Positions 1-64,000 of a stretch of DNA of 64,000 bases are shown piece by piece (positions within the stretch are counted from its first letter, which is position 1; every line of letters begins with the position of its first letter). Under the pieces are notes generated by a model, which worked only from the letters and a program-made list of their open reading frames with translations, did not search any database and was not told where the DNA came from. The position numbers and the translations under genes were made by a program. This DNA comes from Pristiophorus japonicus (Eukaryota), in contig NC_091989.1 of the NCBI RefSeq assembly GCF_044704955.1, positions 98,580,001 through 98,644,000 of the forward strand. Reading direction: 5' to 3'.

Positions 1-1640
1 TTGTGGTGAATAGGTCGTGCTTCTGGGACCAAGTGGATCCACACCTTCACCCTGGAAAAGTTTCCAATGCCTGGCTCAAAAAGGGATGGAAATTTGTTAA
101 GAACCTGGGTACATGAGGCTTCATCGACATGTGATAGCGCTCGGAGGTGATTCCAGTTCTAGCAGATTTTTCCCAGCCAGCTCGTTCTAAGCAGTGTGGG
201 GCCATCGCCTGGGACAATCCAGAGTGGCAGTTCGTGCACCATGCCCTCGTAGGTGACCTTGACCATGGCGCTGCCCAGGACAGTGCTAAGCTCTTTGGTG
301 TACGTTCTCAGTTTTGTGTGAATGGGGCTCAGGGCTGGTCTGAATGCCTTGTTGCACCACAGTCTCTCAAACATCTTTTTACTCATGATGGATTGGCTCG
401 CGCCACTGTCCAGTTCCATGGCTATGGGTAAACCATTCAATTTTATGTTTAGCATTATAGGTGGACATTTCATCGAAAATGTGTGCACCCTGTGTACTTC
501 AGCATCTGCCTCCTCTCTCTGAGACTCAAAATTGCTTTGATCTACCATGGGCCGATCTTCCTCTGCCACGTGGTGGTTAACAGGTTTTGCAGAGCTTGCA
601 GCTCGTTTGCAAGTTCGTTGGAGGTGCCCCATTTTTCCACAGCTCTTGCAAACATACCCTTTGAAGTGGTATGAATAGGCTGAATGGAAGCCTCCACAGT
701 GCCATCAAGGTGTGAATTGCCTTGCATTCATCCTTTGTTGGGGACTCTGAGTCATCTGGGTCACCTGAGGCCTGCTGGCAGTTGCAGACTTGTGGTTTCT
801 GCCCTGTACATTTCTGTTTGCAAACACAGTTCCAGTTAATTTATGAACATTGCTTGTACTTGTGTGCTGAGAGATTTGTTTGGTGTTATCCCTGGTGGAC
901 ATAAACGCCTGTGCTTTCGCAATGGCCTTACTGAGGGTCGGTGTCTCTACAGTCAAAAGTTTTCGTAGGATGGTCTCGTGGCCAATGCCCAGTACAAAAA
1001 AGTCTCTGAGCATTTGCTCCAGGTAGCCATCAAACTCACATTGTCCTGCAAGTCGCCTTAGCTCAACGACGTAGCTCGCCACTTCCTGACCTTCAGATCG
1101 CTGGCTCGTGTAGAACCAATACCTTGCCATCAGCACGCTCTCCCTCGGGTTAAGATGCTCCCGCACCAGTGTACACAGCTCCTCATACAGCTCATCTGTG
1201 GATTTCACCGGAGCCAGAAGATTCTGCATGAGGCTGTAGGTCGGTGCCCCGCAGACTATGAGGAGGACCGGTCTCCTTTTTGCAGCGCTTCCTTCTCCAT
1301 CCAGCTCGTTAGCTACAAAGTACTGGTCTAGCCGTTCGACATAGGCTTCCCAGTCCTCACCCTCCGAGAACTTCTCCAGGATGCCTACAGTTTGCTGCAT
1401 CTTTGCGTTGGATTCGTATTCTCGTTGGCAGTTATTGTGTTCCTAACACAGATGAGGCTGCACACAGGGAGGTTAAAGTAACAGTGACCTCAGTCTTTAA
1501 TAAGACACTCCAGAGTGAGGAACAGGCCTTCGGGGCCGGCTTATATACAGTGCTCCCAAGGGATGCTGGGATCCCTTGGGACTTCAGTGGATGAGGTCCC
1601 TGGTGGTGGAACTTGGGAGTGCATGCTTTACAGATACACA
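1..1640 (-). mobile_element. Gypsy (Mag-like) LTR retrotransposon, 5' part: LTR, PBS, gag, protease; runs off the window start
   Basis: LTR about 1433-1640, starting TG on the minus strand. Degenerate PBS TGCCAACGAG at 1421-1430. Gag-like ORF 705-1400 (WEAYVERLDQYFVAN), protease ORF 159-632 (MELDSGAS). Interrupts the 3' part of an RTE LINE. Confidence 0.9.
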
Positions 1641-4600
1641 ACAGCTTTGAGGGTGTCCTTGTAGCGTTTCCGCTGCCAACCTTTGGCTCGTTTGTCATGA
1701 AGGAGCTCCGAGTAGAGCAGTTCCTTTGGGAGTCTTCTGTCTGGCATGCAGACTATGTGACCTGCTCAGCGGAGCTGATCAAGTGTGGTCAGTGCTTCAA
1801 TGCTGGGGATGTTAGCCTGAATAAGGACGCTGATGTTGGTGTGCCTGTCTTCCCAGGGGATTGGTAGGATCTTGCGGAGACATCGTTGGTGATATCTCTT
1901 CAGCAACTTGAGATGTCTACTATATATGGTGCATGTCTCTGAGCCATACAGGAGGGCAGGTATTACTACAGCCCTGTAGACCATGAGCTTGGTGGCAGTT
2001 TTGAGGGCCTGGTCTTCAAACACTCTTTTCCTCAGGCGACCGAAGGCTGCACTGGTGCATTCGTCGTCGATGCCTGCTCTTGTTGATAGGAGGCTCCCGA
2101 GATATGGGAAGTAGTCCACGGTGTCCAGGGCTGTGCCGTGGATGTTGATGACTGGGGGGCAGTGCTGTGCGATGAGGACAGGCTGGTGGAGGACCTTTGT
2201 CTTATGGATGTTTAGCGTAAGGACTATGCTATCATACGCCTCAGTAAATACATCGACTCTGTCCTGTAGTGCAGCCTCTGTATGTGCGCAGACGCAGGCA
2301 TCGTCCGCGTACTGTAGCTCGATGAAAGAGGTTGGGGTGGTCTTTGATCTGGCCTTGAGAAGGCGCATGTTGAACAGCTTCCCACTGGTTCTGTAGTTTA
2401 GTTCCACTCGACTATGAGGTGGAGCATGGCGGCGAGAAAGATTGCGAAGAGGGTTGGGCCAATGACGCAGCCCTGTTTGACCCCAGTCCGGACGTGGATT
2501 GGGTCTGTGATGAATCTGTTGGTAAGGATCATGGCCTGCATGTCGTCGTGGAGCAGGTGGAGGATGGTGATGAACTTTTGGGGGTATCCAAAATGGAGGA
2601 GGACACACCATCGGCCCTCGCGGTGACAGTGTCAAAGGCCTTTATAAGTTTGAAGAAGGCCATGTATAAGGGCTGGTGCTGTTCCCTGCATTTTTCCTCT
2701 ATGCTGCAAAAACCATGTCTGTTGTAGGCCAAAGGGGACAAAATCCGCACTGTGACTCCGGGACGAGCTCCTCGGCCATGGAAAGAAGATGGTTAAGTCG
2801 GACTCAGCGACAACTTTCCCAGTGACTGATAGCAGGGAGATTCCTCTGTAGTTGCCGCAGTCAGATTTGTCCCCTTTTTTAAAGATGGTCACGATTACTG
2901 CATCTCTGAGATCTCCCTGCATGCTCTCCTCCCTCCAGATGAGAGAGATGAGGTTGTGTATTCGCGCCAGCAGTGCCTCTCCACCATACTTCAATGCCTC
3001 AGCAGGGATTCCATCCGCACCTGTAGCCTTGTTGTTTTTGAGCTGTCTTATGGCTTTTTCTACCTTGTGCAGTGTTGGGGTCTCACTGAGGTGGTGGTGG
3101 GTAGCATGCTGCAGGATGGAGTCGAGAAAACTCGAGTAAAAAGCAGAGTCTCAATTGAGGCGATCTTCGAAGTGTTCCTTCCAGTGGGCCCTGACTGCCT
3201 CGGTGTCCTTGATGAGTGTTTCCCCGTTCTTGAGGTGGGGCCTTGTGTATTGGGCGTGTAGGTGGTCTTGACTGCGATGCAGAATCCTCGCACATCATGG
3301 TTGTCGGCCAGCTGCTGTATCTCCTGTCCTTTCTTCAACCGCCACCTGTGCTTTAGGTCCCGGGTTTTTTGTTGGACCTCAGTCTTGAGCCATCTCTAAT
3401 GCTGTTTTGCTGCTCCCGCATTGGGTTATTGTTTATGGCTCAGAAATGCCCTGCGCTTGTGATCTATTAGCTCATGGATCTCCTGATCATTATCATCAAA
3501 CTAGTCCTGGTGTTTCCTGATTGAGTGACCAAGTGTCTCTTAGCAGGCACTGATTATGGAGGGCAGACCAAGCGCTGTGGGCATTCTGCGTCTTGGGGTT
3601 GTCAAGGCACTCCAGGTTAGATGTGAGGCGCTGGCGATATAGAGCTCTCTTAGCTGGGTCCTTATGTGCCCCGGCATTGACTTTTTTGGGACACTGCTTC
3701 TGCTGCCCCCTCCGCTTTGGGGCTATGTTGATGTCGATGATGGATCAGATTAGGCGGTGGTCCGTCCAGCAGGCGTCGGATTCCGTCATGGCGCGGGTGA
3801 TGCACACATCCTTGCGATCCCTGGCTCGGACGATGACATAGTCGAGCAAGTGCCAGTGCTTGGAGCGAGGGTGTTGCCACAATGCCTTCTATTTGTCCCT
3901 CTGGCGGAACAAGGTCTTGGCGATGACAAGTTCGTGCTCTAGACATTTTGTCAGGAGTAGGGTACCACTGGAGTTGGCTTTCCCTACCCCCTCTCTGCCA
4001 ATCACACCCCCCCAGAGGTCTGTGTCCTTGCCAACTCTGGCGTTGAAGTCACAGAGGAGGATCAGTTTGTTGCCCGCGGGGACGCAGGACAGGGATTTTT
4101 CGGGGTTGGAGTAAAAACCCTCTTTGGCCTCATCTGTTGCATCGAGTGTCGGGGTGTATGCACTGATGACTGTGGCGCACTGGTTTTGGGATAGGGGTGA
4201 GTCGAAGAGTCATGAGGTATTCGTTAGTCCTGCAGGGGGAGTCTTTGAGGCAGTCACCAGCTCGTTTTTGATGGCGAAGCTGACTCCGTGGAGGTGGCAT
4301 TCTTCTTCTGGTTTCCCTTTCCAGAAGAAGGTGTAACCTCCACCTTGTTCCTTGAGCTGGGCTTCCCCTGCCCACCGGGTCTCGCTTAGGCTGGCGATGT
4401 CAATATCAAAGCGTCTAAGTTTCTGGGCAACTATGGCGGTGCGGCGTTCCGGCCTGTCACTGTTGGGGTTGTCCATGAGAGTCCTGACATTGCAGGTCCC
4501 AAACTTCATGTTAACGGTGTGGAAGATGCATGTGCGTGAGTTCTTTTAACATGGGGTGGTCGTTGCACACTGGTTACCACATGGGCTTAGATGAGCGAGG

Positions 4601-4680
4601 TCTTGATCCAGTGGCAAGGGGGTCCAAGATGACTGGAGAACAGGCACTGCTATATGGGCCTGGTTGCCTGCGACGAGATG
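1641..4680 (-). mobile_element. RTE-clade LINE, near full length, frameshifted (APE endonuclease + RT)
   Basis: ORF pieces MKFGTCNVRTL...SLSETRW (APE), KKGDKSDCGNYRGISLL and ELQYADD (RT). The 3' end is cut by the Gypsy LTR at 1640. Confidence 0.92.
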
Positions 4681-5059
4681 TTCGCCACTGGGTTGCACCC
4701 TTGGTGGTAGGTGATCCGAGGCCTAGTTGGGGAGGGTTAGTGGCCTACCGGGGTTCAGGGTGGGAGGCCAGGGGGGTCACAGCCATGGAACTCATCACGT
4801 GTTGGAGGAGGAAAAGAGGCCAAGTTGCCGGTGGGGAAGGAGAGCTCCAGTCGATGCTGAAGAAGGAGGGGAGGCCAGTCACCGATGTGGGAGAGGGGGA
4901 CCCGGTTGTCGTTGAGGAGAAGGTCATCTGTCGCCACGGGAGGTCCAGCCGTCATCGAGGAGGCCCAGATTCTGTTGTGGAGGAGAGGCCCATCCGCTGG
5001 AGGTATTCCGGTCGCTGGAGTGGGGGGGTGGAAGCCCGATAGCCAGGTGCAGGTCGAGG

Positions 5060-5450
5060 GTGCCACCTCCGGAGGTCGCCGGGGGACATCGGAGGTCGTC
5101 AATGGGTGAGGTGGTGAGAAGCCTGTGGTAGGCCCGGTCAGCCCGAACTCGTGGAACTCGTTGGAGGTCGTCGGGGGACGTCGGAGGTCGCCGGGAGATG
5201 CCGGAGGTCATCGGAGATCACCGGGGGACGCAGGAGGTTGTTGGAGGTCGCGGGGGCTGCTGGTGGTCATTGGAGGTCATCAGGGAACGTCGAGGGGTGA
5301 TGTGGTGCGAAGCCTGCGGTAGGCCCGAATGGCCCGAACTCATGGGACTCGCCGGAGGTCGTCGGGTGTTGCCGGAGTTTGTTGGAGTTTGTTGATCGGC
5401 GATTTGGTAGGAAGCCTGAGGTAGGTCCGAGTGGCTTGAACTCGTGGGAC
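5060..5450. repeat. Degenerate ~20-bp GC-rich tandem repeat (GGAGGTCGCCGGGGGACATC-like), probably in the RTE 5' region
   Basis: Repeated ggaggtcg(c/t)cgggg units, plus a longer unit containing gaagcctg.ggtaggcccg that recurs three times. Confidence 0.6.
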
Positions 5451-6586
5451 TCGCAGGGTTGGGACTAGGGTAAGGGGTAAAGGTTTGGGTTTACGTGCTT
5501 AGACCCCCTATCAGGGTCTATTTGGTTTGGGAGTTTTAGACAGCGGGAGGGGGGGAGGTTGTGGGGGGGAAAGTTGCCGAGATCTGTTGGGAGTTGTTTG
5601 GAGCAGGGGAGCTTCCTAGGGTCCTACTACCTCGGCGGCCATCTTGACATACACCACATAATTGAATGGTGCTGGTGGCGAGGTGGGTAGGACACAGGTG
5701 AGTGAAGGAGAGAAGCGGGGTGGTGCTGACCGGCTGTGTGGTGCCGGGTATCAGCAGCGGGCCCTGAGGCTGCCGGCACAGGGTCACTCATACGATCCAT
5801 AGACTGTGCATGTGCTATACTGGCCATTGCTTATGTCAGGCAAATCACATTCACACGAACACGCCCGCTGTAAGCGGTGCAGACTGCACCCAATGTTTAA
5901 ATAGGGAGCCCGATCCCATCCGGGTAATTATAGACAAGCTAACATGGCTGACAAACCTCCTAGAATTCTTTGAGAAGGTAGCAGGCATGGTCGATGAGGG
6001 AAATGTGGAGGATTTAGTGTACATGGACTTTAGGAAAGCATTTGACAATGCTGAGTTAAGAAAGGTTTTTCAGAGTGGTTAAAATTTGCTCGTGACTTTC
6101 TACAGAGTTCAGTTCTGGAGTTACTTCACTTCATTGTGCATATCAATAATTTGGACATAGGCCTAGAGAGAGTTGTATCCAAATTTGAAGATGAAAGCAA
6201 ATTAGGAGGAATAGATAATTCTTCAGATAACTAAAGAAAGCTGCAAAGAGATTTATACAAGATGGGAGAATGGGCTAAAAAGTGGCAACTGAAATTCAGA
6301 GGGATTTGGGGGCAGAAATTCATCAGACATTAAAAGCAACACCTCAGGTTGATCAGGCTATAAAAGAAGCTAATGAAATTCAAAGTTTGTTCAAAGGTTG
6401 AATATAAAAGTCAAGAGATAATGATGAGCCAATATAAAACTTTAATGAGACCTCAGAGTCTTGTATGCAGTATTGGGATCCACACTATAGTAAGGATAGT
6501 GAGGCTTTATGGAAGGTCCAATGCAGTTTCATTGGGATGTCGCCTGGCATGAGTAATTACAAATATGAGAAAAGGCTTGAAAATAG

Positions 6587-7383
6587 GGGGGCTGAAATTG
6601 TCCCTTTCCTAAAGCCTGTTATCTCCGAAAATCGTCAGCCACGCTGCGGAGTGGAGTGGCCACCAATTTTTCGTGGAATGGCCGCTGCTAGCCCAATTAC
6701 CCTCCCGAGTTTTCCCAGCGGAACCCCAAGTCCCCCCTTAGCGCTCTGCTGCTGCCGATCCACGGTAAGCACGTCATCACCGTGCGCACCGCCGGTCAAA
6801 ACCCCCGACGGTGACATTCCCCTCAGAAAATCTTCGGCCTGCCCGGCGCTGCCAAAACCTGTTTTTCCGGGTGGTCCAGTGAGGCTGTGGCCTTCTGCAG
6901 TGGCGGTGCAGCTTCCCTTAAAGGGCAGGGCCTACTGCCGCTGCCGCCATGTATTTTTTTGTCGCCCGACTGCTATGTCGGCATGACATTTATGCCCCAG
7001 GTTCGGCCGGGCCACCGACAGGCAGCCTGACACCCCCTCTTGCCCGGCCAGAACCCTCCCTGGTGGCCCAGTGGACCAAAGTTTTAAAGGGGCGGAGGCT
7101 CTTCCCTTTAAGTGAAGGGAGAGCGGTGGTGATGTGGCGAGATGATGATGTCACCGCGGCGGTCACTCTGTACCACCCCCAACTTCCGCCTCTCAGTTGC
7201 TGTCACCACCGTGTTTCTGCGTCTCAGGTGTTGTCACCGCCCCCATTAAGACCAACTTCCGGATCAAAACAAAAAAAACAAAGAGCCGAATGTTGCTCAA
7301 GGGTGACCTGAACCGCAGGTGCGGTACGAACCATTGAAACAGGGTGTGGGTGCTCCGTTTCCGGCGGGGGCCAATTTCTCCCC
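6587..7383. mobile_element. Non-autonomous DNA transposon (Harbinger-type MITE)
   Basis: Imperfect TIRs GGGGCTGAAATTG / CAATTTCTCCCC. CpG-rich interior; interrupts a CR1. Confidence 0.65.
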
Positions 7384-7440
7384 ATGGGTCTTTATTTTCA
7401 TTAGACTAAGAGATGATAGGATTGAAATGTTTAAAATACT

Positions 7441-8195
7441 GTGCTCAATTTTTCCCAGTGATTGGCACCGTTTTCTTGGGGCAAGCTGCTCTTTTTGGCC
7501 TAAGTTGAAAAACCAGTTTCCCCAATCAATGTAACTCAGTTCGTTGCGATTTTTTTAAGTCAGTTTATTTTTTAGCCAAAGAGGGCGTAACCAGCCACCT
7601 ACACCACTTCTGGCCATTTTGGGAAGTTTGGCCAGCTGAGAGTTACTCCAGTTCTGATTAGGCCAGCGTATGTGGCCTCTCCAGAAAAATCTTCCCAGAG
7701 TTAAGGAAATCGGTGCGGGTAAGGAAACCGGCGCAGCAGATGCCCAGACAGTGAAAGAATTGAAAAACACATAGCAGCAACTTATCGCCAAACCCGCCCG
7801 AAGGCTGTCCGGTCCCATTCTTGTCCGGTCCTATTCTCGGTCCCCGGTTCACACAGAGAGAGAGAGAGGGACCAGACTGGCAAGCTCTTCGGGTGGGGTT
7901 GGAGGTAAGTTGCTGTTGTGTGTTTTTCAATTCTTTTAATGTGTTGGGAACTGGCTGTATGCTTCACTTTGCAGCCTCACCTCGCATTGTGTCCCTGGTT
8001 ACCATGGCAGCCCAATCTTTTTGGTGCAGATTAAGGCTCCATCCCCAAAACTAAAGGTTGGGTTAGGTCATGCCAAAATGAAGAAATCCAACGAGGAAAC
8101 TTAGAAAAATTTTTTTTTGCCGTACTTGGGTCCTAAAAAAATCAGGTGCAACTCTTCAAGTATGGCAAAAAAATACTTTGGGGAAAATTGAGCCC
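7441..8195. mobile_element. Non-autonomous DNA transposon (Harbinger-type MITE)
   Basis: TIRs GTGCTCAATTTTTCCCA / TGGGGAAAATTGAGCCC. CR1 sequence continues on both sides. Confidence 0.7.
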
Positions 8196-9744
8196 TATGA
8201 AAGGGTGGGGCAGAGTAGATAGAAGCAGACTGTTTCCAGTGGTTGAGGGGTCAAAATGAGGGACCATGGATACAAAACTAAATGCAAGAGATTTAGAACA
8301 GAGAGTGTAGAAAAATCTGTGTAGTGAGGCTGTGGAATTCGTTTCCAGGGTTAGTGGTTGAAGCAGAAACTACATCAACAGGAATCGGTAGATGAAGGAA
8401 AAGGGGTTGAAGGGATGTTGGAACAGAGTCGGTAAATGTGATTAGAACTATTTGCTCGTGTGGACGGTAAATGCCAACATGGACAGGTTGGGCCGAATGG
8501 CCTGTTTCCATGTTGTAACTTCGATGTATTTATATGTATAAAGTATAAATTAAACGGCATTCATACTCCTGACTGGGCCTTCACCGCTGGGATGGAGGGA
8601 GTGTGGAACTAGGTCTGAGAACCACGAAAAGAGGTCGACCTGGATTTTCCCAACCTATGGCAGTGATAGAATCCTGCCTGTCCACATGATCCCACTACAA
8701 CATATTCGCATTCTCCTTGGGGCAACCTGATTCAATATGCAGGCTGGGATTTCAGAAACAATGCTGCTCCTGGATGGGTCTTTGCCGCTGGAAGCGAGGG
8801 AACGTGGAACGAGCGACAGCAGTTAAAAGGCTGCTGCAGGGGAGCAAGAGAGACAGAGCTAAAGCTGCACTTGATCATTGAAGTATGATAGCAGAACGAG
8901 GAGAACTCTCTGGGATGAGGATCCATACTGACCAAGTCCACAAGATACTCAGAAGCTGCAGTGGAGATAATGCTGCCAGAACTATGGCCAGGGAGTTGTG
9001 CTCCGTGTGCTGGCCGTCTGGAGGGAGATGCCACTGACTGCCAGTGCCAAACCTATGACCCCAAACCAGCTATTCAATGCCAGATACATTTTGCTGACCT
9101 CACCAAGCTGGCAGTGTTAAGTGAAGCAGCAAATGTCCATGCAGATGTGGAGATACTGCTGGAAATATGACTTACCACCAACCATCCATGACCACATAGT
9201 GTAACAGAAGAAATAAATGGGACCATTAGTAGGCACAAGAGACCCCACCATCCCCCTTCGTTGGTTCACCTACTCTCCTACTAGTCAACTGTCCCAGATC
9301 ACATTTCCTGAAATACTTGAGTGAGAAGTGAAGAGATTGCTGCATTGCCTGCACCTGAGAGCATGTTCACAAGGGAATGTCTGCAGACATCTGGGTATCT
9401 AGACATTGTAAATTAGTCCCGTGTTATCCAATAGACATTGATGACGAGCCACAGGTGAGGTTATGGCGACACCGATTTAGCCCCATGCACTAATTTTAGT
9501 AGAAACCGCCTTACACACACTCACACCATACAGGTCAATGTATTTCCCGTGTATATTTTCTGAACAAACATATCACCATTCAGTAACCCAGGAAGTAAAG
9601 CACTCCCAACGATCAACAATACTCACACTCCGCTTTCCATCTCACCGTTTTACCAACAAACGATCAAAAATGTTAAAGTACACGTGCACACGTTTCCTTG
9701 TCGTGAGCAGGGGATTGATCTCCAATTCCATCTTCCTCTTATAT

Positions 9745-10310
9745 AACAACATAAGAAATAGGAGCAGGAGTAGGCCATTTAGCCCCTCGAGCCTGCTCCA
9801 CCATTCAATAAAATCATGGCAGATCTGATCTTGGCCTCAACTCCACTTGCCTGCCCACTCCCCATAATCCTTAACTCACCTATCGTTCAAAAATCTGTCT
9901 ATCTCCACCTTAAATATATTCAATGACCCAGCCTCAACAGCTTTCTGGGGTGGAGAATTCCAAAGATTCACGACTGTCTGAGAGAAGAAATTATTTCTCA
10001 TCTCTGTTTTAAATGTGTGACCCCTTATTGTGAAATTATGTCCCCTAGTTTTAGATTCCCTCACTAGGGAAAACATCCTCTCAGCATCTACACTGTCAAG
10101 CCCCCTCAGAATCTTTTACATTTCAATAAGATCAACTCTCATTCTTCTAATCTCCAGTGAATATAGGCCCAACCTGCTCAACCTTTCTTCATTAGTCAAC
10201 CCGTTCATCTCAGGAATCAACCTAGTGAACATTCTCTGAACTGCGTCCAATGCAAGTATATCCCTCCTGAAATAAGGAGACCAAAACTGCATGCGGTACT
10301 CCAGTGCTCT
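9745..10310 (-). mobile_element. CR1 LINE 3' fragment
   Basis: C-terminal RNNFFSQTVVNLWNS and QFWSPY motifs, and a CR1 3' tail. Confidence 0.88.
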
Positions 10311-10594
10311 TCTACATTCAATGCTTGGAAAGTCCAATCCCTTTGTAATGCCCAAAATATGGGAGATGCAGCAAGTCACTACATTTCAGGAAACCCTTGC
10401 TGGGCTATATTGCAGGAGGGCCCAGTAGAGAGAGCGACCTGCCCAGGCATCAGAAACTGCACATGAGAATATTGATGGTGTTCCACAATAATCCTAGTCG
10501 CCCAAGGCCTCAGTGAACCTGGTTTTAGCCACTGTCTTAGATTCCCAAAAAGGCTGAAGTGGCTTCCCTGGTTGAGCTGTACAGCTATCCTGGA

Positions 10595-10865
10595 TTCTCA
10601 TTCTCTCTCCCTCTCTCTCTCTCTCCCTCTCCCTCTCCCCCTCTCTCTCTCTCTCTCTCTCTGGGCCCTCNNNNNNNNNNNNNNNNNNNNNNNNNNNNNN
10701 NNNNNNNNNNNNNNNNNNNNNNNNNNNNNNNNNNNNNNNNNNNNNNNNNNNNNNNNNNNNNNNNNNNNNNNNNNNNNNNNNNNNNNNNNNNNNNNNNNNN
10801 NNNNNNNNNNNNNNNCCCCCTCTTGCTGGGTCCTCCTGTAAATCTGTTTCTCTCTCTCACTCTCT
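10595..10865. other. (CT)n microsatellite spanning an assembly gap (N run 10671-10815)
   Basis: 145 N's flanked by CT repeats. Confidence 0.97.
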
Positions 10866-10896
10866 GCTGTTACCTTCACAGTCACAGTCCTGGTGG

Positions 10897-11625
10897 AATG
10901 TGTCTTTTTTTTTTATTCGTTCTGGGATGTGGGCATCGCTGGCAAGGCGGTGGAGGGAGTGATTGTTGAAGGTGGTGGATGGTGTGCCAATCAAGCGGGA
11001 TGCTTTGTCCTGGATGTTGTCGAGCTTCTTGTGTGTTGTTGGAGCTACACTCATCCAGGCAAGTGGAGAGTATTCCATCATACTCCTGACTTGTGCCTTG
11101 TAGATAGTGGAAAGGCTTTAGGGTGTCAGGAGGTAAGACACTCGCCACAGAATACCCAGCCTCTGACCTGCTCTTGTTGTCACAATATTTATGTGGCTGG
11201 TGCAGTTAAGATTATGATCAATGGTGACCCCCAGGATGCTGATGGTGGGGGATTCGGTGATGGTCAGACCATTGAATATCAAGGAGAGGTGGTTAGACTC
11301 TCGCTTGTTGAAGATGTTCTTTGCCTGGCACTTATGTTACTTACCACTTATCAGCCCAAGGTTGAGTGTTATCCAGGTCTTGCTGCATGCGGGCATGGAC
11401 TGCTTCATTTTCTGAGGAGTTGCGAATGGATCTGAACACTGTGCAATCATCAGCAAACATCCCCACTTCAGAACTTATGATGGTGAGATGGTCATTGATG
11501 AAGCAGCTGAAGATGATTGGTCCAAGGACGCTGCTCTTAGGAACGTCTGAAGCAATATGCTGGGGCTGGGATAATTGACCTCCAACAACCACAACCATCT
11601 TCCTTTGTGCTGGGTATGACGCCAG
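10897..11625 (-). mobile_element. CR1-group LINE 3' fragment (second family), inserted in a Harbinger transposase remnant
   Basis: VPKSSVLGPIIFSCFIND...GMFADD and MEYSPLAW motifs. The 3' end reads GCCCACATCCCAGAACGAATAAAAAAAA. Confidence 0.8.
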
Positions 11626-11930
11626 CCAGTCAGATTCCAATAGCTGGCACTTCTCTGTGATGGTATCAGAGGGAAATCGCAGTCTTCTCAGACACTGCCT
11701 ATCGGAAAAACCCAGACATGTCCTCCATCGTCTGTAGACCCTGTGATTTGGATACCCACAGGTCGAGTGTTGCCTTTGTACATGCTGCTGTTCTCTCTTG
11801 GTTTCCATCCTTTCCTCCCCCATGTCCTCATCAACCTTCTCCTCAAAGTTCAGACACAATGGAATCTCCAGAGAGTAATCCATTATTTTGCTGTGCTGAG
11901 CTCCTTTTAAATTCTCCGCAAGTTTCACAA
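11626..11930 (-). pseudogene. Harbinger transposase (HARBI1-like) N-terminal remnant
   Basis: HRVYRRWRTCLGFSDRQCLRRLRFPSDTITEKCQLLESD. Resumes at about 10862-10896 (VTVKVTA) across the LINE. Confidence 0.75.
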
Positions 11931-12074
11931 GTGCCTTTCGATGCTCAGAAACTGCATCTTAAAACTAGTGGAAGTGACTCTAGTCAAAACAATGTTGTAG
12001 AATTTCACTCGTGTGTGATGGGTCACCTTCCCAATCTGTTCCTGCCGGTGGGTCACCTGACATGCTCAGCACCA

Positions 12075-12558
12075 CCATCTTTTCAACAGCAGTGATTGGA
12101 TAGGGCACCAAGACCCTTTCACACATCACCCCTCTGCTCGCTGACCGACAATGGCTCCCGGCTCAGCAACACTTCAATTTTAAAATTCTCACCCTCATGT
12201 CCACATCCTTCCATGGCCTTGCCAATTCCTCCAGTCCTACAGCCCTCTGTGAACTCCAACTCAGGTCTCTTGTGCCTCCCCGACTCCCGTTGCTCCACCA
12301 TTGGCAGCTGTGCCTTAAGCCGTCTAGGCCTCAGGCTCTGGAATGCCCTCCAGAAACCGCTCGGCCTCTCCACCTCTCTCTCCTCCTTTAAGCTGCTCCT
12401 TAAAACGTGCATCAAGACAAAGCTTTTGGTGACCTGTCCTCATGACTCATTCTTTGGCTCGGTGTCAGATTTTGTCTGATTCCGCTCCGTGAAGTGCCTT
12501 GGGACGTTTTACTACATTAACAGCGCTATATAAAGGCAAGTTGTTCTTATTGTTGTTG
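12075..12558 (+). mobile_element. L2 LINE 3' fragment
   Basis: RLWNAL...SFKLLLKT motif and an L2 tail (GTGAAGTGCCTTGGGACG...GCTATATAAA) followed by (TTG)n. Confidence 0.82.
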
Positions 12559-12779
12559 TGATGAGTGGACGGAAATGCTGGGAAATCTCAGAGGACCCTT
12601 GGTCATGTCCCTGCTTCATTTTGATGCAGTGGGACGGGCTTCTGGGGTGGATCGGGGCACAGCAGGGTCTCGGGAGGAAATTCAAGTTGGCCATTTTATT
12701 AAAGCAAGAGTTTCAGCAGAGGGCCTCTCCCACTCATTGCACTCACCAGACCATCTCAAGCCCCTCTGAAAATAAACAT

Positions 12780-12785
12780 TTTATT
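12780..12785 (-). terminator. Candidate polyadenylation signal AATAAA of the GAIN-domain gene
   Basis: AATAAA on the minus strand about 125 nt after the TAA of the candidate last exon, with GT-rich sequence downstream. Confidence 0.45.
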
Positions 12786-12908
12786 GAAGCGTAATACAGC
12801 CCGCGTTTCCGCGAGTCCACCTAGAGGTCAAGCCGCCCCCGATGGCAATGGTGTAAACATTTCAGATATTGGGGTGGGAGGGTCATAAAATATTTTGCAG
12901 AGGGGGCT

Positions 12909-12935
12909 TTAAAACCTGAGCAGAGCCCCACTGGA
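12909..12935 (-). CDS. Candidate terminal coding exon of the GAIN-domain gene (SSGALLRF*)
   Basis: Acceptor ttctcgctgcag closes a 94-nt GT-AG intron (12936-13029) in phase 0. TAA follows after 8 codons, then AATAAA. Confidence 0.45.
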   Translation of the reverse strand, partial: SSGALLRF

Positions 12936-13029
12936 CTGCAGCGAGAATGTGAAACCAGTCTGGTCTCCCAGGATAATGTAAAGTTATATTGAAGTTTAGT
13001 TATACTGTAATGATGAACATTATTCATAC

Positions 13030-13127
13030 CTTTGATTCCAGTGTTTCAGCAAAGAAGAAGCCCAAACGGTCACACCTGCAGGTGATGTTGTTGTCTCCTG
13101 TCTGAATGTAACATCCATTCGGATTGA
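13030..13127 (-). CDS. Adhesion-GPCR-like (ADGRG-like) exon, GPS motif second half: (V)NPNGCYIQTGDNNITCRCDRLGFFFAETLESK
   Basis: Acceptor ctctccattacag, donor AAG|gtatga, 98 nt, phase 1 to 0. Carries the GC...TCxCxxL.xF pattern of a GPS. Confidence 0.85.
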
Positions 13128-13221
13128 CTGTAATGGAGAGTTACTAATTATCAGAATCATGACCTCATTTACATATTCCAGTACTGATTGATGTCAGCAT
13201 TTTATAAAACTCTTTATTTAC

Positions 13222-13264
13222 CTGTTTGTCCAGAATCCAAGAAGCCGCACACTGGAGGATTTGG
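13222..13264 (-). CDS. Adhesion-GPCR-like exon, GPS motif first half: PNPPVCGFLDSGQT
   Basis: Acceptor cttctccattttag, donor CAG|gtaaat, 43 nt, phase 0 to 1. Matches the short PxCxFWD exon of ADGRG genes. Confidence 0.83.
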
Positions 13265-13548
13265 CTAAAATGGAGAAGATAAATCTTATCATTAGATTGA
13301 CCAGCACTAAAACAGTTTAATCAGCTGTGTAAGTGCTTAAACAGTGAGACATTTTCATTTACCTGAGTAACGGGATGAAGCATAGAATTAGGAGGAACTG
13401 TAGCGCTGGCTGTGAAATAAATGTTTCTGTATTTTCATTAATATCACAAAAAGTGGACAGTGCCTTTATGGAACTTGGGAAGTAATTTTACTGAAATGGG
13501 GACCATGCTACTGAAGTAAAGGTGACAGGTCCAAAACTCTGCGTCCCT

Positions 13549-14197
13549 CGGGCTGTAAATGGAGCATTTTTTGGGCGGACGGGATGAAAAAAGGGGCATC
13601 GCCCGGTTACACCGAGTCCCTGCCCTTCTTCTGATGGTCTGAAGTTCTGGCCATGCTGGGGTCGGCCTATTGATGTCACACAAATGAGGAAAATAGAATT
13701 ACTTTCATTGAAGTACTTTCTTCTAATCGTGCCCTAGTAATGCTGGGGTACAAGGGACGTTCTGTGATCAATTGCATTTCGTAAAGTGGCAAAACTAGAA
13801 CGTAATCATTTTCAATGAATCTTTCCCCACACCTACACAAGCCTGATTAAATAGGGGCACTTCACCTAAGGTGGGCAACCTGTTGTACCAAGAACGTGTA
13901 GGGTATCCACAGGCAATATGTAAATACCCCTGAGACCAGAGGCCAGGGCCGCATCCACGGGGTGGGCAAAAGTTGTGTCCTGTCCCAGATCCTCCCTTCT
14001 AAAGTCTCCATAGATATTTCAGGGCGCAAGTGAAGGAAAATATGTCACAAGACCCAATTTTCCTAATTTGCAAGGCATCATAATATGGCCACACCCCCAT
14101 CATGATCAGAACTTCTGACGGGCATTAAAGAGGTGAGGAGATCCGCTACAAATTCTGCCTCACCTGCCCAGAAAGTGCCCCATTTACAGGCCTCGGG
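13549..14197. mobile_element. Degenerate intronic MITE
   Basis: Inverted termini GGCTGTAAATGGAGCATTTTTTGGGCGG / CTGCCCAGAAAGTGCCCCATTTACAGGCC. Confidence 0.6.
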
Positions 14198-14338
14198 CCA
14201 TGAATGTCAGGGTCATTCAGCCGAACTTCCACATTTACACTGGAGATTATAATACAGACTGTGCGGCACAACTCCAATCCCATAAATGGCCACACACACA
14301 GACGGTGAGGTCTATGATACTGTTCGGTTTTATCTTAC

Positions 14339-14452
14339 CTCCCACTGCAACACGCCATGAAATGTAACTGTCAGAGGGGATGTGAGGTCATCAATGCTCG
14401 AACTCCCTACTCTGATTATAATGTTTGGTGAAACAGGGCTCCTTTCCTGACC
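14339..14452 (-). CDS. Adhesion-GPCR-like GAIN subdomain B exon: GQERSPVSPNIIIRVGSSSIDDLTSPLTVTFHGVLQWE
   Basis: Acceptor ttttttgtgttgttatag, donor GAG|gtaaga, 114 nt open, phase 0 to 0. Contains the GAIN-type IxxLxxPxxxxFxH motif. Confidence 0.85.
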
Positions 14453-15721
14453 CTATAACAACACAAAAAATAGTTACTGAAAATCTACTGATTTAGGATT
14501 AATTACACACAGAAACATTTCAATGATGTTCATTCTGTGGCGATGGTGAGCAGTGCAGGTTTATCAGTGTAACAAATATTTTCTTGGGGACTAAAATTCC
14601 GGGAGGCCTCCTTGCCGGCAGAAGTGCGGTGACCCACAACTCCAAGCCGCCCATGAAGCCTTCTGTAGACCCTGTCCCAAATTGCGGTGAGGGAGCCATT
14701 AACACGTAAAAGCACAGCAGTGATGCCCCCATCCCAGTCCGCCCAGAAAGTCAGAGTGACACCATGCCCAGACACAGGTCTAGAAATTTGGGTGCCCCCA
14801 TTTTTGGGCATGTGGGGCATGCTGGATGCATGCCTTGTGCCCGAATGGTGAGGCCCAAGGTGCCACCGATTTTGGGCCTTGGGCCTCATTACAAAAGGAG
14901 CCAGCATGATGCAACAGTCGCCAGGCGGAGAGAAGACCAAGATCAGGCCGTTGGTCGAGTCGCAGCGACCCTCAGGTAAGTGAAGCCGGGGGTCGGGTCA
15001 GAGGCTGGGGTAAAGGATCGGAGGGTGAGTCAGGAGGATGGGGGGTTGGATTCGGAGGCTGAGGGGGGTGGAATGGGGGGTGGGATCTGGAGCTGCAGTA
15101 ACCAGAAGGGAGGGAGCAGTGGTGTGCTTTTGTAAAATGTGGGTCAGGAGGAGCACTCCTATTCCTCTGGGCTCCATATTCAGGTAAGTAATTGTGAAAA
15201 GCTTACCTTGTAGTGTCACTGGAGGTCCCAAGGTCTGGTTTTACTGAGCGCAGGCAGCGCTGACTGCCTCAGGGCAAATTAATCTTAAAGTGAGGCCCTC
15301 AAACAGGCGTTAGGCCCCTGATTTGTATATGTAAATGGTCTAACGCTTGTTTCAGGCATGGGACCTGGATACCATTTCTTTCCTTTCCCAATCTCGCAGG
15401 CGGTGCACTTCATTCCCGCCCTATAGAGGGCTAAGTGGGCCAGTTAGAGCCTGAAAATCAGGTGCTGCACAGTCACATTTGTACACCAGAGTGGCCTGAC
15501 TCTAACTCCCAAATGGGCATCTCTGGTAAGTGATCAATCCCCAATATGATCGATTACCTGCTTCCCTACTACATTTTTGATGAATGTAAGATCGTCCTCT
15601 CTGCCCATGAGAATTGGGTCAGGATAGGATGGTCTTACAAAAATGATACAAACCTAGGAACAGTGGAGGTCCAGAGAGATTTAGGGGTCCATGTGCACAC
15701 ATCACTGAAGTGTAAGTCTGG

Positions 15722-15878
15722 CAATGTTCCCTTTCTTTTTTGGGGGGGTGTGCGGCCCCTTTAAGGTGCAGCATTCAAATTACCGCGCATGCATGGCTTT
15801 CTATATTTAAAAGCCGGTGAACCGCCTGCGCGGGAGCTACAGGGCACTGTGCGGCCTCACAGCTTAAAGGGAACATTA
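15722..15878. mobile_element. Small MITE with an 8-bp TSD (hAT-type), inside a CR1 fragment (~15640-15930)
   Basis: TIRs CAATGTTCCCTTT / AAAGGGAACATTA. Flanks AAGTCTGG and ATGTCAGG match at 6 of 8 positions. Confidence 0.65.
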
Positions 15879-16234
15879 ATGTCAGGAACAAAAATTAATC
15901 AAAAAGGTTAATGTAATGTTAAACTTTATGGGGCTGAAATTGGTGAAGGCCCCCGCCCACCCAAGTATCGCCCAAAGGACCGCCGATGGCCGCCGAGGGA
16001 CCTGATGATACTTTGGGCGGGGTTTTCATTGAAAAGGTTCTTCAAAGGTTGGCGAGCGGCAAAAGAGGGACTTACGCCACCAATCTGGGCGGCAGCCGGT
16101 GGGAGCTCCCAATCTCAGCGGCAAAAGTACTTGCCACCCAAGTGCCGCCAAGGGTAGAGTCGTACCCACGGAGGGTCGAAGTCCTGAAAAGGAAAAAGAT
16201 TAAAAAAAACCATCGGAAGATCTTCAGGGGACTC

Positions 16235-17390
16235 TGTTATGTCTGCAACACCTTTTAACCAGCATTTCACCGCCACCAGAAGGTGCATCTTTTGGAGTCC
16301 CAGGGGATCCCAGGGCCCCTTGGGAGCACTGTATATAAGCAGGCCTCCCATGCTGTGCCAGCACTCTGGAGTCAGAATAAAGAGACTAATGTCACACTTA
16401 GTCAAGTCTGCAGTACTCAGTCACATTGCTTTATTTCAGACATAACAACTGGTGACGAGTAATAGATAACAAACCATCACGCAAAAATGCAGAGAACTGT
16501 TGGTATCCTGTAGAAATTCTCATAAGAGAAAGATTGAGAAGCCTTCGTGGAGCGACTCGACCAATACTTCATGGCCAATGAGGAAGGGAATGAGAACGCT
16601 GCCAAACGAAGGGCGATCCTCTGTGGGGCAACAACCTATGGCCTCATGAAGAATCTTCTTGCTCCGGTGAAACCAACAACCAAATTGTATGAAGAACTAT
16701 GTACGCTGGTCCAGGAGCACCTAAATCTGAAGGAGAACGTTCTGATACCAAGGTATCAATTTTATAGATGTCAACGATCTGAAGGCCAGGAAGTGGCGAG
16801 CTATGTCGCTGAACTAAGGTGCCTTGCAGGTCATTGCAAATTCGGTGGATTCTTGGAGCAAATGCTAAGAGACTTTTTTGTGCTTGGCATTAACCATGAA
16901 GTTATCCTTCGCAAATTATTGACTGTTAAAACACCGAACCTGAGCAAAGTCATAACAATAGCATAGGCATTTATGTCCACCAGTGATAACACCAAACAAA
17001 TTTCGCAGCATAAAGTTGCATCAGCAAGTACTGGCCACAATGTAATGTCGTTTTCAGACAGGAATGCATATGGCAGAACATACACACCTGCAGCTGCACG
17101 ATTTCAGATGACTCAGAGTCTGCCATCAAGTGTAAATGCAAGGCAATTAACACCTTGTTGGCGCTGTGGAGGTGACCATTGAACCCATCAATGCCGCTTC
17201 AAACACTATGCATGCAAAGGCTGTGGAACAATGGGACACCTCCAGCGAATGTGCAGACAAGCTGCAAACCCTGCAAACCACCACTTGGTTCCCGGTACAC
17301 GACCCATCCACCACAAGGTACGTGCAGTGCCATACATGATGCGAGAGAAGTGGAGATCTAGCTGGACAGGCTGCAACGAGAGGGCATCCG
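16235..17390 (+). mobile_element. Gypsy (Mag-like) 5' remnant: LTR, PBS, gag, internal deletion
   Basis: LTR TGTTA...TAACA at 16235-16447 and PBS TGGTGACGAG at 16450-16459. Gag with a CWRCGGDH knuckle. Jumps from the end of gag to the start of RT near 17285. Confidence 0.88.
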
Positions 17391-17580
17391 GGTGAGGGAG
17401 GTAGGAGGTGGGGGGGGGGGTGGGGGGTGGGTTTTGTGGGGTGGGGGTGTGGGGTGTGGGAGGGTTGGGGTTGGAGGTGGGGGGGATGTGGGGGTGAGGG
17501 GGAGTGGGGGGATGTGGGGGTGAGGGGGTGTGGGGGGATGTGGGGGTGAGGGGGTGTGGGGGGAGTGGGGGGAGCGGGAG
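17391..17580 (+). repeat. G-rich low-complexity tandem tract (GTGGGGGGATGTGGGGGTGAGGGG-like units)
   Basis: Direct reading: many runs of 4 or more G. Confidence 0.85.
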
Positions 17581-18479
17581 GACCTAAAAGAAAACACAAA
17601 AACATTCCTAAAAAATTGCGCATGCCACTACAACACAAATCGTATAAAAATGTAAACAAAAAACACTCGGACTTATTTTGGGAGCACTTTACCTCCCTCT
17701 CCGCTGCCTGGATCGCTGGACCGCTCTGATTTCCGAGGTGGTCATTCCGGGTGCACTTCCGGGCGGACGGGGTGGGCAAGACTCAAAACTCTCGCCGGTG
17801 TCGCAACCAGGGGCGTTGCACACCCGGCGCAGCTCTTCCCGGCGGTGCTGCTCAGCGTCACCGCAAAACCTGACCAGAGGATCGCGACGGGGCGCTGCAG
17901 ACCTCACCGCCACCTTTCACACTGCTCCGGGGTGAAATCTGGACCGCAAAGCACCGGAAAATCCAGCCCAGCGACTCGGAGCTCGAGAAAGTAAGTTTGT
18001 GGCACAGAATAGACACAGGCCTAGAAATTGGTCCGCATAGCGCCATGTTTTTCAATCGCTGCTCGGACTATTATGGCCCCTATATGGCGAGAAGAATGTG
18101 TGTGTATATTTACGGCTGGAATTGCCCCGCCCACCATATTGGGTAAGGTCAACCAAGAGGAATTCTTACCCATGACTGAAACATGGAATAGTCACCGGCA
18201 ATTGGGAAAGATTGGGGATTGGTGGGAGGGATGGGAGTCTGGTAATGAGGAGGAAGGGAAAGATCGGGGGTTGGTGGTGGGGGGGTTCTGTGGATTGTGG
18301 GGCAGAAGGTTCAGGAGCAAGAGTTTGGGGCGGTGGTCGGTCGGTCGGTCGAATGCAATCGTGAGGAGCGGCTGCGATCAGCAGAAGGTTTTCTTGAGGG
18401 TCCAGGGACAGGGGAGGAGCACTCCTGTTCCTCCTGGCTCACATCTGGGGATTTGTGCCAAAATTGGGAGTGTTGTCCC

Positions 18480-21400
18480 ATCGACTAGTCAAACAATAGA
18501 CTGACATAGTCATACTCACAGAATCATATCTTTCAGGCAAAGTCCCAGATTCCTCCATCCCAATTCCTGTTCCACCAGCAGGACAGACGCAACAAAGTTG
18601 CTGGCACAGTAGTACACAGTCGGGGGGCTGGGGGGGATTGGCCCTGGGAGTCCTCAACATTGACTCGGGATCCCATAATGTCTCTTGGCTTCAGGTCAAG
18701 CATGGGAAAGGAAACCTCCTGCTGATTACCAACTACCACCCTCCCTCAGCTGATGAATCAGTATGCCTCCATGTTGAACACCAGTTAGAAGAAGCACTGA
18801 GGGTAACAAGGGCACAGAATGTACTCTGGGTGGGGGACTTCAATGTTCAGCACAAAGAGTGGCTCGTTAGCACCACTACTGACCGAGCTGGCCGGTTCCT
18901 GAAGGTGATAGCTCCCAGACTGGGCTTGTGGCAGGTGGTGAGAGAACCAACCCGTGGGAAAAACCTACATGACCTCCTCTTCACGAATCTATCTGTCACA
19001 GATGCATCTGTCCATGACAGTATTGGCAGGAGATGCCATCGCACAGTCCTTGTGGAGACACAGTACCATCTTAAAAACATAGAAAATAGGTGCAGGAGTA
19101 GGCCATTCGGCCCTTCGAGCCTGCACCGCCATTCAATGAGTTCATGACTGAACATGCAACTTCAGTACCCCATTTCTGCTTTCTCACCATACCCCTTGAT
19201 CCCCCTAGTAGTAAGGATTACATCTAACTCCTTTTTGAATATATTTAGTGAATTGGCCTCGACAACTTCCCGTGGTAGATAATTCCACAGGTTCACCACT
19301 CTCAGGGTGAAGAAGTTTCTCCTCATCTTGGTCCTAAATGGCTTACCCCTTATCCTTAGACTGTGATCCTCTGGTTCTGGACTTCCCCAACATTGGGAAC
19401 ATTCTTCCTGCATCCAACCTGTCTAAACCCGTCAGAATTTTAAACGTTTCTATGAGATCCCCTCTCATTCTTCTGAACTCCAGTGAATACAAGCCCAGTT
19501 GATCCAGTCTTTCTTGATATGTCAGTCCCACCATCCCGGGAATCAGTCTGGTGAACCTTCGCTGCACTCCCTCAATAGCAAGAATGTCCTTCCTCAAGTT
19601 AGGAGACCAAAACTGTACACAATACTCCAGGTGTGGCCTCACCAAGGCCCTGTACAACTGTAGTTACACCTCCTTGCCCCTGTACTCAAATCCCCTCGCT
19701 ATGAAAGCCAACATGCCATTTGCTTTCTTAACCACCTGCTGTATCTGCATGCCAACCTTCAAAGACTGATGTGCCATGATACCCAGGTCTCGTTGCACCT
19801 CCCTTTTTCCTAATCTGTCACCATTCAGATAATAGTCTGTCTCTCTGTTTTTACCACCAAAGTGGATAACCTCACATTTATCCACATTATACTTCATCTG
19901 CCATGCATTTGCCCACTCACCTAACCTATCCAAGTCACTCTGCAGCCTCATAGCATCCTCCTCGCAGCTCATACTGCCACCAAACTTAGTGTCATCCGTA
20001 AATTTGGAGATATTACATTTAATCCCATCGTCTAAATCATTAATGTACAATATAAACAGCTGGGGCCCCAGCACAGAACCTTGCGGTACCCCACTAGTCA
20101 CTGCCTGCCATTCTGAAAAGTACCTATTTATTCCTACTCTTTGCTTCCTGTCTGCCAACCAGTTCTCAATCCACGTCAGCACACTACCCCCAATCCCATG
20201 TGCTTTAACTTTGCACATTAATCTCTTGTGTGGGACCTTGTCGAAAGCCTTCTGAAAGTCCAAATACACCACATCAACTGGTTCTCCCTTGTCCACTCTA
20301 CTGGAAACATCCTCAAAATATTCCAGAAGATTTGTCAAGCATGATTTCCCTTTCACAAATCCATGCTGATTTGGACCTATCATGTCACCTCTTTCCAAAT
20401 GCGCTGCTGTGACATCCTTAATAATTGATTCCAACATTTTACCCACTACCGATGTTAGGCTGACCGGTCTATAATTCCCTGTTTTCTCTCTCCCTCCTTT
20501 TTTAAAAAGTGGGGTTACATTGGCTACCCTCCACTCCATCGGAACTGATCCAGAGTCTATGGAATGTTGGAAAATGACTGTCAATGCATCCGCTATTTCC
20601 AAGGCCACCTCCTTAAGTACTCTGGGATGCAGTCCATCAGGCCTTGGGGATTTATCGGCCTTCAATCCCATCAATTTCCCCAACACAATTTCCTGACTAA
20701 TAAGGATTTCCCTCAGTTCCTCCTTCTTACTAGACCCTCTGACCCCTTTTATATCCGGAAGGTTGTTTGTGTCCTCCTTAGTGAATACCGAGCCAAAGTA
20801 CTTGTTCAATTTGTCTGCCGTTTCTTTGTTCCCCGTTATGACTTCCCCTGATTCTGACTGCAGGGGACCTACGTTTTTCTTTACTAACCTTTTTTTCTTT
20901 ACATATCTATAGAAGCTTTTGCAGTCCGTCTTAATGTTCCCTGCAAGCTTCCTCTCGTACTCTCTTTTCCCTGCACGAATCAAACCCTTTGTCCTCCTCT
21001 GCTGAGTTCTAAATTTCTCCCAGTCCCCGGGTTCGCTGCTATTTCTGGCCAATTTGTATGCCACTTCCTTGGCTTTAATACTATCCCTGGTTTCCCTTGA
21101 TAGCCACGGTTGAGCCACCTTCCCTTTTTTATTTTTACGCCAGACAATTTTTGTAGTTCATCCATACGGTCTCTAAATGTCTGCCATTGTCCATCCACTG
21201 TCAACCCCTTAAGTATCATTCGCCAATCTATCATAGCCAATTCACGCCTCATACCTTCAAAGTTACCCTTCTTTAAGTTCTGGACCATGGTCTCTGAATT
21301 AACTGTTTCATTCTCCACCATAATGCAGAATTCCACTATATTATGGTCACTCTTCCCCAAGGGGCCTCGCACAACGAGATTGCTAATTAATCCTCTCTCA

Positions 21401-22248
21401 TTACACAACACTCAGTTTAAGATGGCCTCCCCCCTAGTTGGTTCCTCGACATATTTGTCTAGAAAACCATCCCTTATGCACTTCAGGAAATCCTCCTCCA
21501 CCGTACTGCTTCCAGTTTGGTTAGCCCAATCTATATGCATATTAAAGTCACCCATGATAACTGCTGCACCCCTAATTTCCTGTTTGATGCCCTCCCCAAC
21601 ATCACTACTACTGTTTAGAGGTCTGTACACAACTCTCACTAACGTTTTTTGCGCTTTGGTGTTCTGCAGCTCTGCCCATATAGATTCCGCATCATCCAAG
21701 CTAATGTCCTTTCTAACTATTGCATTAATCTCCTCTTTAACCAGCAATGCTACCCCACCTCCTTTTCCTTTTATTCTAACATTCCTGAATGTTGAATACC
21801 CTTGGATGTTGAGTTCCCAGCCCTGATCATCCTGGAGCCACGTCTCTGTAATCCCAATCACATCGTATCTTTTAACATCTATTTGCACAGTTAATTCATC
21901 CATCTTATTACGGATACTCCTTGCATTAGGGTACAAAGCCATCAGGCTTGTTTTTTTTAACACCCTTTGTCCTTTTAGAATTATGATGTAGTGTGGCCCT
22001 TCACACTGATGACACCCTCCATCATGATGCAGGGCACTACCATTCATACTAAATGGGATGAATTCAGAATAGATCTAGCAGCTCAAAACTGGACATCCAT
22101 GAGGCACTGTGGGCAATCAGCAGCAGCAGGATTGTATTCCATCACAATCTGTAACCGCATGGCCCGGCACATCCCTCACTCTACCATTACCATCAAGCCA
22201 GGGGACAAACCCTGGATCAAGGAGGAGTGTAGAAGATCATACCAGCAG
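18480..22248 (+). mobile_element. CR1-group LINE endonuclease fragment, split by a younger CR1 (pieces 18480-19072 and ~21998-22248)
   Basis: APE motifs LITNYHPPS and WVGDFN. The sequence resumes colinearly after the insertion, with CTT at both junctions. Confidence 0.75.
19073..21997 (-). mobile_element. CR1 LINE, ORF2 nearly complete (APE + RT), with a few frameshifts and stops
   Basis: ORFs 21412-22047 (IGITETWL, MGDFN), 19664-21118 (GVPQGSVLGP, KFTDD) and 19343-19657. Tail TTTTCTATGTT. Confidence 0.95.
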
Positions 22249-22249
22249 C

Positions 22250-23085
22250 ATCAACAACAAATTCTGTTTATCTAGTGCCTTTAACGTAGAAAAATGTCCC
22301 AAGGCACTTCGATATTATAAGACAAAAAATTTGATACGGATCCATATAAGGAGAAAATAGGGCAGGTGACCAAAAGCTTGGTCAAAGAGGTAGGTTTTAA
22401 GGACCATCTTAAAGGAGAAGAGAGAGATAGAGAGGTGGAGTGGTTTAGACATGGAATGTCAGAGTTTAGGGCCTGGGCAACAGAAGGCACAGCTTTCAAT
22501 GGTTGAGTGATTATAATCAGGGATGTTCAAGAGGGAAGAATTAAAGGAGCGCAGCTATCTCGGGGGGGGGGGGGGCAGGGTGTTGTGGAGCTGGATGAGA
22601 TTACAGAGATAGACAGGGGCGATGCCACGGAGGGATTTGAAAACAAGGATGAGAATTTTGAAATCGAGACGTTGCTTCACCGGGAGCCAATGTTGGTCAG
22701 CGAGCACAGGGGTGATGAGTGAGCGGGACTTGGTGCGAGTTAGGAAACGGCCAGCCGAGTTTTGGATCACCTCTAGTTTACATAGGGTAGAACGTTGAAG
22801 GCCAGCCAGGATTGTGTTGGAATTGTCAATTCTAGTGGTAACAAAGGCAGGGATGAGGGTTTCAGCAGCGGATGAGCTGAGGCAAGGGTGGAGACAGACG
22901 ATGTTACGGAGGTGGAAATAGGCTGTCTTAGTTATGCTGCGGATATGTGTTTGGAATTTCATTTCAGGGTCAAATAATACACCAGGGTTGCGAACAGCCT
23001 CAGACAGATGTTAGGGAGAGGGATGGAGTCAGTGGCTAGGGAACCGAGTTTAGAGACCGAAAACAATGGCTTCGGTCTTCCCAGC
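22250..23085 (-). mobile_element. L2 LINE 3' fragment
   Basis: AYFHLRNI...AETLIPAFVTTRID...HWLPVKQRLDFKIL, and an L2 tail. Confidence 0.88.
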
Positions 23086-23254
23086 ATCAGGCGTAACTGC
23101 ATGAGGTGCCAAGCCGATGAAGCAACAACACAGGACCATATGCATGCTGAACAGCGGAAAATCAGGGCAACCAGCAGGCTACCCCCACCATCACCGATCA
23201 CACCCATCAGCAGCCTCCCGCCAGCTCCTCACCAGCCCCCCCCCCCCCCACCGC

Positions 23255-23510
23255 CCCCCGATCATGGCCATCAGCCGCCCGCACCCCCCCCGATCATGGC
23301 CATCAGCTCCCGCCCACCCCGATCATGGCCATCAGCCGCCCCCCCTCCCTCGATCATGACCATCAGCCCTCCCCTCATCGCCCTCCTGATCATGGCCATC
23401 AGCCACCTTCTCCCCCGATCATGGCCATCAGCTGCCCCCCCCGCCCTCGATCATGGCCATCAGCTCCCCCACCCCCCCGCAACAATCATGGCCATCAGCC
23501 CTCCCCCATC
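23255..23510. repeat. Minisatellite with core GATCATGGCCATCAGC plus C-rich spacers (~30 bp unit, about 9 copies)
   Basis: Direct reading. Confidence 0.85.
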
Positions 23511-24018
23511 CCGGCCTCCTGCCGCTAAATCTCTGCTCCCGCCCACCAGCCAGGCAGTCAATCCGGCCAGTGGGAGTCTGCTCAGAATTATTTAAATGAG
23601 GCCCTGCCATTAGGATCGGCTTCCCCTGTCTCCACCTTTTCATTCAATAAAACCCTGATTCTGCACTGGGTGTCATAACCTTTTCTGGATCAATAATACG
23701 CTCCTGTAGGTAGATGTTTTGCGGGTACACAGCTATATTACCGTGGTATATGGAAGGAGTTAGGATGGAAATACAGAGCTCAGATGATGTGAGCAAGTTT
23801 GAAAATTTAAGGGCTTGTTCACTTGAAACCCATGAATTAAAGACTGGTAATTAAAGAAGTAAGTTGGAGCCACTCCAAAAATACTGTCCCCTCAGCACGT
23901 TACACCTAAAGGGTGAATAATACCAACATTAAACCACAAACTTAATAACAAATATAAGCACTGACAGTGTGGAATCCATATCATTGTAGATTTGGATGGA
24001 GTAGATTAGCTTGATTAC

Positions 24019-24132
24019 CTGGAATGAGGTTTTGTTCTTGAACTGAGTGACAACGGCTTTCGGAGATGTGCCCAACTGATATGTCAATATAACCCGAACA
24101 GCAGCAATCATCGGCTGGTCCTCAGGGCCCAC
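24019..24132 (-). CDS. Adhesion-GPCR-like GAIN exon: VGPEDQPMIAAVRVILTYQLGTSPKAVVTQFKNKTSFQ
   Basis: Acceptor ttgttgtacag, donor CAG|gtaatc, 114 nt open, phase 0 to 0. Ends in FxNxxxFQ like the equivalent ADGRG2/G6 exon. Lies in an island of unique sequence. Confidence 0.8.
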
Positions 24133-24932
24133 CTGTACAACAATGATAACAATATTGTTAAAGCTTTTGATTGTATTTGGCTGAACAACCCAACTACAAT
24201 GAAATACTGCTTTTTATAATTCCATGGTGACAAGCTGAAGGAGGCAGACAATGAACTTTAAACATATGACAAATTGTAACTCAAATGTACATTTCTAATG
24301 AAAGAAAGGACCTGCATTTCGATAGCATCTTTCAGAGGATCAGTAAGTATGGAGTGCAGGCTGTCACTGGGAGCCCCAACACCCAGAGGGAGCAGCCACT
24401 GCCAGGCCGGAATATCCGGGCAGTTCTGCGGTGGGACAACTGATGCATCATGTGAAAAGGAGGAGACTACTTCGAGGAGGGGGCTGCAGCGGGGGAGAGG
24501 ATAAAGTGTCCTGAAGATGGGGGAGGAATTTTTTTGGGCCTTCAGTTTGGGCCTGTCACGAGGACCTGAGGGAAGCAAACTGTGCCTGTTGCTGGGCCCC
24601 CTACCTCCAAGAGAGGACAATGGGCTTTCTGCCCCTGACCCTGGGAGCACCAACACATTTTCCTGGTGGTCCTTTGGGTTGGTGAGGAGCAGCGGTGGAA
24701 GACAGGGGGATCGGACAGATTGCTCGGTCCCACCTCCCTGCTGGTATTTACATGTGATGGGTGGTGAAGAGGCAGCTGGCGGCCTTCCCAGCTGGGACAT
24801 GGGGAGGTAAATTGATGTCAGGCTGGGAATGTGTGGGAAGCCTCGCTGCCCGATTTTCCTGCCTTTTCCCCGGCCACGCTGCCTGATTTGGGGGAGGATA
24901 GAGGAGGAAAATCCAAACCATTGTGTCTTTAC

Positions 24933-25042
24933 CAACTGAGGCATCTCAGAAGAATATATTCTGTTTGTACCATGCACCAAAAATAATCAAACAAAGATGC
25001 TGAATGGTGCACAGTCTTCCTCTGTCGATTGGTTCAATGCAG
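24933..25042 (-). CDS. Possible upstream exon of the GAIN-domain gene; contains an in-frame TGA at 24987-24989
   Basis: Donor TTG|gtaaag in phase 0, acceptor ttttatgtccag. Reads ALNQSTEEDCAPFSIFV*LFLVHGTNRIYSSEMPQL. A shorter exon from the AG at 24961-24962 would avoid the stop. Confidence 0.35.
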
Positions 25043-25199
25043 CTGGACATAAAATGCAGCTCAATCGTTCATTAGTTTGTTGTTGTGAAATGTGGGTTTC
25101 GAATGTTCAATCCTTTGAAGGTTCTTTTGATTAGAATGTGGCATCATGTCACTTTCAAGTGGTATGAAAATATTGAATAGAAATTTCATTAATATCATA

Positions 25200-25525
25200 T
25201 CATCATAGGCAGTCCCTCGGAATCGAGGAAGACTTGCTTCCAATCAGAGCATGAGTTCTTCAGTGGCTGTAAAGTCCAATACGAGAACCACAGTCTCTGT
25301 CACAGGTGGGAATCTGGTTTGCCGCACGCTCCTTCCGTGGCTGTGCTCGATTTCTGCATGCTCTCGGCGACGAGACGCGAGGGGCTCAGCGTCCTCCCGG
25401 ATGCACTTCCTCCACTTAGGGCGGTCTTTGGCCAGGGACTCCCAGGTGTCAGTGGGGATGTTGCACTTAATCAGGGAAGCTTTGAGGGTGTCCTTGTAAC
25501 GTTTCTGCTGTCCACCTTTGCCGTG
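25200..25525 (-). mobile_element. RTE LINE 3' fragment
   Basis: GGQQKRYKDTLKASL...WESLAKDRPKWR, and tail GAGGGACTGCCTATGATG. Confidence 0.9.
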
Positions 25526-26760
25526 GAAGCTACAGATGAAACCAAAGAGGAATTCTATTCCAGCCTTGAACAATCCCTGTCTCGAGTCCCAACAGGCAAT
25601 TATCTGATCGTCCTCAGCAACTTCAATGCCAGAGTTGGAAAAGACAATGATCTCTGGGGAGGTGCAATTGGCGGAGAGCGGGTAGAGAAAACCAACTCCA
25701 ATGGCACCTCCTCATAACAAAATGCTTAGAACACGGCCTCGTCATAACCAATACCTTGTTCCATCAGAAGGACAAATATAAAGCCTCATGGCAACACCCT
25801 TGCTCCAAGCACTGGCATCTGCTCAACTACGTCATCGTCTGAGCGAGGGACCGCAAGACTTGCGCATCACCCGCGCCATGACAGGAGCCGACGACTGCTG
25901 GACGGACCACAGCCTAAGTGGCTCTGTCATCACCATCAACATTTCCCCAAAACAGCGACCGCAACAGAAACAATGCCGCATGAAAATCAACGCCGGAGCA
26001 CTCAAAGATCCAGCTAAGAAAGCCCAGTTCAGCCAGCGCCTCGCCAACAAATTGACGACTTCCAGTGACCCAGAGACGCAGAGTGTCCACAGTGCCTGGT
26101 CTACCCTCAAGGCTTCCATAATTAGCACCTGCAAAGAGACGCTTGGACACTCGACCAGGAAACACCAAGACTGGTTCGACGAGAATGACCAGGAGACCCA
26201 GGAGCTAATAAGCCGCAAGCGGCAGGCAATTCTGAACATGAAACAGCAACATAACTCGAGAGCAAGAAGCAGCTATACAGATGGCTGAAGGCTGAGGTCC
26301 AACAAAAAACCCGTGACCTAAAGAACAGATGGTGGGAGGATAAAGCACAAGAAATCCAGCAGCCAGCTGACAACCATGACGTGCGAGGATTCTTCAGCGC
26401 AGTCAAGACGACCTATGCCCCAAGCACCAAAGGCCCTACCCCACTGCTGGCCAAGAATGGAGAGGTATTCATCAAGGAAAGAGAGGCAGTCAGTGCCCGC
26501 TGGAAGGAGCACTTCGGGGATCTCCTTAACCGAGACTCTGTCTTCGACGTGAGTGTCCGTGACTCCATCCCACAGCATGCCACCCGCCACCATCTCAGCA
26601 CAATCCCAGCCCGGCACGAGGTGGAAAAGGCCATTTGACAACTGAAGAACAACAAGTCATCAGGAGCAGATGGAATCCCCGCTGAAGCACTAAAACATGG
26701 CGGAGAAGCACGACTGGCGCGGATCCATGATCTCATCTCTCTTATTTGGAAGGAGGAGAT

Positions 26761-29700
26761 TGTTATGTCTTCAGATACTCTGATAATGACTCCATGAGAC
26801 AATGTGTTGTACTTGAACTGTAGTGACCTTAGTCCATTTAGAGATGCAGTGATCGTTACCATCTTTAAAAAAGGGGACAAGTCCGACTGCGGCAACGACA
26901 GAGGAATCTCCCTGCTATCAACCACTGGGAAAGTTGTCGCTAGAGTCCTCCTCAATCGTCTTCTCCCCATGGCCGAGGAGCTCCTCGCAGAGTCGCAGTG
27001 CGGATTTTGTCCACTCCGGGGCACAACGGACATGATTTTTGCAGCGCGACAGCTGCAGGAAAAATGCAGGGAACAGCGCCAGCCCTTATACATGGCCTTC
27101 TTCGACCTTACAAAGGCCTTTGACACTGTCAACCACGAAGGTCTATGGAGCGTCCTCCTCTGTTTTGGATGCCCCCAAAAGTACATCACCATACTCCGCC
27201 TGCTCCATGATGACATGCAAGCCGTGATCCTTACCAACGGATCCATCACAGACCCAATTCATGTCCGGACCGGGGTCAAGCAGGGCTGCGTCATAACCCC
27301 AACCCTTTTCTCAATATTCCTCGCTGCCATGTGCCACCTCACAGTTGATAAGCTCCCCGCTGGAGTGGAGCTAAACTACAGAACCAGTGGGAAGCTGTTC
27401 AACCTTCGGTATCTCCAGGCCAGGCCCAAGACCACTCCAACCTCTGTCGTCGAGCTACAGTACGCGGACGACGCCTGCGTCTGTGCACATAGTCGACGTA
27501 TTTACCGAGGCGTATGAAAGCATGGGACTTATACTAAACATTAGTAAGACAAAGGTCCTACACCAGCCTATTGTCACTGCACAGCACTGCCCCCCAAAAA
27601 TCAAGATCCACGGCATGGCCCTGGACAACGTGGACCACTTCCCCGATCTCAGGAGCCTCCTATCAACAAGAGCAGGCATTAATGATGAGCTCCAACACCG
27701 CCTCCAGTGCACCAGTGCAGCCTTTGGCCGCCTGAGGAAAAGAGTGTTTGAAGATCAGTCCCTCAAAACTGTCACCAAGCTCATGGTCTACAGGGCCGTA
27801 GTAATACCCGCCCTCCTATTTGGCTCAGAGACATGGACCATGTACAGTAGACACCTCAAGTCGCTGGAGAAATACCTCCAGCGATGCCGCCGCAAGATCC
27901 TGCAAATCCCCTAGGAGGACAGACGCACAAACTTTAGCGTCCTCGTCCAGGTCAACATCCCCAGCATTGAAGCACTGACCACACTTGATCAGCTCCGCTG
28001 GGCAGGCCACATGGTTCACATGCTAGACATGAGACTCCCAAAGCAAGCACTCTACTTGGAACTCGTCCACGGCTAACGAGCCAAAGGCGGGCAGAGGAAA
28101 TGTTACAAGGACACCCTCAAAGTTTCCCTGATAAAGTGCGTCTTCCCCACTGACACCTGGGAGTCCTAGGCCACAGACCACCCTAAGTGGAGGAAGTGCA
28201 TTCGGGAGGGCGCTGAGCTCCTGGAGTATCGTCGTCAAGAGCGTGCAGAAATCAAGCGCAGGCAGCGGAAGGAGCGTGCGGCAAACCAGGCTCCCTGCCC
28301 ACCTTTTCCCTCAACGACTATCTGTCCCACCTGTGACAGAAACTGTGGTTCTCGTATTGGGCTGTATAGCCACCTAAGAACTCATGCTAAGAGTGGAAGC
28401 AAGTCTTCGTCGATCCCGAGGGACTGCCTATGATGATGATGAGTCCATTTAATGTAACTCCAGAGTGACGATCACACATGGTGGCCTGCCTTTTATACTA
28501 GGCCTGGCACATCTGTACAGGTAACCTACAAGTCTCCCACTGCAGTGCCCTCTGGTGGCACACCTTGTAATAGTACAAGCAGTGACCATTGTGGGATACA
28601 TGACATCACTCTCCCCCACGTCCTTTGTGCAAATCGCCTCTGCATTGGCTGTGCTCTGTGTTTAGCTCTATCTGGTTCACCCTTGGAGGGTCGTTTCCAT
28701 CTTGGGTGAGTGGTTGGTGTTTCATTGGCAGAAGAGTTGCTGGTAGTTTCCGTTTGTGCGTCTATGACGACTCCATTCTCTCCCCCTCCACATACAGATT
28801 GTGCCGGTGGCTCATTACATTCATATACATTCAAGTCCACAAAAATAATTTGCATTTACAGCATTACATTCGTGGTATTATTGTGAGGCAAGTACATTTG
28901 GCTGGTGAGGTACATACTTGATATACACTTGGAGTCAGTGCTGGGGTCAGCACCGGTGCATGAGGACAAACTAGTGCCAGAACTGCTGGATGGTGTCCAG
29001 GTAGTCTGGTGGTGGCTCGGTGCCCAGTGCTGGTAGTGGGAACCCAGCTGGCTCGAGTTGCCTGCTCTCGTGGCTTTTGCCGTTGCTCCTTCTGTAGGGC
29101 AGATTCACAGATGCCTGTGACCTCCCTGTCCTTTCCTTGCGCCCCGGGTTGCTGCTGCTCACTGAGGAGTGCACAGGGAACTGCTGACTCGCTTGCCTGT
29201 GTGTTATTTGGCTTGGGATCCTGGCTGGTCCCATTCCCATTAGGGAGAACCGTTGCAGGTGACCTTTCATTCCCGGGTATGGCCTTGGTGGCGATAGAGT
29301 CTGGGAGCTGGTGCCATTGGGTGCCGGAGAGGTGGAGCCGATCAGGGGCAGGCTATCGATACCGGTGCCGTTGCCCTCCTGAGATCGCTTGCTCTGCAGC
29401 TTGTATATATTAGCTGCTTGAGCCACACTCCGTGGTGCATCACTCTGGTCCTGAGGATGCAGGCTACAACATTGGGTAGTTCGCTGGACCTGTGTGCTCC
29501 AAATGAGTGTTTGCCTCTGCATTGACAGAATGCAGTTGAAATCCTACATTGCACGTTTTATTACTCATTGCAAATAACCTGTAGCTCCGATCGCAATCGC
29601 GGACTTTTCTTTGCTTATTGCATGTACACAACTCTGATCATCAATTACACATTTTACATCTAACTCACAGTTGCTATTGCATTGATTGAGAATGTGGAAC

Positions 29701-30704
29701 TGTTCCTTTAAGTGTGGTGGGTTGCAGGCCTCCTTTAAGAGAGCCTTGCTATCTTTACCCCAATCCTCTTCTGCGCTTGGTGCCATGTGTTCCTCCATCA
29801 GCGCTGCACCTTGTGGCCTGGCCGCCGCCATCTTTTTCTTCAGCGCCTCACCTCATGGTTTGGGCGCCATCTTTCTTCCATCCACGATGTCGACTGCTGT
29901 GCTCCTCTTCTCCCCAGGTTCTGCTACCGAGGCTGGAAAGTCGCCTTTGGATCCGATGTTCTTCCTCCGGAGTCTTGCCACTGGAGCCTGGAAGGTGCGT
30001 TTGGGTCGTCATGGCCAATTCCAATGACAAAGATATCCCGCAGCACTGGCTTCGGTGAGGTGATCGCCGAAATCACACTGTGCGCCAGCCTCCTGAGGTC
30101 TGCAGCATATTTTGTGATTTCCTGGCCTTCGGCCCGTCATTGTGTATAAAACCAGTGTCTGGCTGTGAGGATGCTCTCTTTGGGCTTGAGTTGTTCTTGG
30201 ATCAGCGTTACAAGCTCCTCGTATGTCTTCGTCATTGTCTTCGCTGGTGCCAGCAAGTCCCTGATGAGGCCATGGATGCTGTGCCCACAACTGGTTAGCA
30301 GGATAGCTCTGCGCTTATCAGCCAGTGTGGCTGGATTGTCACCTGCCAGGTCTTTTGTTGTGAAGAAATGGTCGAGCCTCTCCACAAAGGCATCCCAATC
30401 ATCACCATCAGCGAACTGCTGCAACGTACCAAAGTCAGCCATTTTCGCGTGAAGGTCCGTAATCTCATCGCCAATTGTTATGTCTTCAGGTGCTCTGATA
30501 ATTATTCACGAGACAATGAGTTGTACTTGAACTGTAGTGACTTTAGTCCATTTAATGTAACTCCAGAGTGACGATCATACATGGCCTGCCTTTTATATTA
30601 GGCCTGGCACACCTCTACAGGTAACCTACAAGTCTCCCACTGCAGTGCCTTCTGGTGTCACATCTTGTAATAGTACAAGCAGTAACCATGCAGGATACAT
30701 GACA
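26761..30704 (-). mobile_element. Complete two-LTR, gag-only (non-autonomous) Gypsy/Mag-like element
   Basis: LTRs at 30476-30704 and at 26761-26840 plus 28442-28605, both TG...CA. TSD GAGAT at 26756-26760 and 30705-30709. PBS TGGCGATGAG, PPT GGGGGAGAGTGA. Gag ORF 30137-30442; no RT or IN motifs seen. Confidence 0.92.
26841..28441 (+). mobile_element. 5'-truncated RTE LINE inserted in the 3' LTR
   Basis: RT motifs GVKQGC and LQYADD, (GAT)n tail. 10-bp TSD AGTCCATTTA at 26831-26840 and 28442-28451. Confidence 0.93.
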
Positions 30705-32198
30705 GAGATTATGCCAGGAGATCTCAGAGATGCTGTAATTGTGACCATCTTCAAGAAAGGTGACAAGTCCGACCGCGGTAACTACAGAGAAATCTCCCTG
30801 CTGTCGACCGCTGGGAAAATCATCGCAGGAATCCTCCTCAATCGCCTTCTCCCCATGGCTGAAGAGCTCCTCCCAGACTCGCAATGCAGATTCCGCCCAT
30901 GAAGGGGCACAATGGACATGATCTTCACCATATGGCAGGTACAAGAGAAATGCAGGGAACATCACCAATCCTTGTACATGGCCTTCTTTCACCTCACAAA
31001 TGCCTTTGACACTGTCAACCGTGAGCGATTATGGAGCATCCACCTCAGTGTTGGCTTCCCTAAAAAGTTTGCCACCATCCTCCGCCTGCTCCACGATGAC
31101 ATGCAAGCGGTGATCCTGACCAATGGTTCAACCTCCGCCGCCTCCAGGCCAGATCCAAGGTCGTCCCATCCTCCATCATCGAATAACAACACACAGAGGA
31201 TGGTTGCATCTACGCACATTCGGCGGCCGAACTCCAAGCCATCGTCAACACCTTCACTGAGGCATACGAGAGCATGGGCCTTACATTAAACATCTGTAAG
31301 AGAAAGGTCCTCTGCCAACCTGCCCCCACCACACATCATTGCCCTCCGGTTATCAAAATCCACGATGAGGCCTTGGACAACGTGAACCATTTTCCATACC
31401 TCGGGAGCCAACTGTCAACAAGGATAGACATCGACGACGAGGTCAAACACTGCCTTCAGTTTGCCAGCACAATCTTTGGTCGCCTGAGGAAGAGAGTGTT
31501 TGAAGACCAGGACCTCAAACCGGGCACCAAGCTCATGGTCTACAGAGCAGTGGTGATGCCCACCCTCCTATATGGCTCAGCGACATGGACTATGTACAGC
31601 AGTCACCTCAAAATACTGGAGAACGACCACCAACGCTGCCTTCGCAAGATCCTGCACAGCCACTGGCAGGATAGACGCACCAACATCAGTGTTCTCGCTC
31701 AGGCCAGCATCCGCAGCATCGAAGCACTGACCACGCTCAATCAGCTCCGCTGGATGGACCACATCGTCTGCATGCCTGACACGAGACCCCAAATCAAGCG
31801 CTCTACTCAGAGGTCCGACATGGCAAGCGAGCCCCACGTTGGCAGAGGAAACACTTCAAGGACACCCTTAAAAAGCCGACTTAAAAAAATGTAACATCCG
31901 CACTGACACCTGGGAATTCCTGGCCCAAGACCGCCCAAAGTGGAGGAACAGCATCCGGGCAGGCGCTGAACACCTCGAGTCTCTTCGTCCAGAGCAAGCT
32001 GAAGCCAAGCGCAGACAGCGGAAGGAGCGTGCAGCAACCCAGGCCCCTACCCATCCGTTCCTTCAACCATCGTCTGCCCCACCTGTGACCGAGACTGTGG
32101 GTCCCGCATTGGATTCTTCAGTCATCTGAGGACTCATTTTTAGTCCAGAAGCAAGTCATCCTCGACTCCAAGGGATTACTTATGATGATGATGATGAT

Positions 32199-32512
32199 GG
32201 CAGTCTGTAACTAGTGGGGTACCACAAGGATCAGTGTTTGAGCCTCAGCTATTAACAATCTATATCAATGATTTGGATGAGGGGTCCAAATGTACAATTT
32301 CCAAGTTTACAAAGCTAGGAGGAAATGTAAGTTGATAGGAGAATGCAAAGAGTATTTTTAAAGTGGTGAGAGATTGGGAAATGTTGGTGTTCAGTGGGAC
32401 CTGGGTGTCCTTGTACACGAACCACTGAAGGTTAACATGCAGGTACAGCAAGCCATTCAGAAAGCAAATGGTATGTTGGCCTTTATTACAAGAGGATTTG
32501 AGTATAAGTGTA
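32199..32512 (+). mobile_element. CR1 RT fragment
   Basis: [10 protein letters not shown]...IYINDLD coding sequence, internally deleted. Confidence 0.75.
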
Positions 32513-33224
32513 AAAGTGGCCGAAATTGCCCTCGCCAGGGTTTGGGGCGGTAACCTCCGGACCTGGGCCTTTTTACGCCCGGGTCGGAAGTCCCGCCCAT
32601 CTCACTGAAAAGGACCCTAGCGCCCTGAAACAAGGCAGAGCACTGTCTCATGCACTCCACGTCATTTCGAGGGCTCCCAGGGCAGCAGTGGGGGCGGGCG
32701 CGCAGCTTAGCGCCGTGCTCAACAAGTCAGCATGGCGCTGAAGACGTCAGCACTACGCGCCCGCTCCGTGTAGCGCTGACTCACCACAACACCCCTCCCC
32801 TTCATTTAAAGGGGAGGATTGCTGCAGACTCTGCATGGCCCTTTGTTGGCCAGCACTGGGCCTCCACCGACATTTGTGAGCAGGCCAGCGGCCCGGCACA
32901 CAAGAGAGGGTGCTGGACTGCATGATGGCTGCCCGGCCGAAACAACAGCCGCCTTTATCAGGCCGACAAAAAAAAGGCAAAACCCCCCGCAGAGTGCAAA
33001 CAGGTCGGTGCGGGGTGATGAGAGGTCAGCGCACGGTGATGACATAATCTCCGTGCGCGCCCCAACCTTGGGCGCAAAGTGGGGGGCACAGTGCTAAACC
33101 ATTATCGGCCCCAAAATGATGGGGGCAATTCCGGGAGTGGAGCTTCCGTCGCCCGCCCTCGGGTGAAAAGGGGTTTGCGCCCCATTAGCGCCTACCACAG
33201 CACTCTGTCCCTCCTCTGTTCTAT

Positions 33225-33645
33225 TTCATAGAACATAAGAACATAAGAACATAAGAATTAGGAACAGGAGTAGGCCATCTAGCCCCTCGAGCCTGCTCCG
33301 CCATTCAACAAGATCATGGCTGATCTGGCCGTGGACTCAGCTCCATTTACCCGCCTGCTCCCCATAACCGTTAATTCCCTTATTGGTTAAAAATCTATCT
33401 GTCTGTGATTTGAATACATTCAATGAGCTAGCCTCAACTGCTTCCTTGGGCAGAGAATTCCACAGATTCACAACCCTCTGGGAGAAGAAATTCCTTCTCA
33501 ACTCGGTTTTAAATTGTCTCCCCCGTATTTTGAGGCTGTGCCCCTTGGTTCTAGTCTCCCCTACCAGTGGAAACAACCTCTCTGCCTCTATCTTGTCTAT
33601 CCCTTTCATTATTTTAAATGTTTCTATAAGATCACCACTCATCCA
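33225..33645 (-). mobile_element. CR1 LINE 3' fragment
   Basis: DLIETFKIMKG...RNFFSQRVVNLWNSLP, and a (TTCTTATG)n tail. Confidence 0.9.
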
Positions 33646-33989
33646 GAAGGGTTTTTTCAGGTCGGACTCAGTGAAATTATGGGGGGCTAAATTGGATAAG
33701 GCCCGAAAACGGGTGCAGGGATGGCGATGTGCGATCTCCCCGCACCCATTGACAGTAATGCTGGGAGCATGTGAAATGTGTGCTGCCTGCTCATTAACAT
33801 GATTGAAGCACTGAGCCCAGCACTGAACATGCTGCTGGTTGGCTCGCGCTCAGCAGGGATTAAATATCGTGGGAAGTCTGCTCTGTATTTAAAGGGTGCC
33901 TGCAGAGTGAAACACTGTCTGCATTTCTTAGAGGGGAGGTGCTTTGTTACAGAACTACCTCAGTCTGGCTGGAGCTAAGCAAACCGGAA

Positions 33990-35494
33990 ATGAGCAATGT
34001 CACACCAGGGCAAAGAAAGGACACCTCGGTTCTCGGATGCAGCATTGGAGGCCTTGGTGCAGGGGGTCTACAGGAGGAGACAGATCCTCTATCCACAGGG
34101 GGGCAGGAGGCCTTCCAGACAGTCTTTACGAAGGCAGTGGGAGGAGATCGCAGAAGCCGTCAATGCTAACAGAGTTGCCCCAGAACATGAATCCAGTGCC
34201 AGAAGAAATTTAGTGACCTCACACGAGTGTTCAAGGTGAGTAAATGCACCTTCAAATGCCATATCCCATCAACTGCACCACTAGCCTCACACACTGCTGA
34301 ATGTATGACACCCCATCATTCACCGACCAACAATCTCTAGCAATCACCACTCATACCTCACAATCATAGCTTCACCTCACCCTCACAAACTTACCACTGC
34401 TGCAAGCCCCACACCCACATCTCACACCTTGCACATTCAACCAGCTATTCAACCATGACAGGCACATCCCCCAAACACATCATCATCATAAGCAGTCCCT
34501 CGAATCGAGGATGACTGGCTTCCACGTCAAAAAGCTCACAGGTGTTTCAATGAAGTATCTAAAATTCCAAGTCCCGAACTAAATCTTGAAGGGTGGAAGA
34601 TGCCTGTGCATGGATTTTTTTAACGTATGTTGACCATTGCACACCAGCCACCACACGGGATTGACAGAGCTAGGTCTTGGTCCAGTAGCAAGGATTAAAC
34701 AAGACGACTGGAGACCAGCTCTGCTGCACAGACCTCGTGCGCACACATATCGCAGTTTGGGCTGGCCCATGCTGCCCCTGTGCCCCTGGCCCTGAACTCG
34801 TGCCTCTCCTGGGCCCCGATCACGTCCTTCTACAATCTCTGGTGGCTCCTTCGCCCCGACCTCACTGCTCCTGCTGTACCCACCCATGCTCCAATCAGCG
34901 ACCTGGACCTTGGTGACATCCCTTTTCACTGCCGTTGCTCTCCTGCTCCAGCACGTACTGCTCCCTGGAGTGGTACACCACCACTCTGCTCCTTAGACAA
35001 CAGTGTGGCTCTCCAGTGCAGCACTGAGTGTGGTGCAAACACATTGCACCACACTCAATGACACACTTCCCTTTCTCCTGCAGGCCAAGGTGGCACATAA
35101 CCAGCACGAGCAGGAACAAACAGGCGGGGGGCAAGCCCGGCTGCAGGACCTGACCCAGCTGGAGGAGATGGTTCTAGATGTAATTGGAGGGGCCGTCACT
35201 GAGGCCGTGGCAATCGGCGAGGCTGAAAGCATTGATGAGGATGGTTTGCTCATATCTAATCCTTCTTCTCACTTCCCCTTCACCCCACAATATCTTCTCA
35301 CTTTCAAGCTACTGATGATGCACATCTTGCTCCCCCCTCCCGACCCTTGTGCCTTTCTCCTTTCAGATACCCAGGAACTGCCAGCAACCCAGCCTGTGCA
35401 GGAAGAAGTAAAGGAGGAGAGTTATGGAGAAGAAAATGCACCATCACTCAATCTGACACATCCGGGCATCAGCTCAGAAAATGGCCATGCATGA
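33990..35494 (+). pseudogene. Harbinger Myb/SANT-like DNA-binding protein gene, 3 exons (33990-34235, 35084-35243, 35367-35494), frameshifted
   Basis: RFSDAALEALV...WEEIAEAVNA and KVAHN...TGGG...LTQLEE motifs, GT-AG introns. A TIR-like start at 33681. Confidence 0.78.
34481..35035 (-). mobile_element. Non-autonomous RTE-derived (bipartite) retroposon
   Basis: 9-bp TSD CAAACACAT at 34472-34480 and 35036-35044. Short RTE 3' tail with (GAT)n. Segment 34590-34735 resembles the RTE 5' UTR at 4518-4660. Confidence 0.8.
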
Positions 35495-35829
35495 AATGTC
35501 GAGGGTAGTTTAGAGACGGTGGTGCTGAAATTCAGCCTCCCCGATAAGGCCCGTTACCGCTGAAAAGTGTCGGCCACGCGGCTGCCGAACCCTTCTCAGT
35601 GCGTTATCAAAGCGCGCCCCGCCGATCTCCCGCCCCGCAAGCACAATTCAGGTCAAATATCTTGCGGCCGCCGCACGGTGTCTCCAACAGTTTCTTCTGT
35701 TCTTATAACTATCGCTCGAGCATTGTAATTGTCTTAACTTATGCTTGATTGGATCAACTCAATAAAGTATCTGGTCACCACCCGTAAGGTGTCAGGGTCG
35801 GTATTATTACAGGTGGTGCCAGGAAAAGT

Positions 35830-36360
35830 TTTAAACAGGAGGATGAGAATTTGAAATTCGAGGTATTGGGGCACTGGGGCAATGTCGGTTTGTACAGCAG
35901 GGGTGAGCGGTGAGCTGGGTCTGGTGTGGGACCGGATACAGGCAGCAGAGTTTCGATGAGCTGCCGATTATGAAGGGTAGAAGATGGGGAGCCAGCCAGA
36001 AGTGAGTTTGAATAATCAAGTTGGGAGCTGTCACTGGCATAGATGATGGTTTCAGCGGCACGTGGACTGAGGCAGGGTGGAGGTGGCTGACGTTAAGGAG
36101 GTGGATGAAGGCGGTCTTTGTAATGGAGAGCATATGGGGTCAGAAGCTCAAATCAGGGTTGAATATGATACCCAGATTGGTTCAGCCTGAGACAGTGGCT
36201 GGGGAAGGGCAGGCAATTGTTCTCTTCGGTACGGAGTTTGTGGTGAGCGCTGAAGACAATGGCTTCAGACTTCCTAATGTTTAACCAGAAGAAATTGAGA
36301 CCCATCCAGGACTGAATGTCAGACAAGCAATGTAGCAAGACAAATACAGTGCAGCCGTTG
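35830..36360 (-). mobile_element. L2 LINE RT fragment
   Basis: CLSDIQSWM..NFFWLNIRKSEAI and SITKTAF motifs. Confidence 0.75.
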
Positions 36361-36399
36361 AGTACAGGTATCCTGGATTCTCTCTCTCTCTCACTCCTT

Positions 36400-36870
36400 T
36401 GCTGGGTCAATGTGGAGCTGAATAAGTTCAGATGCATTATTGAATAGGGCCTATGATGATGATGATGATGTGGCTTGTCTAATGCAGTGATGAATTGCTG
36501 ATTAACTGCCATGACTAATGTCACCAGAAGACATCTGGAAACAAACTGGTGCATAAAAATTAATTGCTGCTGTTACCTTCACAGCCACAGACAAGGCACT
36601 GCCCTGGTGGAAAGTGTCTGCAAGTCAGGTTCCAACAGCTGGCACATCTCTGTGATGGTGTCAGAGGGAAAATGCAGCCTTCTCAGACACGGGAAAACCT
36701 AGATGGGTCCTGCATAGTCTGCAGACCCTGTGATGTGGATACCTGCAGGTCGGGTGTTGCCTTCGTACACGCTGCTGCAGTCTCTTGGCCTTCATCCTTT
36801 CCTGCTCCACATCCTCATCATCCTCCTCCTCAAAGCTCAGGAACAATGGAATTGTCATTATTTCACTATC
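36400..36870 (-). pseudogene. Harbinger transposase (HARBI1-like) remnant, similar to 11626-11930
   Basis: RYPHHRVCR and TITEMCQLLEPDL...VAVKVTAAINFYA motifs. Confidence 0.72.
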
Positions 36871-36875
36871 CAGAG

Positions 36876-39800
36876 TGTTATATATGTAAACCTGTAAATA
36901 ACTTGTTTAACCACCAGAGGGCTCATCGCCTGGAATCCCAAGGGATCCCACAATCCCTTGGGAGCGTCGGTACTTAAGGATGCCTCACAGGCTGGAGAGG
37001 CACTCTGGGGACCTGCAATAAATACAAAGGTCACACTTTACTTTGAGCTCACAGTTTCTGGTCTGACTCTTTATTCATACACTACAACTGGCGACGAGAT
37101 ACAGATATCGAACCCCACCGCAACGATGCAGAGAACAGTGGGCATCGTGGAGAAGTTTTCGGAGGGAGATGATTGGGAAATTTTCGTGGAGTGACTCAAC
37201 CAATACTTCATGGCCAACGAGCTGGAAGGAGAAGTGAATGCTGCCAAACAAAGGGCGATTCTCTTCACCGTTTCAGGGCACCAATGTATGGCCTCATGAA
37301 AAATCTGCTTGCTCCAGCAAAACCAACAGAGAAATCATAGGATAAAAGTGCACACTGGTCCGGGAGCATCTTAATCCGAAGGAAAGCATTCTGATGGCGA
37401 GGTACCGGTTCTACACATGCAAGAGGTCTGAAGGCCAGGAAGTGGTGAGCTATGTCGCCGAGCTGAGACGACTTGCAGGACATTGTGAATTTGAAAGACA
37501 TTTGGAGCACATGCTCAGGGACTTCTTTGCACTAATCATTGGCCATGAAGTAACACTCAGCAAACTTTTGACTGTAGAGACCCCAATTTTGAGTAAAGCC
37601 ACAGCGATAGCCCAGGCATTCAGCACCACCAGTGACAATATCAAGCAAATCTCTCAGCACAGAGTGCTGCTACAAGTACTGTGAACAAAGTAATGTTGTT
37701 TTCGAATCGTAATGTACAGGGCAGGCCTCACATGCCTCCAGCTACACATCCGCAGATGTCTCAGAATCCACCATCAAGGGTGATGAATGCTAGGCCATTA
37801 ATAGCTTTTTGGCGCTGCAGGGGTGATCATAATTTCCATTCATGCCGCTTCAAAGGATACGTTTGCAAGGGCTACGGAACAATGGGACATCTCCAATGTG
37901 TGTGCAGGCGAGCTGCAAATCCTGCAAACCACTATGTTGCAGAGGAGGACAGATCCACGGTGGATCACGACGAACCAGAGCCTCAGACCGAGGAGGCAGA
38001 GGTATATGGGGTGCACACATTTACCACAAAGTGTCCCCCGATAATCGCTAAAAGTTGAATTAAATGGACTCCCGGTGTCAATGGAGCTGGACACGGGTGC
38101 GAGCCAATCCATTATGAGCAAAAAGACTTTCGATAACTTGTGGTGCAGCAAAGCCTTAAGGCCAGTCCTGTCTCCCATTTGAACTAAACTGAGAACTTAC
38201 ACAAAGAAATTGATTCCCGTAATCGGCAGTGCTATTGTAAAGGTCTCCTACGATGGAGCGGTGCACAAGTCCGCTCTGGGTGGTACCGGGCGATGGCCCC
38301 ACGCTACTCAGCAGGAGCTGGCTGGGGAAGATACGCTGGAACTGGGACGACGTCCGAGCGCTCTCACGTCAACGAAAGTTCATGTGCCCAGGTCCTAAAA
38401 AAGTTCCCCTCGCTATTCGAACCAGGAATCGGGAAGTTCCAAGGAGCAAAAGTGCAGATCCACCTAATTCCTGGGGTACGACCCATCCACCACAAGACGA
38501 GAGCAGTACCATACATGATGAGATAGAGGGTGGAGATCGAGCTGGACCAGCTGCAATGAGAGGGCATCATTTCGCCGATCGAATTCAACGAGTGGGCCAG
38601 TCCAATTGTTCCAGTCCTCAAGGGAGACGGCACGGTCAGAATCTGTGGTGATTACAAAGTAGCTATCAATTGTTGCTCGTTGCAGGATCAAGACCCACTA
38701 CCAAAGGCAGACAACTTTTTTGTGACGCTGGCGGAAGGAAAGACGTTCACGAAGCTGGACTTGACCTCGGCTTACATGATGCAGAAGCTGGAGGAATCAT
38801 CGAAGGCCCTCACCTGCATCAACACACACAAAGGCCTCTTCATCTACAACAGATGCCCATTTGGGATTCGATCAGCCGCGACGATATTCCAGAGAAACAT
38901 GGAAAGCTTACTGAAGTCAGTCCCATACACCGTGGTCTTCCAGGACGACATCTTGGTTACAGGTCGGGACACAGTCGAGCATCTGCAGAACCTGGAGGAG
39001 GTTCTTAGTCGGCTTAATCGTGTGGAGCTCAGGTTAAAATGCTCATTTTCCTGGTGCCTGAGGTGGAGTTCCTGGGGAGAAGAATCGCGGCGGACGGCAT
39101 CAGGCCCACCGATTTGAAGATGGGGGCAATCGAGAACGCACCGAGGCCACAGAACGCGATGGAGCTGCTTTCATTTCTAGGACTCCTGAACTAATTTGGT
39201 AACTTCTTACCGGGTTGCAGCACACTTTTAGAACCACTGCATGCTTTACTGTGTAAGGGAAATGAATGGGTATGGGGTAAAAGCCAAGAAAATGCCTTTG
39301 GAAAAGCTAGAAAACTGTTATGCTCAAACAAATTGCTTGTGTTGCATGATCCATGTAAGTGTTTGGTACTAGCATGTGATGCATTGTCATACGGTGTCAG
39401 GTGTGTGTTGCAACAAGCTAATGAATCTGGGAAATTGCAACTGGTTGCTTATGCATCCAGAAGTCTGTCTAAGGCTGAGAGAGCCTACAGCCTGATTGAA
39501 AAAGAAGGGTTAGCGTGTGTTTATGGGGTAAAGAAAATGCATCAATATCTGTTTGGCCTCAAATTTGAATTGGAAACTGACCATAAGCCCCTGATATCCC
39601 TCTTTTCAGAAAGTAAGTAGATAAATACGAATGCATTGGCCCGCATCCAGAGATGGGCGCTCATGTTGTCCGCATACAACTATGCCATCCGCCACAGGCC
39701 AGGCACAGAGAACTGTGCTGATGCTCTCAGTAGGTTACCATCGCCCACCATGGGGGTGGAAATGGTACAGCCCGCAGATTTAGCTGTGGTAATGAAAGCA

Positions 39801-40891
39801 TTCGAGAGTGAGCAATCACCTATTACCGCCCGACATATTAGTTCCTAGACGAGCCAGGACACCTTACTATCCTTAGCAAAAAACTGTGTGCTTCATGGGA
39901 GCTGGTCCAGTTTCCCATTAGAAATGCAGGAAGAAATAAAGCCGTACCAGCGGCGCAAAGATAAAATGTATTTACAGGCAGACTGCCTTCTGTGGGGTAA
40001 TCGGGTATTGGTACCAAAAAAGGGCAGGGACACTTTCATTAGTGATCTCCACAGTACCCACCCAGGCATTACAATGATGAAAGCGATAGCCAGATCCCAT
40101 GTGTGGTGGCCCGGTATCGATACGGACTTAGAGTCCTGCGTGCACAAATGTAGCACATGTTCACAGTTAAGCAATGTACCCAGGGAGACGCCACTAAGTT
40201 TATGGTCTTTGCCCTCCAAACCCTGATCTAGGGTCTATGTTGACGATGCAGGCCCTTTTCTTGGGAAAATGTTTCTAGTGGTTGTAGATGTGTACTCCAA
40301 ATGGATTGAAGGTGAGATAATGTCGGCAAGCACGTCCGCTGCCACCACTGAAAGCCTGCGAGCCATGTTTGCCACGCATGGCCTGCCTGATGTCCTTGTG
40401 AGTGACAATGGGCTGTGTTTCACCAGTGCCGAGTTCAAAGAGTTCATGACCTGCAATGGGATCAAACGTGTCACATCTGCCCTGTTCAAACCAGCATCCA
40501 ATGGTCAGGCAGAGAGAGCAGTGCAAACAATCAAACAGAGCTTGAAGAGGGTAACTGAAGGTTCACTGCAGACTTGCCTATCCCGAGTCCTGCTTAGTTA
40601 CCGCAGGAGACCCCACTCGCTCACTGGGATTCCACCCGCTGAACTGCTCATGAAAAGGGCACTTAAGATAAGGCTCTCGTTAGTCCACCTGGATCTACAC
40701 GAACAGGTAGAGAGCAGGCGGCTTCAACAAAGTCAATATCATGATAGCCCAAATGTGTCACGTGAAATTGAGATTAATGATCCTGTATTTGTGTTGAATT
40801 TTGGACAAGGTCGCAAGTGGCTTCCCAGCACTGCCGTGGCCAAAGAGGGGAGTAGGTTGTTTCGGTTCAAACTTTCAAATGGACTCATCTA
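36876..40891 (+). mobile_element. Gypsy (Mag-like) LTR retrotransposon: 5' LTR, gag, PR, RT, RNase H, IN; decayed, 3' LTR missing
   Basis: LTR 36876-37086 and PBS TGGCGACGAG at 37089-37098. ELDTGAS protease, FQDD RT, ACDA/ETDHKPL RNase H, HHCC and VSDNG integrase motifs. Many stops. Confidence 0.94.
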
Positions 40892-43800
40892 TTGAAGGAT
40901 TGCTCACCTCATCCACCACCATCTGGGGAGTGCACCCCAAGAAACACCACCCATCGCTGTGAGGGGAGACCTGCCCCCGCAGCTTCCCTCTTTCCCACCC
41001 CCCACTCTCTTTCTCTCTCTCTCTGTCTCTCCCCTCTCTCTCTGAGAGCCCTTTCCTCCTAATTTGGAAAAAAACAATTAAGACAACTGAGCAGAGGGAG
41101 CAAGGCCCCTCCCCAATTGTCAACTAGGGGAGAGGTGTGCCTCATTGAGAGCACCTCTGCTCAGACACTTAAATGAGGCCAATTAAGAACATTAAGGCCT
41201 GTGACTTTAGGGTGGGTGTAGCCCTTAAAGGGACCCCGTGATGGCGACCCCATCCACGCCGGTGGCGGGGTCAGCAACGACATACGCGCAGGCGGCGTCC
41301 ACATCCACGGCGCCTCCTGCGCCTCCTGCTGCCCTGCCACCATTCAGACTTGTAACAAAAAAACACGGGGTCAAGAGCTGCACTCACCCCACAATGAGCA
41401 TCGAGGAGTGCGTGCGGGCAATGGCTGGGGTAGTCGGCCCCTCGGCCATTGTCGCAGCCTCCAAGATGTCTGGGAAGGCCATGTTCTTCCTGGGGTTGGA
41501 GCGGGCGGTGTACCTGACCCTTGAAAAGGGGCTCACGGTGGGCAGGACGTTCCTGCCGGTGGACCCTCTCGAGGCCACAGCGCAGAGGGTCATCCTTTCT
41601 AACGTCTCGCCCTTTGTTCCCGCTGAGCTCCTCCTCCCTCACCTACACCAACTGGGGGAGGTAAGGTCGGGGATTAACCCCATACTGCTCGGCCTCAGGG
41701 AGAACAGCCTGCGCCACGTCTTCTCCTTCGCCGCCAACTTTTTGTCCGGCTGGCGCAGGAGGAGACGACAGAGGGATCATTTAATGTGGTGCACGAGGGG
41801 ACTGCCTACCGCATCTTCTGAACGTTGGACGGCGTGCGGTGCCATGCCTGCAGAGAGGTGGGGCATGTTCGGAAAAACTGCCCCGCCTCCAGGGCCGCCA
41901 AACCATCGAAGGCGGCCAAGGCTGGCGCCGCCGCCACCCCTCCCCCTAGTTGCATCCGCATGCCGGGAGCTGTTGGTGTGCGGGCATCATCAGGGGCCTT
42001 TGTTTTCACGGCCTCTGGCGGGGGGTAGGGAGAGCGTCCGATCGGAAAGAAGGCGCGGAAGAAGGCGAAACATCTTGAGGCGGGTCCCCTCAGTGAGCCA
42101 GACAGTTTGATCACCGCGCTTAGCCCAACCCAGTCATCGGCGAGCACGGGGTGCCCTGAGCCTGTGCCCGAGCCCTTGACCAATACCTCAGCGGGGTTCG
42201 GGCGCGGGCAAGATAAGAAAAAGGGGGGAATGGAGCGGGAGGCCTCGGCAGACATGGAGGCCTCCCTGCCTCCGCGCCCCCCCAGGAACAAAAGGAGGCA
42301 CCGCTCCAATGAGGCGGAGGGGGAACAACATCCCTCCGCAGAGGAATCGGTGCCCGCCGCGTGTCCCGCGTCCCCCACCAGCGCCCCCAAACTGCGCCGT
42401 AGGCAGGAGGAATCTGTCCCCGGGGAGGGTGAGGCAGTCGAGGCTGGGGGATGGCGTGGAAGATCTGCCTGTCGTGGGGGGCGCAGAGCCAGCGGAGGAA
42501 TGCGTTGCTGCCAGGTTGAGCGTCCCGGGGACTGAGTCGGGCGGGGCTGAAAAGGCCGAACTTGAGCCCACCCAGCTATTAACCAACTTCCCCCGGGAGT
42601 CGCTCGACCCGGAAGAAACAGAAAATGTGAACAATTTTAACGATTCTGTGTACGCTGGGCCGGGGGTGGCGGCGGGGAGGGGGAAGAACAACAACCCTCG
42701 CCCCCTACTTTGGAGCTGGGGCACTTGGAGGACCTGGAGAATTACTTTGGCCAGGTCTCTCCATGTTCCCCGGTTCCTGGGGCGGAGGAGGAACCTCTTC
42801 CGCTGTCGCTTCCTGACCCAGCACCACTTTTAAAAGAGCCCAGTGGGGACTCCTCTGCCGACGATCCTGGGGATGGGATCGGGGCAGAGCCAGGGCCGGA
42901 TGGAGCGGCCGGGCCGTTTGCCGTACCTCGTGCGGTCGACGGGCCGGCTGCTGGCGGCGACCGCCCGGAGGGGGACGGGGACTCGGTGGGGGACTCGGGA
43001 GAAGATCTTGAGTCCATCGCCAGTGAGGCGGTGGAACTCCTCGTGCCCGCCGCTGAGCCCCCCTCATTCCTGTAAAGGAACTCCGGGACTTTTTGGCCCA
43101 GAGCCAGGGTCGCCGCAACCGAGCCCATCTGACCCGGGAAAAATGGTCCGAGCCGGGGCTGCTCATCGCGTCTGTCCGCGCCGCCGCTAAAACCATGGCC
43201 GCGGGCGGGCACTTATCAAAGGCGCAAGGCCTTGAGCTGCGCCGGCTCAAAAGGTTCCTCGCTGGGCTGCTGAAGGAGTGGAGGTCAACAAACGACTCCA
43301 CTCCCCCCCCCACAATAGGTTAGGTAGAGGTTGCACTATGCTTTTGCCATGAAGATAACCATAGCCAGCCTCAACATCAACGGCGGCAGAGAGATACGCC
43401 GTAGATTTAACAAATTTTCGCTCCTGCGGGAGGGGAAATATGCGGTGTGCTTCCTGCAAGAAACCCACACCGTTCCGGGAGACGAAGCCACGTGGCTCCT
43501 GGAATGGCAAGGAGAGGTCTGCATGAGCCACTTCTTGTGGGGTGGCCATCTTGCTGGCCCCGCATTTTCAACCGGAGATCTTGGGGGTCGAGGAGCCCGT
43601 GCCAGGCCGCTTGCTGCACGTCACGGTTCGCCTGGGGGACGTGCCGCTCCATCTCGTGAACCTATACGCCTCTCAGCCCGGCCCGCAGCAAGCGCGATTC
43701 TTCGAAGAAGTGTCCGCTCTTCTTGGCTCCGTCGACGTCGGCGACTGCATTGTCCTCGGGGGGGATTTTAACTGCACCCTCGAGGCGAGGGACCGCTCCG

Positions 43801-46800
43801 GTGCCCCGCAGAGCATTACGGCGATCAAGAAGTTGAGGGAGCTGGTCGGGTCCTTCGACTTGGTGGACGTCTGGCGAAATCTCCACCCCGACTCCAGCGC
43901 CTTTACTTGGGTGAGGCCTGGAGTAGGATGGTCCAGAATCGACCGCCTTTACGTGTCTCGGGCTTACGTTTCCTGCGTCCCGGCGGCCTCCATGCGGCCG
44001 GTGCCGTGTTCGGACCACCACCTGGTGTGGGCGGAGCTCGCTTCACTCCGTGCGATGACGGGGTCCGCGTACTGGCATTTTAACAACCAGCTGCTGGAGG
44101 ACGTGCGGTTCCAGGATTCGTTCCGTTGTTTCTGGGCTGACTGGAGAAGGAAGCAGGGGGGCTTCCCTTCCTTGAAGCTATGGTGGGACATGGGCAAGGC
44201 TCACGTCCGCGTCTTCTGTCACGAGTACGCGAGGGGGTCGACCAAAAGGCGGGCGCCCAGGGTCGGGCGCCTAGAAAAAGAGGTGCTCGACCTGGAGTCC
44301 CGTCTCCGTCAAGTCGTCGAGGACCCGGCCCTGCGGACGTGTACGAAGCGAAGAAGGCCGCGCTGAAGGACCTGCAGCTCGTCGGGTCCCGATGCGCGTT
44401 CGTGAGGTCACGGATCCGGTTCCTGCGGGATCTGGATCGCAGCTCCCCCTTCTTCTACTCGCTGGAAAAAAGACAGAGTGTCCGTAAGCAGCTCTTGACG
44501 CTGCTGGCCGACGACGGCTCTCGTCTCGGATCCGGAGGGCGTCAACAACAGGGCCCGTGAATATTACGGGGCTCTGTTCTCTCCGGATCCGTCCAGTGAG
44601 GAAGCGCGTAGAGTTTTGTGGGAGGACCTGCCGAAGCTCAGCCCGGAGGGCGCCGAAAATCTGGAAGCTCCGCTAAGCCTGGCGGAGCTGACCGGCGCCT
44701 TCGCCCGGCTCTCGAGGGGAAAAGCCCCAGGGCTGGACGGGCTGACCGTGGAGTTCCACACGGCGTTCTGGGACATCCTGGGGGGCGACTATGCGCGGGT
44801 CCTGGGGGAAAGTCTGGCGACCGGGGAGATGCCCCTCTCTTGGCGCAGGGCAGTCATCGTCCTGCTGCCTAAGAAGGGCGATCTCCGCCTCCTTAAAAAC
44901 TGGTGCCCGGTCTCCCTCCTCAGGATTACAAAATCTTCGCCAGGGCGATGTCTGCTCGCCTTGGCGCCGTGCTGGACCACATGATCCACCCCGACCAGTC
45001 CTACACGGTCCCGGGCCGGACAATCCACGATAACACCCCTCCGCGGAGGAGTTGGTGCCCACCGCGTGTCCCGCGTCCCCCACCAGCGCCCCCAAACTGC
45101 GCCGTAGGCAAGCGGAATCTGTCCCCGGGGAGGGTGGGGCAGTCGAGGCTGCCCAGCCTCTGCCTCCCGGGGATGGCATGGAAGATCTGCCTGTCATGGG
45201 GAGCGTGGGGCCAGCGGAGGAATGGGTTGCTGCCGGGTTGAGCGTCCTGGGGACTGAGGCAGGCGGGGCCGAAAAGGCCGAACCTGAGCCCGCCCAGCTA
45301 TAAACCAGGTCTCTCCATGCTCCCAGGTTCCTGGGGCGGAAGAGGAACCCCTTCCGCTGTCGCTTCCTGACCCAGCACCACTTTTAAAAGAGCCCAGTGG
45401 GGACTCCTCTGCCGACGATCCTGGGGGTGGGATCGGGGCAGAGCCAGGGTCGAATGGAGCGGCCGGGCCGTTTGCCGTACCTCGTGCGTTCGACGGGCCG
45501 GCTGCTGGCGGCGACCTCCCGGAGGGGGACAGGGACTCGGTGGAGGACACGGGAGAAGATCTCGAGTCCATCGCCAGTGAGGCGGTGGATCTCCTCGCGC
45601 CGGCCGCTGAGTCCCCCCTCATTCCTGTTCAGGAACTCCGGGACTTTTTGGTCCAGAGCCAGGCTCGCCGCAACCGAGCCCATCTGACCCTGGAAAAATG
45701 GTCCGAGCCGGTGCTGCTCATCGCGTCCGTCCATGCCGCTGCTAAAACCATGGCCGCGGGCGGTCCCTTCTCAAAGGCGCAAGGCCTTGTGCTGCGCCGG
45801 CTCAAAAGGTTCCTCGCTGTGCTGCTGAGGGAGTAGATGTCAACAAACAACTCCATTCCCTCCCCCACAATAGGTTAGGTAGAGGTTGCACTATGCTGTT
45901 GTCATGGAAGATAACCATAGCCAGCCTCAACATCAACGGCGGCAGAGAGGCACGCCGTAGATTTAACAAATTTTCGCTCCTGCGGGAGGGGAAATATGCG
46001 GTGTGCTTCCTGCAAGAAACCCACATCGTTCCGGGAGATGAAGCCACGTGGCTCCTGGAATGGCAAGGAGAGGTCCGCATGAGCCACCTCACCGCCACTT
46101 CTTGTGGGGTGGCCATCTTGCTGGCCCAGCATTTTCAGCCGGAGATCTTGGGGGTCGAGGAGCCCATGCCAGGCCACTTGCTGCACATCATGGTTCACCT
46201 GGGGGACGTGCCGCTCCATCTCGTGAACGTGTACGCCCCTCAGCCCGGCCCGCAGCAAACGCGCTTCTTCGAAGAAGTGTCCGCTCTTCTTGGCTCCGTC
46301 GACGTCGGCGACTGCATTGTCCTCGGGGGCGATTTTAACTGCACCCTCGAGGCAAGGGACCGCTCCAGTGCCCCGCAGAGCATGACGGCGATCAAGAAGT
46401 TGAGGGAGCTGGTCGGGTCCTTCGACTTGGTGGACGTCTGCCGAAATCTCCACCCCGACTCCAGCGCCTTTACTTGGGTGAGGCCTGGAGTAGGATGGTC
46501 CAGAATCGACCGCCTTTACGTGTCTCGGGCATACGTTTCCTGCGTCCCGTTCGGACCACCACCTTGTGTGGGCGAAGCTCGCTTCGTTTCGCGCGTGGAC
46601 GGGGTCCGCGTACTGGCATTTTAACAACCAGCTGCTGGAGGACGAGCGGTTCCAGGACTCGTTCCGTCGTTTCTGGGCCGACTGGAGAAGGAAGCAGGGG
46701 GGCTTCCCCTCCTTGAGGCTATGGTGGGACGTGGGCAAGGCTCACATCCGCGTCTTCTGTCAAGAGTACGTGAGGGGGTCGACCAAGAGGCGGGCGGCCA

Positions 46801-49800
46801 GGGTCGAGTGCCTAGAAAAAGAGGTGCTCGACCTGGCGTCCCGTCTCGGTCAAGTCGTCGAGGACCCGGCCCTGCGGATGGTGTACAAAGCGAAGAAGGC
46901 CCCGCTGAAGGACTTGCAGTTCGTCGGGTCCCGAGGCGCGTTCGTGAGGTCGCGGATCCGGTTCCTGCAGGATCTGGACCGCGGCTCCCCCTTCTTCGAC
47001 TCACTGGAAAAAAGACAGAGTGTCCGTAAGCAGCTCTTGACGCTGCTGGCCGATGACGGCTCTCTCGTCTCGGATCCGGAGGGCGTCAACAACAGGGCCC
47101 GTGAATATTACGGGGCTCTGTTCTCTCCGGAGCCATCCAGCGAGGAAGCGCATAGAGTTTTGTGGGAGGACCTGCCGAAGGTCAGCCCGGAGGGCGCCGA
47201 AAATCTGGAAGCGCCGCTCAGCCTGGCGGAGCTGACCGGCGCCCTCGACCGGTTCTCGAGGGGAAAAGCCCCGGGGCTGGACGGGCTGACCATGGAGTTC
47301 CACAGGGCGTTCTGGGACGTCCTAGGCTGCGGCTACGCGCGAGTCCTGGGGGAAAGTCTGGCGAGCGGGGAGATGCCCCTCTCTTGGCGCAGGGCAGTCA
47401 TAGTCCTGCTGCCTAAGAAGGGCGATCTCCGCCTCCTTAAAAACTGGTGCCCGGTCTCCCTCCTCAGCACGGATTACAAAATCTTCGCCAGGGCGATGTC
47501 TGCTCGCCTTGGCGCCGTGCTGGACCACATGATCCACCCCGACCAGTCCTACACAGTCCCGGGCCGCACAATCCACGATAACATCCATCTGGTCCGGGAG
47601 CTCATCCATCATTCCCAGGAGGCTGCTCTGTCGGTCGCCTTCCTATCTCTCGACCAAGAGAACGTGTTCGACAGGGTGGATCATGACTATCTGTTCGGGA
47701 CTCTGCGCGCTCTCGGGTTCGGGACGCATTTCGTCGCCCGGATCCGACTTTTGTACGCCGCCGCGGAGTGTCTGATTAAGGTTAACGGGTCCTTGACGGC
47801 GCCCCTTCGCTTTGGGAGAGGGGTGCGCCAGGGATGCCCCATGTCCAGCCAGTTATATGCCATCTGCGTGGAGCCTTTCCTGCGCCTCCTGTGGATGAGG
47901 TTGACGGGACTGGCTCTGCAAGGGCCGGGCGTGGAGGTCGTCCTCTCGGCTTACGCCAATGACATGCTCCTAGCGGTAGCGGATCCCGCTGACCTGTGGA
48001 GGATGCGTGAGTGCCAGGAGATTTACTCGGCCGCATCCTCCACCAGGATCAACTGGGAGAAATGTTCCGGACTCCTGGTGGGTCAGTGGCAGGTGGACTC
48101 CCTGCCGGAGGAGCTCAGGCCTTTTGCCTGGAGCACGACCCATCTCCTCTACCTGGGAGTCTACCTTAGACCCGACAAGGAAGCCTGGCCGGCGAACTGG
48201 CAAGAGCTGGAGGCCAAGGTCGCCGCTCGCCTAGGGCGCTGGACAGGACTGCTCCGAGTGCAAGTCATAAACCAGCTGGTGGCCGCCATGCTGTGGTACC
48301 GGCTGGTCACTTTGACCCCTCCCCCTGCGTTTGTCAACAAGATACAGAAGAAGCTGGTGGCCTTCTTCTGGAACAACAGGAAGCACTGGGTCTCTGCCAC
48401 GGTCTTGAGTCTCCCGCTTGGGGAGGGCGGTCAGACGTTGGTGTGCGTCAGCGCCCAGCTCGCGACTTTCTGTCTTCAGACCCTGCAGAAATACCTTTAC
48501 GTCGAGCCCCCTCCTAGGTGGCGTGCTCTGGCGATGTATTTCTTCTGCCAGCAGCACGGCCTCAACTATGACACGCAGCTCCTGTTTGTGAGCTTGGGGG
48601 GCGTCAGGACCGCCGTCCAGGAGCTGCCTGTCTTTTACAAGGAACTCACCAGGGTCTGGAACAAAGTCTCCACAAAGCGCAGTTCTCCACCGGCTGGAGT
48701 GGCGGCTGTTCTGCAGGAGCCGCTGCTCGGGAATCCGTAGCTCCACGACCGAGGTTTTAGGTGGCGGTCGGACGAGAGGGCTGTGGCTGGTGAGGTGACC
48801 AGAGTCAGGGACCTGCTCGATGGCGGAGGAGCGGGCTGGATGGCGCCAGACACGCTGGCCGACTTCCGCCACGCGGCCGATGCCATCGAGTCGCTAAAAA
48901 CAGTTCTGGGCCCTGACTCCGTTAGGTCCATCGAGGAGGCTCAAGCACGTGGGGAGATCTCGTCCGAACTGACCCCCGTGCGGACGGAATTCCTCATCGG
49001 CGCCAAACCCCGGAACCTCCCTCGGGAGCCGGCGCCTCACAACTTGAGCCGCCTCGAGGAAATTCCCTCCGTGCCTTTCAGTTCCGCGCGGAGGGGTTTC
49101 CTGTACGGGCTGCTCCTGCACACTCTCAACTTTGCCATCCTCGCCGGCAGTCCGGACACGCCATGGCGTATCATATTGCCGTCCGGAGGAGGCGGGGGTC
49201 CCCGATGGAGGGCAATCTACGCGGGAGTCCTCCCACTATTTATCGGGGACATGGCCTGGAGGGTGGTGCACGGAGCAGTACCGTGCAACAAATTTTTAAG
49301 CCGGTTCACGGGCTCCCAGGCCGCCTGCAATTTCTGCGGTCTGGAAGAGTCCGTGTTCCATGTTTTTATTGAATGCACGAGGTTGCAGCCCCTGTTTTAT
49401 TATTTAAAGGGGCTGCTCCTGAAATTATGGCTGCACTTCAGTCCCACACACCTGATGTTTGCGGAGGGGAGCGGGTAGGTCCGAGGGCCTCCTCGTAGGA
49501 CTGCTCCTGGGCACGGCCAAGGGTGCCATCAGCCGATCCAGGCAGCGGGTAGTCGAGGGTGTCATTCAGCCTGACTGCCTGCCTCTCTTCCACGCGTACA
49601 TCCGCGCCAGGGTGTCCTTGGAGATGGAGCACGCGGTGTCCACCAGTACGCTCGCGGCCTTCTGCAAGAGGTGGGCGCCGGAGGGACTGGAGTGCATCGT
49701 TACCCCCGGCAACCAAATTTTAATTTGATTTTATTTATTTTACAGTTTGATTTGTTTTAATTGCCGGTTTTAGTGTCCCCCTCCCCTTTTATAGGGGGCA

Positions 49801-49968
49801 CTTGTAGAATTTATGATTTTATGGCCCCAAAAATAATATATTTTTAAGTCAAAAAAAAAGTTTTAAAAAAAGAAAAAAAAAAGGGCAGTTTGAAAAATGT
49901 TTGGAGTGTCCCCCAGATTGGGGGGCATTTGATTTAATGTTTATTTCGTTATCCAACCAAAAAGAGTT
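40892..49968 (+). mobile_element. Tx1-clade (L1 group) LINE, apparently full length, with a 2.7-kb internal tandem duplication
   Basis: ORF1 from 41238 with a CHACREVGHVRKNC knuckle. ORF2 has APE (ITIASLNING, FLQETH, GGDFN, SDH), RT (GVRQGCP, YAND) and C-terminal CNFC...HVFIEC. AT-rich 3' UTR; CpG-rich body. Confidence 0.92.
46566..48740 (+). CDS. Longest open segment of Tx1 ORF2 (RT domain), 724 aa
   Basis: ORF track. The RT motif is YAND rather than YADD and a stop precedes the C-terminal domain, so it is probably inactive. Confidence 0.8.
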   Translation: MWAKLASFRAWTGSAYWHFNNQLLEDERFQDSFRRFWADWRRKQGGFPSLRLWWDVGKAHIRVFCQEYVRGSTKRRAARVECLEKEVLDLASRLGQVVEDPALRMVYKAKKAPLKDLQFVGSRGAFVRSRIRFLQDLDRGSPFFDSLEKRQSVRKQLLTLLADDGSLVSDPEGVNNRAREYYGALFSPEPSSEEAHRVLWEDLPKVSPEGAENLEAPLSLAELTGALDRFSRGKAPGLDGLTMEFHRAFWDVLGCGYARVLGESLASGEMPLSWRRAVIVLLPKKGDLRLLKNWCPVSLLSTDYKIFARAMSARLGAVLDHMIHPDQSYTVPGRTIHDNIHLVRELIHHSQEAALSVAFLSLDQENVFDRVDHDYLFGTLRALGFGTHFVARIRLLYAAAECLIKVNGSLTAPLRFGRGVRQGCPMSSQLYAICVEPFLRLLWMRLTGLALQGPGVEVVLSAYANDMLLAVADPADLWRMRECQEIYSAASSTRINWEKCSGLLVGQWQVDSLPEELRPFAWSTTHLLYLGVYLRPDKEAWPANWQELEAKVAARLGRWTGLLRVQVINQLVAAMLWYRLVTLTPPPAFVNKIQKKLVAFFWNNRKHWVSATVLSLPLGEGGQTLVCVSAQLATFCLQTLQKYLYVEPPPRWRALAMYFFCQQHGLNYDTQLLFVSLGGVRTAVQELPVFYKELTRVWNKVSTKRSSPPAGVAAVLQEPLLGNP

Positions 49969-51568
49969 CTGTGGACAAGCACTCCAAGGTCCCTTTGTTC
50001 ATCTACACTATTAAGTGTCCAACCACTTAATGTGTATTCCCTTTCCTTATTAGCCCTCCCAAAGTGCATCACCTCACACTTCCCTGAATTAAATTCCATT
50101 TGCCACTGCTCTGCCCCCCTGACCAGTAGATTGGTATCGTCCTGCATCCCATGACTTTCCTCTTCATTATCAACTACACAGTCAATTTTAGTGTCGTCTG
50201 CAAACTTCTTAATCATACTCCCGATATTCAAATCTAATGACGGCAGATTTGAGGCAGAGGGGGATATTCCCTGAGGAGAGAGAAGCATTAACAATGTCAG
50301 CTAACATGGGAGCCAGAAAAGGAAGTTGGGTGGTCAGCTATTTGGTGGGACAACCATCTCTAAACAAACATATATCTATCAGAGTTTTGAAATCTCCAAT
50401 TGTCCTACTATCCACAGCCTTTCTGATGTAAGAGACCCAGATTTCTATTATATTCTGTGTGAAGAAGTTCTTCCTGATTTCACACCTAAATAGCGTGGCT
50501 CTATTTTTAAGATGACGTATCCTTGTTCTCGATTTCCACACCAGAGGAAATCATTTCTTTGTATCTAGCCTATCAAATCCTTATATCATTTTAAACACCT
50601 CAATCAGGTCACCCCTTAATCTTCTTTACTCAAGGGATTACAAGCCAAGGTTATGCAGCCTGCCCTTATAATTTAACCCTCAAAGTCCTGGTATCATTCT
50701 GGTAAATCAGCAGTGCAGCCTCTCCAAGGCCAAGATCTCCTTCCTGAGGTGCAGTACTCAGAGTGTGACAAAAGCGTTATACAACTGAAGCATGCACGTG
50801 ATAAAACTTTAAATAATAGCCAGAATATTACTTGCAAGTTTTTTTAAAATTTCCTTTTGCAGCTCCTAATATTTTTTATTACTTTCTATATTTCTGTCAG
50901 GCTGCTGGATTACCGCTGTTCTTGGTCTTTGTGTAACTCACTTCCCTTAGTTTTATCTTTTGTTTTACCTCATATGTTGACCGTCACAAGTGGAACGTTT
51001 GCTCTTTAGGGTGATGTATTGGTCTTGTACTGTATGGAATACGTCTTTGAATACCACCACGGTTTTTCGGTAGGTTTATATATTAAAAGCTCAGCCTAGT
51101 TTAACGTGTTGAACTTACTGACTTCAATTCAAAACCTTTCGCCTTCTCAAACTTGATGTCAAATTCTATCATGTTATGGCCACTATTTGTAAGCTGCTCC
51201 CTTACTGTCAGATTATTAATTAATTTTGACTCATTACTCATTAGTAAATCTAGTATGGCCTATTCCCTTGTTGGTTGTAAAAAATACTATCCTGGATACA
51301 TGCTAGAGATTTACTGGGGCCCAAATTGCCCCGTGCCCCTATGTGATTTTTTTTGTCCTCCTTGAGTAAAGAAGCACTTGCTTGCGGTAACGGAGTATTC
51401 GCGCGGCGCTCGTGGGGCATGGCGCTCAGCAACGCTCTCTGCACATCGGCACATCGCTCAGCACATCAGCGCAACGCTAATGATGTCAGCACGCTGCTGA
51501 TGACATCAGTGCGACACGGACGTGCTGCATCATGCTGATGTGTCAGAACGTCCCACTCCTTCTTGTCA

Positions 51569-52024
51569 GTGTCAGCTGTGGCTCAGTGGGTAGCACACTC
51601 GCCTCTGAGTCACACGTTGTGGGTTCAAGTCCACTCTGGGAACTTGAGCACATAAATCTAGGCTGACACTCCAGTACAGTGCTGAGGGAGTGCGGCACTG
51701 TCGGAGGTGTGTCAGTCGTTAGGGAATTTAAACCGAGGTCCTATCTGTTTTCTCAAGTGGACGTTAAACACACCATGGCACTATTTTGAAGAAGAGAAGG
51801 AGAGTTATCCCCAGTGTCCTGGCCAATATTTATCCCTCAATCAACATAACGTCTAGTCATTATCACATTGCTCTTTGTGGGAGTTGCTGTGTGCAAATTG
51901 GCTGCCGCGTTTCCCTCATTACATCAGTGACTACACTCCAAAAGTACTTAATTGGCTGTAAATAGCATTGAGACGACCGGTGGTCATGAAAAGCACTATT
52001 TAAATCCAAGTCTTTCTTTTTTTT
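51569..52024 (+). mobile_element. tRNA-derived Deu-core SINE (SacSINE1-like), nested in a Harbinger-type MITE starting at ~51317
   Basis: A box TGGCTCAGTGG at 51579-51589, B box GGTTCAAGTCC at 51622-51632. Core CAGTGCTGAGGGAGTG...CATGGCACTATTTTGAAGAAGAG...GTCCTGGCCAATATTTATCCCTCAA, and an L2-like tail. Confidence 0.85.
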
Positions 52025-52582
52025 GAAAGGGGAGGACCACTGTGAACTCTGCAGCCTCTTTAGTGGTGCCCACTGGGCCACCAGGGAAGGTGTCGGTCAG
52101 GCCAATGGTCTGGCACCCAAGAGGAGGTGCCAATCTGCATGATGGTGGCTCGACCACAAAGGTGACAACACCAGTGGCCGCCATTGCCGGGCCGACTCAA
52201 AAGTCAGCCAACAGAAAAAAGATGGCGGCCACCGCGCTGTTTTGTACCTCCCAGTCTATGTGATAATTAAAATCTCCCATTATAACCACTTTGCCTTTGA
52301 TACATGATTCTCTGATCTCCGTATTTATACATCCCCCTTACTGCAACACTGCTGTTGGGAGGTCTGCAGACAACATCAACATCGTACCCTTTGAGCTGAA
52401 TTTGAGCTTCTAATTCACTTGTTTCATTCCTTATGCTATGTGCATTAGTGTTGGGATCTCTGATTTGTTCAACAGTCGCCACTCTGCCAATATCCACTCA
52501 TGGTGCTTTCCTCAGTTTTTAAATGATCACACTTTTTCTTAATTTTCTACATTCCTATTATATCAGGTATGTTATTAATTAA

Positions 52583-54200
52583 GAATATAAGAAAATAAGA
52601 ACACAAGAATTAGGAGCAGCAGTGGGCCATTCGGCCCCTCGAGCCTGCTCTGCCATTCAATAAGGTCATGGCTGATCTTTTACCCCAACTCCACTTTCGT
52701 GCACTGTCCCCATATCCCTTGATTCCTTTAATATTCAAAAATCTATCGATCTCTGTCTTGAATATGCTCAAAGACTGAGCCTCCACAGCTCACTGGGGTA
52801 GAGAATTCCAAAGATTTACCACCCTCTGAGTGAAGAAGTTTCACCTCATCTCATTCCAAGTGGCCGACCCCTTATTTTGACACTGGTACCCCTGGTTCTA
52901 GACCCCACCCCCTGCCAGAGGAAACATCCTCCCTATATCTATCCTATCAAGCCCTTTAAGAATTTAGTATGTTTAAATGAAATCACCTCTCATTCTTCTA
53001 TACTCTAGAAAATATAGGTCTAGTCTACTGAATCACTCCTCATAGGACAATCCCCCCATCCCAGGAATCAGTCTGGTTTCTGCTTTGTTGCACTCCCTCG
53101 AAGACAAATATGTCCTTCTTTTCGTAAGGAGACCAAAACTGTTTACAATACTGCAGGTGCGGTCTCAACAGGGCCCTATATAATTGGAATAAGATGTCTT
53201 TACTCTTATACTCAAATCCTCTTGTAATAAAGGCCATTTGATTTCTTAATTGCTTACTGTACCTGCATGTTAATTTTCAATGATTCGTGTACAAGGACAC
53301 CCAGGTCCCTCTGAACACCCAGGTCCCAATCTCTCACCATTTAAAAACATACTCTGCTTTTCTATTTTTCCTACCAAAGTGGATAACTTCACATTTCTCC
53401 ACATTATAACCCATTTGCCATATTCTTGCCCACTCACTTAGCTTGTCGATATCCCTTTGAAGCCCCTTTGCATCCTCCCCACAACTTACGTTCCAACCTA
53501 GCTTTGTATCATCAGCAAACTTGGATATATTACATTTGGTCCCCGCATCCAAATCATTGATATAGATTGTGAATAGCTGGGGCCCAAGCACTGATCCTTG
53601 CGGCACCCTCTAGTTACAGTCTGCCAACCCGAAAATGACCCGTTTATTCCTTCTCTCTCTTTTCTGTCCATTAATCAATCCTCAATCCATGCTAATAAAT
53701 TACCCCCAATCCCATGAGTCCTAATTTTGTTCAATAACCTCTTGTGTGGCACCTTATCGAATGCATTGTGAAAATTCAAATCCACCACATCCACTGGCTC
53801 CCCTTGTCTATTCCATTGCCTACAACCTCAAAATATTCTCACAGATTTGTCAAACATGATTTCCCTTTCATAAATCCATATTGCCTCTGCCAATCCTATT
53901 ATTATTTTGTAAGTGCCCTGCTACCACATCCTTAAGAATAGTTTCTAGCATTTTTCCTACTACTGATGTCAGGATAATTGGTCTGTAGTTCCCCGTTTTC
54001 TCTCTCCCTCCTTTTGTAAATAGTGGGGTTACATTAGCTACCTTGCAATCTGTGGGAACCATTCTAGAATCTATGGAATTTTGGAAGATGACAACCAATG
54101 CATCCACTATCTTTATAGTTACCTCTTTCAAAACCCTACGATGTAGGCCATCAGGTCCAGGGGATTTATCGGCTTTCAGTCCCAGCAATTCCAGCACTAT
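52583..54200 (-). mobile_element. 5'-truncated CR1 LINE (RT to tail)
   Basis: KSPGPDG, PQGSVLGP and KFADDTK motifs, and a CR1 tail. Confidence 0.9.
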
Positions 54201-55439
54201 TGTCTAAACTTGGATTATTTATATATTTTTGCATTCTGACCTTTTCTCTTACCTTTTTTTTCTCATCTTTAAGTTATCAGTTTTACTATTTCTAGCTGAA
54301 CTCTCCCCCCTACCATCCCACCCCACTCCCACATTCTTGGTTTAAAGTCCTTTCTACAGCCAACTTATCCTTTGCACTGGGTCCTTGGTCTCAGCCCAGT
54401 TCAGGGGCAGCCCATCCCAGCAGTATAGCTCCTTCCTGTCCCCGCACTGGTGCCAGTGACCCATGAAATTGACCCCTCTTTCCCACAACAGTCTTTTAGC
54501 CACACATTCATTTTCCTGATCTGTTTCCTGATGCCACTTAGCATGTGGCTAGAGTAATAATCCTGAGATTACTCCCCTCGAGGCCCTGCTTTTTAATTTA
54601 GCTCATAGCTCCTGATACTCTCTTAGCAGGACCTCCTCCCTCTTCTTTGCTATATCATTGGTCCCAACATCGAGCATCACAACTGCTTCTTCACCATCCC
54701 TTTCCAGCCACATTGAGATATTCCTTACCCTGGCACTAGGTCGGCAACAGACCCTTCGTGACTCTCGATCATGACTGCAAAGGATGCTGTCTATGCCCCT
54801 AATTATTGAATCTCTTATAAGTACAGCCTTTCTGTTCTGTTCTTCCAATATATCCTGCAACCAGTCACAGGATACTAGCCAGGCATGATTCTTCCTTTTG
54901 ATTTTCTAGAATTGATCTAAAGTCCCAAGAGGCTGTGGTAATGTAGTGGTTATGTTACTGGATTAATAATTCAAAGAAAATAGGCTGGATTTTACCACCC
55001 TTGGTGGGTCCATGGTGGGCGACGTCAGTGGTGGGACCCGGCCTCGCTGCTCACTCCATCCGTTGTCCAAAATGATTTTGACCAGATTGGGCTTATTAAG
55101 CCCACCCACCGAGTTTCCCGGCCAATCGAAGGGAGCGGGTCTGATGACATCTTTTGATGCGCACCGCCAGCAGGTTTCCTTAAAACAATCATGCGCAAAT
55201 TAAATTTGACAGTTGTGCTGTCAGTGTTCTGCAGAAGTGCATGGCTGCACACAGGCTCTCCCATGACTTCCTCCATATGCTTATGGGGGGGAATCACAGC
55301 ATGAGGGGAGGTTCTCTTCCCGTCCAATGGGTGGTTATGCCCTCCCCAGGAGACCAACACAGATTGGGTGCACATTGCACAGGAGGATGCAAGCAGGGAT
55401 GTCATCAGGATGACCTGGCTGCAGTGGCACAAACCTTTC

Positions 55440-58400
55440 AATGATCGTAGCTCTTAGATCACAACTAATGTCGTCTCACAGGACACCGAACGTGTCGTTA
55501 AATCGACCTCCTGGTGACAGTAGCAAACCAGGCAAATCGAATGGTCCTCTCCAAAATAAACTTCATGTAGACCCAGCCATCCGAATATGCCAACTTAACT
55601 TTGAAGGCATCTCTCGTTCAAAATGCGAATAACTCGAAAGGTTACTGAAACACAGCATCGATATTCTGGTGCTTCAAGAAACACATATCGAACACATCCA
55701 CCACTTCGACACAAGAGGCCGTATCACAGGTTTTGACCTAATTGCATTCAATAACCATCCCAAATATGGCCTAGTATGCTGTGTTAAACAAGGCATTGAA
55801 GGCTGCACTGAACTTGAGCGTATCAGTATTGCCAGAGTTTTCACTACAGCGATACGCGTAGGAGAGCTAACAATCTTCAATGTCGACAAACACCACTTGT
55901 GCAGTGCCTGACCCACTGCTCCCTCCTGGTCAACATCCATCCATCTCAAAGACTTTAATAGTCACCATAAAATGTGGGACTAATGCAGATGCCAACTATA
56001 ATGGAGAAGCAATTGTACAGTGGGCTTCACTGGAGAATAAATTCCCCCATTTGGATGCCAAAGATCGAGATACGTTTCATGTGTCAAGGTGGCAGAGAGA
56101 ATATAACCCAGACCTATGTTTCCTCTCTAAAGACAGCAAAGGAAACCCAATCATTGCCTCCAGAAACATTCTCAATGGCCCTGAAACCCCGGTTTCTTCT
56201 TCCCGCGAGCGTTCGACTAAAAATAGGAGAAAAGATGCGCACTTACATTTGGTCGAACGCTCACCAAAGATCCCGGTCTTGAGGCCTCCTTTTCTTGTGC
56301 ATCGGAGCGCATTCACATTGGGACATCAGTATTTTCACGTTCATAGGAATCGGAGTTTCCTAAGTCCAAAACTCCTCTTACTATGAATGAGAAACACCCC
56401 CAAACACCCAAACACTACATAAAACATTAAAAAAACACCTCACATAAATACATTATAGAAATTAAATTTGATAGAAATATTTTTGAAAAAAAATTGCCGA
56501 TTTAAAAAAAAATGGTTTAATATAAAATTATCTGAGTGGGCAGGATTTTTAACATATGTAGTTTTAAATTTTATTTTTATATGTTTTTGATATGTTTTTA
56601 AATTCTTACGACAATAAAAGTAGGCGATGTGCCTGCTTTTATCAGGTGCATGTGTTTTAAGGACATTTGCTGGGCAAGAGATGGGCAAATAGCCCAATCT
56701 CTGCCGTGGGAATGTCCTCGCTCCAGAGATGCGGCCATCTGTCAAACCAGAAACTTGACAGATCGGAAAAGCCGGTTTTCAGCGCATGCGCATTGTGCAC
56801 CAAGAACCGGTTTTTCCGATGCCTTCCTGGGTCCAGACACACTCCGTACAGACCCGGGGAGCTCTGAATTTCAAGGCCAATAACTTCACAAGGATTCAAC
56901 ACAGGTGCTCAATCATCAACGTTGGCATCGAAATTGCTGTCACTACATCAACACCGGAACCACGATGGAACTTCAAAAAAGCAGACTGGGAAACCTTCCA
57001 AAGATCAGTTGACACCAATATCAGGTGGATTCCACCAACCACCAATGCCTTGAACAGATTTATAGGAATTATTAAAGCTGGCGCAAATCGCAGTATGCCT
57101 CGGGGGTTTAGAAAGATATATTGGACGGAAGAAAGCGAGGCTCTCTACCAGGAGTATTCGCTGAACAAGAATCCAGCCACAGCCACCACAATGCTGGAGT
57201 CCTTGAACTCGACAAGATGTGAAAGGTGGAGGAACCTTATGGAGAAGTCTAACTTCACTCACACCAGCAGGAAAGTATGGACCCTGCTCCGTCAACCTGG
57301 TGGGGCAGTCCCCGCCTATAAACTCAGGACGACCATCAGAGCAGATGCCATTGCATCCCACTTGATGCAAACATGAAAGGTTCCGGTGGACAAAGTATTT
57401 TGACGGCAGATGAAGCGGAAGCTTTCGACAAACTTGATGGCGGCAACAAGATCGTCAACTGTGTCTGATCCACTCACCTTGGACGGACTAAACGCAGCCC
57501 ATCGACGATAAAATCTGGAAAAGCTGCTGGTCCAGATGGTGTTTACCCAGAATTGTTAAAAGCACTGGGACCCAAAGCAAAGAGATGGTTGATCTCCTTC
57601 TCTGAGGTACTGGCAACTGGTAAAGTTCCATCTATTTGGAGGGAGACTAAAATAATTGCCCACCTGAAACAGCACAACAATGCTTGTGAAGCCTCCAGCT
57701 AACACCCGATCTCCTTACTTTGCACTAGTTATAAAGTGCTGGAGAGGCTACTACTCCACACACTAGCCCCCATCATCGTGCCAACCATTCCGAAGGAGCA
57801 AGTGGGTTTCCGGAGTGGCCGTAACTGCTGTGACCAAGTGGTAGCTTTAACAACGCACATCAAAGCAAGCGTCCAACGCCAGCTCATGACTGCCGTAGCA
57901 CTCGAGGAGCTGTCAGTGACGTATGACACAGTGTGGAAGCATGGACTGCTTTTCAAGCTCTGCACCATTTTATCCTCCAGAACAACGATCAATCTCCTCA
58001 ACTCCATGTTTAGCAACCAACGCTTCCGTGTGTACTCTGGCACCCAGAAGAGCAGATATAGGACATTGAACAACGGACTCCCACAGGGCTCTGTCCTGGC
58101 ACCCATGTTATTCAACGTTTACATCAGTGATCTGCCCGAAACAGAGTCCCGCAAGTTCGTGTACGCTGATGACATTGGTTTGGCCACGCACAACACAAAT
58201 CTGTCCATCACTGAAGAGAACCCAACCAGTGATTTACAGAGGATGGAGGCCTACTTCCGCCGATGGCGACTCCGACCAAACCCGCAAAAGTCTGTCACCT
58301 CGACATTCCACCCCAACACCCATCAAGCAAACCAAGCTTTGAAAGTCTCCTTTTGCAACGCAGAGGTAAACCATGCCAAAAAACTCTCCTATTTAGGATT

Positions 58401-58580
58401 CAAGCTTAATCACTGCCTTTCATATAAACATCACCAGAACCTTGGGAAGAATCTAAAGAGTAGTATCAACTTGATCCAGAAATACACCGGATCCACATGG
58501 GGAGCAGACACACAAAGCCTCCGTAAGCCAGCACTCGCCCTGGTATACTCTACAGAGGAGTATTGCTCTCCGGCATGTGT
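55440..58580 (+). mobile_element. Vingi/Ingi-group LINE (APE + RT), decayed and 3'-truncated
   Basis: IRICQLNFEG, VLQETH and YNPDLCF (APE). CCDQVVALTTHI, GLPQGSVLAP, YADD and YFRRWRLRPNP (RT), typical of Vingi. Confidence 0.78.
56177..56878. mobile_element. Harbinger-type MITE with a 3-bp TSD
   Basis: TIRs GGCCCTGAAA / TTTCAAGGCC, TSD AAT at 56174-56176 and 56879-56881. Removal restores the LINE frame ILNNFTRIQHR. Confidence 0.85.
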
Positions 58581-59603
58581 TCTTCGACGGATCTGTGTGC
58601 ACCTTTGGAAGTGGTTTAGTGAGTTGCAGTGAATGGTGAGACATAATGGTAGCAAGTCACAAACTTCTACAAAGAAGAAAGCCCACTACCACTTCCTTGG
58701 GGGTAACTACATTTGGACAATAGATGCCGGCCTTGCCAGATGAATTTTAAAAAGCAGCCTCTACTTCGCACTCAGTACAGCACCAAGTTTCTGGGTGCCA
58801 ATTATGTTAAAGTTGTGGAGCTTGTACCCACCTGCTCCGAGGTCAATGAGTGACCCTGAAAACTTAGTGCTGGGGGTCAGCAGCTTATCTTTTATTTTTC
58901 AATTTTGAAGAAGGGCTTATGACCAAAACATAATCCGAATTGTTCTTTCTTTCCACTTGTTTGAAATCTTCGATGAAATAACAAGGAGAGTTGATGCAGG
59001 TGGTGCTCCTGATGTTGTGTAAATGGAATTTCAAAAGACATTTGATGAAGTGTCACATCTTGGGCTCAAGTTTCGGGGCGTGCCTAGAACGGCGCAGCCC
59101 TGACACCCACACCTGTTTTCCACGCTCAAAAGCGCGTCAAAAACTCACGGAGGAATTCTTGGCCTCGCAGCAGCTTCCTTGCAGCTCAGTGCGGCGTGCA
59201 GAGATCAGCGGGGGCAGGGCCAAAGCGTCGCGCCGATTTTGAGACTGCAAGGCGGCGGGGCTAGCTCAGAGCAGAAGATGTCCTGCCGGCAGCACTGTGT
59301 GTGCGCGCTGGAGCATGCGTGCACACGCAGTGTGATACAAACATTGGCACTCGCCCATTTTAAAAGGTGCCTGAGGAAAAGTGCTGTTTTGTTTTGTGAA
59401 GCTGTGGAAAGGCTTGTGAATTAACTTTGGTGATTTTTTTTGTGCCTGAAGGAGTGCTTTTAGCAGTACTGTTGAAGAAATCACCTACTGAAATCAGTGA
59501 GTGCTGCTTTTTGCTTCTAAACTTCCAGAACAAGTGTTGCATAGGTGCATGCAAAATAAGGAGTGTGTGTTTTGAAAAATCAGAGTGTCAATTCAATACA
59601 GCA

Positions 59604-60257
59604 ATGGAACAACGTCCAGCAAGAACAAAGAATTTCTTGCATGAGGAAGTGGAGATATTAGTTAACGCCATTGAGCAGAGATGGCAGGAGCTGAATACCA
59701 GCAACAGAGGTCACATAATAGTGCCACCCAAAGAAATGAAGAAACGCTGGAACCAAGTTGCAGAAGATTACTGCGCAGTGGTGCATACCAGGAGATCTGG
59801 AAGCCAGTGTAAAAAGAAATGGCACGACCTCCGTCAAGTTGTTAGTGTAAGTAATATTTTCATTTTTTAATGGAATCGTAATTGTAAATGTGACTATCTG
59901 TATGTCCCACCCTGCAGAAAGATGCACTCTGTAAAAAGTTATATTTTAATCTTTGCAGAAGAAATTGGCCCAAAACAAAAGGGAAAGAACTCGAACAGGG
60001 GGAGGCCCGCCAAATCTGCACCCACTGACACCCTTGGAACAGAGGGTAGCTGCTATGATGAGTCGTACATGAAGAAAAGCAATCAGTACAGCACAAGCTG
60101 GGCCCGCACGCGAGGGAGAGGGTAAGTCCTGAAAATGCATCGTGGCCCTTCAAATCAACCTGCTGCCTGGTCTGCTATGTGTGAGAGTACTCATGCCACC
60201 CATCCTGCCTCCTCCTCTGCTGCTACACATTTGACTGTTCTGATATATTTCGCAGAA

Positions 60258-60294
<37 letters not shown>

Positions 60295-61076
60295 CCAACC
60301 CTGAAGATCCTGAAGATCCAGAACAAGAACCAGAAGAACCAGATGCGGATGATCCAGACTGGCTGCAGGCGGCGATGACTGAAATGTCTTCAGGGGAGAC
60401 CTTCCAAATTAATATTTATGAGCCCACATTAACGGGCATCAGAGTTTCAACCCCTTGCATCGGTTCTGGTTCTACCTTCCATGATTTTGATTCTGATGTT
60501 GCAAGTCCCAATGGTGCTGGTGATATAATGGAGCAGTTTACAGCCACTGACCCACCATCCCAGCCCACGGCTCGCACTGGAGTGGTGCCGGATGCAAGAC
60601 CCAGGGCCGCACCATCCCAGCCCGCGGCTCCCACTCTAGTGTTGCCGTTTGGAACACCGAGGGTCCCACCATCCCAGCCCGTGGCTCCCACTCTCGTGCT
60701 GCTGTTTGGAACACCGAGGGTCCCACCATCCCAGCCCGTGGCTCCCAGTGCAGTGGTACCGCAAGGCAGATCCAGGCAGAGGAGAAGGAGATTGGGGACA
60801 CGCTCTCCTGCGATGCAGTGTGCAACAGATGCGGCTCAGGTTGTGGCATTGGGTGTGGAGACCAATGACCTTACCCGATCACTCGTGGGCAGCGTCAGTG
60901 CAGTGGGTGAAGAGGTGACGGTACTTTCAGGAGAAATAGCAGTAATGACATGGGAAATGAGGGAGGGAATGTCCGAGGGAGTGCAATCGACAGCACAGGC
61001 CGTCAAGGAGGGCCTGGGTGAGGTAGCTGCTGCAATAAGGGCACACAGCCCGGCCAATCAAATGACACCCCCATGA
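59604..61076 (+). pseudogene. Harbinger Myb/SANT-like gene, exons 59604-59846, 59959-60121 and 60256-61076; premature TGA at 60070
   Basis: NFLHEEVEIL...WNQVA...QCKKKWHDL and RTGGGP motifs. Canonical GT-AG introns in phase 0 and 1, (GAT)n poly-Asp, and 60-bp coding repeats. Confidence 0.85.
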
Positions 61077-62507
61077 AGAAATGAACATTCACCGAGATGT
61101 GGATGAGAGATGGTTGCAGCCTTTCTTTGCTGCTTTTGTTCTTGTTCTTGACGTAACTGTAGTAACGTTTTTCAAATTGAAATTGTTTTGTAAGTTTTGT
61201 AACTTTACAACTTATAAGTGATCTTAGGGTGTTTAAGTGATCTTATAGTGTAAATACTCTCACATAACTTATTTAATTTTGCACCTAAAAAGTGATCTTG
61301 AAGTTTAAGTGATCTTAAGAGTGTAAGATTTTTCACATTGAAATTGTTTTGTAACTTTTGTAACTTTACAAGTTTATAAGTGATCTTAAAGTTTTTAAGT
61401 GATCTTAAAGAGTTATATTAAAAAGTAAACTTTGATACAACAAATATTTTATTACACTAACGTTAACTTTTCAATAAAATATTATTTCATTAAAACTGCA
61501 TCATGTCTCATTAACACAACACAACATAGGAACAACTCCAAAAAATAAACATGTCCATGCTCAACAGTTGTCGCAGAGCCCTCAGGCATCAGTAATTGAA
61601 GCGTTCAAGGATGAACTGCTGGCACAGGGCTCGAGCAATCGTTAAAGGAGCACGATGGACTGCCCTCCTCCGACCTCGGGCTCCGGCATCAGGCACTTGC
61701 ATGCTTTGCTGATCGTCGTCATCACCCTCATCCTGCTCTTCCAAATTACTATCATCAGGCACTGCCCCCTCATGTGGGTATTCTGGTTCCACTACCAGCT
61801 CCTGCTGCCTCATGATGACTAAGTTATGCAGCATGCAGCACACAACAGTGAAGTGACCGACAATCTGAGGAGAGTATTGCAAGTGGCCTCCGGAATGTCC
61901 AGGCATTGGAAACGCTGTTTCAAGATGCCAATGGGCCTCTCTATGATGCTGCACGTCGCAATGTGTGCCATGTTGTGTTGATGGTCAGCTTCCGTCAGTG
62001 TTACGCGTAGGGGCGTCATGAGCCAGGTGGCCAGGCCGTACCCTTTGTCTCCCAGTAGCCTGCTCTGCCCTTCTGGCTGCTGCTCAAACATGTCAGATAT
62101 AATGCTGTCGCATAGGATGAACGCATCATGGGTGCTACCAGGGTGTCTCGCATCGACTGACATGATGCGCTGCTTGTCGGCACACACGAGCTGCACATTA
62201 ATGTAGTGGAAACTTTTTCTATTTCTGTACTGCTCGGAATCCTCCACACGTGCTCGCAAGGCAATGTGGGTTCAATCAATGCAGCCCTGTACCTTTGAGA
62301 AGCCAGTAATCCTGAAGAAGCCCACAGCCCTGTCATGCATTGCTTGTGCGGTCATTGGGAACTTGATGAAGTAATTCCTCCATGCATACAGTGCAGCCGT
62401 GACCTGGTAAACGCATGTATTGCACGTTGAGAGATGGCGCATACATCTCCAGTTGTAGCTTGAAACGATCCCGAGGCATAGAAGGCAAGTGCAGCTGTTA
62501 CCTTCAC

Positions 62508-62767
62508 AGAGAGTGGAGAGCACGAGTTAGGACTGTCGCAGGGGAGAGGGTGGTGAGCGCCAGTTCGAACTGTCACAGGAGAGAGGGTGGAGAGCACCGG
62601 TTCCAACTGTCATAGGATGGGAGAGTGGAGAGCACCAGTTCAAACTGTCACAGGAGAGAGAGTGGAGAGCACCAGTTCAAACTGTCACAGGAGAGAGAGT
62701 GGAGAGCATCAGTTTAAACTGTTGCGGGGGGGAGGGTGGGGAGCACCAGTTCAAACTGTCGCAGGAG
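62508..62767 (+). repeat. ~38-bp minisatellite (GAGAGTGGAGAGCACCAGTTCAAACTGTCACAGGA), about 7 copies
   Basis: Direct reading; forms the 5' part of the insertion. Confidence 0.85.
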
Positions 62768-62919
62768 CATCCAGTCATGCCCCGGTAACTGCCCCCAAGG
62801 GAAGTGGAGTGTGGGAAATTGCACTCCGCTTCCATTGAGGGGTGGTAAGGCCAATTCTGCGGCGGGAGCAGGACTTCCACGCTGGGGACTAACATTCCCT
62901 GCCCCAGAAGGTTACCGCC

Positions 62920-63638
62920 TCCAAGATGGGAGCTTGTGCGGGGTGGCAGAGGGAAGTTGAGGGGAGATGGGGGCGGGGGGTGGAGGGGAGAGTGGTGGAG
63001 GTGGGAGGCGGAGAAATCCAGGGCGGGGGACAGGAGGGGCCACATTGCAGCGGAGGTATGAGGGGGCGAAGTGTGTTGGAGGGACTGGCCTGGGGACTCT
63101 GTGTCTCGGTGCGGGGAGTGTTCAGAGTGGGGTGGACGGGTTGACTGCGCAGATGGCGGTTGGTGGATGTGGTGTGGTTGGCGTCGCGGGGGCATGTCTC
63201 CGGGGTGGCCGGGGCTGGGGACTCGACATCCGGGGCTGTTCTGCATTTGGGAAGGATTCTGATGGGACGGGACGGGTTGGGTGCGGGGGGAGTGTTCCCG
63301 GTGTTGGGTGGGTCCGGAGCCGGGGGGGGTGGTGCACGCTCTTGGGATGGGGGGTGGGCTGTTTGGGGCTGGGATTGGGAGAGACTTCTTCACTCGGGGA
63401 GTTGTTGGCCTGTGGGGTTCCCTGCCGTGGAGAGTTGTTGATGCCAGTTCATTGGATGTGCTCGGGAGGGAATTGGATGTGGTCCTTGCGGCTGGGGGGG
63501 TCGGAGGGTGTGGAGGGGGCGTCGGGGGGAGGTGCTGTGGTGGGTGATCATCCATGATCTTGTTGAATGGTGGTGCAGGCTCGAAGGACCGAATGACCTA
63601 CTCCTGCACCTATTTTCTATGTTTCTATGTTTCTATGT
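62920..63638 (+). mobile_element. Internally deleted CR1 copy with dense A>G hypermutation and an intact (TTCTATGT)n tail
   Basis: 63060-63258 aligns by eye to the CR1 ORF2 start (reverse complement of ~21780-21970). 63256-63638 aligns to the CR1 3' end (reverse complement of ~19073-19445). Most differences are A>G. Confidence 0.85.
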
Positions 63639-64000
63639 TTCAACAGACAAGGCAGTCAGCATTCTGATTCTGGGCTGCAAATCTGCACTCAGCATATCAC
63701 GGATCTCAACAACAACTTCTCTGTGGAAACGCAGCCTTTTGACACAAGCAGCCTCGCTCATGTCCAGGTACGAACGCCTGGCTCGATATTGCCGACGTGG
63801 GTAAGGTCTCCTGCCCATCAGCCTATGGGCTATGGCGTTCCTGGTGTGGTGTGCTCCAATCAATTCTCTCTTATCTAGTGAATTGATGGAGAACCATTGC
63901 ATAATCCGTGGTGTTGATAATGCAGCACCCAGACTTGAATTACAAATGTAACTTTTAAACTTGCTGGCTGGCTCGCTGGTTGGCTGGCTGGCTGGCTGGT

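Follow-up and report, generated by a model that had tools for sequence, protein, structure and literature searches.

Probable internal exons of an ADGRG-derived tandem-GAIN gene in the shark Pristiophorus japonicus, with a candidate early terminal exon downstream

Four internal exons of an ADGRG-derived tandem-GAIN gene of sharks most probably (at odds of about two in three) lie in the window, that is, the whole 64,000-nucleotide stretch of DNA analysed here; the transcript of this gene would splice from position 13030 on the minus strand to a distant linker exon past the left edge of the window. The gene would run from a signal peptide through a pentraxin/PLL-like domain, a first GAIN domain (GAIN1), an S/T-rich linker and a second GAIN domain (GAIN2) to a membrane anchor. 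In its main transcript, the donor at 13030 would be joined to the linker exon left of the window, across more than 13 kb of intron. The acceptor at 12935 and the AATAAA hexamer behind it, which a preliminary description had proposed as a possible end of the gene right after the GPS, would then be intronic look-alikes, or would give at most a minor isoform; what looks like an early stop probably reflects a cryptic splice signal. The identity of GAIN1, the exon phases, the degenerate first GPS (GPS1) and the architecture of the homologues are read directly from sequence, and we infer the downstream exons of the window copy.

Exons and repeats in the window

All four exons lie on the minus strand. 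Two GAIN1 subdomain-B exons of 38 codons and phase 0-0, exon a (24132-24019; 31/38 residues identical to the homologue P0006, HMM iE 1.4e-23) and exon b (14452-14339; 30/38, HMM iE 4e-26), the latter being the query by which the tandem-GAIN family was found, are separated by a repeat-rich intron of 9,566 nt (24018-14453, from the exon coordinates), 41% of which is under window-internal repeats. These are followed by exon c (13264-13222; 43 nt, phase 0-1, 11/14 identical to P0006, located by tblastn), which carries the first GPS cysteine, and by the GPS exon (13127-13030; 98 nt, phase 1-0, 26/33 identical), which carries the degenerate site C-R-C-D-R-L|G, scores 23.2 bits against a Pfam GPS cut-off of 22.5 and closes in phase 0 at the donor G|GTATGA at 13029. 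Spliced together (24132-13030), the exons give 123 codons free of stops and frameshifts, with canonical GT-AG at every junction and all four cysteines retained. Their product aligns without gaps to GAIN1 of P0006 (98/123 identical), as against 37/92 for GAIN2 of the same protein, and on sequence comparison the window exons encode the first (outer, distal) of two tandem GAIN domains. The presence of a GAIN domain is indicated both by the Pfam GPS match above the cut-off and by the match of the GAIN2 profile to the product (iE 2.4e-13). A segment equal to exon a is precisely skipped in the models P0009 and P0015.

Segment HMMs built from the homologues and run over the whole 64 kb recovered the three control exons at 1e-17 to 1e-26, while the nine others (signal-peptide, PLL-like, GAIN1-A, linker, GAIN2 and TM segments) gave no credible new match there. 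GAIN2 profiles produced only cross-matches to the known exons of the window, and 7TM tblastn over the window reached E=0.11 at best. No TM, 7TM, linker or GAIN2 exon was thus detected in 1-13029 by segment HMMs and tblastn, in agreement with the preliminary description, which had seen no TM exon in the remaining downstream DNA; likewise, segment HMMs found no family exon upstream of 24132 within the window (39.9 kb, 24133-64000). Judging from these searches, the distance to the preceding exon would exceed 39.9 kb and that to the next one 13 kb, provided that both exist. Nothing can be concluded from the lack of exons in the 13 kb downstream: 39.9 kb of upstream DNA likewise lack the preceding exon, and the gene has an internal intron of 9.6 kb, so that multi-kb introns do occur in it. 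Of the 21 shark models, six (from four species) end at the boundary immediately before exon 24132, start after it or go astray there, which is consistent with a very long intron there or with partial duplicates. Intron lengthening through repeats has been reported in sharks in the accessible part of a preprint (bioRxiv 10.1101/2025.06.08.657570).

The downstream DNA had been called almost all TE-derived; LINE/LTR ORF remnants are visible in it, and window-internal repeats cover 47% of 1-12564. An inverted repeat copy (12564-12105 against 22237-22736, 66% over 504 nt) marks where repeat-matching DNA resumes downstream of the GPS exon. Degraded gag/pol remnants of LTR retrotransposons with stops and frameshifts, presumably of Gypsy type, lie at 160-1450, 16250-17250 and 37100-39700, and two adjacent copies of a GC-rich non-LTR element with endonuclease/RT remnants, which we take to be Tx1-like, lie at about 41300-49700 (plus). 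Nuclease remnants, assumed here to be Harbinger-like, occur at 63800-61600 and 36700-36470 (minus); related sequence forms the spurious tails of the models P0012 and P0013, which were set aside as candidates for the window locus, since the identity of these repeat-derived tails to the window is only 35-64%. A search for 7TM exons had also been advised for the 145-N gap at 10671-10815; an exon hidden there is unlikely, since both gap flanks match one copy of a GA-microsatellite-bearing repeat, the other copy of which lies at 36590-36362. Additionally rejected were 13409-13363 as a candidate exon, together with further frames bounded by AG and GT, all of which have stops or the wrong phase and match no homologue, and the segment 9248-9174 (minus), which by eye resembles TM3 of adhesion receptors (aGPCRs) and has neither a Pfam nor a 7TM tblastn match.

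Homologues, architecture and the two GPS sites

The homologue searches (3 of 10 candidates, 3 representatives, and 15 of 2783 and 19 of 7999 scored) returned 22 distinct proteins, of which 21, from nine shark species, were kept and one, a weak frog ADGRF5 match, was left out. All are automated gene models, several of which are fragmented, end in repeat-derived sequence or may be chimeric (tandem array), and they are named 'uncharacterized' or 'ADGRG2/3/4/5-like' in RefSeq/UniRef (P0001, P0005, P0006, P0008, P0014, P0017 and others). The tandem-GAIN homologues share 47-80% identity with the window over 123 codons, as well as its exon boundaries and its degenerate GPS1; the 5′ and 3′ parts of the window copy lie outside the window. 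The nearest among those returned is P0006 of P. japonicus itself, with the same four cysteines and 80% identity over 123 codons; within the limited sensitivity of the searches, none was identical to the window exons. These word-limited searches turned up no member from rays, chimaeras or bony fishes, and the shark range is therefore provisional. Pfam scans of the 21 shark homologues found no REJ, PLAT or polycystin channel domain, the marks of polycystin-1 (PKD1/PKD1L) GAIN proteins.

In P0006, a signal peptide predicted by eye, a weakly matching pentraxin/PLL-like region, GAIN1, an S/T-rich linker, GAIN2, one TM helix and a short tail follow one another. Pfam finds two GPS stretches, the GAIN2 profile matches P0006 twice (iE 5.5e-20 and 1.5e-115), and the Atlas model of its residues 185-412 superposes on ADGRG2/G4 GAIN models at TM 0.81-0.83, both sides being predicted and the whole-protein pLDDT being 0.55. 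Furthermore, the halves of P0001 align to each other (27% over 202 aa, E=5e-16), and the GAIN duplication in the family is clear from these sequence matches and the predicted GAIN-like fold. The N-terminal region matches PLL weakly: P0017 gives a full-length PLL match (E=0.021, below the cut-off), none of ten other homologues gives any, and the Atlas leads to pentraxin/PLL ADGRGs score only 0.81. A PDB search with alignment A2 gave 0 matches; sequence searches of the PDB with the GPS exon alone and with P0003 gave, respectively, one spurious match and only contactin at E>=0.01, and were discarded.

Thirteen of the 21 homologues align through the end of the GPS exon, and what follows it is a conserved linker in 11, a different S/T-rich linker in P0018 and an unrelated 12-aa tail in P0003. 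An S/T-rich linker thus comes next in twelve; 11 of the 13 go on as far as a canonical GAIN2, and in none does the exon lead into a TM helix. The phase-0 boundary after the GPS exon is confirmed by P0002, another isoform of the P0003 gene, which differs from P0003 by an inserted 39-residue linker before the same tail. The preliminary description had started from the rule that TM1 comes no more than about 25 residues after the GPS. This premise does not apply to a GPS that belongs to the distal GAIN1: the exon ends GAIN1, and the homologues go on into the linker rather than TM1. In P0018 (Chiloscyllium plagiosum), a 7TM member, S/T-rich tandem repeats expand the inter-GAIN linker and a GAIN1 exon segment is duplicated.

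The two GPS sites differ in their residues. According to the accessible text of PMC13197933, the cleavage consensus is His-Leu/Ile-Ser/Thr, and the distance from the membrane affects cleavage efficiency. In the window, GPS1 reads R-L-G rather than H-L-T/S, and GAIN1 is probably uncleaved, since both the His and the Ser/Thr nucleophile are missing. None of the 12 homologous GPS1 motifs compared has H-L-S/T, ten have Gly at +1, and the outer GAIN carries no Stachel-like TxFAVLM. GPS2, by contrast with GPS1, reads H-L-T in 12 of 12 models, a motif from which self-cleavage of GAIN2 may be expected. The uncleaved GAIN1 would then act as a spacer or binding module, with the pentraxin-like tip above and the self-cleaving GAIN2 below. 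The window GAIN lacks two features of aGPCRs, the position directly before the 7TM and the cleavage triad/Stachel, and because of these two it is filed under the ADGRG-derived shark family and not as a conventional aGPCR GPS.

Among the 12 models with a complete GAIN2, seven end in a single TM helix and a short tail (two from P. japonicus, four from Chiloscyllium punctatum, one from Scyliorhinus canicula; one hydrophobic segment, end 55-61 residues past the GPS), four carry 7tm_2 (Heptranchias perlo, C. punctatum, C. plagiosum, Stegostoma tigrinum), and P0007 has a different end of 51 residues. A 7TM region is hence present in 4/12 complete models and absent both from the nearest homologues and from the window. 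The single-pass TM/tail is conserved across three shark genera (32/54, 27/52 and 21/51 identities), and it shares only 10-12 identities over 26-34 residues with TM1 of the 7TM paralogues. This conservation between genera, together with the dissimilarity to TM1, argues against chance intron read-through, and comparison of these tails suggests that the single-pass forms come from dedicated genes.

In the GAIN2 tree, the 7TM type stands apart from the rest (82/87, unstarred), whereas the GAIN1 tree groups by species and places the window with P0006 (82/85, unstarred), nested among P. japonicus paralogues (85/89), on a short terminal branch of 0.084. Since GAIN1 clusters by species and GAIN2 by C-terminal type, GAIN1 cannot tell which C-terminus the window copy has; P0004 and P0005, the 1TM and 7TM models from a single species, hardly differ in GAIN1. 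This discordant clustering (P0004/P0005, P0007/P0017) suggests gene conversion or module shuffling in the tandem array, or else annotation chimeras. For the window copy itself, we favour a single TM helix with a short tail, at slightly under even odds, because the nearest complete homologues are single-pass, and we rate a 7TM end as unlikely.

The candidate terminal exon and the rival readings

The motifs named in the preliminary description lie exactly where it placed them. From the donor at 13029 to the AG at 12937-12936, a would-be intron of 94 nt (13029-12936) leads into the ORF SSGALLRF* of a candidate cryptic or alternative terminal exon (12935-12909, minus), and a candidate poly(A) signal AATAAA (12785-12780, minus) follows 123 nt past the stop, with a second copy at 12700-12695 (minus). 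The acceptor, which had been called good, is within the top 5% of 4332 AGs; in an approximate splice matrix with unfitted frequencies, its score of 1.9 is nevertheless the lowest of five, the four real acceptors scoring 2.4, 3.7, 3.9 and 5.4. A branch-point-like motif at -50 to -10, admittedly a weak test, accompanies all four real acceptors and is lacking at 12935. Two observations on the surrounding DNA led nowhere: the real intron 13221-13128 and the candidate intron, both of 94 nt, show no sequence similarity and no matching repeat, so that their equal length is coincidence and not duplication, and 12935-12570 has no convincing inverted repeat of a TIR element. Rfam over 11000-15000 gave nothing of note (one match, E=0.85).

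Of 2532 control positions, 0.4% have an acceptor, an in-frame stop and AATAAA together when limits are drawn tightly round the observation, limits that were chosen post hoc, after the data had been seen; with looser limits the figure is 1.0% (150/200 nt) and 3.8% (300/300 nt), and in 2000 local Markov shuffles the frequency of the combination is 0.45-6.4%. AATAAA by itself is present in 20% of AT-rich 250-nt stretches. Only two such candidates exist among 34 equally good downstream acceptors, that at 12935 being the nearest. A look-alike lies in the intron after 14339, with an acceptor at 13362 (score 4.1), 13 codons and AATAAA 102 nt past the stop, and a further AATAAA at 13218-13213 (minus), presumably an internal case of an unused signal, overlaps the donor of exon c (13264-13222); transcription has to cross the intron that holds it on the way to the GPS exon. 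The pattern is thus somewhat unusual and modestly suggestive, not compelling.

If the exon at 12935 and the AATAAA were used, as the main end of a 3′-truncated paralogue or as an intronic-polyadenylation isoform, the product would be secreted and would serve as a PLL-GAIN1 ligand or decoy whose GPS cannot be cleaved, an outcome that we regard as rather unlikely. What counts in its favour, and against splicing to a distant linker exon, is that acceptor, stop and AATAAA cluster in this way less often than average (0.4% under tight limits, 0.4-6% over the controls), that the cluster lies within 465 nt having no repeat match elsewhere in the window, and that it is the nearest of the two candidates. 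The paralogue models P0003 and P0002 (P. japonicus; 'isoform X2' and 'X4') are likewise annotated as ending soon after the GPS exon, without a TM helix, 12 and 51 residues on and with a shared 12-residue tail; they constitute a candidate secreted PLL-GAIN1 protein, the nearest thing to the idea of the preliminary description. In human aGPCR transcripts, premature stops commonly give soluble N termini, as stated in the accessible part of PMC11039983. Against such use of the 12935 exon stand its acceptor, the weakest of five and devoid of a branch-point-like motif, the same pattern inside an internal intron (13362) and the AATAAA at 13218 that is read through, as well as the fact that the null thresholds were fixed after the data were seen. 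Moreover, SSGALLRF resembles no homologue tail: in the peptide comparison its BLOSUM scores against the next residues are negative for all 13 homologues, the tail of P0003 included. The P0003 tail, sought in the window, scored at best 28 of 63, within repeat ORFs, and is not encoded there.

More improbable still is a reading in which the window holds only a stray piece of the tandem array, a partial duplicate or pseudogene fragment orphaned of its 5′ and 3′ parts and making no protein. Family exons are indeed otherwise absent from 39.9 kb upstream and 13 kb downstream, the family has many copies and many of its models are partial, and no identical protein was among those returned by searches of limited sensitivity; but against this reading stand 123 open codons, GT-AG throughout, all four cysteines retained and an end branch of only 0.084. 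Splicing from 13030 to a distant linker exon remains our preferred reading. As for the 7TM-less product proposed in the preliminary description, the idea is supported at the level of the family, in which 7/12 complete models are single-pass and P0002/P0003 have no TM helix; use of the 12935 exon by the window copy itself stays rather unlikely.

Relation to known receptors and meaning for the family

In current descriptions, one GAIN domain sits immediately ahead of the 7TM; aGPCR products that lack the 7TM are familiar chiefly as isoforms produced by splicing, the significance of which is debated. The shark family resembles the ADGRG aGPCRs (the ADGRG2/G4/G6 and ADGRG1/G3/G5 groups) in that the GAIN2 and 7TM of its members match ADGRG structures best (P0017: G2 6e-89, G6 4e-82, G3 8e-72, G5 2e-56; P0001: G6 1.7e-25, then G2, G1 and G3) and in that GAIN1 of P0006 is predicted to adopt the GAIN fold. 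It differs from them in having two GAIN domains in series, the outer without the cleavage triad, and in the 7/12 complete models without a 7TM. By these matches, the family appears ADGRG-derived, with no single ADGRG subfamily assigned.

Drosophila Cirl-1TM and mammalian GPR126/ADGRG6-1TM, as described in the accessible part of a preprint (bioRxiv 10.1101/2023.01.11.521585), likewise place an ectodomain with a cleavable GAIN on one TM helix with a short alternative tail, and they bind their 7TM counterparts; they are splice isoforms of a 7TM gene (by intron retention for Cirl), whereas in sharks the 1TM forms make up a GAIN2 clade of their own. By analogy, the single-pass form, which would be unable to couple to G proteins, might serve as an adhesion ligand, a co-receptor or a sheddable decoy, in partnership or in competition with a 7TM tandem-GAIN paralogue and with its ectodomain shed at GPS2, a role that, though the likeliest, we put forward as doubtful. 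Soluble N-terminus variants of aGPCRs (PMC11039983; see also PMC6667449) share with the proposal of the preliminary description a premature terminal exon after the extracellular domain; they are supported by transcripts, whereas the window offers motifs only, with a stop after GAIN1 and not after a membrane-proximal GAIN.

The tandem-GAIN family of sharks is apparently undescribed: no tandem-GAIN protein appeared in the literature searched, from which subscription journals were mostly, and supplements wholly, excluded. The words 'shark' and 'cartilag' are absent from PMC8584163, as are 'shark', 'cartilaginous' and 'two GAIN' from the accessible text of PMC13197933; the available portion of PMC12488864 holds nothing on tandem GAIN, and that of PMC12716839 treats GAIN/7TM as one module.

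At about even odds, sharks may possess an expanded ADGRG offshoot with an uncleavable outer and a cleavable inner GAIN, in which dedicated paralogous genes give three kinds of product: 7TM receptors, secreted forms with GAIN1 alone, and single-pass partners retained from the squalomorph-galeomorph split onwards. Within species, the GAIN1 modules would be homogenised. The boldest reading, that the window copy itself is a secreted member by way of the 12935 exon, is rather unlikely. Current shark annotations of tandem-GAIN loci are fragmented. If true, the family would be a natural, gene-encoded set of receptor, co-receptor and decoy, and it would allow tests of the role of GAIN when uncoupled from the Stachel and the 7TM, of the loss of cleavage in a GAIN far from the membrane, and of 1TM partners that tune 7TM receptors.

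What the first reader, a model, noticed from the sequence alone, without database searches (positions are those of the whole stretch)
12909..25042. Hidden spliced gene encoding a divergent ADGRG-like GAIN/GPS domain, missed by the ORF track
Seen: four minus-strand exons with canonical GT-AG sites (24019-24132, 14339-14452, 13222-13264, 13030-13127) splice in frame to VGPEDQPMIAAVRVILTYQLGTSPKAVVTQFKNKTSFQ|GQERSPVSPNIIIRVGSSSIDDLTSPLTVTFHGVLQWE|PNPPVCGFLDSGQT|VNPNGCYIQTGDNNITCRCDRLGFFFAETLESK. Established, from recall: ADGRG2/G6-type genes have the same exon series, with breaks after FQ, after the xFxH strand, in phase 1 after CxFWD, and after the GPS. Inference: this is a highly diverged, possibly lineage-specific adhesion-GPCR relative. 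It is the only host gene evident in the window.
Basis: partly seen in the sequence, partly recalled or inferred. Interest (0 to 1): 0.78.

Follow-up and report, generated by a model that had tools for sequence, protein, structure and literature searches.

The report
Shark receptor with doubled GAIN domain
Four exons buried among transposons encode part of an extra, probably non-self-cleaving GAIN domain from a shark family of adhesion receptors whose predicted proteins carry two such domains in a row, whereas the adhesion receptors described in the papers consulted have one.

Summary
The four exons are real: canonical AG/GT sites, a 123-aa open frame, and a Pfam GPS hit above cut-off. They are not the usual membrane-proximal GAIN. 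They match at 75-80% the N-terminal GAIN (GAIN-1) of a shark ADGRG family built PLL-like domain / GAIN-1 / linker / GAIN-2 / membrane part, and match GAIN-2 of the closest paralog at only 40%.

Eleven predicted proteins from six shark species carry both GPS motifs. GAIN-1 never has the catalytic H-X-S/T triad (0 of 13; RLG here), while GAIN-2 always has HLT (11 of 11). The family ends in a full 7TM, a conserved single helix, or no membrane segment. In two species GAIN-1 and linker are 80-100% identical between single-helix-type and 7TM paralogs while GAIN-2 is 29-55%, suggesting paired receptors homogenised by gene conversion.

No other exon lies in the window, so whether this copy is a complete expressed gene is open. 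Ten literature searches found no description of tandem GAIN domains. Verdict: new variant of a known kind.

The parts
24019..24132 (-). Exon 1 (38 aa, phase 0-0): first part of GAIN-1 subdomain B, ending in the FQ motif; corresponds to P0004 residues 289-326
   Evidence: 31/38 identical to P0004; skipped exactly in P0008 and P0009
14453..24018 (-). Intron 1, 9566 nt, filled with LINE and Gypsy-like remnants
14339..14452 (-). Exon 2 (38 aa, phase 0-0): GAIN-1 subdomain B strands; P0004 327-364
   Evidence: 30/38 identical to P0004; best splice score of 48 minus-strand candidates
13222..13264 (-). Exon 3 (14 aa + 1 nt, phase 0-1): first GPS cysteine; the Trp seen at this place in GAIN-2 is Leu; P0004 365-378
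   Evidence: 11/14 identical to P0004
13030..13127 (-). Exon 4 (33 aa, phase 1-0): remaining three GPS cysteines, degenerate triad R-L-G in place of H-L-T, and the last strand; P0004 379-411
   Evidence: Pfam GPS 23.2 bits > 22.5; 26/33 identical to P0004 and 28/33 to P0003
10671..10815 (.). Assembly gap (145 N) 2.2 kb downstream of exon 4, beside a (GA)n run; could hide the linker exon(s) expected next
   Evidence: that it hides exons is conjecture

Best explanation
The exons encode subdomain B of the distal GAIN domain (GAIN-1) of one member of a shark ADGRG gene array with the architecture PLL-like domain, GAIN-1, Ser/Thr-rich linker, GAIN-2, then a 7TM or a single helix. The rest of the gene lies outside the window (or partly in the gap) behind long transposon-filled introns. 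SHOWN by computation: exon reality, assignment to GAIN-1, GAIN homology and fold of GAIN-1 in the closest paralog, loss of the catalytic triad in GAIN-1 and its retention in GAIN-2. INFERRED from established GAIN chemistry: GAIN-1 does not self-cleave and cannot hand a tethered agonist to the membrane domain, so it serves as a disulfide-locked ectodomain module (ligand binding, spacer or force-bearing element together with the PLL-like domain), while GAIN-2 keeps cleavage and Stachel signalling. INFERRED, weaker: this copy is most likely of the single-helix type, because its nearest relative P0004 is.
For: 80% (98/123) to P0004 GAIN-1 versus 40% (37/92) to its GAIN-2; the latter still scores 127 against a maximum of 54 in 1000 shuffles. 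GAIN-1 versus GAIN-2 profiles: probability 99.3%, E=1.4e-20, 177 columns covering subdomains A and B; PLL control 0.3%. Atlas model of P0004 185-411 matches ADGRG2 and ADGRG4 clusters at TM 0.82-0.83, and 10 of 10 rows are GPS-bearing clusters. Both GPS motifs are present in 11 models from 6 shark species. Triad H-X-S/T: 0 of 13 GAIN-1 sequences, 11 of 11 GAIN-2; His as base and Ser/Thr as nucleophile are required (PMC13062082, Introduction). The window peptide nests in the GAIN-1 clade (97/95), sister to P0004 (95/83). Gene models of other copies repeatedly start or stop at the intron before exon 1 (P0017 and P0022 end there, P0010 and P0026 begin in exon 1), which fits a long intron and the 40 kb without exons upstream.
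Against: No other exon of the family was found in 39.9 kb upstream or 13 kb downstream. No expression data. All relatives are predicted gene models, many visibly fragmentary or exon-skipping. The fold evidence is for a paralog and rests on an Atlas model of low overall confidence (pTM 0.38, pLDDT 0.55); no independent model was obtained. P0003 (PLL + GAIN-1 only) found no adhesion GPCR among solved structures at E<=10, and Pfam GAIN (PF16489) hit none of the 27 proteins scanned, canonical GAINs included. GAIN-1 clusters by species rather than by receptor type, so closeness to P0004 says little about this copy's membrane anchor.
Confidence: 0.7

Rival explanations
1. Orphan four-exon block: a partial duplicate or pseudogene fragment of a tandem-GAIN gene left by birth-and-death evolution in the array; not part of a working gene.
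For: No flanking exons within 40 kb upstream and 13 kb downstream. The array holds many fragmentary models. A neutral-decay simulation leaves frame and splice sites intact in 12% of runs at the divergence of this copy's own branch (about 0.087 per site), so decay is not excluded.
Against: Frame, all eight splice dinucleotides and all four GPS cysteines are intact. Only 0.4% of simulated copies stay intact at 21% amino-acid difference, the full distance to P0004 (indel rate assumed). Intron 1 alone is 9.6 kb, so long introns are normal here.
Confidence: 0.17
2. The gene ends after GAIN-1 and makes a secreted PLL + GAIN-1 protein, like P0002 and P0003, acting as a soluble decoy or ligand.
For: P0003 and P0002 stop shortly after GAIN-1 with no hydrophobic segment above threshold and are 79% identical to the window peptide. 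No linker exon was found downstream.
Against: Exon 4 ends in a GT donor. The short terminal exon of P0002/P0003 has no match in the window. Such short models may be truncation artefacts. The nearest relative in the tree is the membrane-anchored P0004.
Confidence: 0.06
3. The tandem architecture is an annotation artefact: neighbouring single-GAIN genes in an array were fused by the gene predictor.
For: All evidence is predicted models. Paralogs lie on one contig length per species (for example five Chiloscyllium punctatum proteins at 85,023,262 nt), a setting that favours chimeric models.
Against: The same junction and a conserved linker (49-65% between species) recur in 11 models from 6 species. 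GAIN-1 forms its own long-branched clade (100/99), lacks the triad in every case, and is not followed by a TM1 in any model examined.
Confidence: 0.04
4. One reading: the ordinary membrane-proximal GAIN of a highly diverged single-GAIN adhesion GPCR.
For: GPS hit; exon series like that of GAIN-2.
Against: Twice as similar to GAIN-1 as to GAIN-2 of the same protein; no TM or 7TM exon in the window by family profile.
Confidence: 0.03

Closest known systems
ADGRG subfamily adhesion GPCRs (ADGRG2/GPR64, G6/GPR126, G3/GPR97, G5, G4, G1/GPR56)
   Same: The 7TM member P0021 has its nine best solved-structure matches in ADGRG (G2 E=6e-89, G6, G3, G5, G4, G1) before ADGRL3 at 3e-34. GAIN-2 has the HLT triad. 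GAIN-1 fold matches ADGRG2/G4 clusters.
   Different: Two complete GAIN domains in tandem; the distal one lacks the triad and both GPS tryptophans seen in GAIN-2. Many paralogs end in one helix or none.
ADGRG1/GPR56 PLL-GAIN ectodomain
   Same: The N-terminal domain looks pentraxin/LamG-like (features 0.95, TM 0.55-0.63). Pfam PLL matches P0021 over profile 3-132 of 134 but below cut-off (15.4 versus 25 bits), and the relative P0027 passes it (E=7e-15). PLL linked to GAIN is described for G1 (PMC13197933 passage).
   Different: In G1 the GAIN next to PLL is the cleaved, membrane-proximal one. Here PLL sits on GAIN-1, and GAIN-2 is inserted before the membrane.
Drosophila Cirl 1TM and mammalian ADGRG6 1TM isoforms
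   Same: GAIN-bearing single-pass proteins beside 7TM forms; these heteromerise and tune signalling (abstract of 10.1101/2023.01.11.521585; PMC13197933 passage).
   Different: Those arise by intron retention from one gene. The shark single-helix forms have their own GAIN-2 and helix sequence: 22-24% to the 7TM-type TM1 region within a species, 41-61% to each other between genera.
EMR2/CD97 (ADGRE2/E5) pair
   Same: Near-identical N-terminal domains (97.5%) on receptors whose GAIN and 7TM are about 50% alike (PMC8878244 passage): the same pattern as the within-species shark pairs.
   Different: There the shared part is EGF repeats and both partners are 7TM receptors; here it includes a whole GAIN domain and one partner lacks the 7TM.
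Cleavage-incompetent GAIN domains such as ADGRB1/B3 (RLS triad)
   Same: Arg in place of the catalytic His (PMC13062082 Introduction).
   Different: Here the nucleophile is lost too (Gly), and the dead GAIN is an extra distal copy, not the only one.

Membership tests
GAIN domain | GPS motif (Pfam PF01825) at the C-terminal end of subdomain B | tested here: met
   exon 4 alone: 23.2 bits, cut-off 22.5; four cysteines at peptide positions 82, 96, 107, 109
GAIN domain | Helical subdomain A plus beta-sandwich subdomain B fold | tested here: met
   on the 80%-identical paralog P0004: Atlas TM 0.82-0.83 (low-confidence model) and profile match to GAIN-2 over A and B. The window itself holds only subdomain B exons.
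Autoproteolytic GAIN | H-X-S/T triad at the GPS | tested here: not met
   R-L-G in the window; 0 of 13 GAIN-1 sequences have it, 11 of 11 GAIN-2 do
Canonical membrane-proximal GAIN | Directly followed by TM1 | tested here: not met
   in paralogs the matching domain is followed by a linker and GAIN-2, or by a short end; the window's own next exon was not found
Adhesion GPCR | 7TM domain (PF00002) in the same polypeptide | tested here: inconclusive
   no 7TM exon in the window. In the family, 4 tandem-GAIN models have a full 7TM (P0010, P0011, P0012, P0021), 7 end in one helix and a short tail, 2 have none.
ADGRG subfamily | GAIN-2/7TM most similar to ADGRG members | tested here: met
   for the family:
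ADGRG1/3/5 group versus ADGRG2/4/6 group | Phylogenetic placement of the 7TM; PLL domain for G1 | tested here: inconclusive
   best scores are to G2 and G6 but the N-terminal domain is PLL-like; no tree with named ADGRG references was built
PLL domain (family N-terminus, outside the window) | Pfam PF18587 above cut-off | tested here: inconclusive
   15.4 bits versus 25 on P0021, no hit on the other members; family profile hits PLL-positive P0027 at 17 bits
Cirl-type 1TM isoform | Made by intron retention from the 7TM gene, sharing its GAIN and TM1 | tested here: not met
   single-helix and 7TM forms differ in GAIN-2 end (46-55%) and TM1 region (22-24%) within a species
Functional gene | Spliced transcript and purifying selection | not testable with these tools
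   no RNA data or paralog DNA; the intactness simulation is only suggestive

The most novel reading that the evidence does not exclude
Sharks have a paired-receptor system built from adhesion GPCRs. Signalling 7TM receptors and non-signalling single-helix (and perhaps secreted) partners share a PLL + dead-GAIN + linker ectodomain that gene conversion keeps nearly identical within a species while it diverges quickly between species. GAIN-1 would be a GAIN domain freed from cleavage and repurposed as a fast-evolving recognition surface or force buffer in series with the cleavable GAIN-2, possibly in immunity.
Probability: 0.25. Interest if true: 0.82.

Novelty: new variant of a known kind. Interest (0 to 1): 0.62.

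Why it matters
The GAIN domain is described as the membrane-proximal unit of adhesion GPCRs (PMC13197933 passages). A natural receptor with one cleavable and one uncleavable GAIN in series separates the domain's roles (cleavage and tethered agonist versus ligand binding and load bearing), which the field debates. It gives a ready internal control for force-unfolding and Stachel experiments. Single-helix paralogs conserved across three shark genera would turn the 1TM/7TM partnership known from splice isoforms into a gene-level system. The vertebrate aGPCR survey consulted does not mention sharks in its main text (PMC8584163), so this lineage looks under-examined.

Tried and rejected
Searching the window for further exons found only the four known ones: 85 30-aa pieces of P0001-P0003 against six frames with shuffled controls (two stray plus-strand pieces scored 48 against a shuffled maximum of 46 and were judged chance), tblastn with P0001-P0027, and a 974-position profile of 14 members against 3193 fragments (exons 1, 2, 4 at 33-53 bits, next 3.9, reversed control 3.4; exon 3 is too short for this test, so other very short exons could be missed). 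Exon 4 against solved structures gave only a chance hit (TFIID subunit, E=0.19). P0003 gave only contactin-2 at E 0.01-0.07, rejected as chance given. The Pfam 'ID' hit on exon 4 (E=0.013, below cut-off) was rejected. Origin of the tandem, internal duplication versus fusion of two neighbouring genes, is unresolved: a single GAIN-1 + GAIN-2 clade is not rejected (p-AU 0.119) and not shown (20 rows, only four single-GAIN outgroups, long branches). The motif search for the exon upstream of exon 1 was mis-specified and returned nothing; one search replaced it. Atlas feature search for GAIN-1 scored only 0.88, a lead. No independent structure prediction or fold search of PDB was obtained, and it is unknown whether this copy is annotated inside P0004's five-member cluster.
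Full report
OBSERVATION. Exon 4 alone passes Pfam's GPS cut-off (23.2 versus 22.5 bits); exons 1 and 2 hit no family. None of the exons is in a self-repeat. The rest of the window is mobile DNA as far as tested: 14 of 25 long ORFs hit reverse transcriptase, endonuclease, integrase, protease, Myb/SANT or DDE domains and 11 hit nothing; Rfam gave no match.

RELATIVES. Exon 2 found three 'uncharacterized' Pristiophorus japonicus proteins among 10 candidates. P0001 found 19 proteins among 8000 scored: 17 from seven shark species (Pristiophorus japonicus, Scyliorhinus canicula, Chiloscyllium punctatum, C. plagiosum, Stegostoma tigrinum, Heptranchias perlo, Carcharodon carcharias) and two teleost receptors that match only the canonical GAIN. 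The N-terminal 372 residues of P0004 found 13 proteins among 2801 candidates, all from sharks. An exhaustive search of 1.84 billion representatives with P0003 gave 10 hits, six without names; two of these (P0025, P0027) are distant PLL-like proteins with a single GAIN. No ray, chimaera or bony-fish protein with the tandem was seen, but the searches were word-limited or nameless, so shark restriction is suggested, not shown. That the window is shark DNA is an inference from these matches. No 100% match appeared; the product could be hidden in a 90% cluster, which stayed unchecked.

WHAT THE EXONS ARE. P0001 has two GPS stretches. The window peptide is 80% identical to residues 289-411 of P0004 and 40% to its second GAIN. 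Eleven models from six species carry both GPS motifs; Pfam reports two stretches in seven of them. The first copy is a whole GAIN: profile alignment to the second gives 99.3% probability over 177 columns including the helical part, against 0.3% for a control region, and the Atlas model of P0004 185-411 matches ADGRG2 and ADGRG4 clusters at TM 0.82-0.83 (whole-protein pLDDT only 0.55). The domain in front is pentraxin/LamG-like and probably PLL, although Pfam's cut-off is not reached. The 7TM member's best solved matches are all ADGRG. Architecture: PLL-like, GAIN-1, linker, GAIN-2, membrane part. Exon skips in the models fall on the window's borders, and GAIN-2 breaks at equivalent places (556-600, 601-639 in P0004 numbering), as expected if a block of exons was copied. 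Whether by internal duplication or fusion of neighbours is unresolved.

MECHANISM. Cleavage needs His as base and Ser/Thr as nucleophile (PMC13062082, Introduction read). GAIN-1 has RLG, HLG, SLG, ILS or HQR: 0 of 13 fit, while GAIN-2 has HLT in 11 of 11. The window copy has lost both catalytic residues and both tryptophans seen in GAIN-2 but keeps four cysteines. Inference: GAIN-1 is a folded, uncleaved ectodomain module; its last strand is about 300 residues from the membrane and cannot act as the tethered agonist; GAIN-2 does the canonical work. HLT alone does not guarantee cleavage (same paper), so GAIN-2 activity is also inferred.

THREE ENDINGS AND SHARED ECTODOMAINS. Four tandem models have a full 7TM. 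Seven, from three genera, end in one hydrophobic helix and a short basic tail that aligns between genera; P0007 has a GAIN-2 of this type with a different tail; two isoforms stop after GAIN-1. In Stegostoma, P0007 and the 7TM P0021 are 91-100% identical from PLL to linker and 31-55% in GAIN-2. In C. punctatum, P0006 and P0011 are 80-97% identical in GAIN-1B and linker and 29-55% in GAIN-2. Between those species the same N-terminal segments are 54-70%, while the end of GAIN-2 follows type (73-90% same type, 53-57% different type). In Pristiophorus the switch lies further downstream, inside GAIN-2. This is the pattern of gene conversion or exon shuffling in an array, with a precedent in EMR2/CD97 (PMC8878244 passage). 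It rests on two clear pairs and one partial pair of predicted models, and chimeric annotation could mimic it.

IS THIS COPY A WORKING GENE? No other exon was found in the window. For a whole gene: intact frame, splice sites and cysteines; a 9.6-kb intron inside the block; models of other copies break at the intron before exon 1, two of them running into Harbinger-like sequence; an assembly gap 2.2 kb downstream. Against: a neutral copy would stay intact 12% of the time over this copy's own branch length (0.4% over the full distance to P0004, assumed rates). I put about 0.8 on a working gene.

LITERATURE. Ten searches. 'Two GAIN domains' occurs in no paper held; variants such as tandem, double, second, multiple or additional GAIN gave nothing relevant in the listings shown (20 of 41 listed); shark or elasmobranch with ADGRG terms gave nothing on this family in the listings shown. 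Seen: PMC13197933 passages ('shark' and 'tandem' absent from the 300,000 characters held); PMC13062082 abstract and Introduction; PMC11697300 term search with no occurrences; PMC12716839 passages; PMC8584163 passages, no 'shark' or 'cartilag' in the main text; 10.1101/2023.01.11.521585 abstract and outline; PMC13470171 passages; PMC8878244 passages. No supplements were read; sequence tables in PMC8584163 or PMC11697300 could include these proteins. Subscription papers are not covered. The labels GAIN-1 and GAIN-2 are mine.

VERDICT. A real gene fragment, and more interesting than first read: part of an apparently undescribed tandem-GAIN ADGRG family of sharks. It is a variant of a known receptor class, its members already sit in databases as predictions, and function is inferred. 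Interest 0.62.

Noticed in passing
window 41200-49900 (+): GC-rich L1/Tx1-like LINE (endonuclease twice, RT, zf-RVT) with a 2.3-kb internal direct duplication, 42751-45041 and 45305-47589 at 92.6%, and a (TC)n stretch just upstream near 41000-41040. The Tx1 label is from recall.
   Followed up: partly
window 59400-59870 (+) and 61589-62271 (-): Myb/SANT ORF and DDE_Tnp_4 nuclease ORF facing each other, the layout of a PIF/Harbinger transposon (name from recall).
   Followed up: partly
window 36900-41000 (+), with related copies at 1-1600 and 16270-17280: Degenerate Gypsy-like LTR retroelement remains: protease, RT and integrase hits.
   Followed up: partly
window 55600-58630 (+): A further non-LTR RT element, AT-richer than its neighbours and without a large second copy in the window.
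   Followed up: no
P0016 and P0017 C-terminal tails; window 36469-36671, 62149-62504, 63642-63779: These gene models leave the receptor at the intron before exon 1 and run into Harbinger-like sequence 35-64% identical to window copies, so they are probably broken annotations and not from this locus.
   Followed up: yes
P0012 residues 259-328: The exon-2-type segment occurs twice in tandem in this Chiloscyllium plagiosum model, and its linker is expanded by Ser/Thr-rich repeats.
   Followed up: no
P0025 (658 aa): Single-GAIN 7TM receptor with a PLL-like domain matching the family (28.8 bits) and a 7TM 45-50% identical to the shark 7TM members: a candidate for the pre-duplication state.
   Followed up: partly
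window 10671-10815: Run of 145 N beside a (GA)n microsatellite.
   Followed up: no

What the first reader, a model, noticed from the sequence alone, without database searches (positions are those of the whole stretch)
62920..63638. CR1 retrocopy with dense sense-strand A>G changes: likely genomic fossil of an ADAR hyper-edited RNA
Seen: this G-rich stretch is a CR1 LINE in which many A's read as G. For example GGCTGGGAACTCAACATCCAAGG (reverse complement of the CR1 near 21800) becomes GGCTGGGGACTCGACATCCGGGG at 63213-63235, and GTGAACCTGTGGAATT becomes GTTGGCCTGTGGGGTT at 63404-63419. A's after G often survive (GAGAG, GAT), while A's after T or A are mostly converted. The last ~75 nt (3' hairpin region and TTCTATGT tail) are essentially unconverted. 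Established: ADAR A-to-I editing reads as A>G on the RNA strand and disfavours a 5' G, APOBEC editing of retroelement cDNA gives G>A instead, and CR1 RT recognises the 3' tail. Inference: a dsRNA-embedded CR1 transcript was hyper-edited, kept a usable tail, and was retrotransposed into the germline. That would make RNA editing a heritable, TE-inactivating mutagen in this lineage.
Basis: partly seen in the sequence, partly recalled or inferred. Interest (0 to 1): 0.85.

Follow-up and report, generated by a model that had tools for sequence, protein, structure and literature searches.

The report
RNA-edited retroposon family seeding giant satellites
This G-rich stretch is one of an estimated two thousand copies of a jumping element whose ancestor had two thirds of its A letters changed to G, likely by the RNA-editing enzyme ADAR before the RNA was copied into inherited DNA, and three sister copies sit at the ends of repeat arrays that appear to exceed 100,000 bases.

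Summary
The A>G hypermutation is real. Against the unedited parent CR1, 134 of 207 A's in this copy read G; no other change exceeds 11. Editing follows ADAR's 5' order (T 29/30, A 51/66, C 26/39, G 27/62), and the 3' tail is spared.

But this is not a lone, inactivated fossil. It is one copy of a non-autonomous family (885 exact motif hits; about 2,000 copies estimated; 3% from consensus). The edits are in the family consensus, so they predate the spread. The element is a 37/38-bp tandem array, a 160-bp hairpin segment and two edited CR1 pieces joined across a 2.36-kb deletion.

A probe outside the family found 13 further, independently hyper-edited CR1 copies on the sense strand and 1 on the antisense strand, against 26,871 unedited matches. 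Three of four sampled giant arrays of the same repeat (about 120-230 kb) end in a family copy.

ADAR is inferred from the signature; the duplex partner was not found. The scan already noted this family at other places in this genome and similar fossils in other genomes. Nine searches of open literature found no report of it.

The parts
62508..62767 (+). Seven units of a 37/38-bp tandem repeat, the 5' part of the element; variable length among copies. In this copy 13 of 18 differences from the unit consensus are A>G.
62768..62924 (+). About 160-bp non-CR1 segment with a long hairpin (about 62788-62846); no source outside the family was found
   Evidence: fold z=-3.38, 2 of 200 shuffles as stable
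62925..63257 (+). First hyper-edited CR1 piece (upstream spacer and start of ORF2; the endonuclease label is recalled). Family consensus: 83 of 124 A's read G.
63256..63257 (+). Junction with 2-nt microhomology across a deletion of about 2.36 kb of the parent CR1; shared by the family
63256..63544 (+). Second hyper-edited CR1 piece (3' end of the parent). Family consensus: 59 of 83 A's read G.
63545..63638 (+). Essentially unedited CR1 3' tail: predicted stem-loop (63572-63610) and 8-bp terminal repeats
   Evidence: 1 of 16 A's changed in the consensus against 142 of 204 in the body, p=6e-7
61822..62271 (-). Host gene: DDE transposase fragment (PF13359; the Harbinger label is recalled). Its frame resumes on the other side of the insertion, which implies no target-site duplication.
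19072..21990 (-).

Best explanation
This is one copy of a non-autonomous CR1-derived retroposon family whose founder carried about 140 A>G changes, likely made by ADAR on a double-stranded CR1 RNA and then likely reverse-transcribed into the germ line by CR1 proteins that would recognise the unedited 3' tail. Shown: the spectrum, context, spared tail, deletion, composite structure, dispersal and 13 other edited copies. Inferred steps: (1) a CR1 RNA paired with antisense CR1 RNA, abundant in a genome with tens of thousands of copies; (2) ADAR deaminated about 69% of A's, the tail escaping through its own fold or through selection for a usable tail; (3) the 2.36-kb deletion arose by a template jump at a 2-nt microhomology, order relative to editing unknown; (4) the retrocopy came to lie behind a 37/38-bp array and a hairpin segment that supply transcription; (5) it was copied in trans about 2,000 times with 5' truncation; (6) at a few loci the array later expanded as DNA to more than 100 kb.
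For: Family consensus versus parent: A>G 142 of 207, next G>A 6, T>C 1; 5' context T 29/30, A 53/66, C 30/42, G 29/64, p=5e-7, the U>A>C>G order of PMC3113232 (passages). Control: 20 parent copies show A>G at 4.3-5.3% in every context. Family hits on both strands, 443 and 442, with unrelated flanks; contigs of four public runs from three studies carry the G-rich family. 13 of 14 sense-probe hits are hyper-edited (pooled A>G 1207, next 179; T .49, A .39, C .30, G .19; tail 17/197 against 354/1180); none carries the family's private changes. Antisense probe: 2 hits, 1 edited. Deaminase-domain genes are present. Stringent 3'-end recognition: PMC3747384 (passages).
Against: No duplex partner or unedited precursor with the junction was found (first 100 of 689 junction hits listed, none fully unedited). 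No 3' G enrichment (p=0.78), although human hyper-editing shows one (PMC4365171). 69% conversion is higher than in any of the 13 other copies over their aligned length (at most 51%), so more than one round is possible. Tail sparing is not absolute: L177 8/16, L188 4/16. In cell assays ADAR1 restricted L1 without detectable editing (PMC5224506). No RNA evidence was obtained.
Confidence: 0.85

Rival explanations
1. Same enzyme, several rounds: the lineage was edited, inserted, transcribed and edited again before the main burst, and editing still touches some insertions.
For: Conversion is very high, including 45% of G-preceded A's. The array of this copy has 9 A>G at 49 near-invariant A's against 96 of 9,397 over 60 copies; several of these are shared with its duplicate L002.
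Against: Among 89 copies none has more than 9 of 143 edited sites as A, and A at edited sites (2.2% non-CpG) is close to A at ancestral G (1.8%). That sample leans to edited copies. Array units are not independent and their A>G context is flat between C and G.
Confidence: 0.25
2. A polymerase error burst during insertion (for example dG opposite T under nucleotide-pool imbalance in second-strand synthesis) made the A>G tracts.
For: It would also be one-stranded and limited to retrocopies (own reasoning; no test).
Against: It gives no reason for the exact ADAR neighbour order in the family and in 13 other events, for the spared tail, or for a T>C tract whose complement also favours A and T over C and G (L191: 15/19, 9/12, 7/16, 8/15).
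Confidence: 0.06
3. A deaminase acted on plus-strand DNA adenines during integration rather than on RNA.
For: Sequence alone cannot tell RNA from plus-strand DNA.
Against: No such vertebrate enzyme is known to me (recalled). ADAR acting on the cDNA of an RNA:DNA hybrid would give sense T>C, which is 1 of 116 in the family.
Confidence: 0.04
4. Slow drift, GC-biased conversion, reversed direction (APOBEC G>A in the parent) or an assembly artefact.
For: G runs vary in length among copies.
Against: Strand-symmetric processes predict T>C equal to A>G (1 versus 142). Four diverged CR1 copies in the window share the A state (A>G 65-74, G>A 10-12). Copies lie on both strands and in independent runs.
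Confidence: 0.02

Closest known systems
ADAR-type A-to-G hypermutation of avian retroviruses (RAV-1, Felder 1994; avian leukosis virus, Hajjar and Linial 1995; seen only as cited in PMC8586724, passages)
   Same: A>G clusters made on RNA and recorded through reverse transcription.
   Different: Those are rare viral variants. Here the substrate is a LINE, the result is germ-line DNA, it recurs, and one product founded a family.
APOBEC DNA editing of retroelements in vertebrate genomes (PMC4866542 passages and section 6; PMC3880073 passages; PMC2873906 passages)
   Same: Strand-biased deaminase clusters fixed in genomic retroelement copies.
   Different: G>A on cDNA, not A>G. PMC4866542 screened LTR elements and called other cluster types negligible; its text never mentions ADAR.
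Hyper-edited repeat RNA (PMC4365171 passages; neighbour rules PMC3113232 passages)
   Same: Dense A>G with 5' G depletion in repeat RNA.
   Different: Seen in RNA only; here it is in DNA. The 3' G enrichment is absent.
SINEs and other non-autonomous elements that borrow a CR1/L2 3' tail (PMC3747384 passages); SVA-type composites with a tandem repeat (recalled, not checked)
   Same: Non-coding element ending in an intact LINE tail.
   Different: No tRNA or 5S head was looked for or seen; the head is a tandem array that also forms very large blocks, and the body is hypermutated LINE sequence.

Membership tests
ADAR hyper-editing product | One-directional A>G excess on the RNA strand | tested here: met
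   142 A>G versus at most 6 of any other change
ADAR hyper-editing product | 5' neighbour order U>A>C>G | tested here: met
   97%, 80%, 71%, 45% in the family; 49, 39, 30, 19% in 13 other copies
ADAR hyper-editing product | 3' G enrichment | tested here: not met
   p=0.78 in the family; 35% versus 29-31% in the 13 copies. PMC3113232 treats the 3' effect as weak.
ADAR hyper-editing product | Double-stranded RNA substrate | tested here: inconclusive
   No edited inverted arm beside 8 probe loci examined; partner not identified
ADAR hyper-editing product | Dependence on ADAR; inosine in RNA | not testable with these tools
   PF02137 genes exist at six loci but were not typed; no RNA run on record
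Non-autonomous CR1-tailed retroposon | Intact 3' tail shared with an abundant LINE | tested here: met
   75 of 76 tail bases identical to the parent consensus
Non-autonomous CR1-tailed retroposon | Dispersed independent insertions, fixed 3' end, variable 5' end | tested here: met
Non-autonomous CR1-tailed retroposon | Mobilisation in trans by CR1 proteins | not testable with these tools
   inferred from the tail
Autonomous CR1 subfamily | Complete ORF2 | tested here: not met
   about 2.36 kb deleted
APOBEC-edited retroelement | Sense-strand G>A clusters | tested here: not met
   G>A 6 of 196
Classical SINE | tRNA, 5S or 7SL-derived head with a Pol III promoter | not tested
   the 5' part is a tandem array and a hairpin; no RNA-family search was run

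The most novel reading that the evidence does not exclude
ADAR is a recurrent germ-line mutagen of LINEs in this lineage (at least 0.05% of copies), and it can create new mobile elements: by rewriting two thirds of the A's it hid one RNA from CR1-directed small RNAs and duplex sensing while leaving the tail usable, which let the element spread and plant a minisatellite that grew into arrays of over 100 kb on several chromosomes.
Probability: 0.25. Interest if true: 0.92.

Novelty: new variant of a known kind. Interest (0 to 1): 0.78.

Why it matters
It would be a direct genomic record that RNA edits are written back into heritable DNA through LINE retrotransposition, the RNA-level counterpart of APOBEC fossils. 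It gives a datable record of germ-line ADAR activity and specificity, a way to map which part of the CR1 3' end must stay unedited, and a test of whether editing blocks or helps retroelements. Published cell work found no editing of L1 RNA (PMC5224506). It also links an edited retroposon to the birth of very large satellite arrays.

Tried and rejected
A>G-collapsed BLAST against the window was too noisy. No source for the 160-bp hairpin segment: all 30 fetched hits were family copies, and a search of all fetched flanks found nothing else. No less-edited intermediate among 89 copies; the one junction hit with two A's was otherwise edited (7 of 143 sites). L182 (sense probe) and L192 (antisense probe) are not hyper-edited and were left out of pooled counts; L189 was misaligned and corrected. 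The probe forces three T-preceded sites per copy; removing those 39 leaves 280/613 (0.46), still the highest. Edited sites overlap the family's more than context shuffles in 4 of 12 copies (p 0.01-0.04); read as finer site preference, since none shares the family's private changes. Inverted CR1 pieces beside L183, L184, L189 and L180 are not edited as hairpin arms. No RNA holder listed. Whether other species carry the family is open: one run of a second coded organism holds it, no others were laid. The tail fold is not more stable than shuffles (z=-1.07). The C17 array and a 3.3-kb array on C1 do not end in the element. Kim 1996 was not held. No supplements were opened; those of PMC4866542, and Carmi 2011 (not read), may hold A>G counts that bear on novelty.

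Full report
Observation. Four other CR1 copies in the window align to its 3' part with 65-74 A>G against 10-12 G>A. To get a fair reference I counted an unedited parent motif (15,115 exact hits), fetched 20 of the first 22 listed and built a consensus. Against it this copy has 134 of 207 A's as G, no other change above 11, with edited fractions T 29/30, A 51/66, C 26/39, G 27/62 by 5' neighbour, and 1 of 18 in the tail.

It is a family. A DNA search returned 40 scored matches (of 4,202 candidates) at 92-94% over the whole length, with unrelated flanks except one. An edited 27-mer occurs 885 times, 443 forward and 442 reverse; the junction 689 times; a motif in the 5' segment 504 times. With copies 3.1% from their consensus (89 copies), exact matches catch under half, so I estimate about 2,000 copies. 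The consensus of the first 30 hits differs from the parent by 142 A>G of 207 A's, G>A 6, C>T 5, T>C 1; context T 29/30, A 53/66, C 30/42, G 29/64 (p=5e-7); no 3' bias (p=0.78). Parent copies as control show A>G at 4.3-5.3% in all contexts. The edits are older than the spread: no copy has more than 9 of 143 edited sites as A, and the rate matches back-mutation at ancestral G's. That sample leans to edited copies; the junction probe, which allowed A or G at three sites, showed no fully unedited form in the 100 of 689 hits listed.

Not an artefact. Contigs of four public runs (three studies, two coded organisms) cover the stretch; where they differ from this copy they mostly show the family base, and one contig of the second organism crosses the junction (63062-63325, 11 differences). 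This is family-level evidence, and the largest run may be the assembly's own sample.

Anatomy. 62508-62767: seven 37/38-bp units. 62768-62924: a segment with a strong hairpin (z=-3.38), found only in the family. 62925-63257 and 63256-63544: two edited CR1 pieces joined by a 2-nt microhomology across about 2.36 kb. 63545-63638: unedited tail with a predicted stem-loop. The copy interrupts a DDE transposase frame inside a block of at least 10 kb duplicated 4.3 Mb away at about 92% identity.

Editing recurs. A probe in the part the family lacks, demanding G at three T-preceded A's, gave 14 hits; the mirror probe for the other strand gave 2; the unedited form occurs 26,871 times. Thirteen of the 14 are hyper-edited: pooled A>G 1207, next G>A 179; context T .49, A .39, C .30, G .19; tail 17/197 against 354/1180 just upstream. 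They have different tracts and lack the family's private changes. One of the two mirror hits is a tail-less 270-bp piece with T>C at 39 of 66 T's. So at least 0.05% of copies are edited, mostly on the strand that CR1 copies.

The array. The unit occurs 83,765 times exactly. Five of six long-array copies fetched showed arrays of about 1-7 kb with different 5' ends (the sixth was fetched on the wrong side; one search confirmed the start of the longest). A search pointed to four very large blocks. Sampled stretches (not read continuously) put them at about 210-229 kb (C13), 124-143 kb (C19), 157 kb (C10) and 162 kb (C17). Three of the four end exactly in an edited family copy, each with its own 3' flank; the C17 block does not. 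Blocks of this size are too long for a retrocopy (own knowledge), so expansion after insertion is the likely order. In the window copy the array carries 13 A>G among 18 differences (9 of 49 near-invariant A's against 96 of 9,397), a tentative sign of a second, lighter round.

Mechanism. The spectrum and the U>A>C>G order match ADAR (PMC3113232, passages); deaminase-domain genes are present (not typed). The spared tail fits stringent 3'-end recognition (PMC3747384, passages). The duplex partner, the order of deletion and editing, the promoter and the number of rounds are not shown. The missing 3' G preference and the lack of L1 editing in cell assays (PMC5224506, passages) count mildly against.

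What is known. A>G hypermutation is reported for avian retroviruses (as cited in PMC8586724; one title in a reference list). Genome screens describe APOBEC G>A fossils and call other clusters negligible in LTR elements (PMC4866542; PMC3880073; PMC2873906). Nine searches (listings only, open-access library) showed no report of ADAR-edited LINE copies fixed in a germ line or founding a family. The scan's own notes already describe this family at four other places and similar fossils in other genomes; I had reached the family reading before seeing them, and the lines shown do not mention the arrays. The host is probably a cartilaginous fish (recalled resemblance, untested).

Verdict. Observation confirmed; interpretation partly supported; ADAR origin 0.85; new variant of a known kind; interest 0.78.

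Noticed in passing
G000 C13 about 155.67-155.89 Mb, C19 53.52-53.65 Mb, C10 132.88-133.04 Mb, C17 77.30-77.46 Mb (L200-L255): Very large arrays of the element's 37/38-bp repeat; three end in an edited family copy, the C17 one does not.
   Followed up: partly
L191:1454-1724: Tail-less CR1 piece with T>C at 39 of 66 T's, an antisense-strand edited fragment carried in by something else.
   Followed up: partly
window 56028-64000 and L194: Block of at least 10 kb duplicated 4.3 Mb away on the same contig at about 92% identity, including this insertion and the interrupted DDE transposase.
   Followed up: partly
window 60126-61076 +: 316-codon open frame, acidic and proline-rich with internal repeats, no Pfam match; lies beside the transposase on the opposite strand and may be its partner gene.
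   Followed up: partly
window 42751-45041 and 45305-47589: Direct duplication of about 2.3 kb at 92.6% identity.
   Followed up: no
L016/L017 (G000 C22, 37.12 and 37.13 Mb): Two family copies with the same sequence and flanks 7.5 kb apart: a tandem duplication or an assembly repeat.
   Followed up: no
L193:2048-5336: A 3.3-kb array of the same repeat with no edited element behind it.
   Followed up: partly
L037: Family copy with a further internal deletion of about 400 bp that keeps the tail.
   Followed up: no
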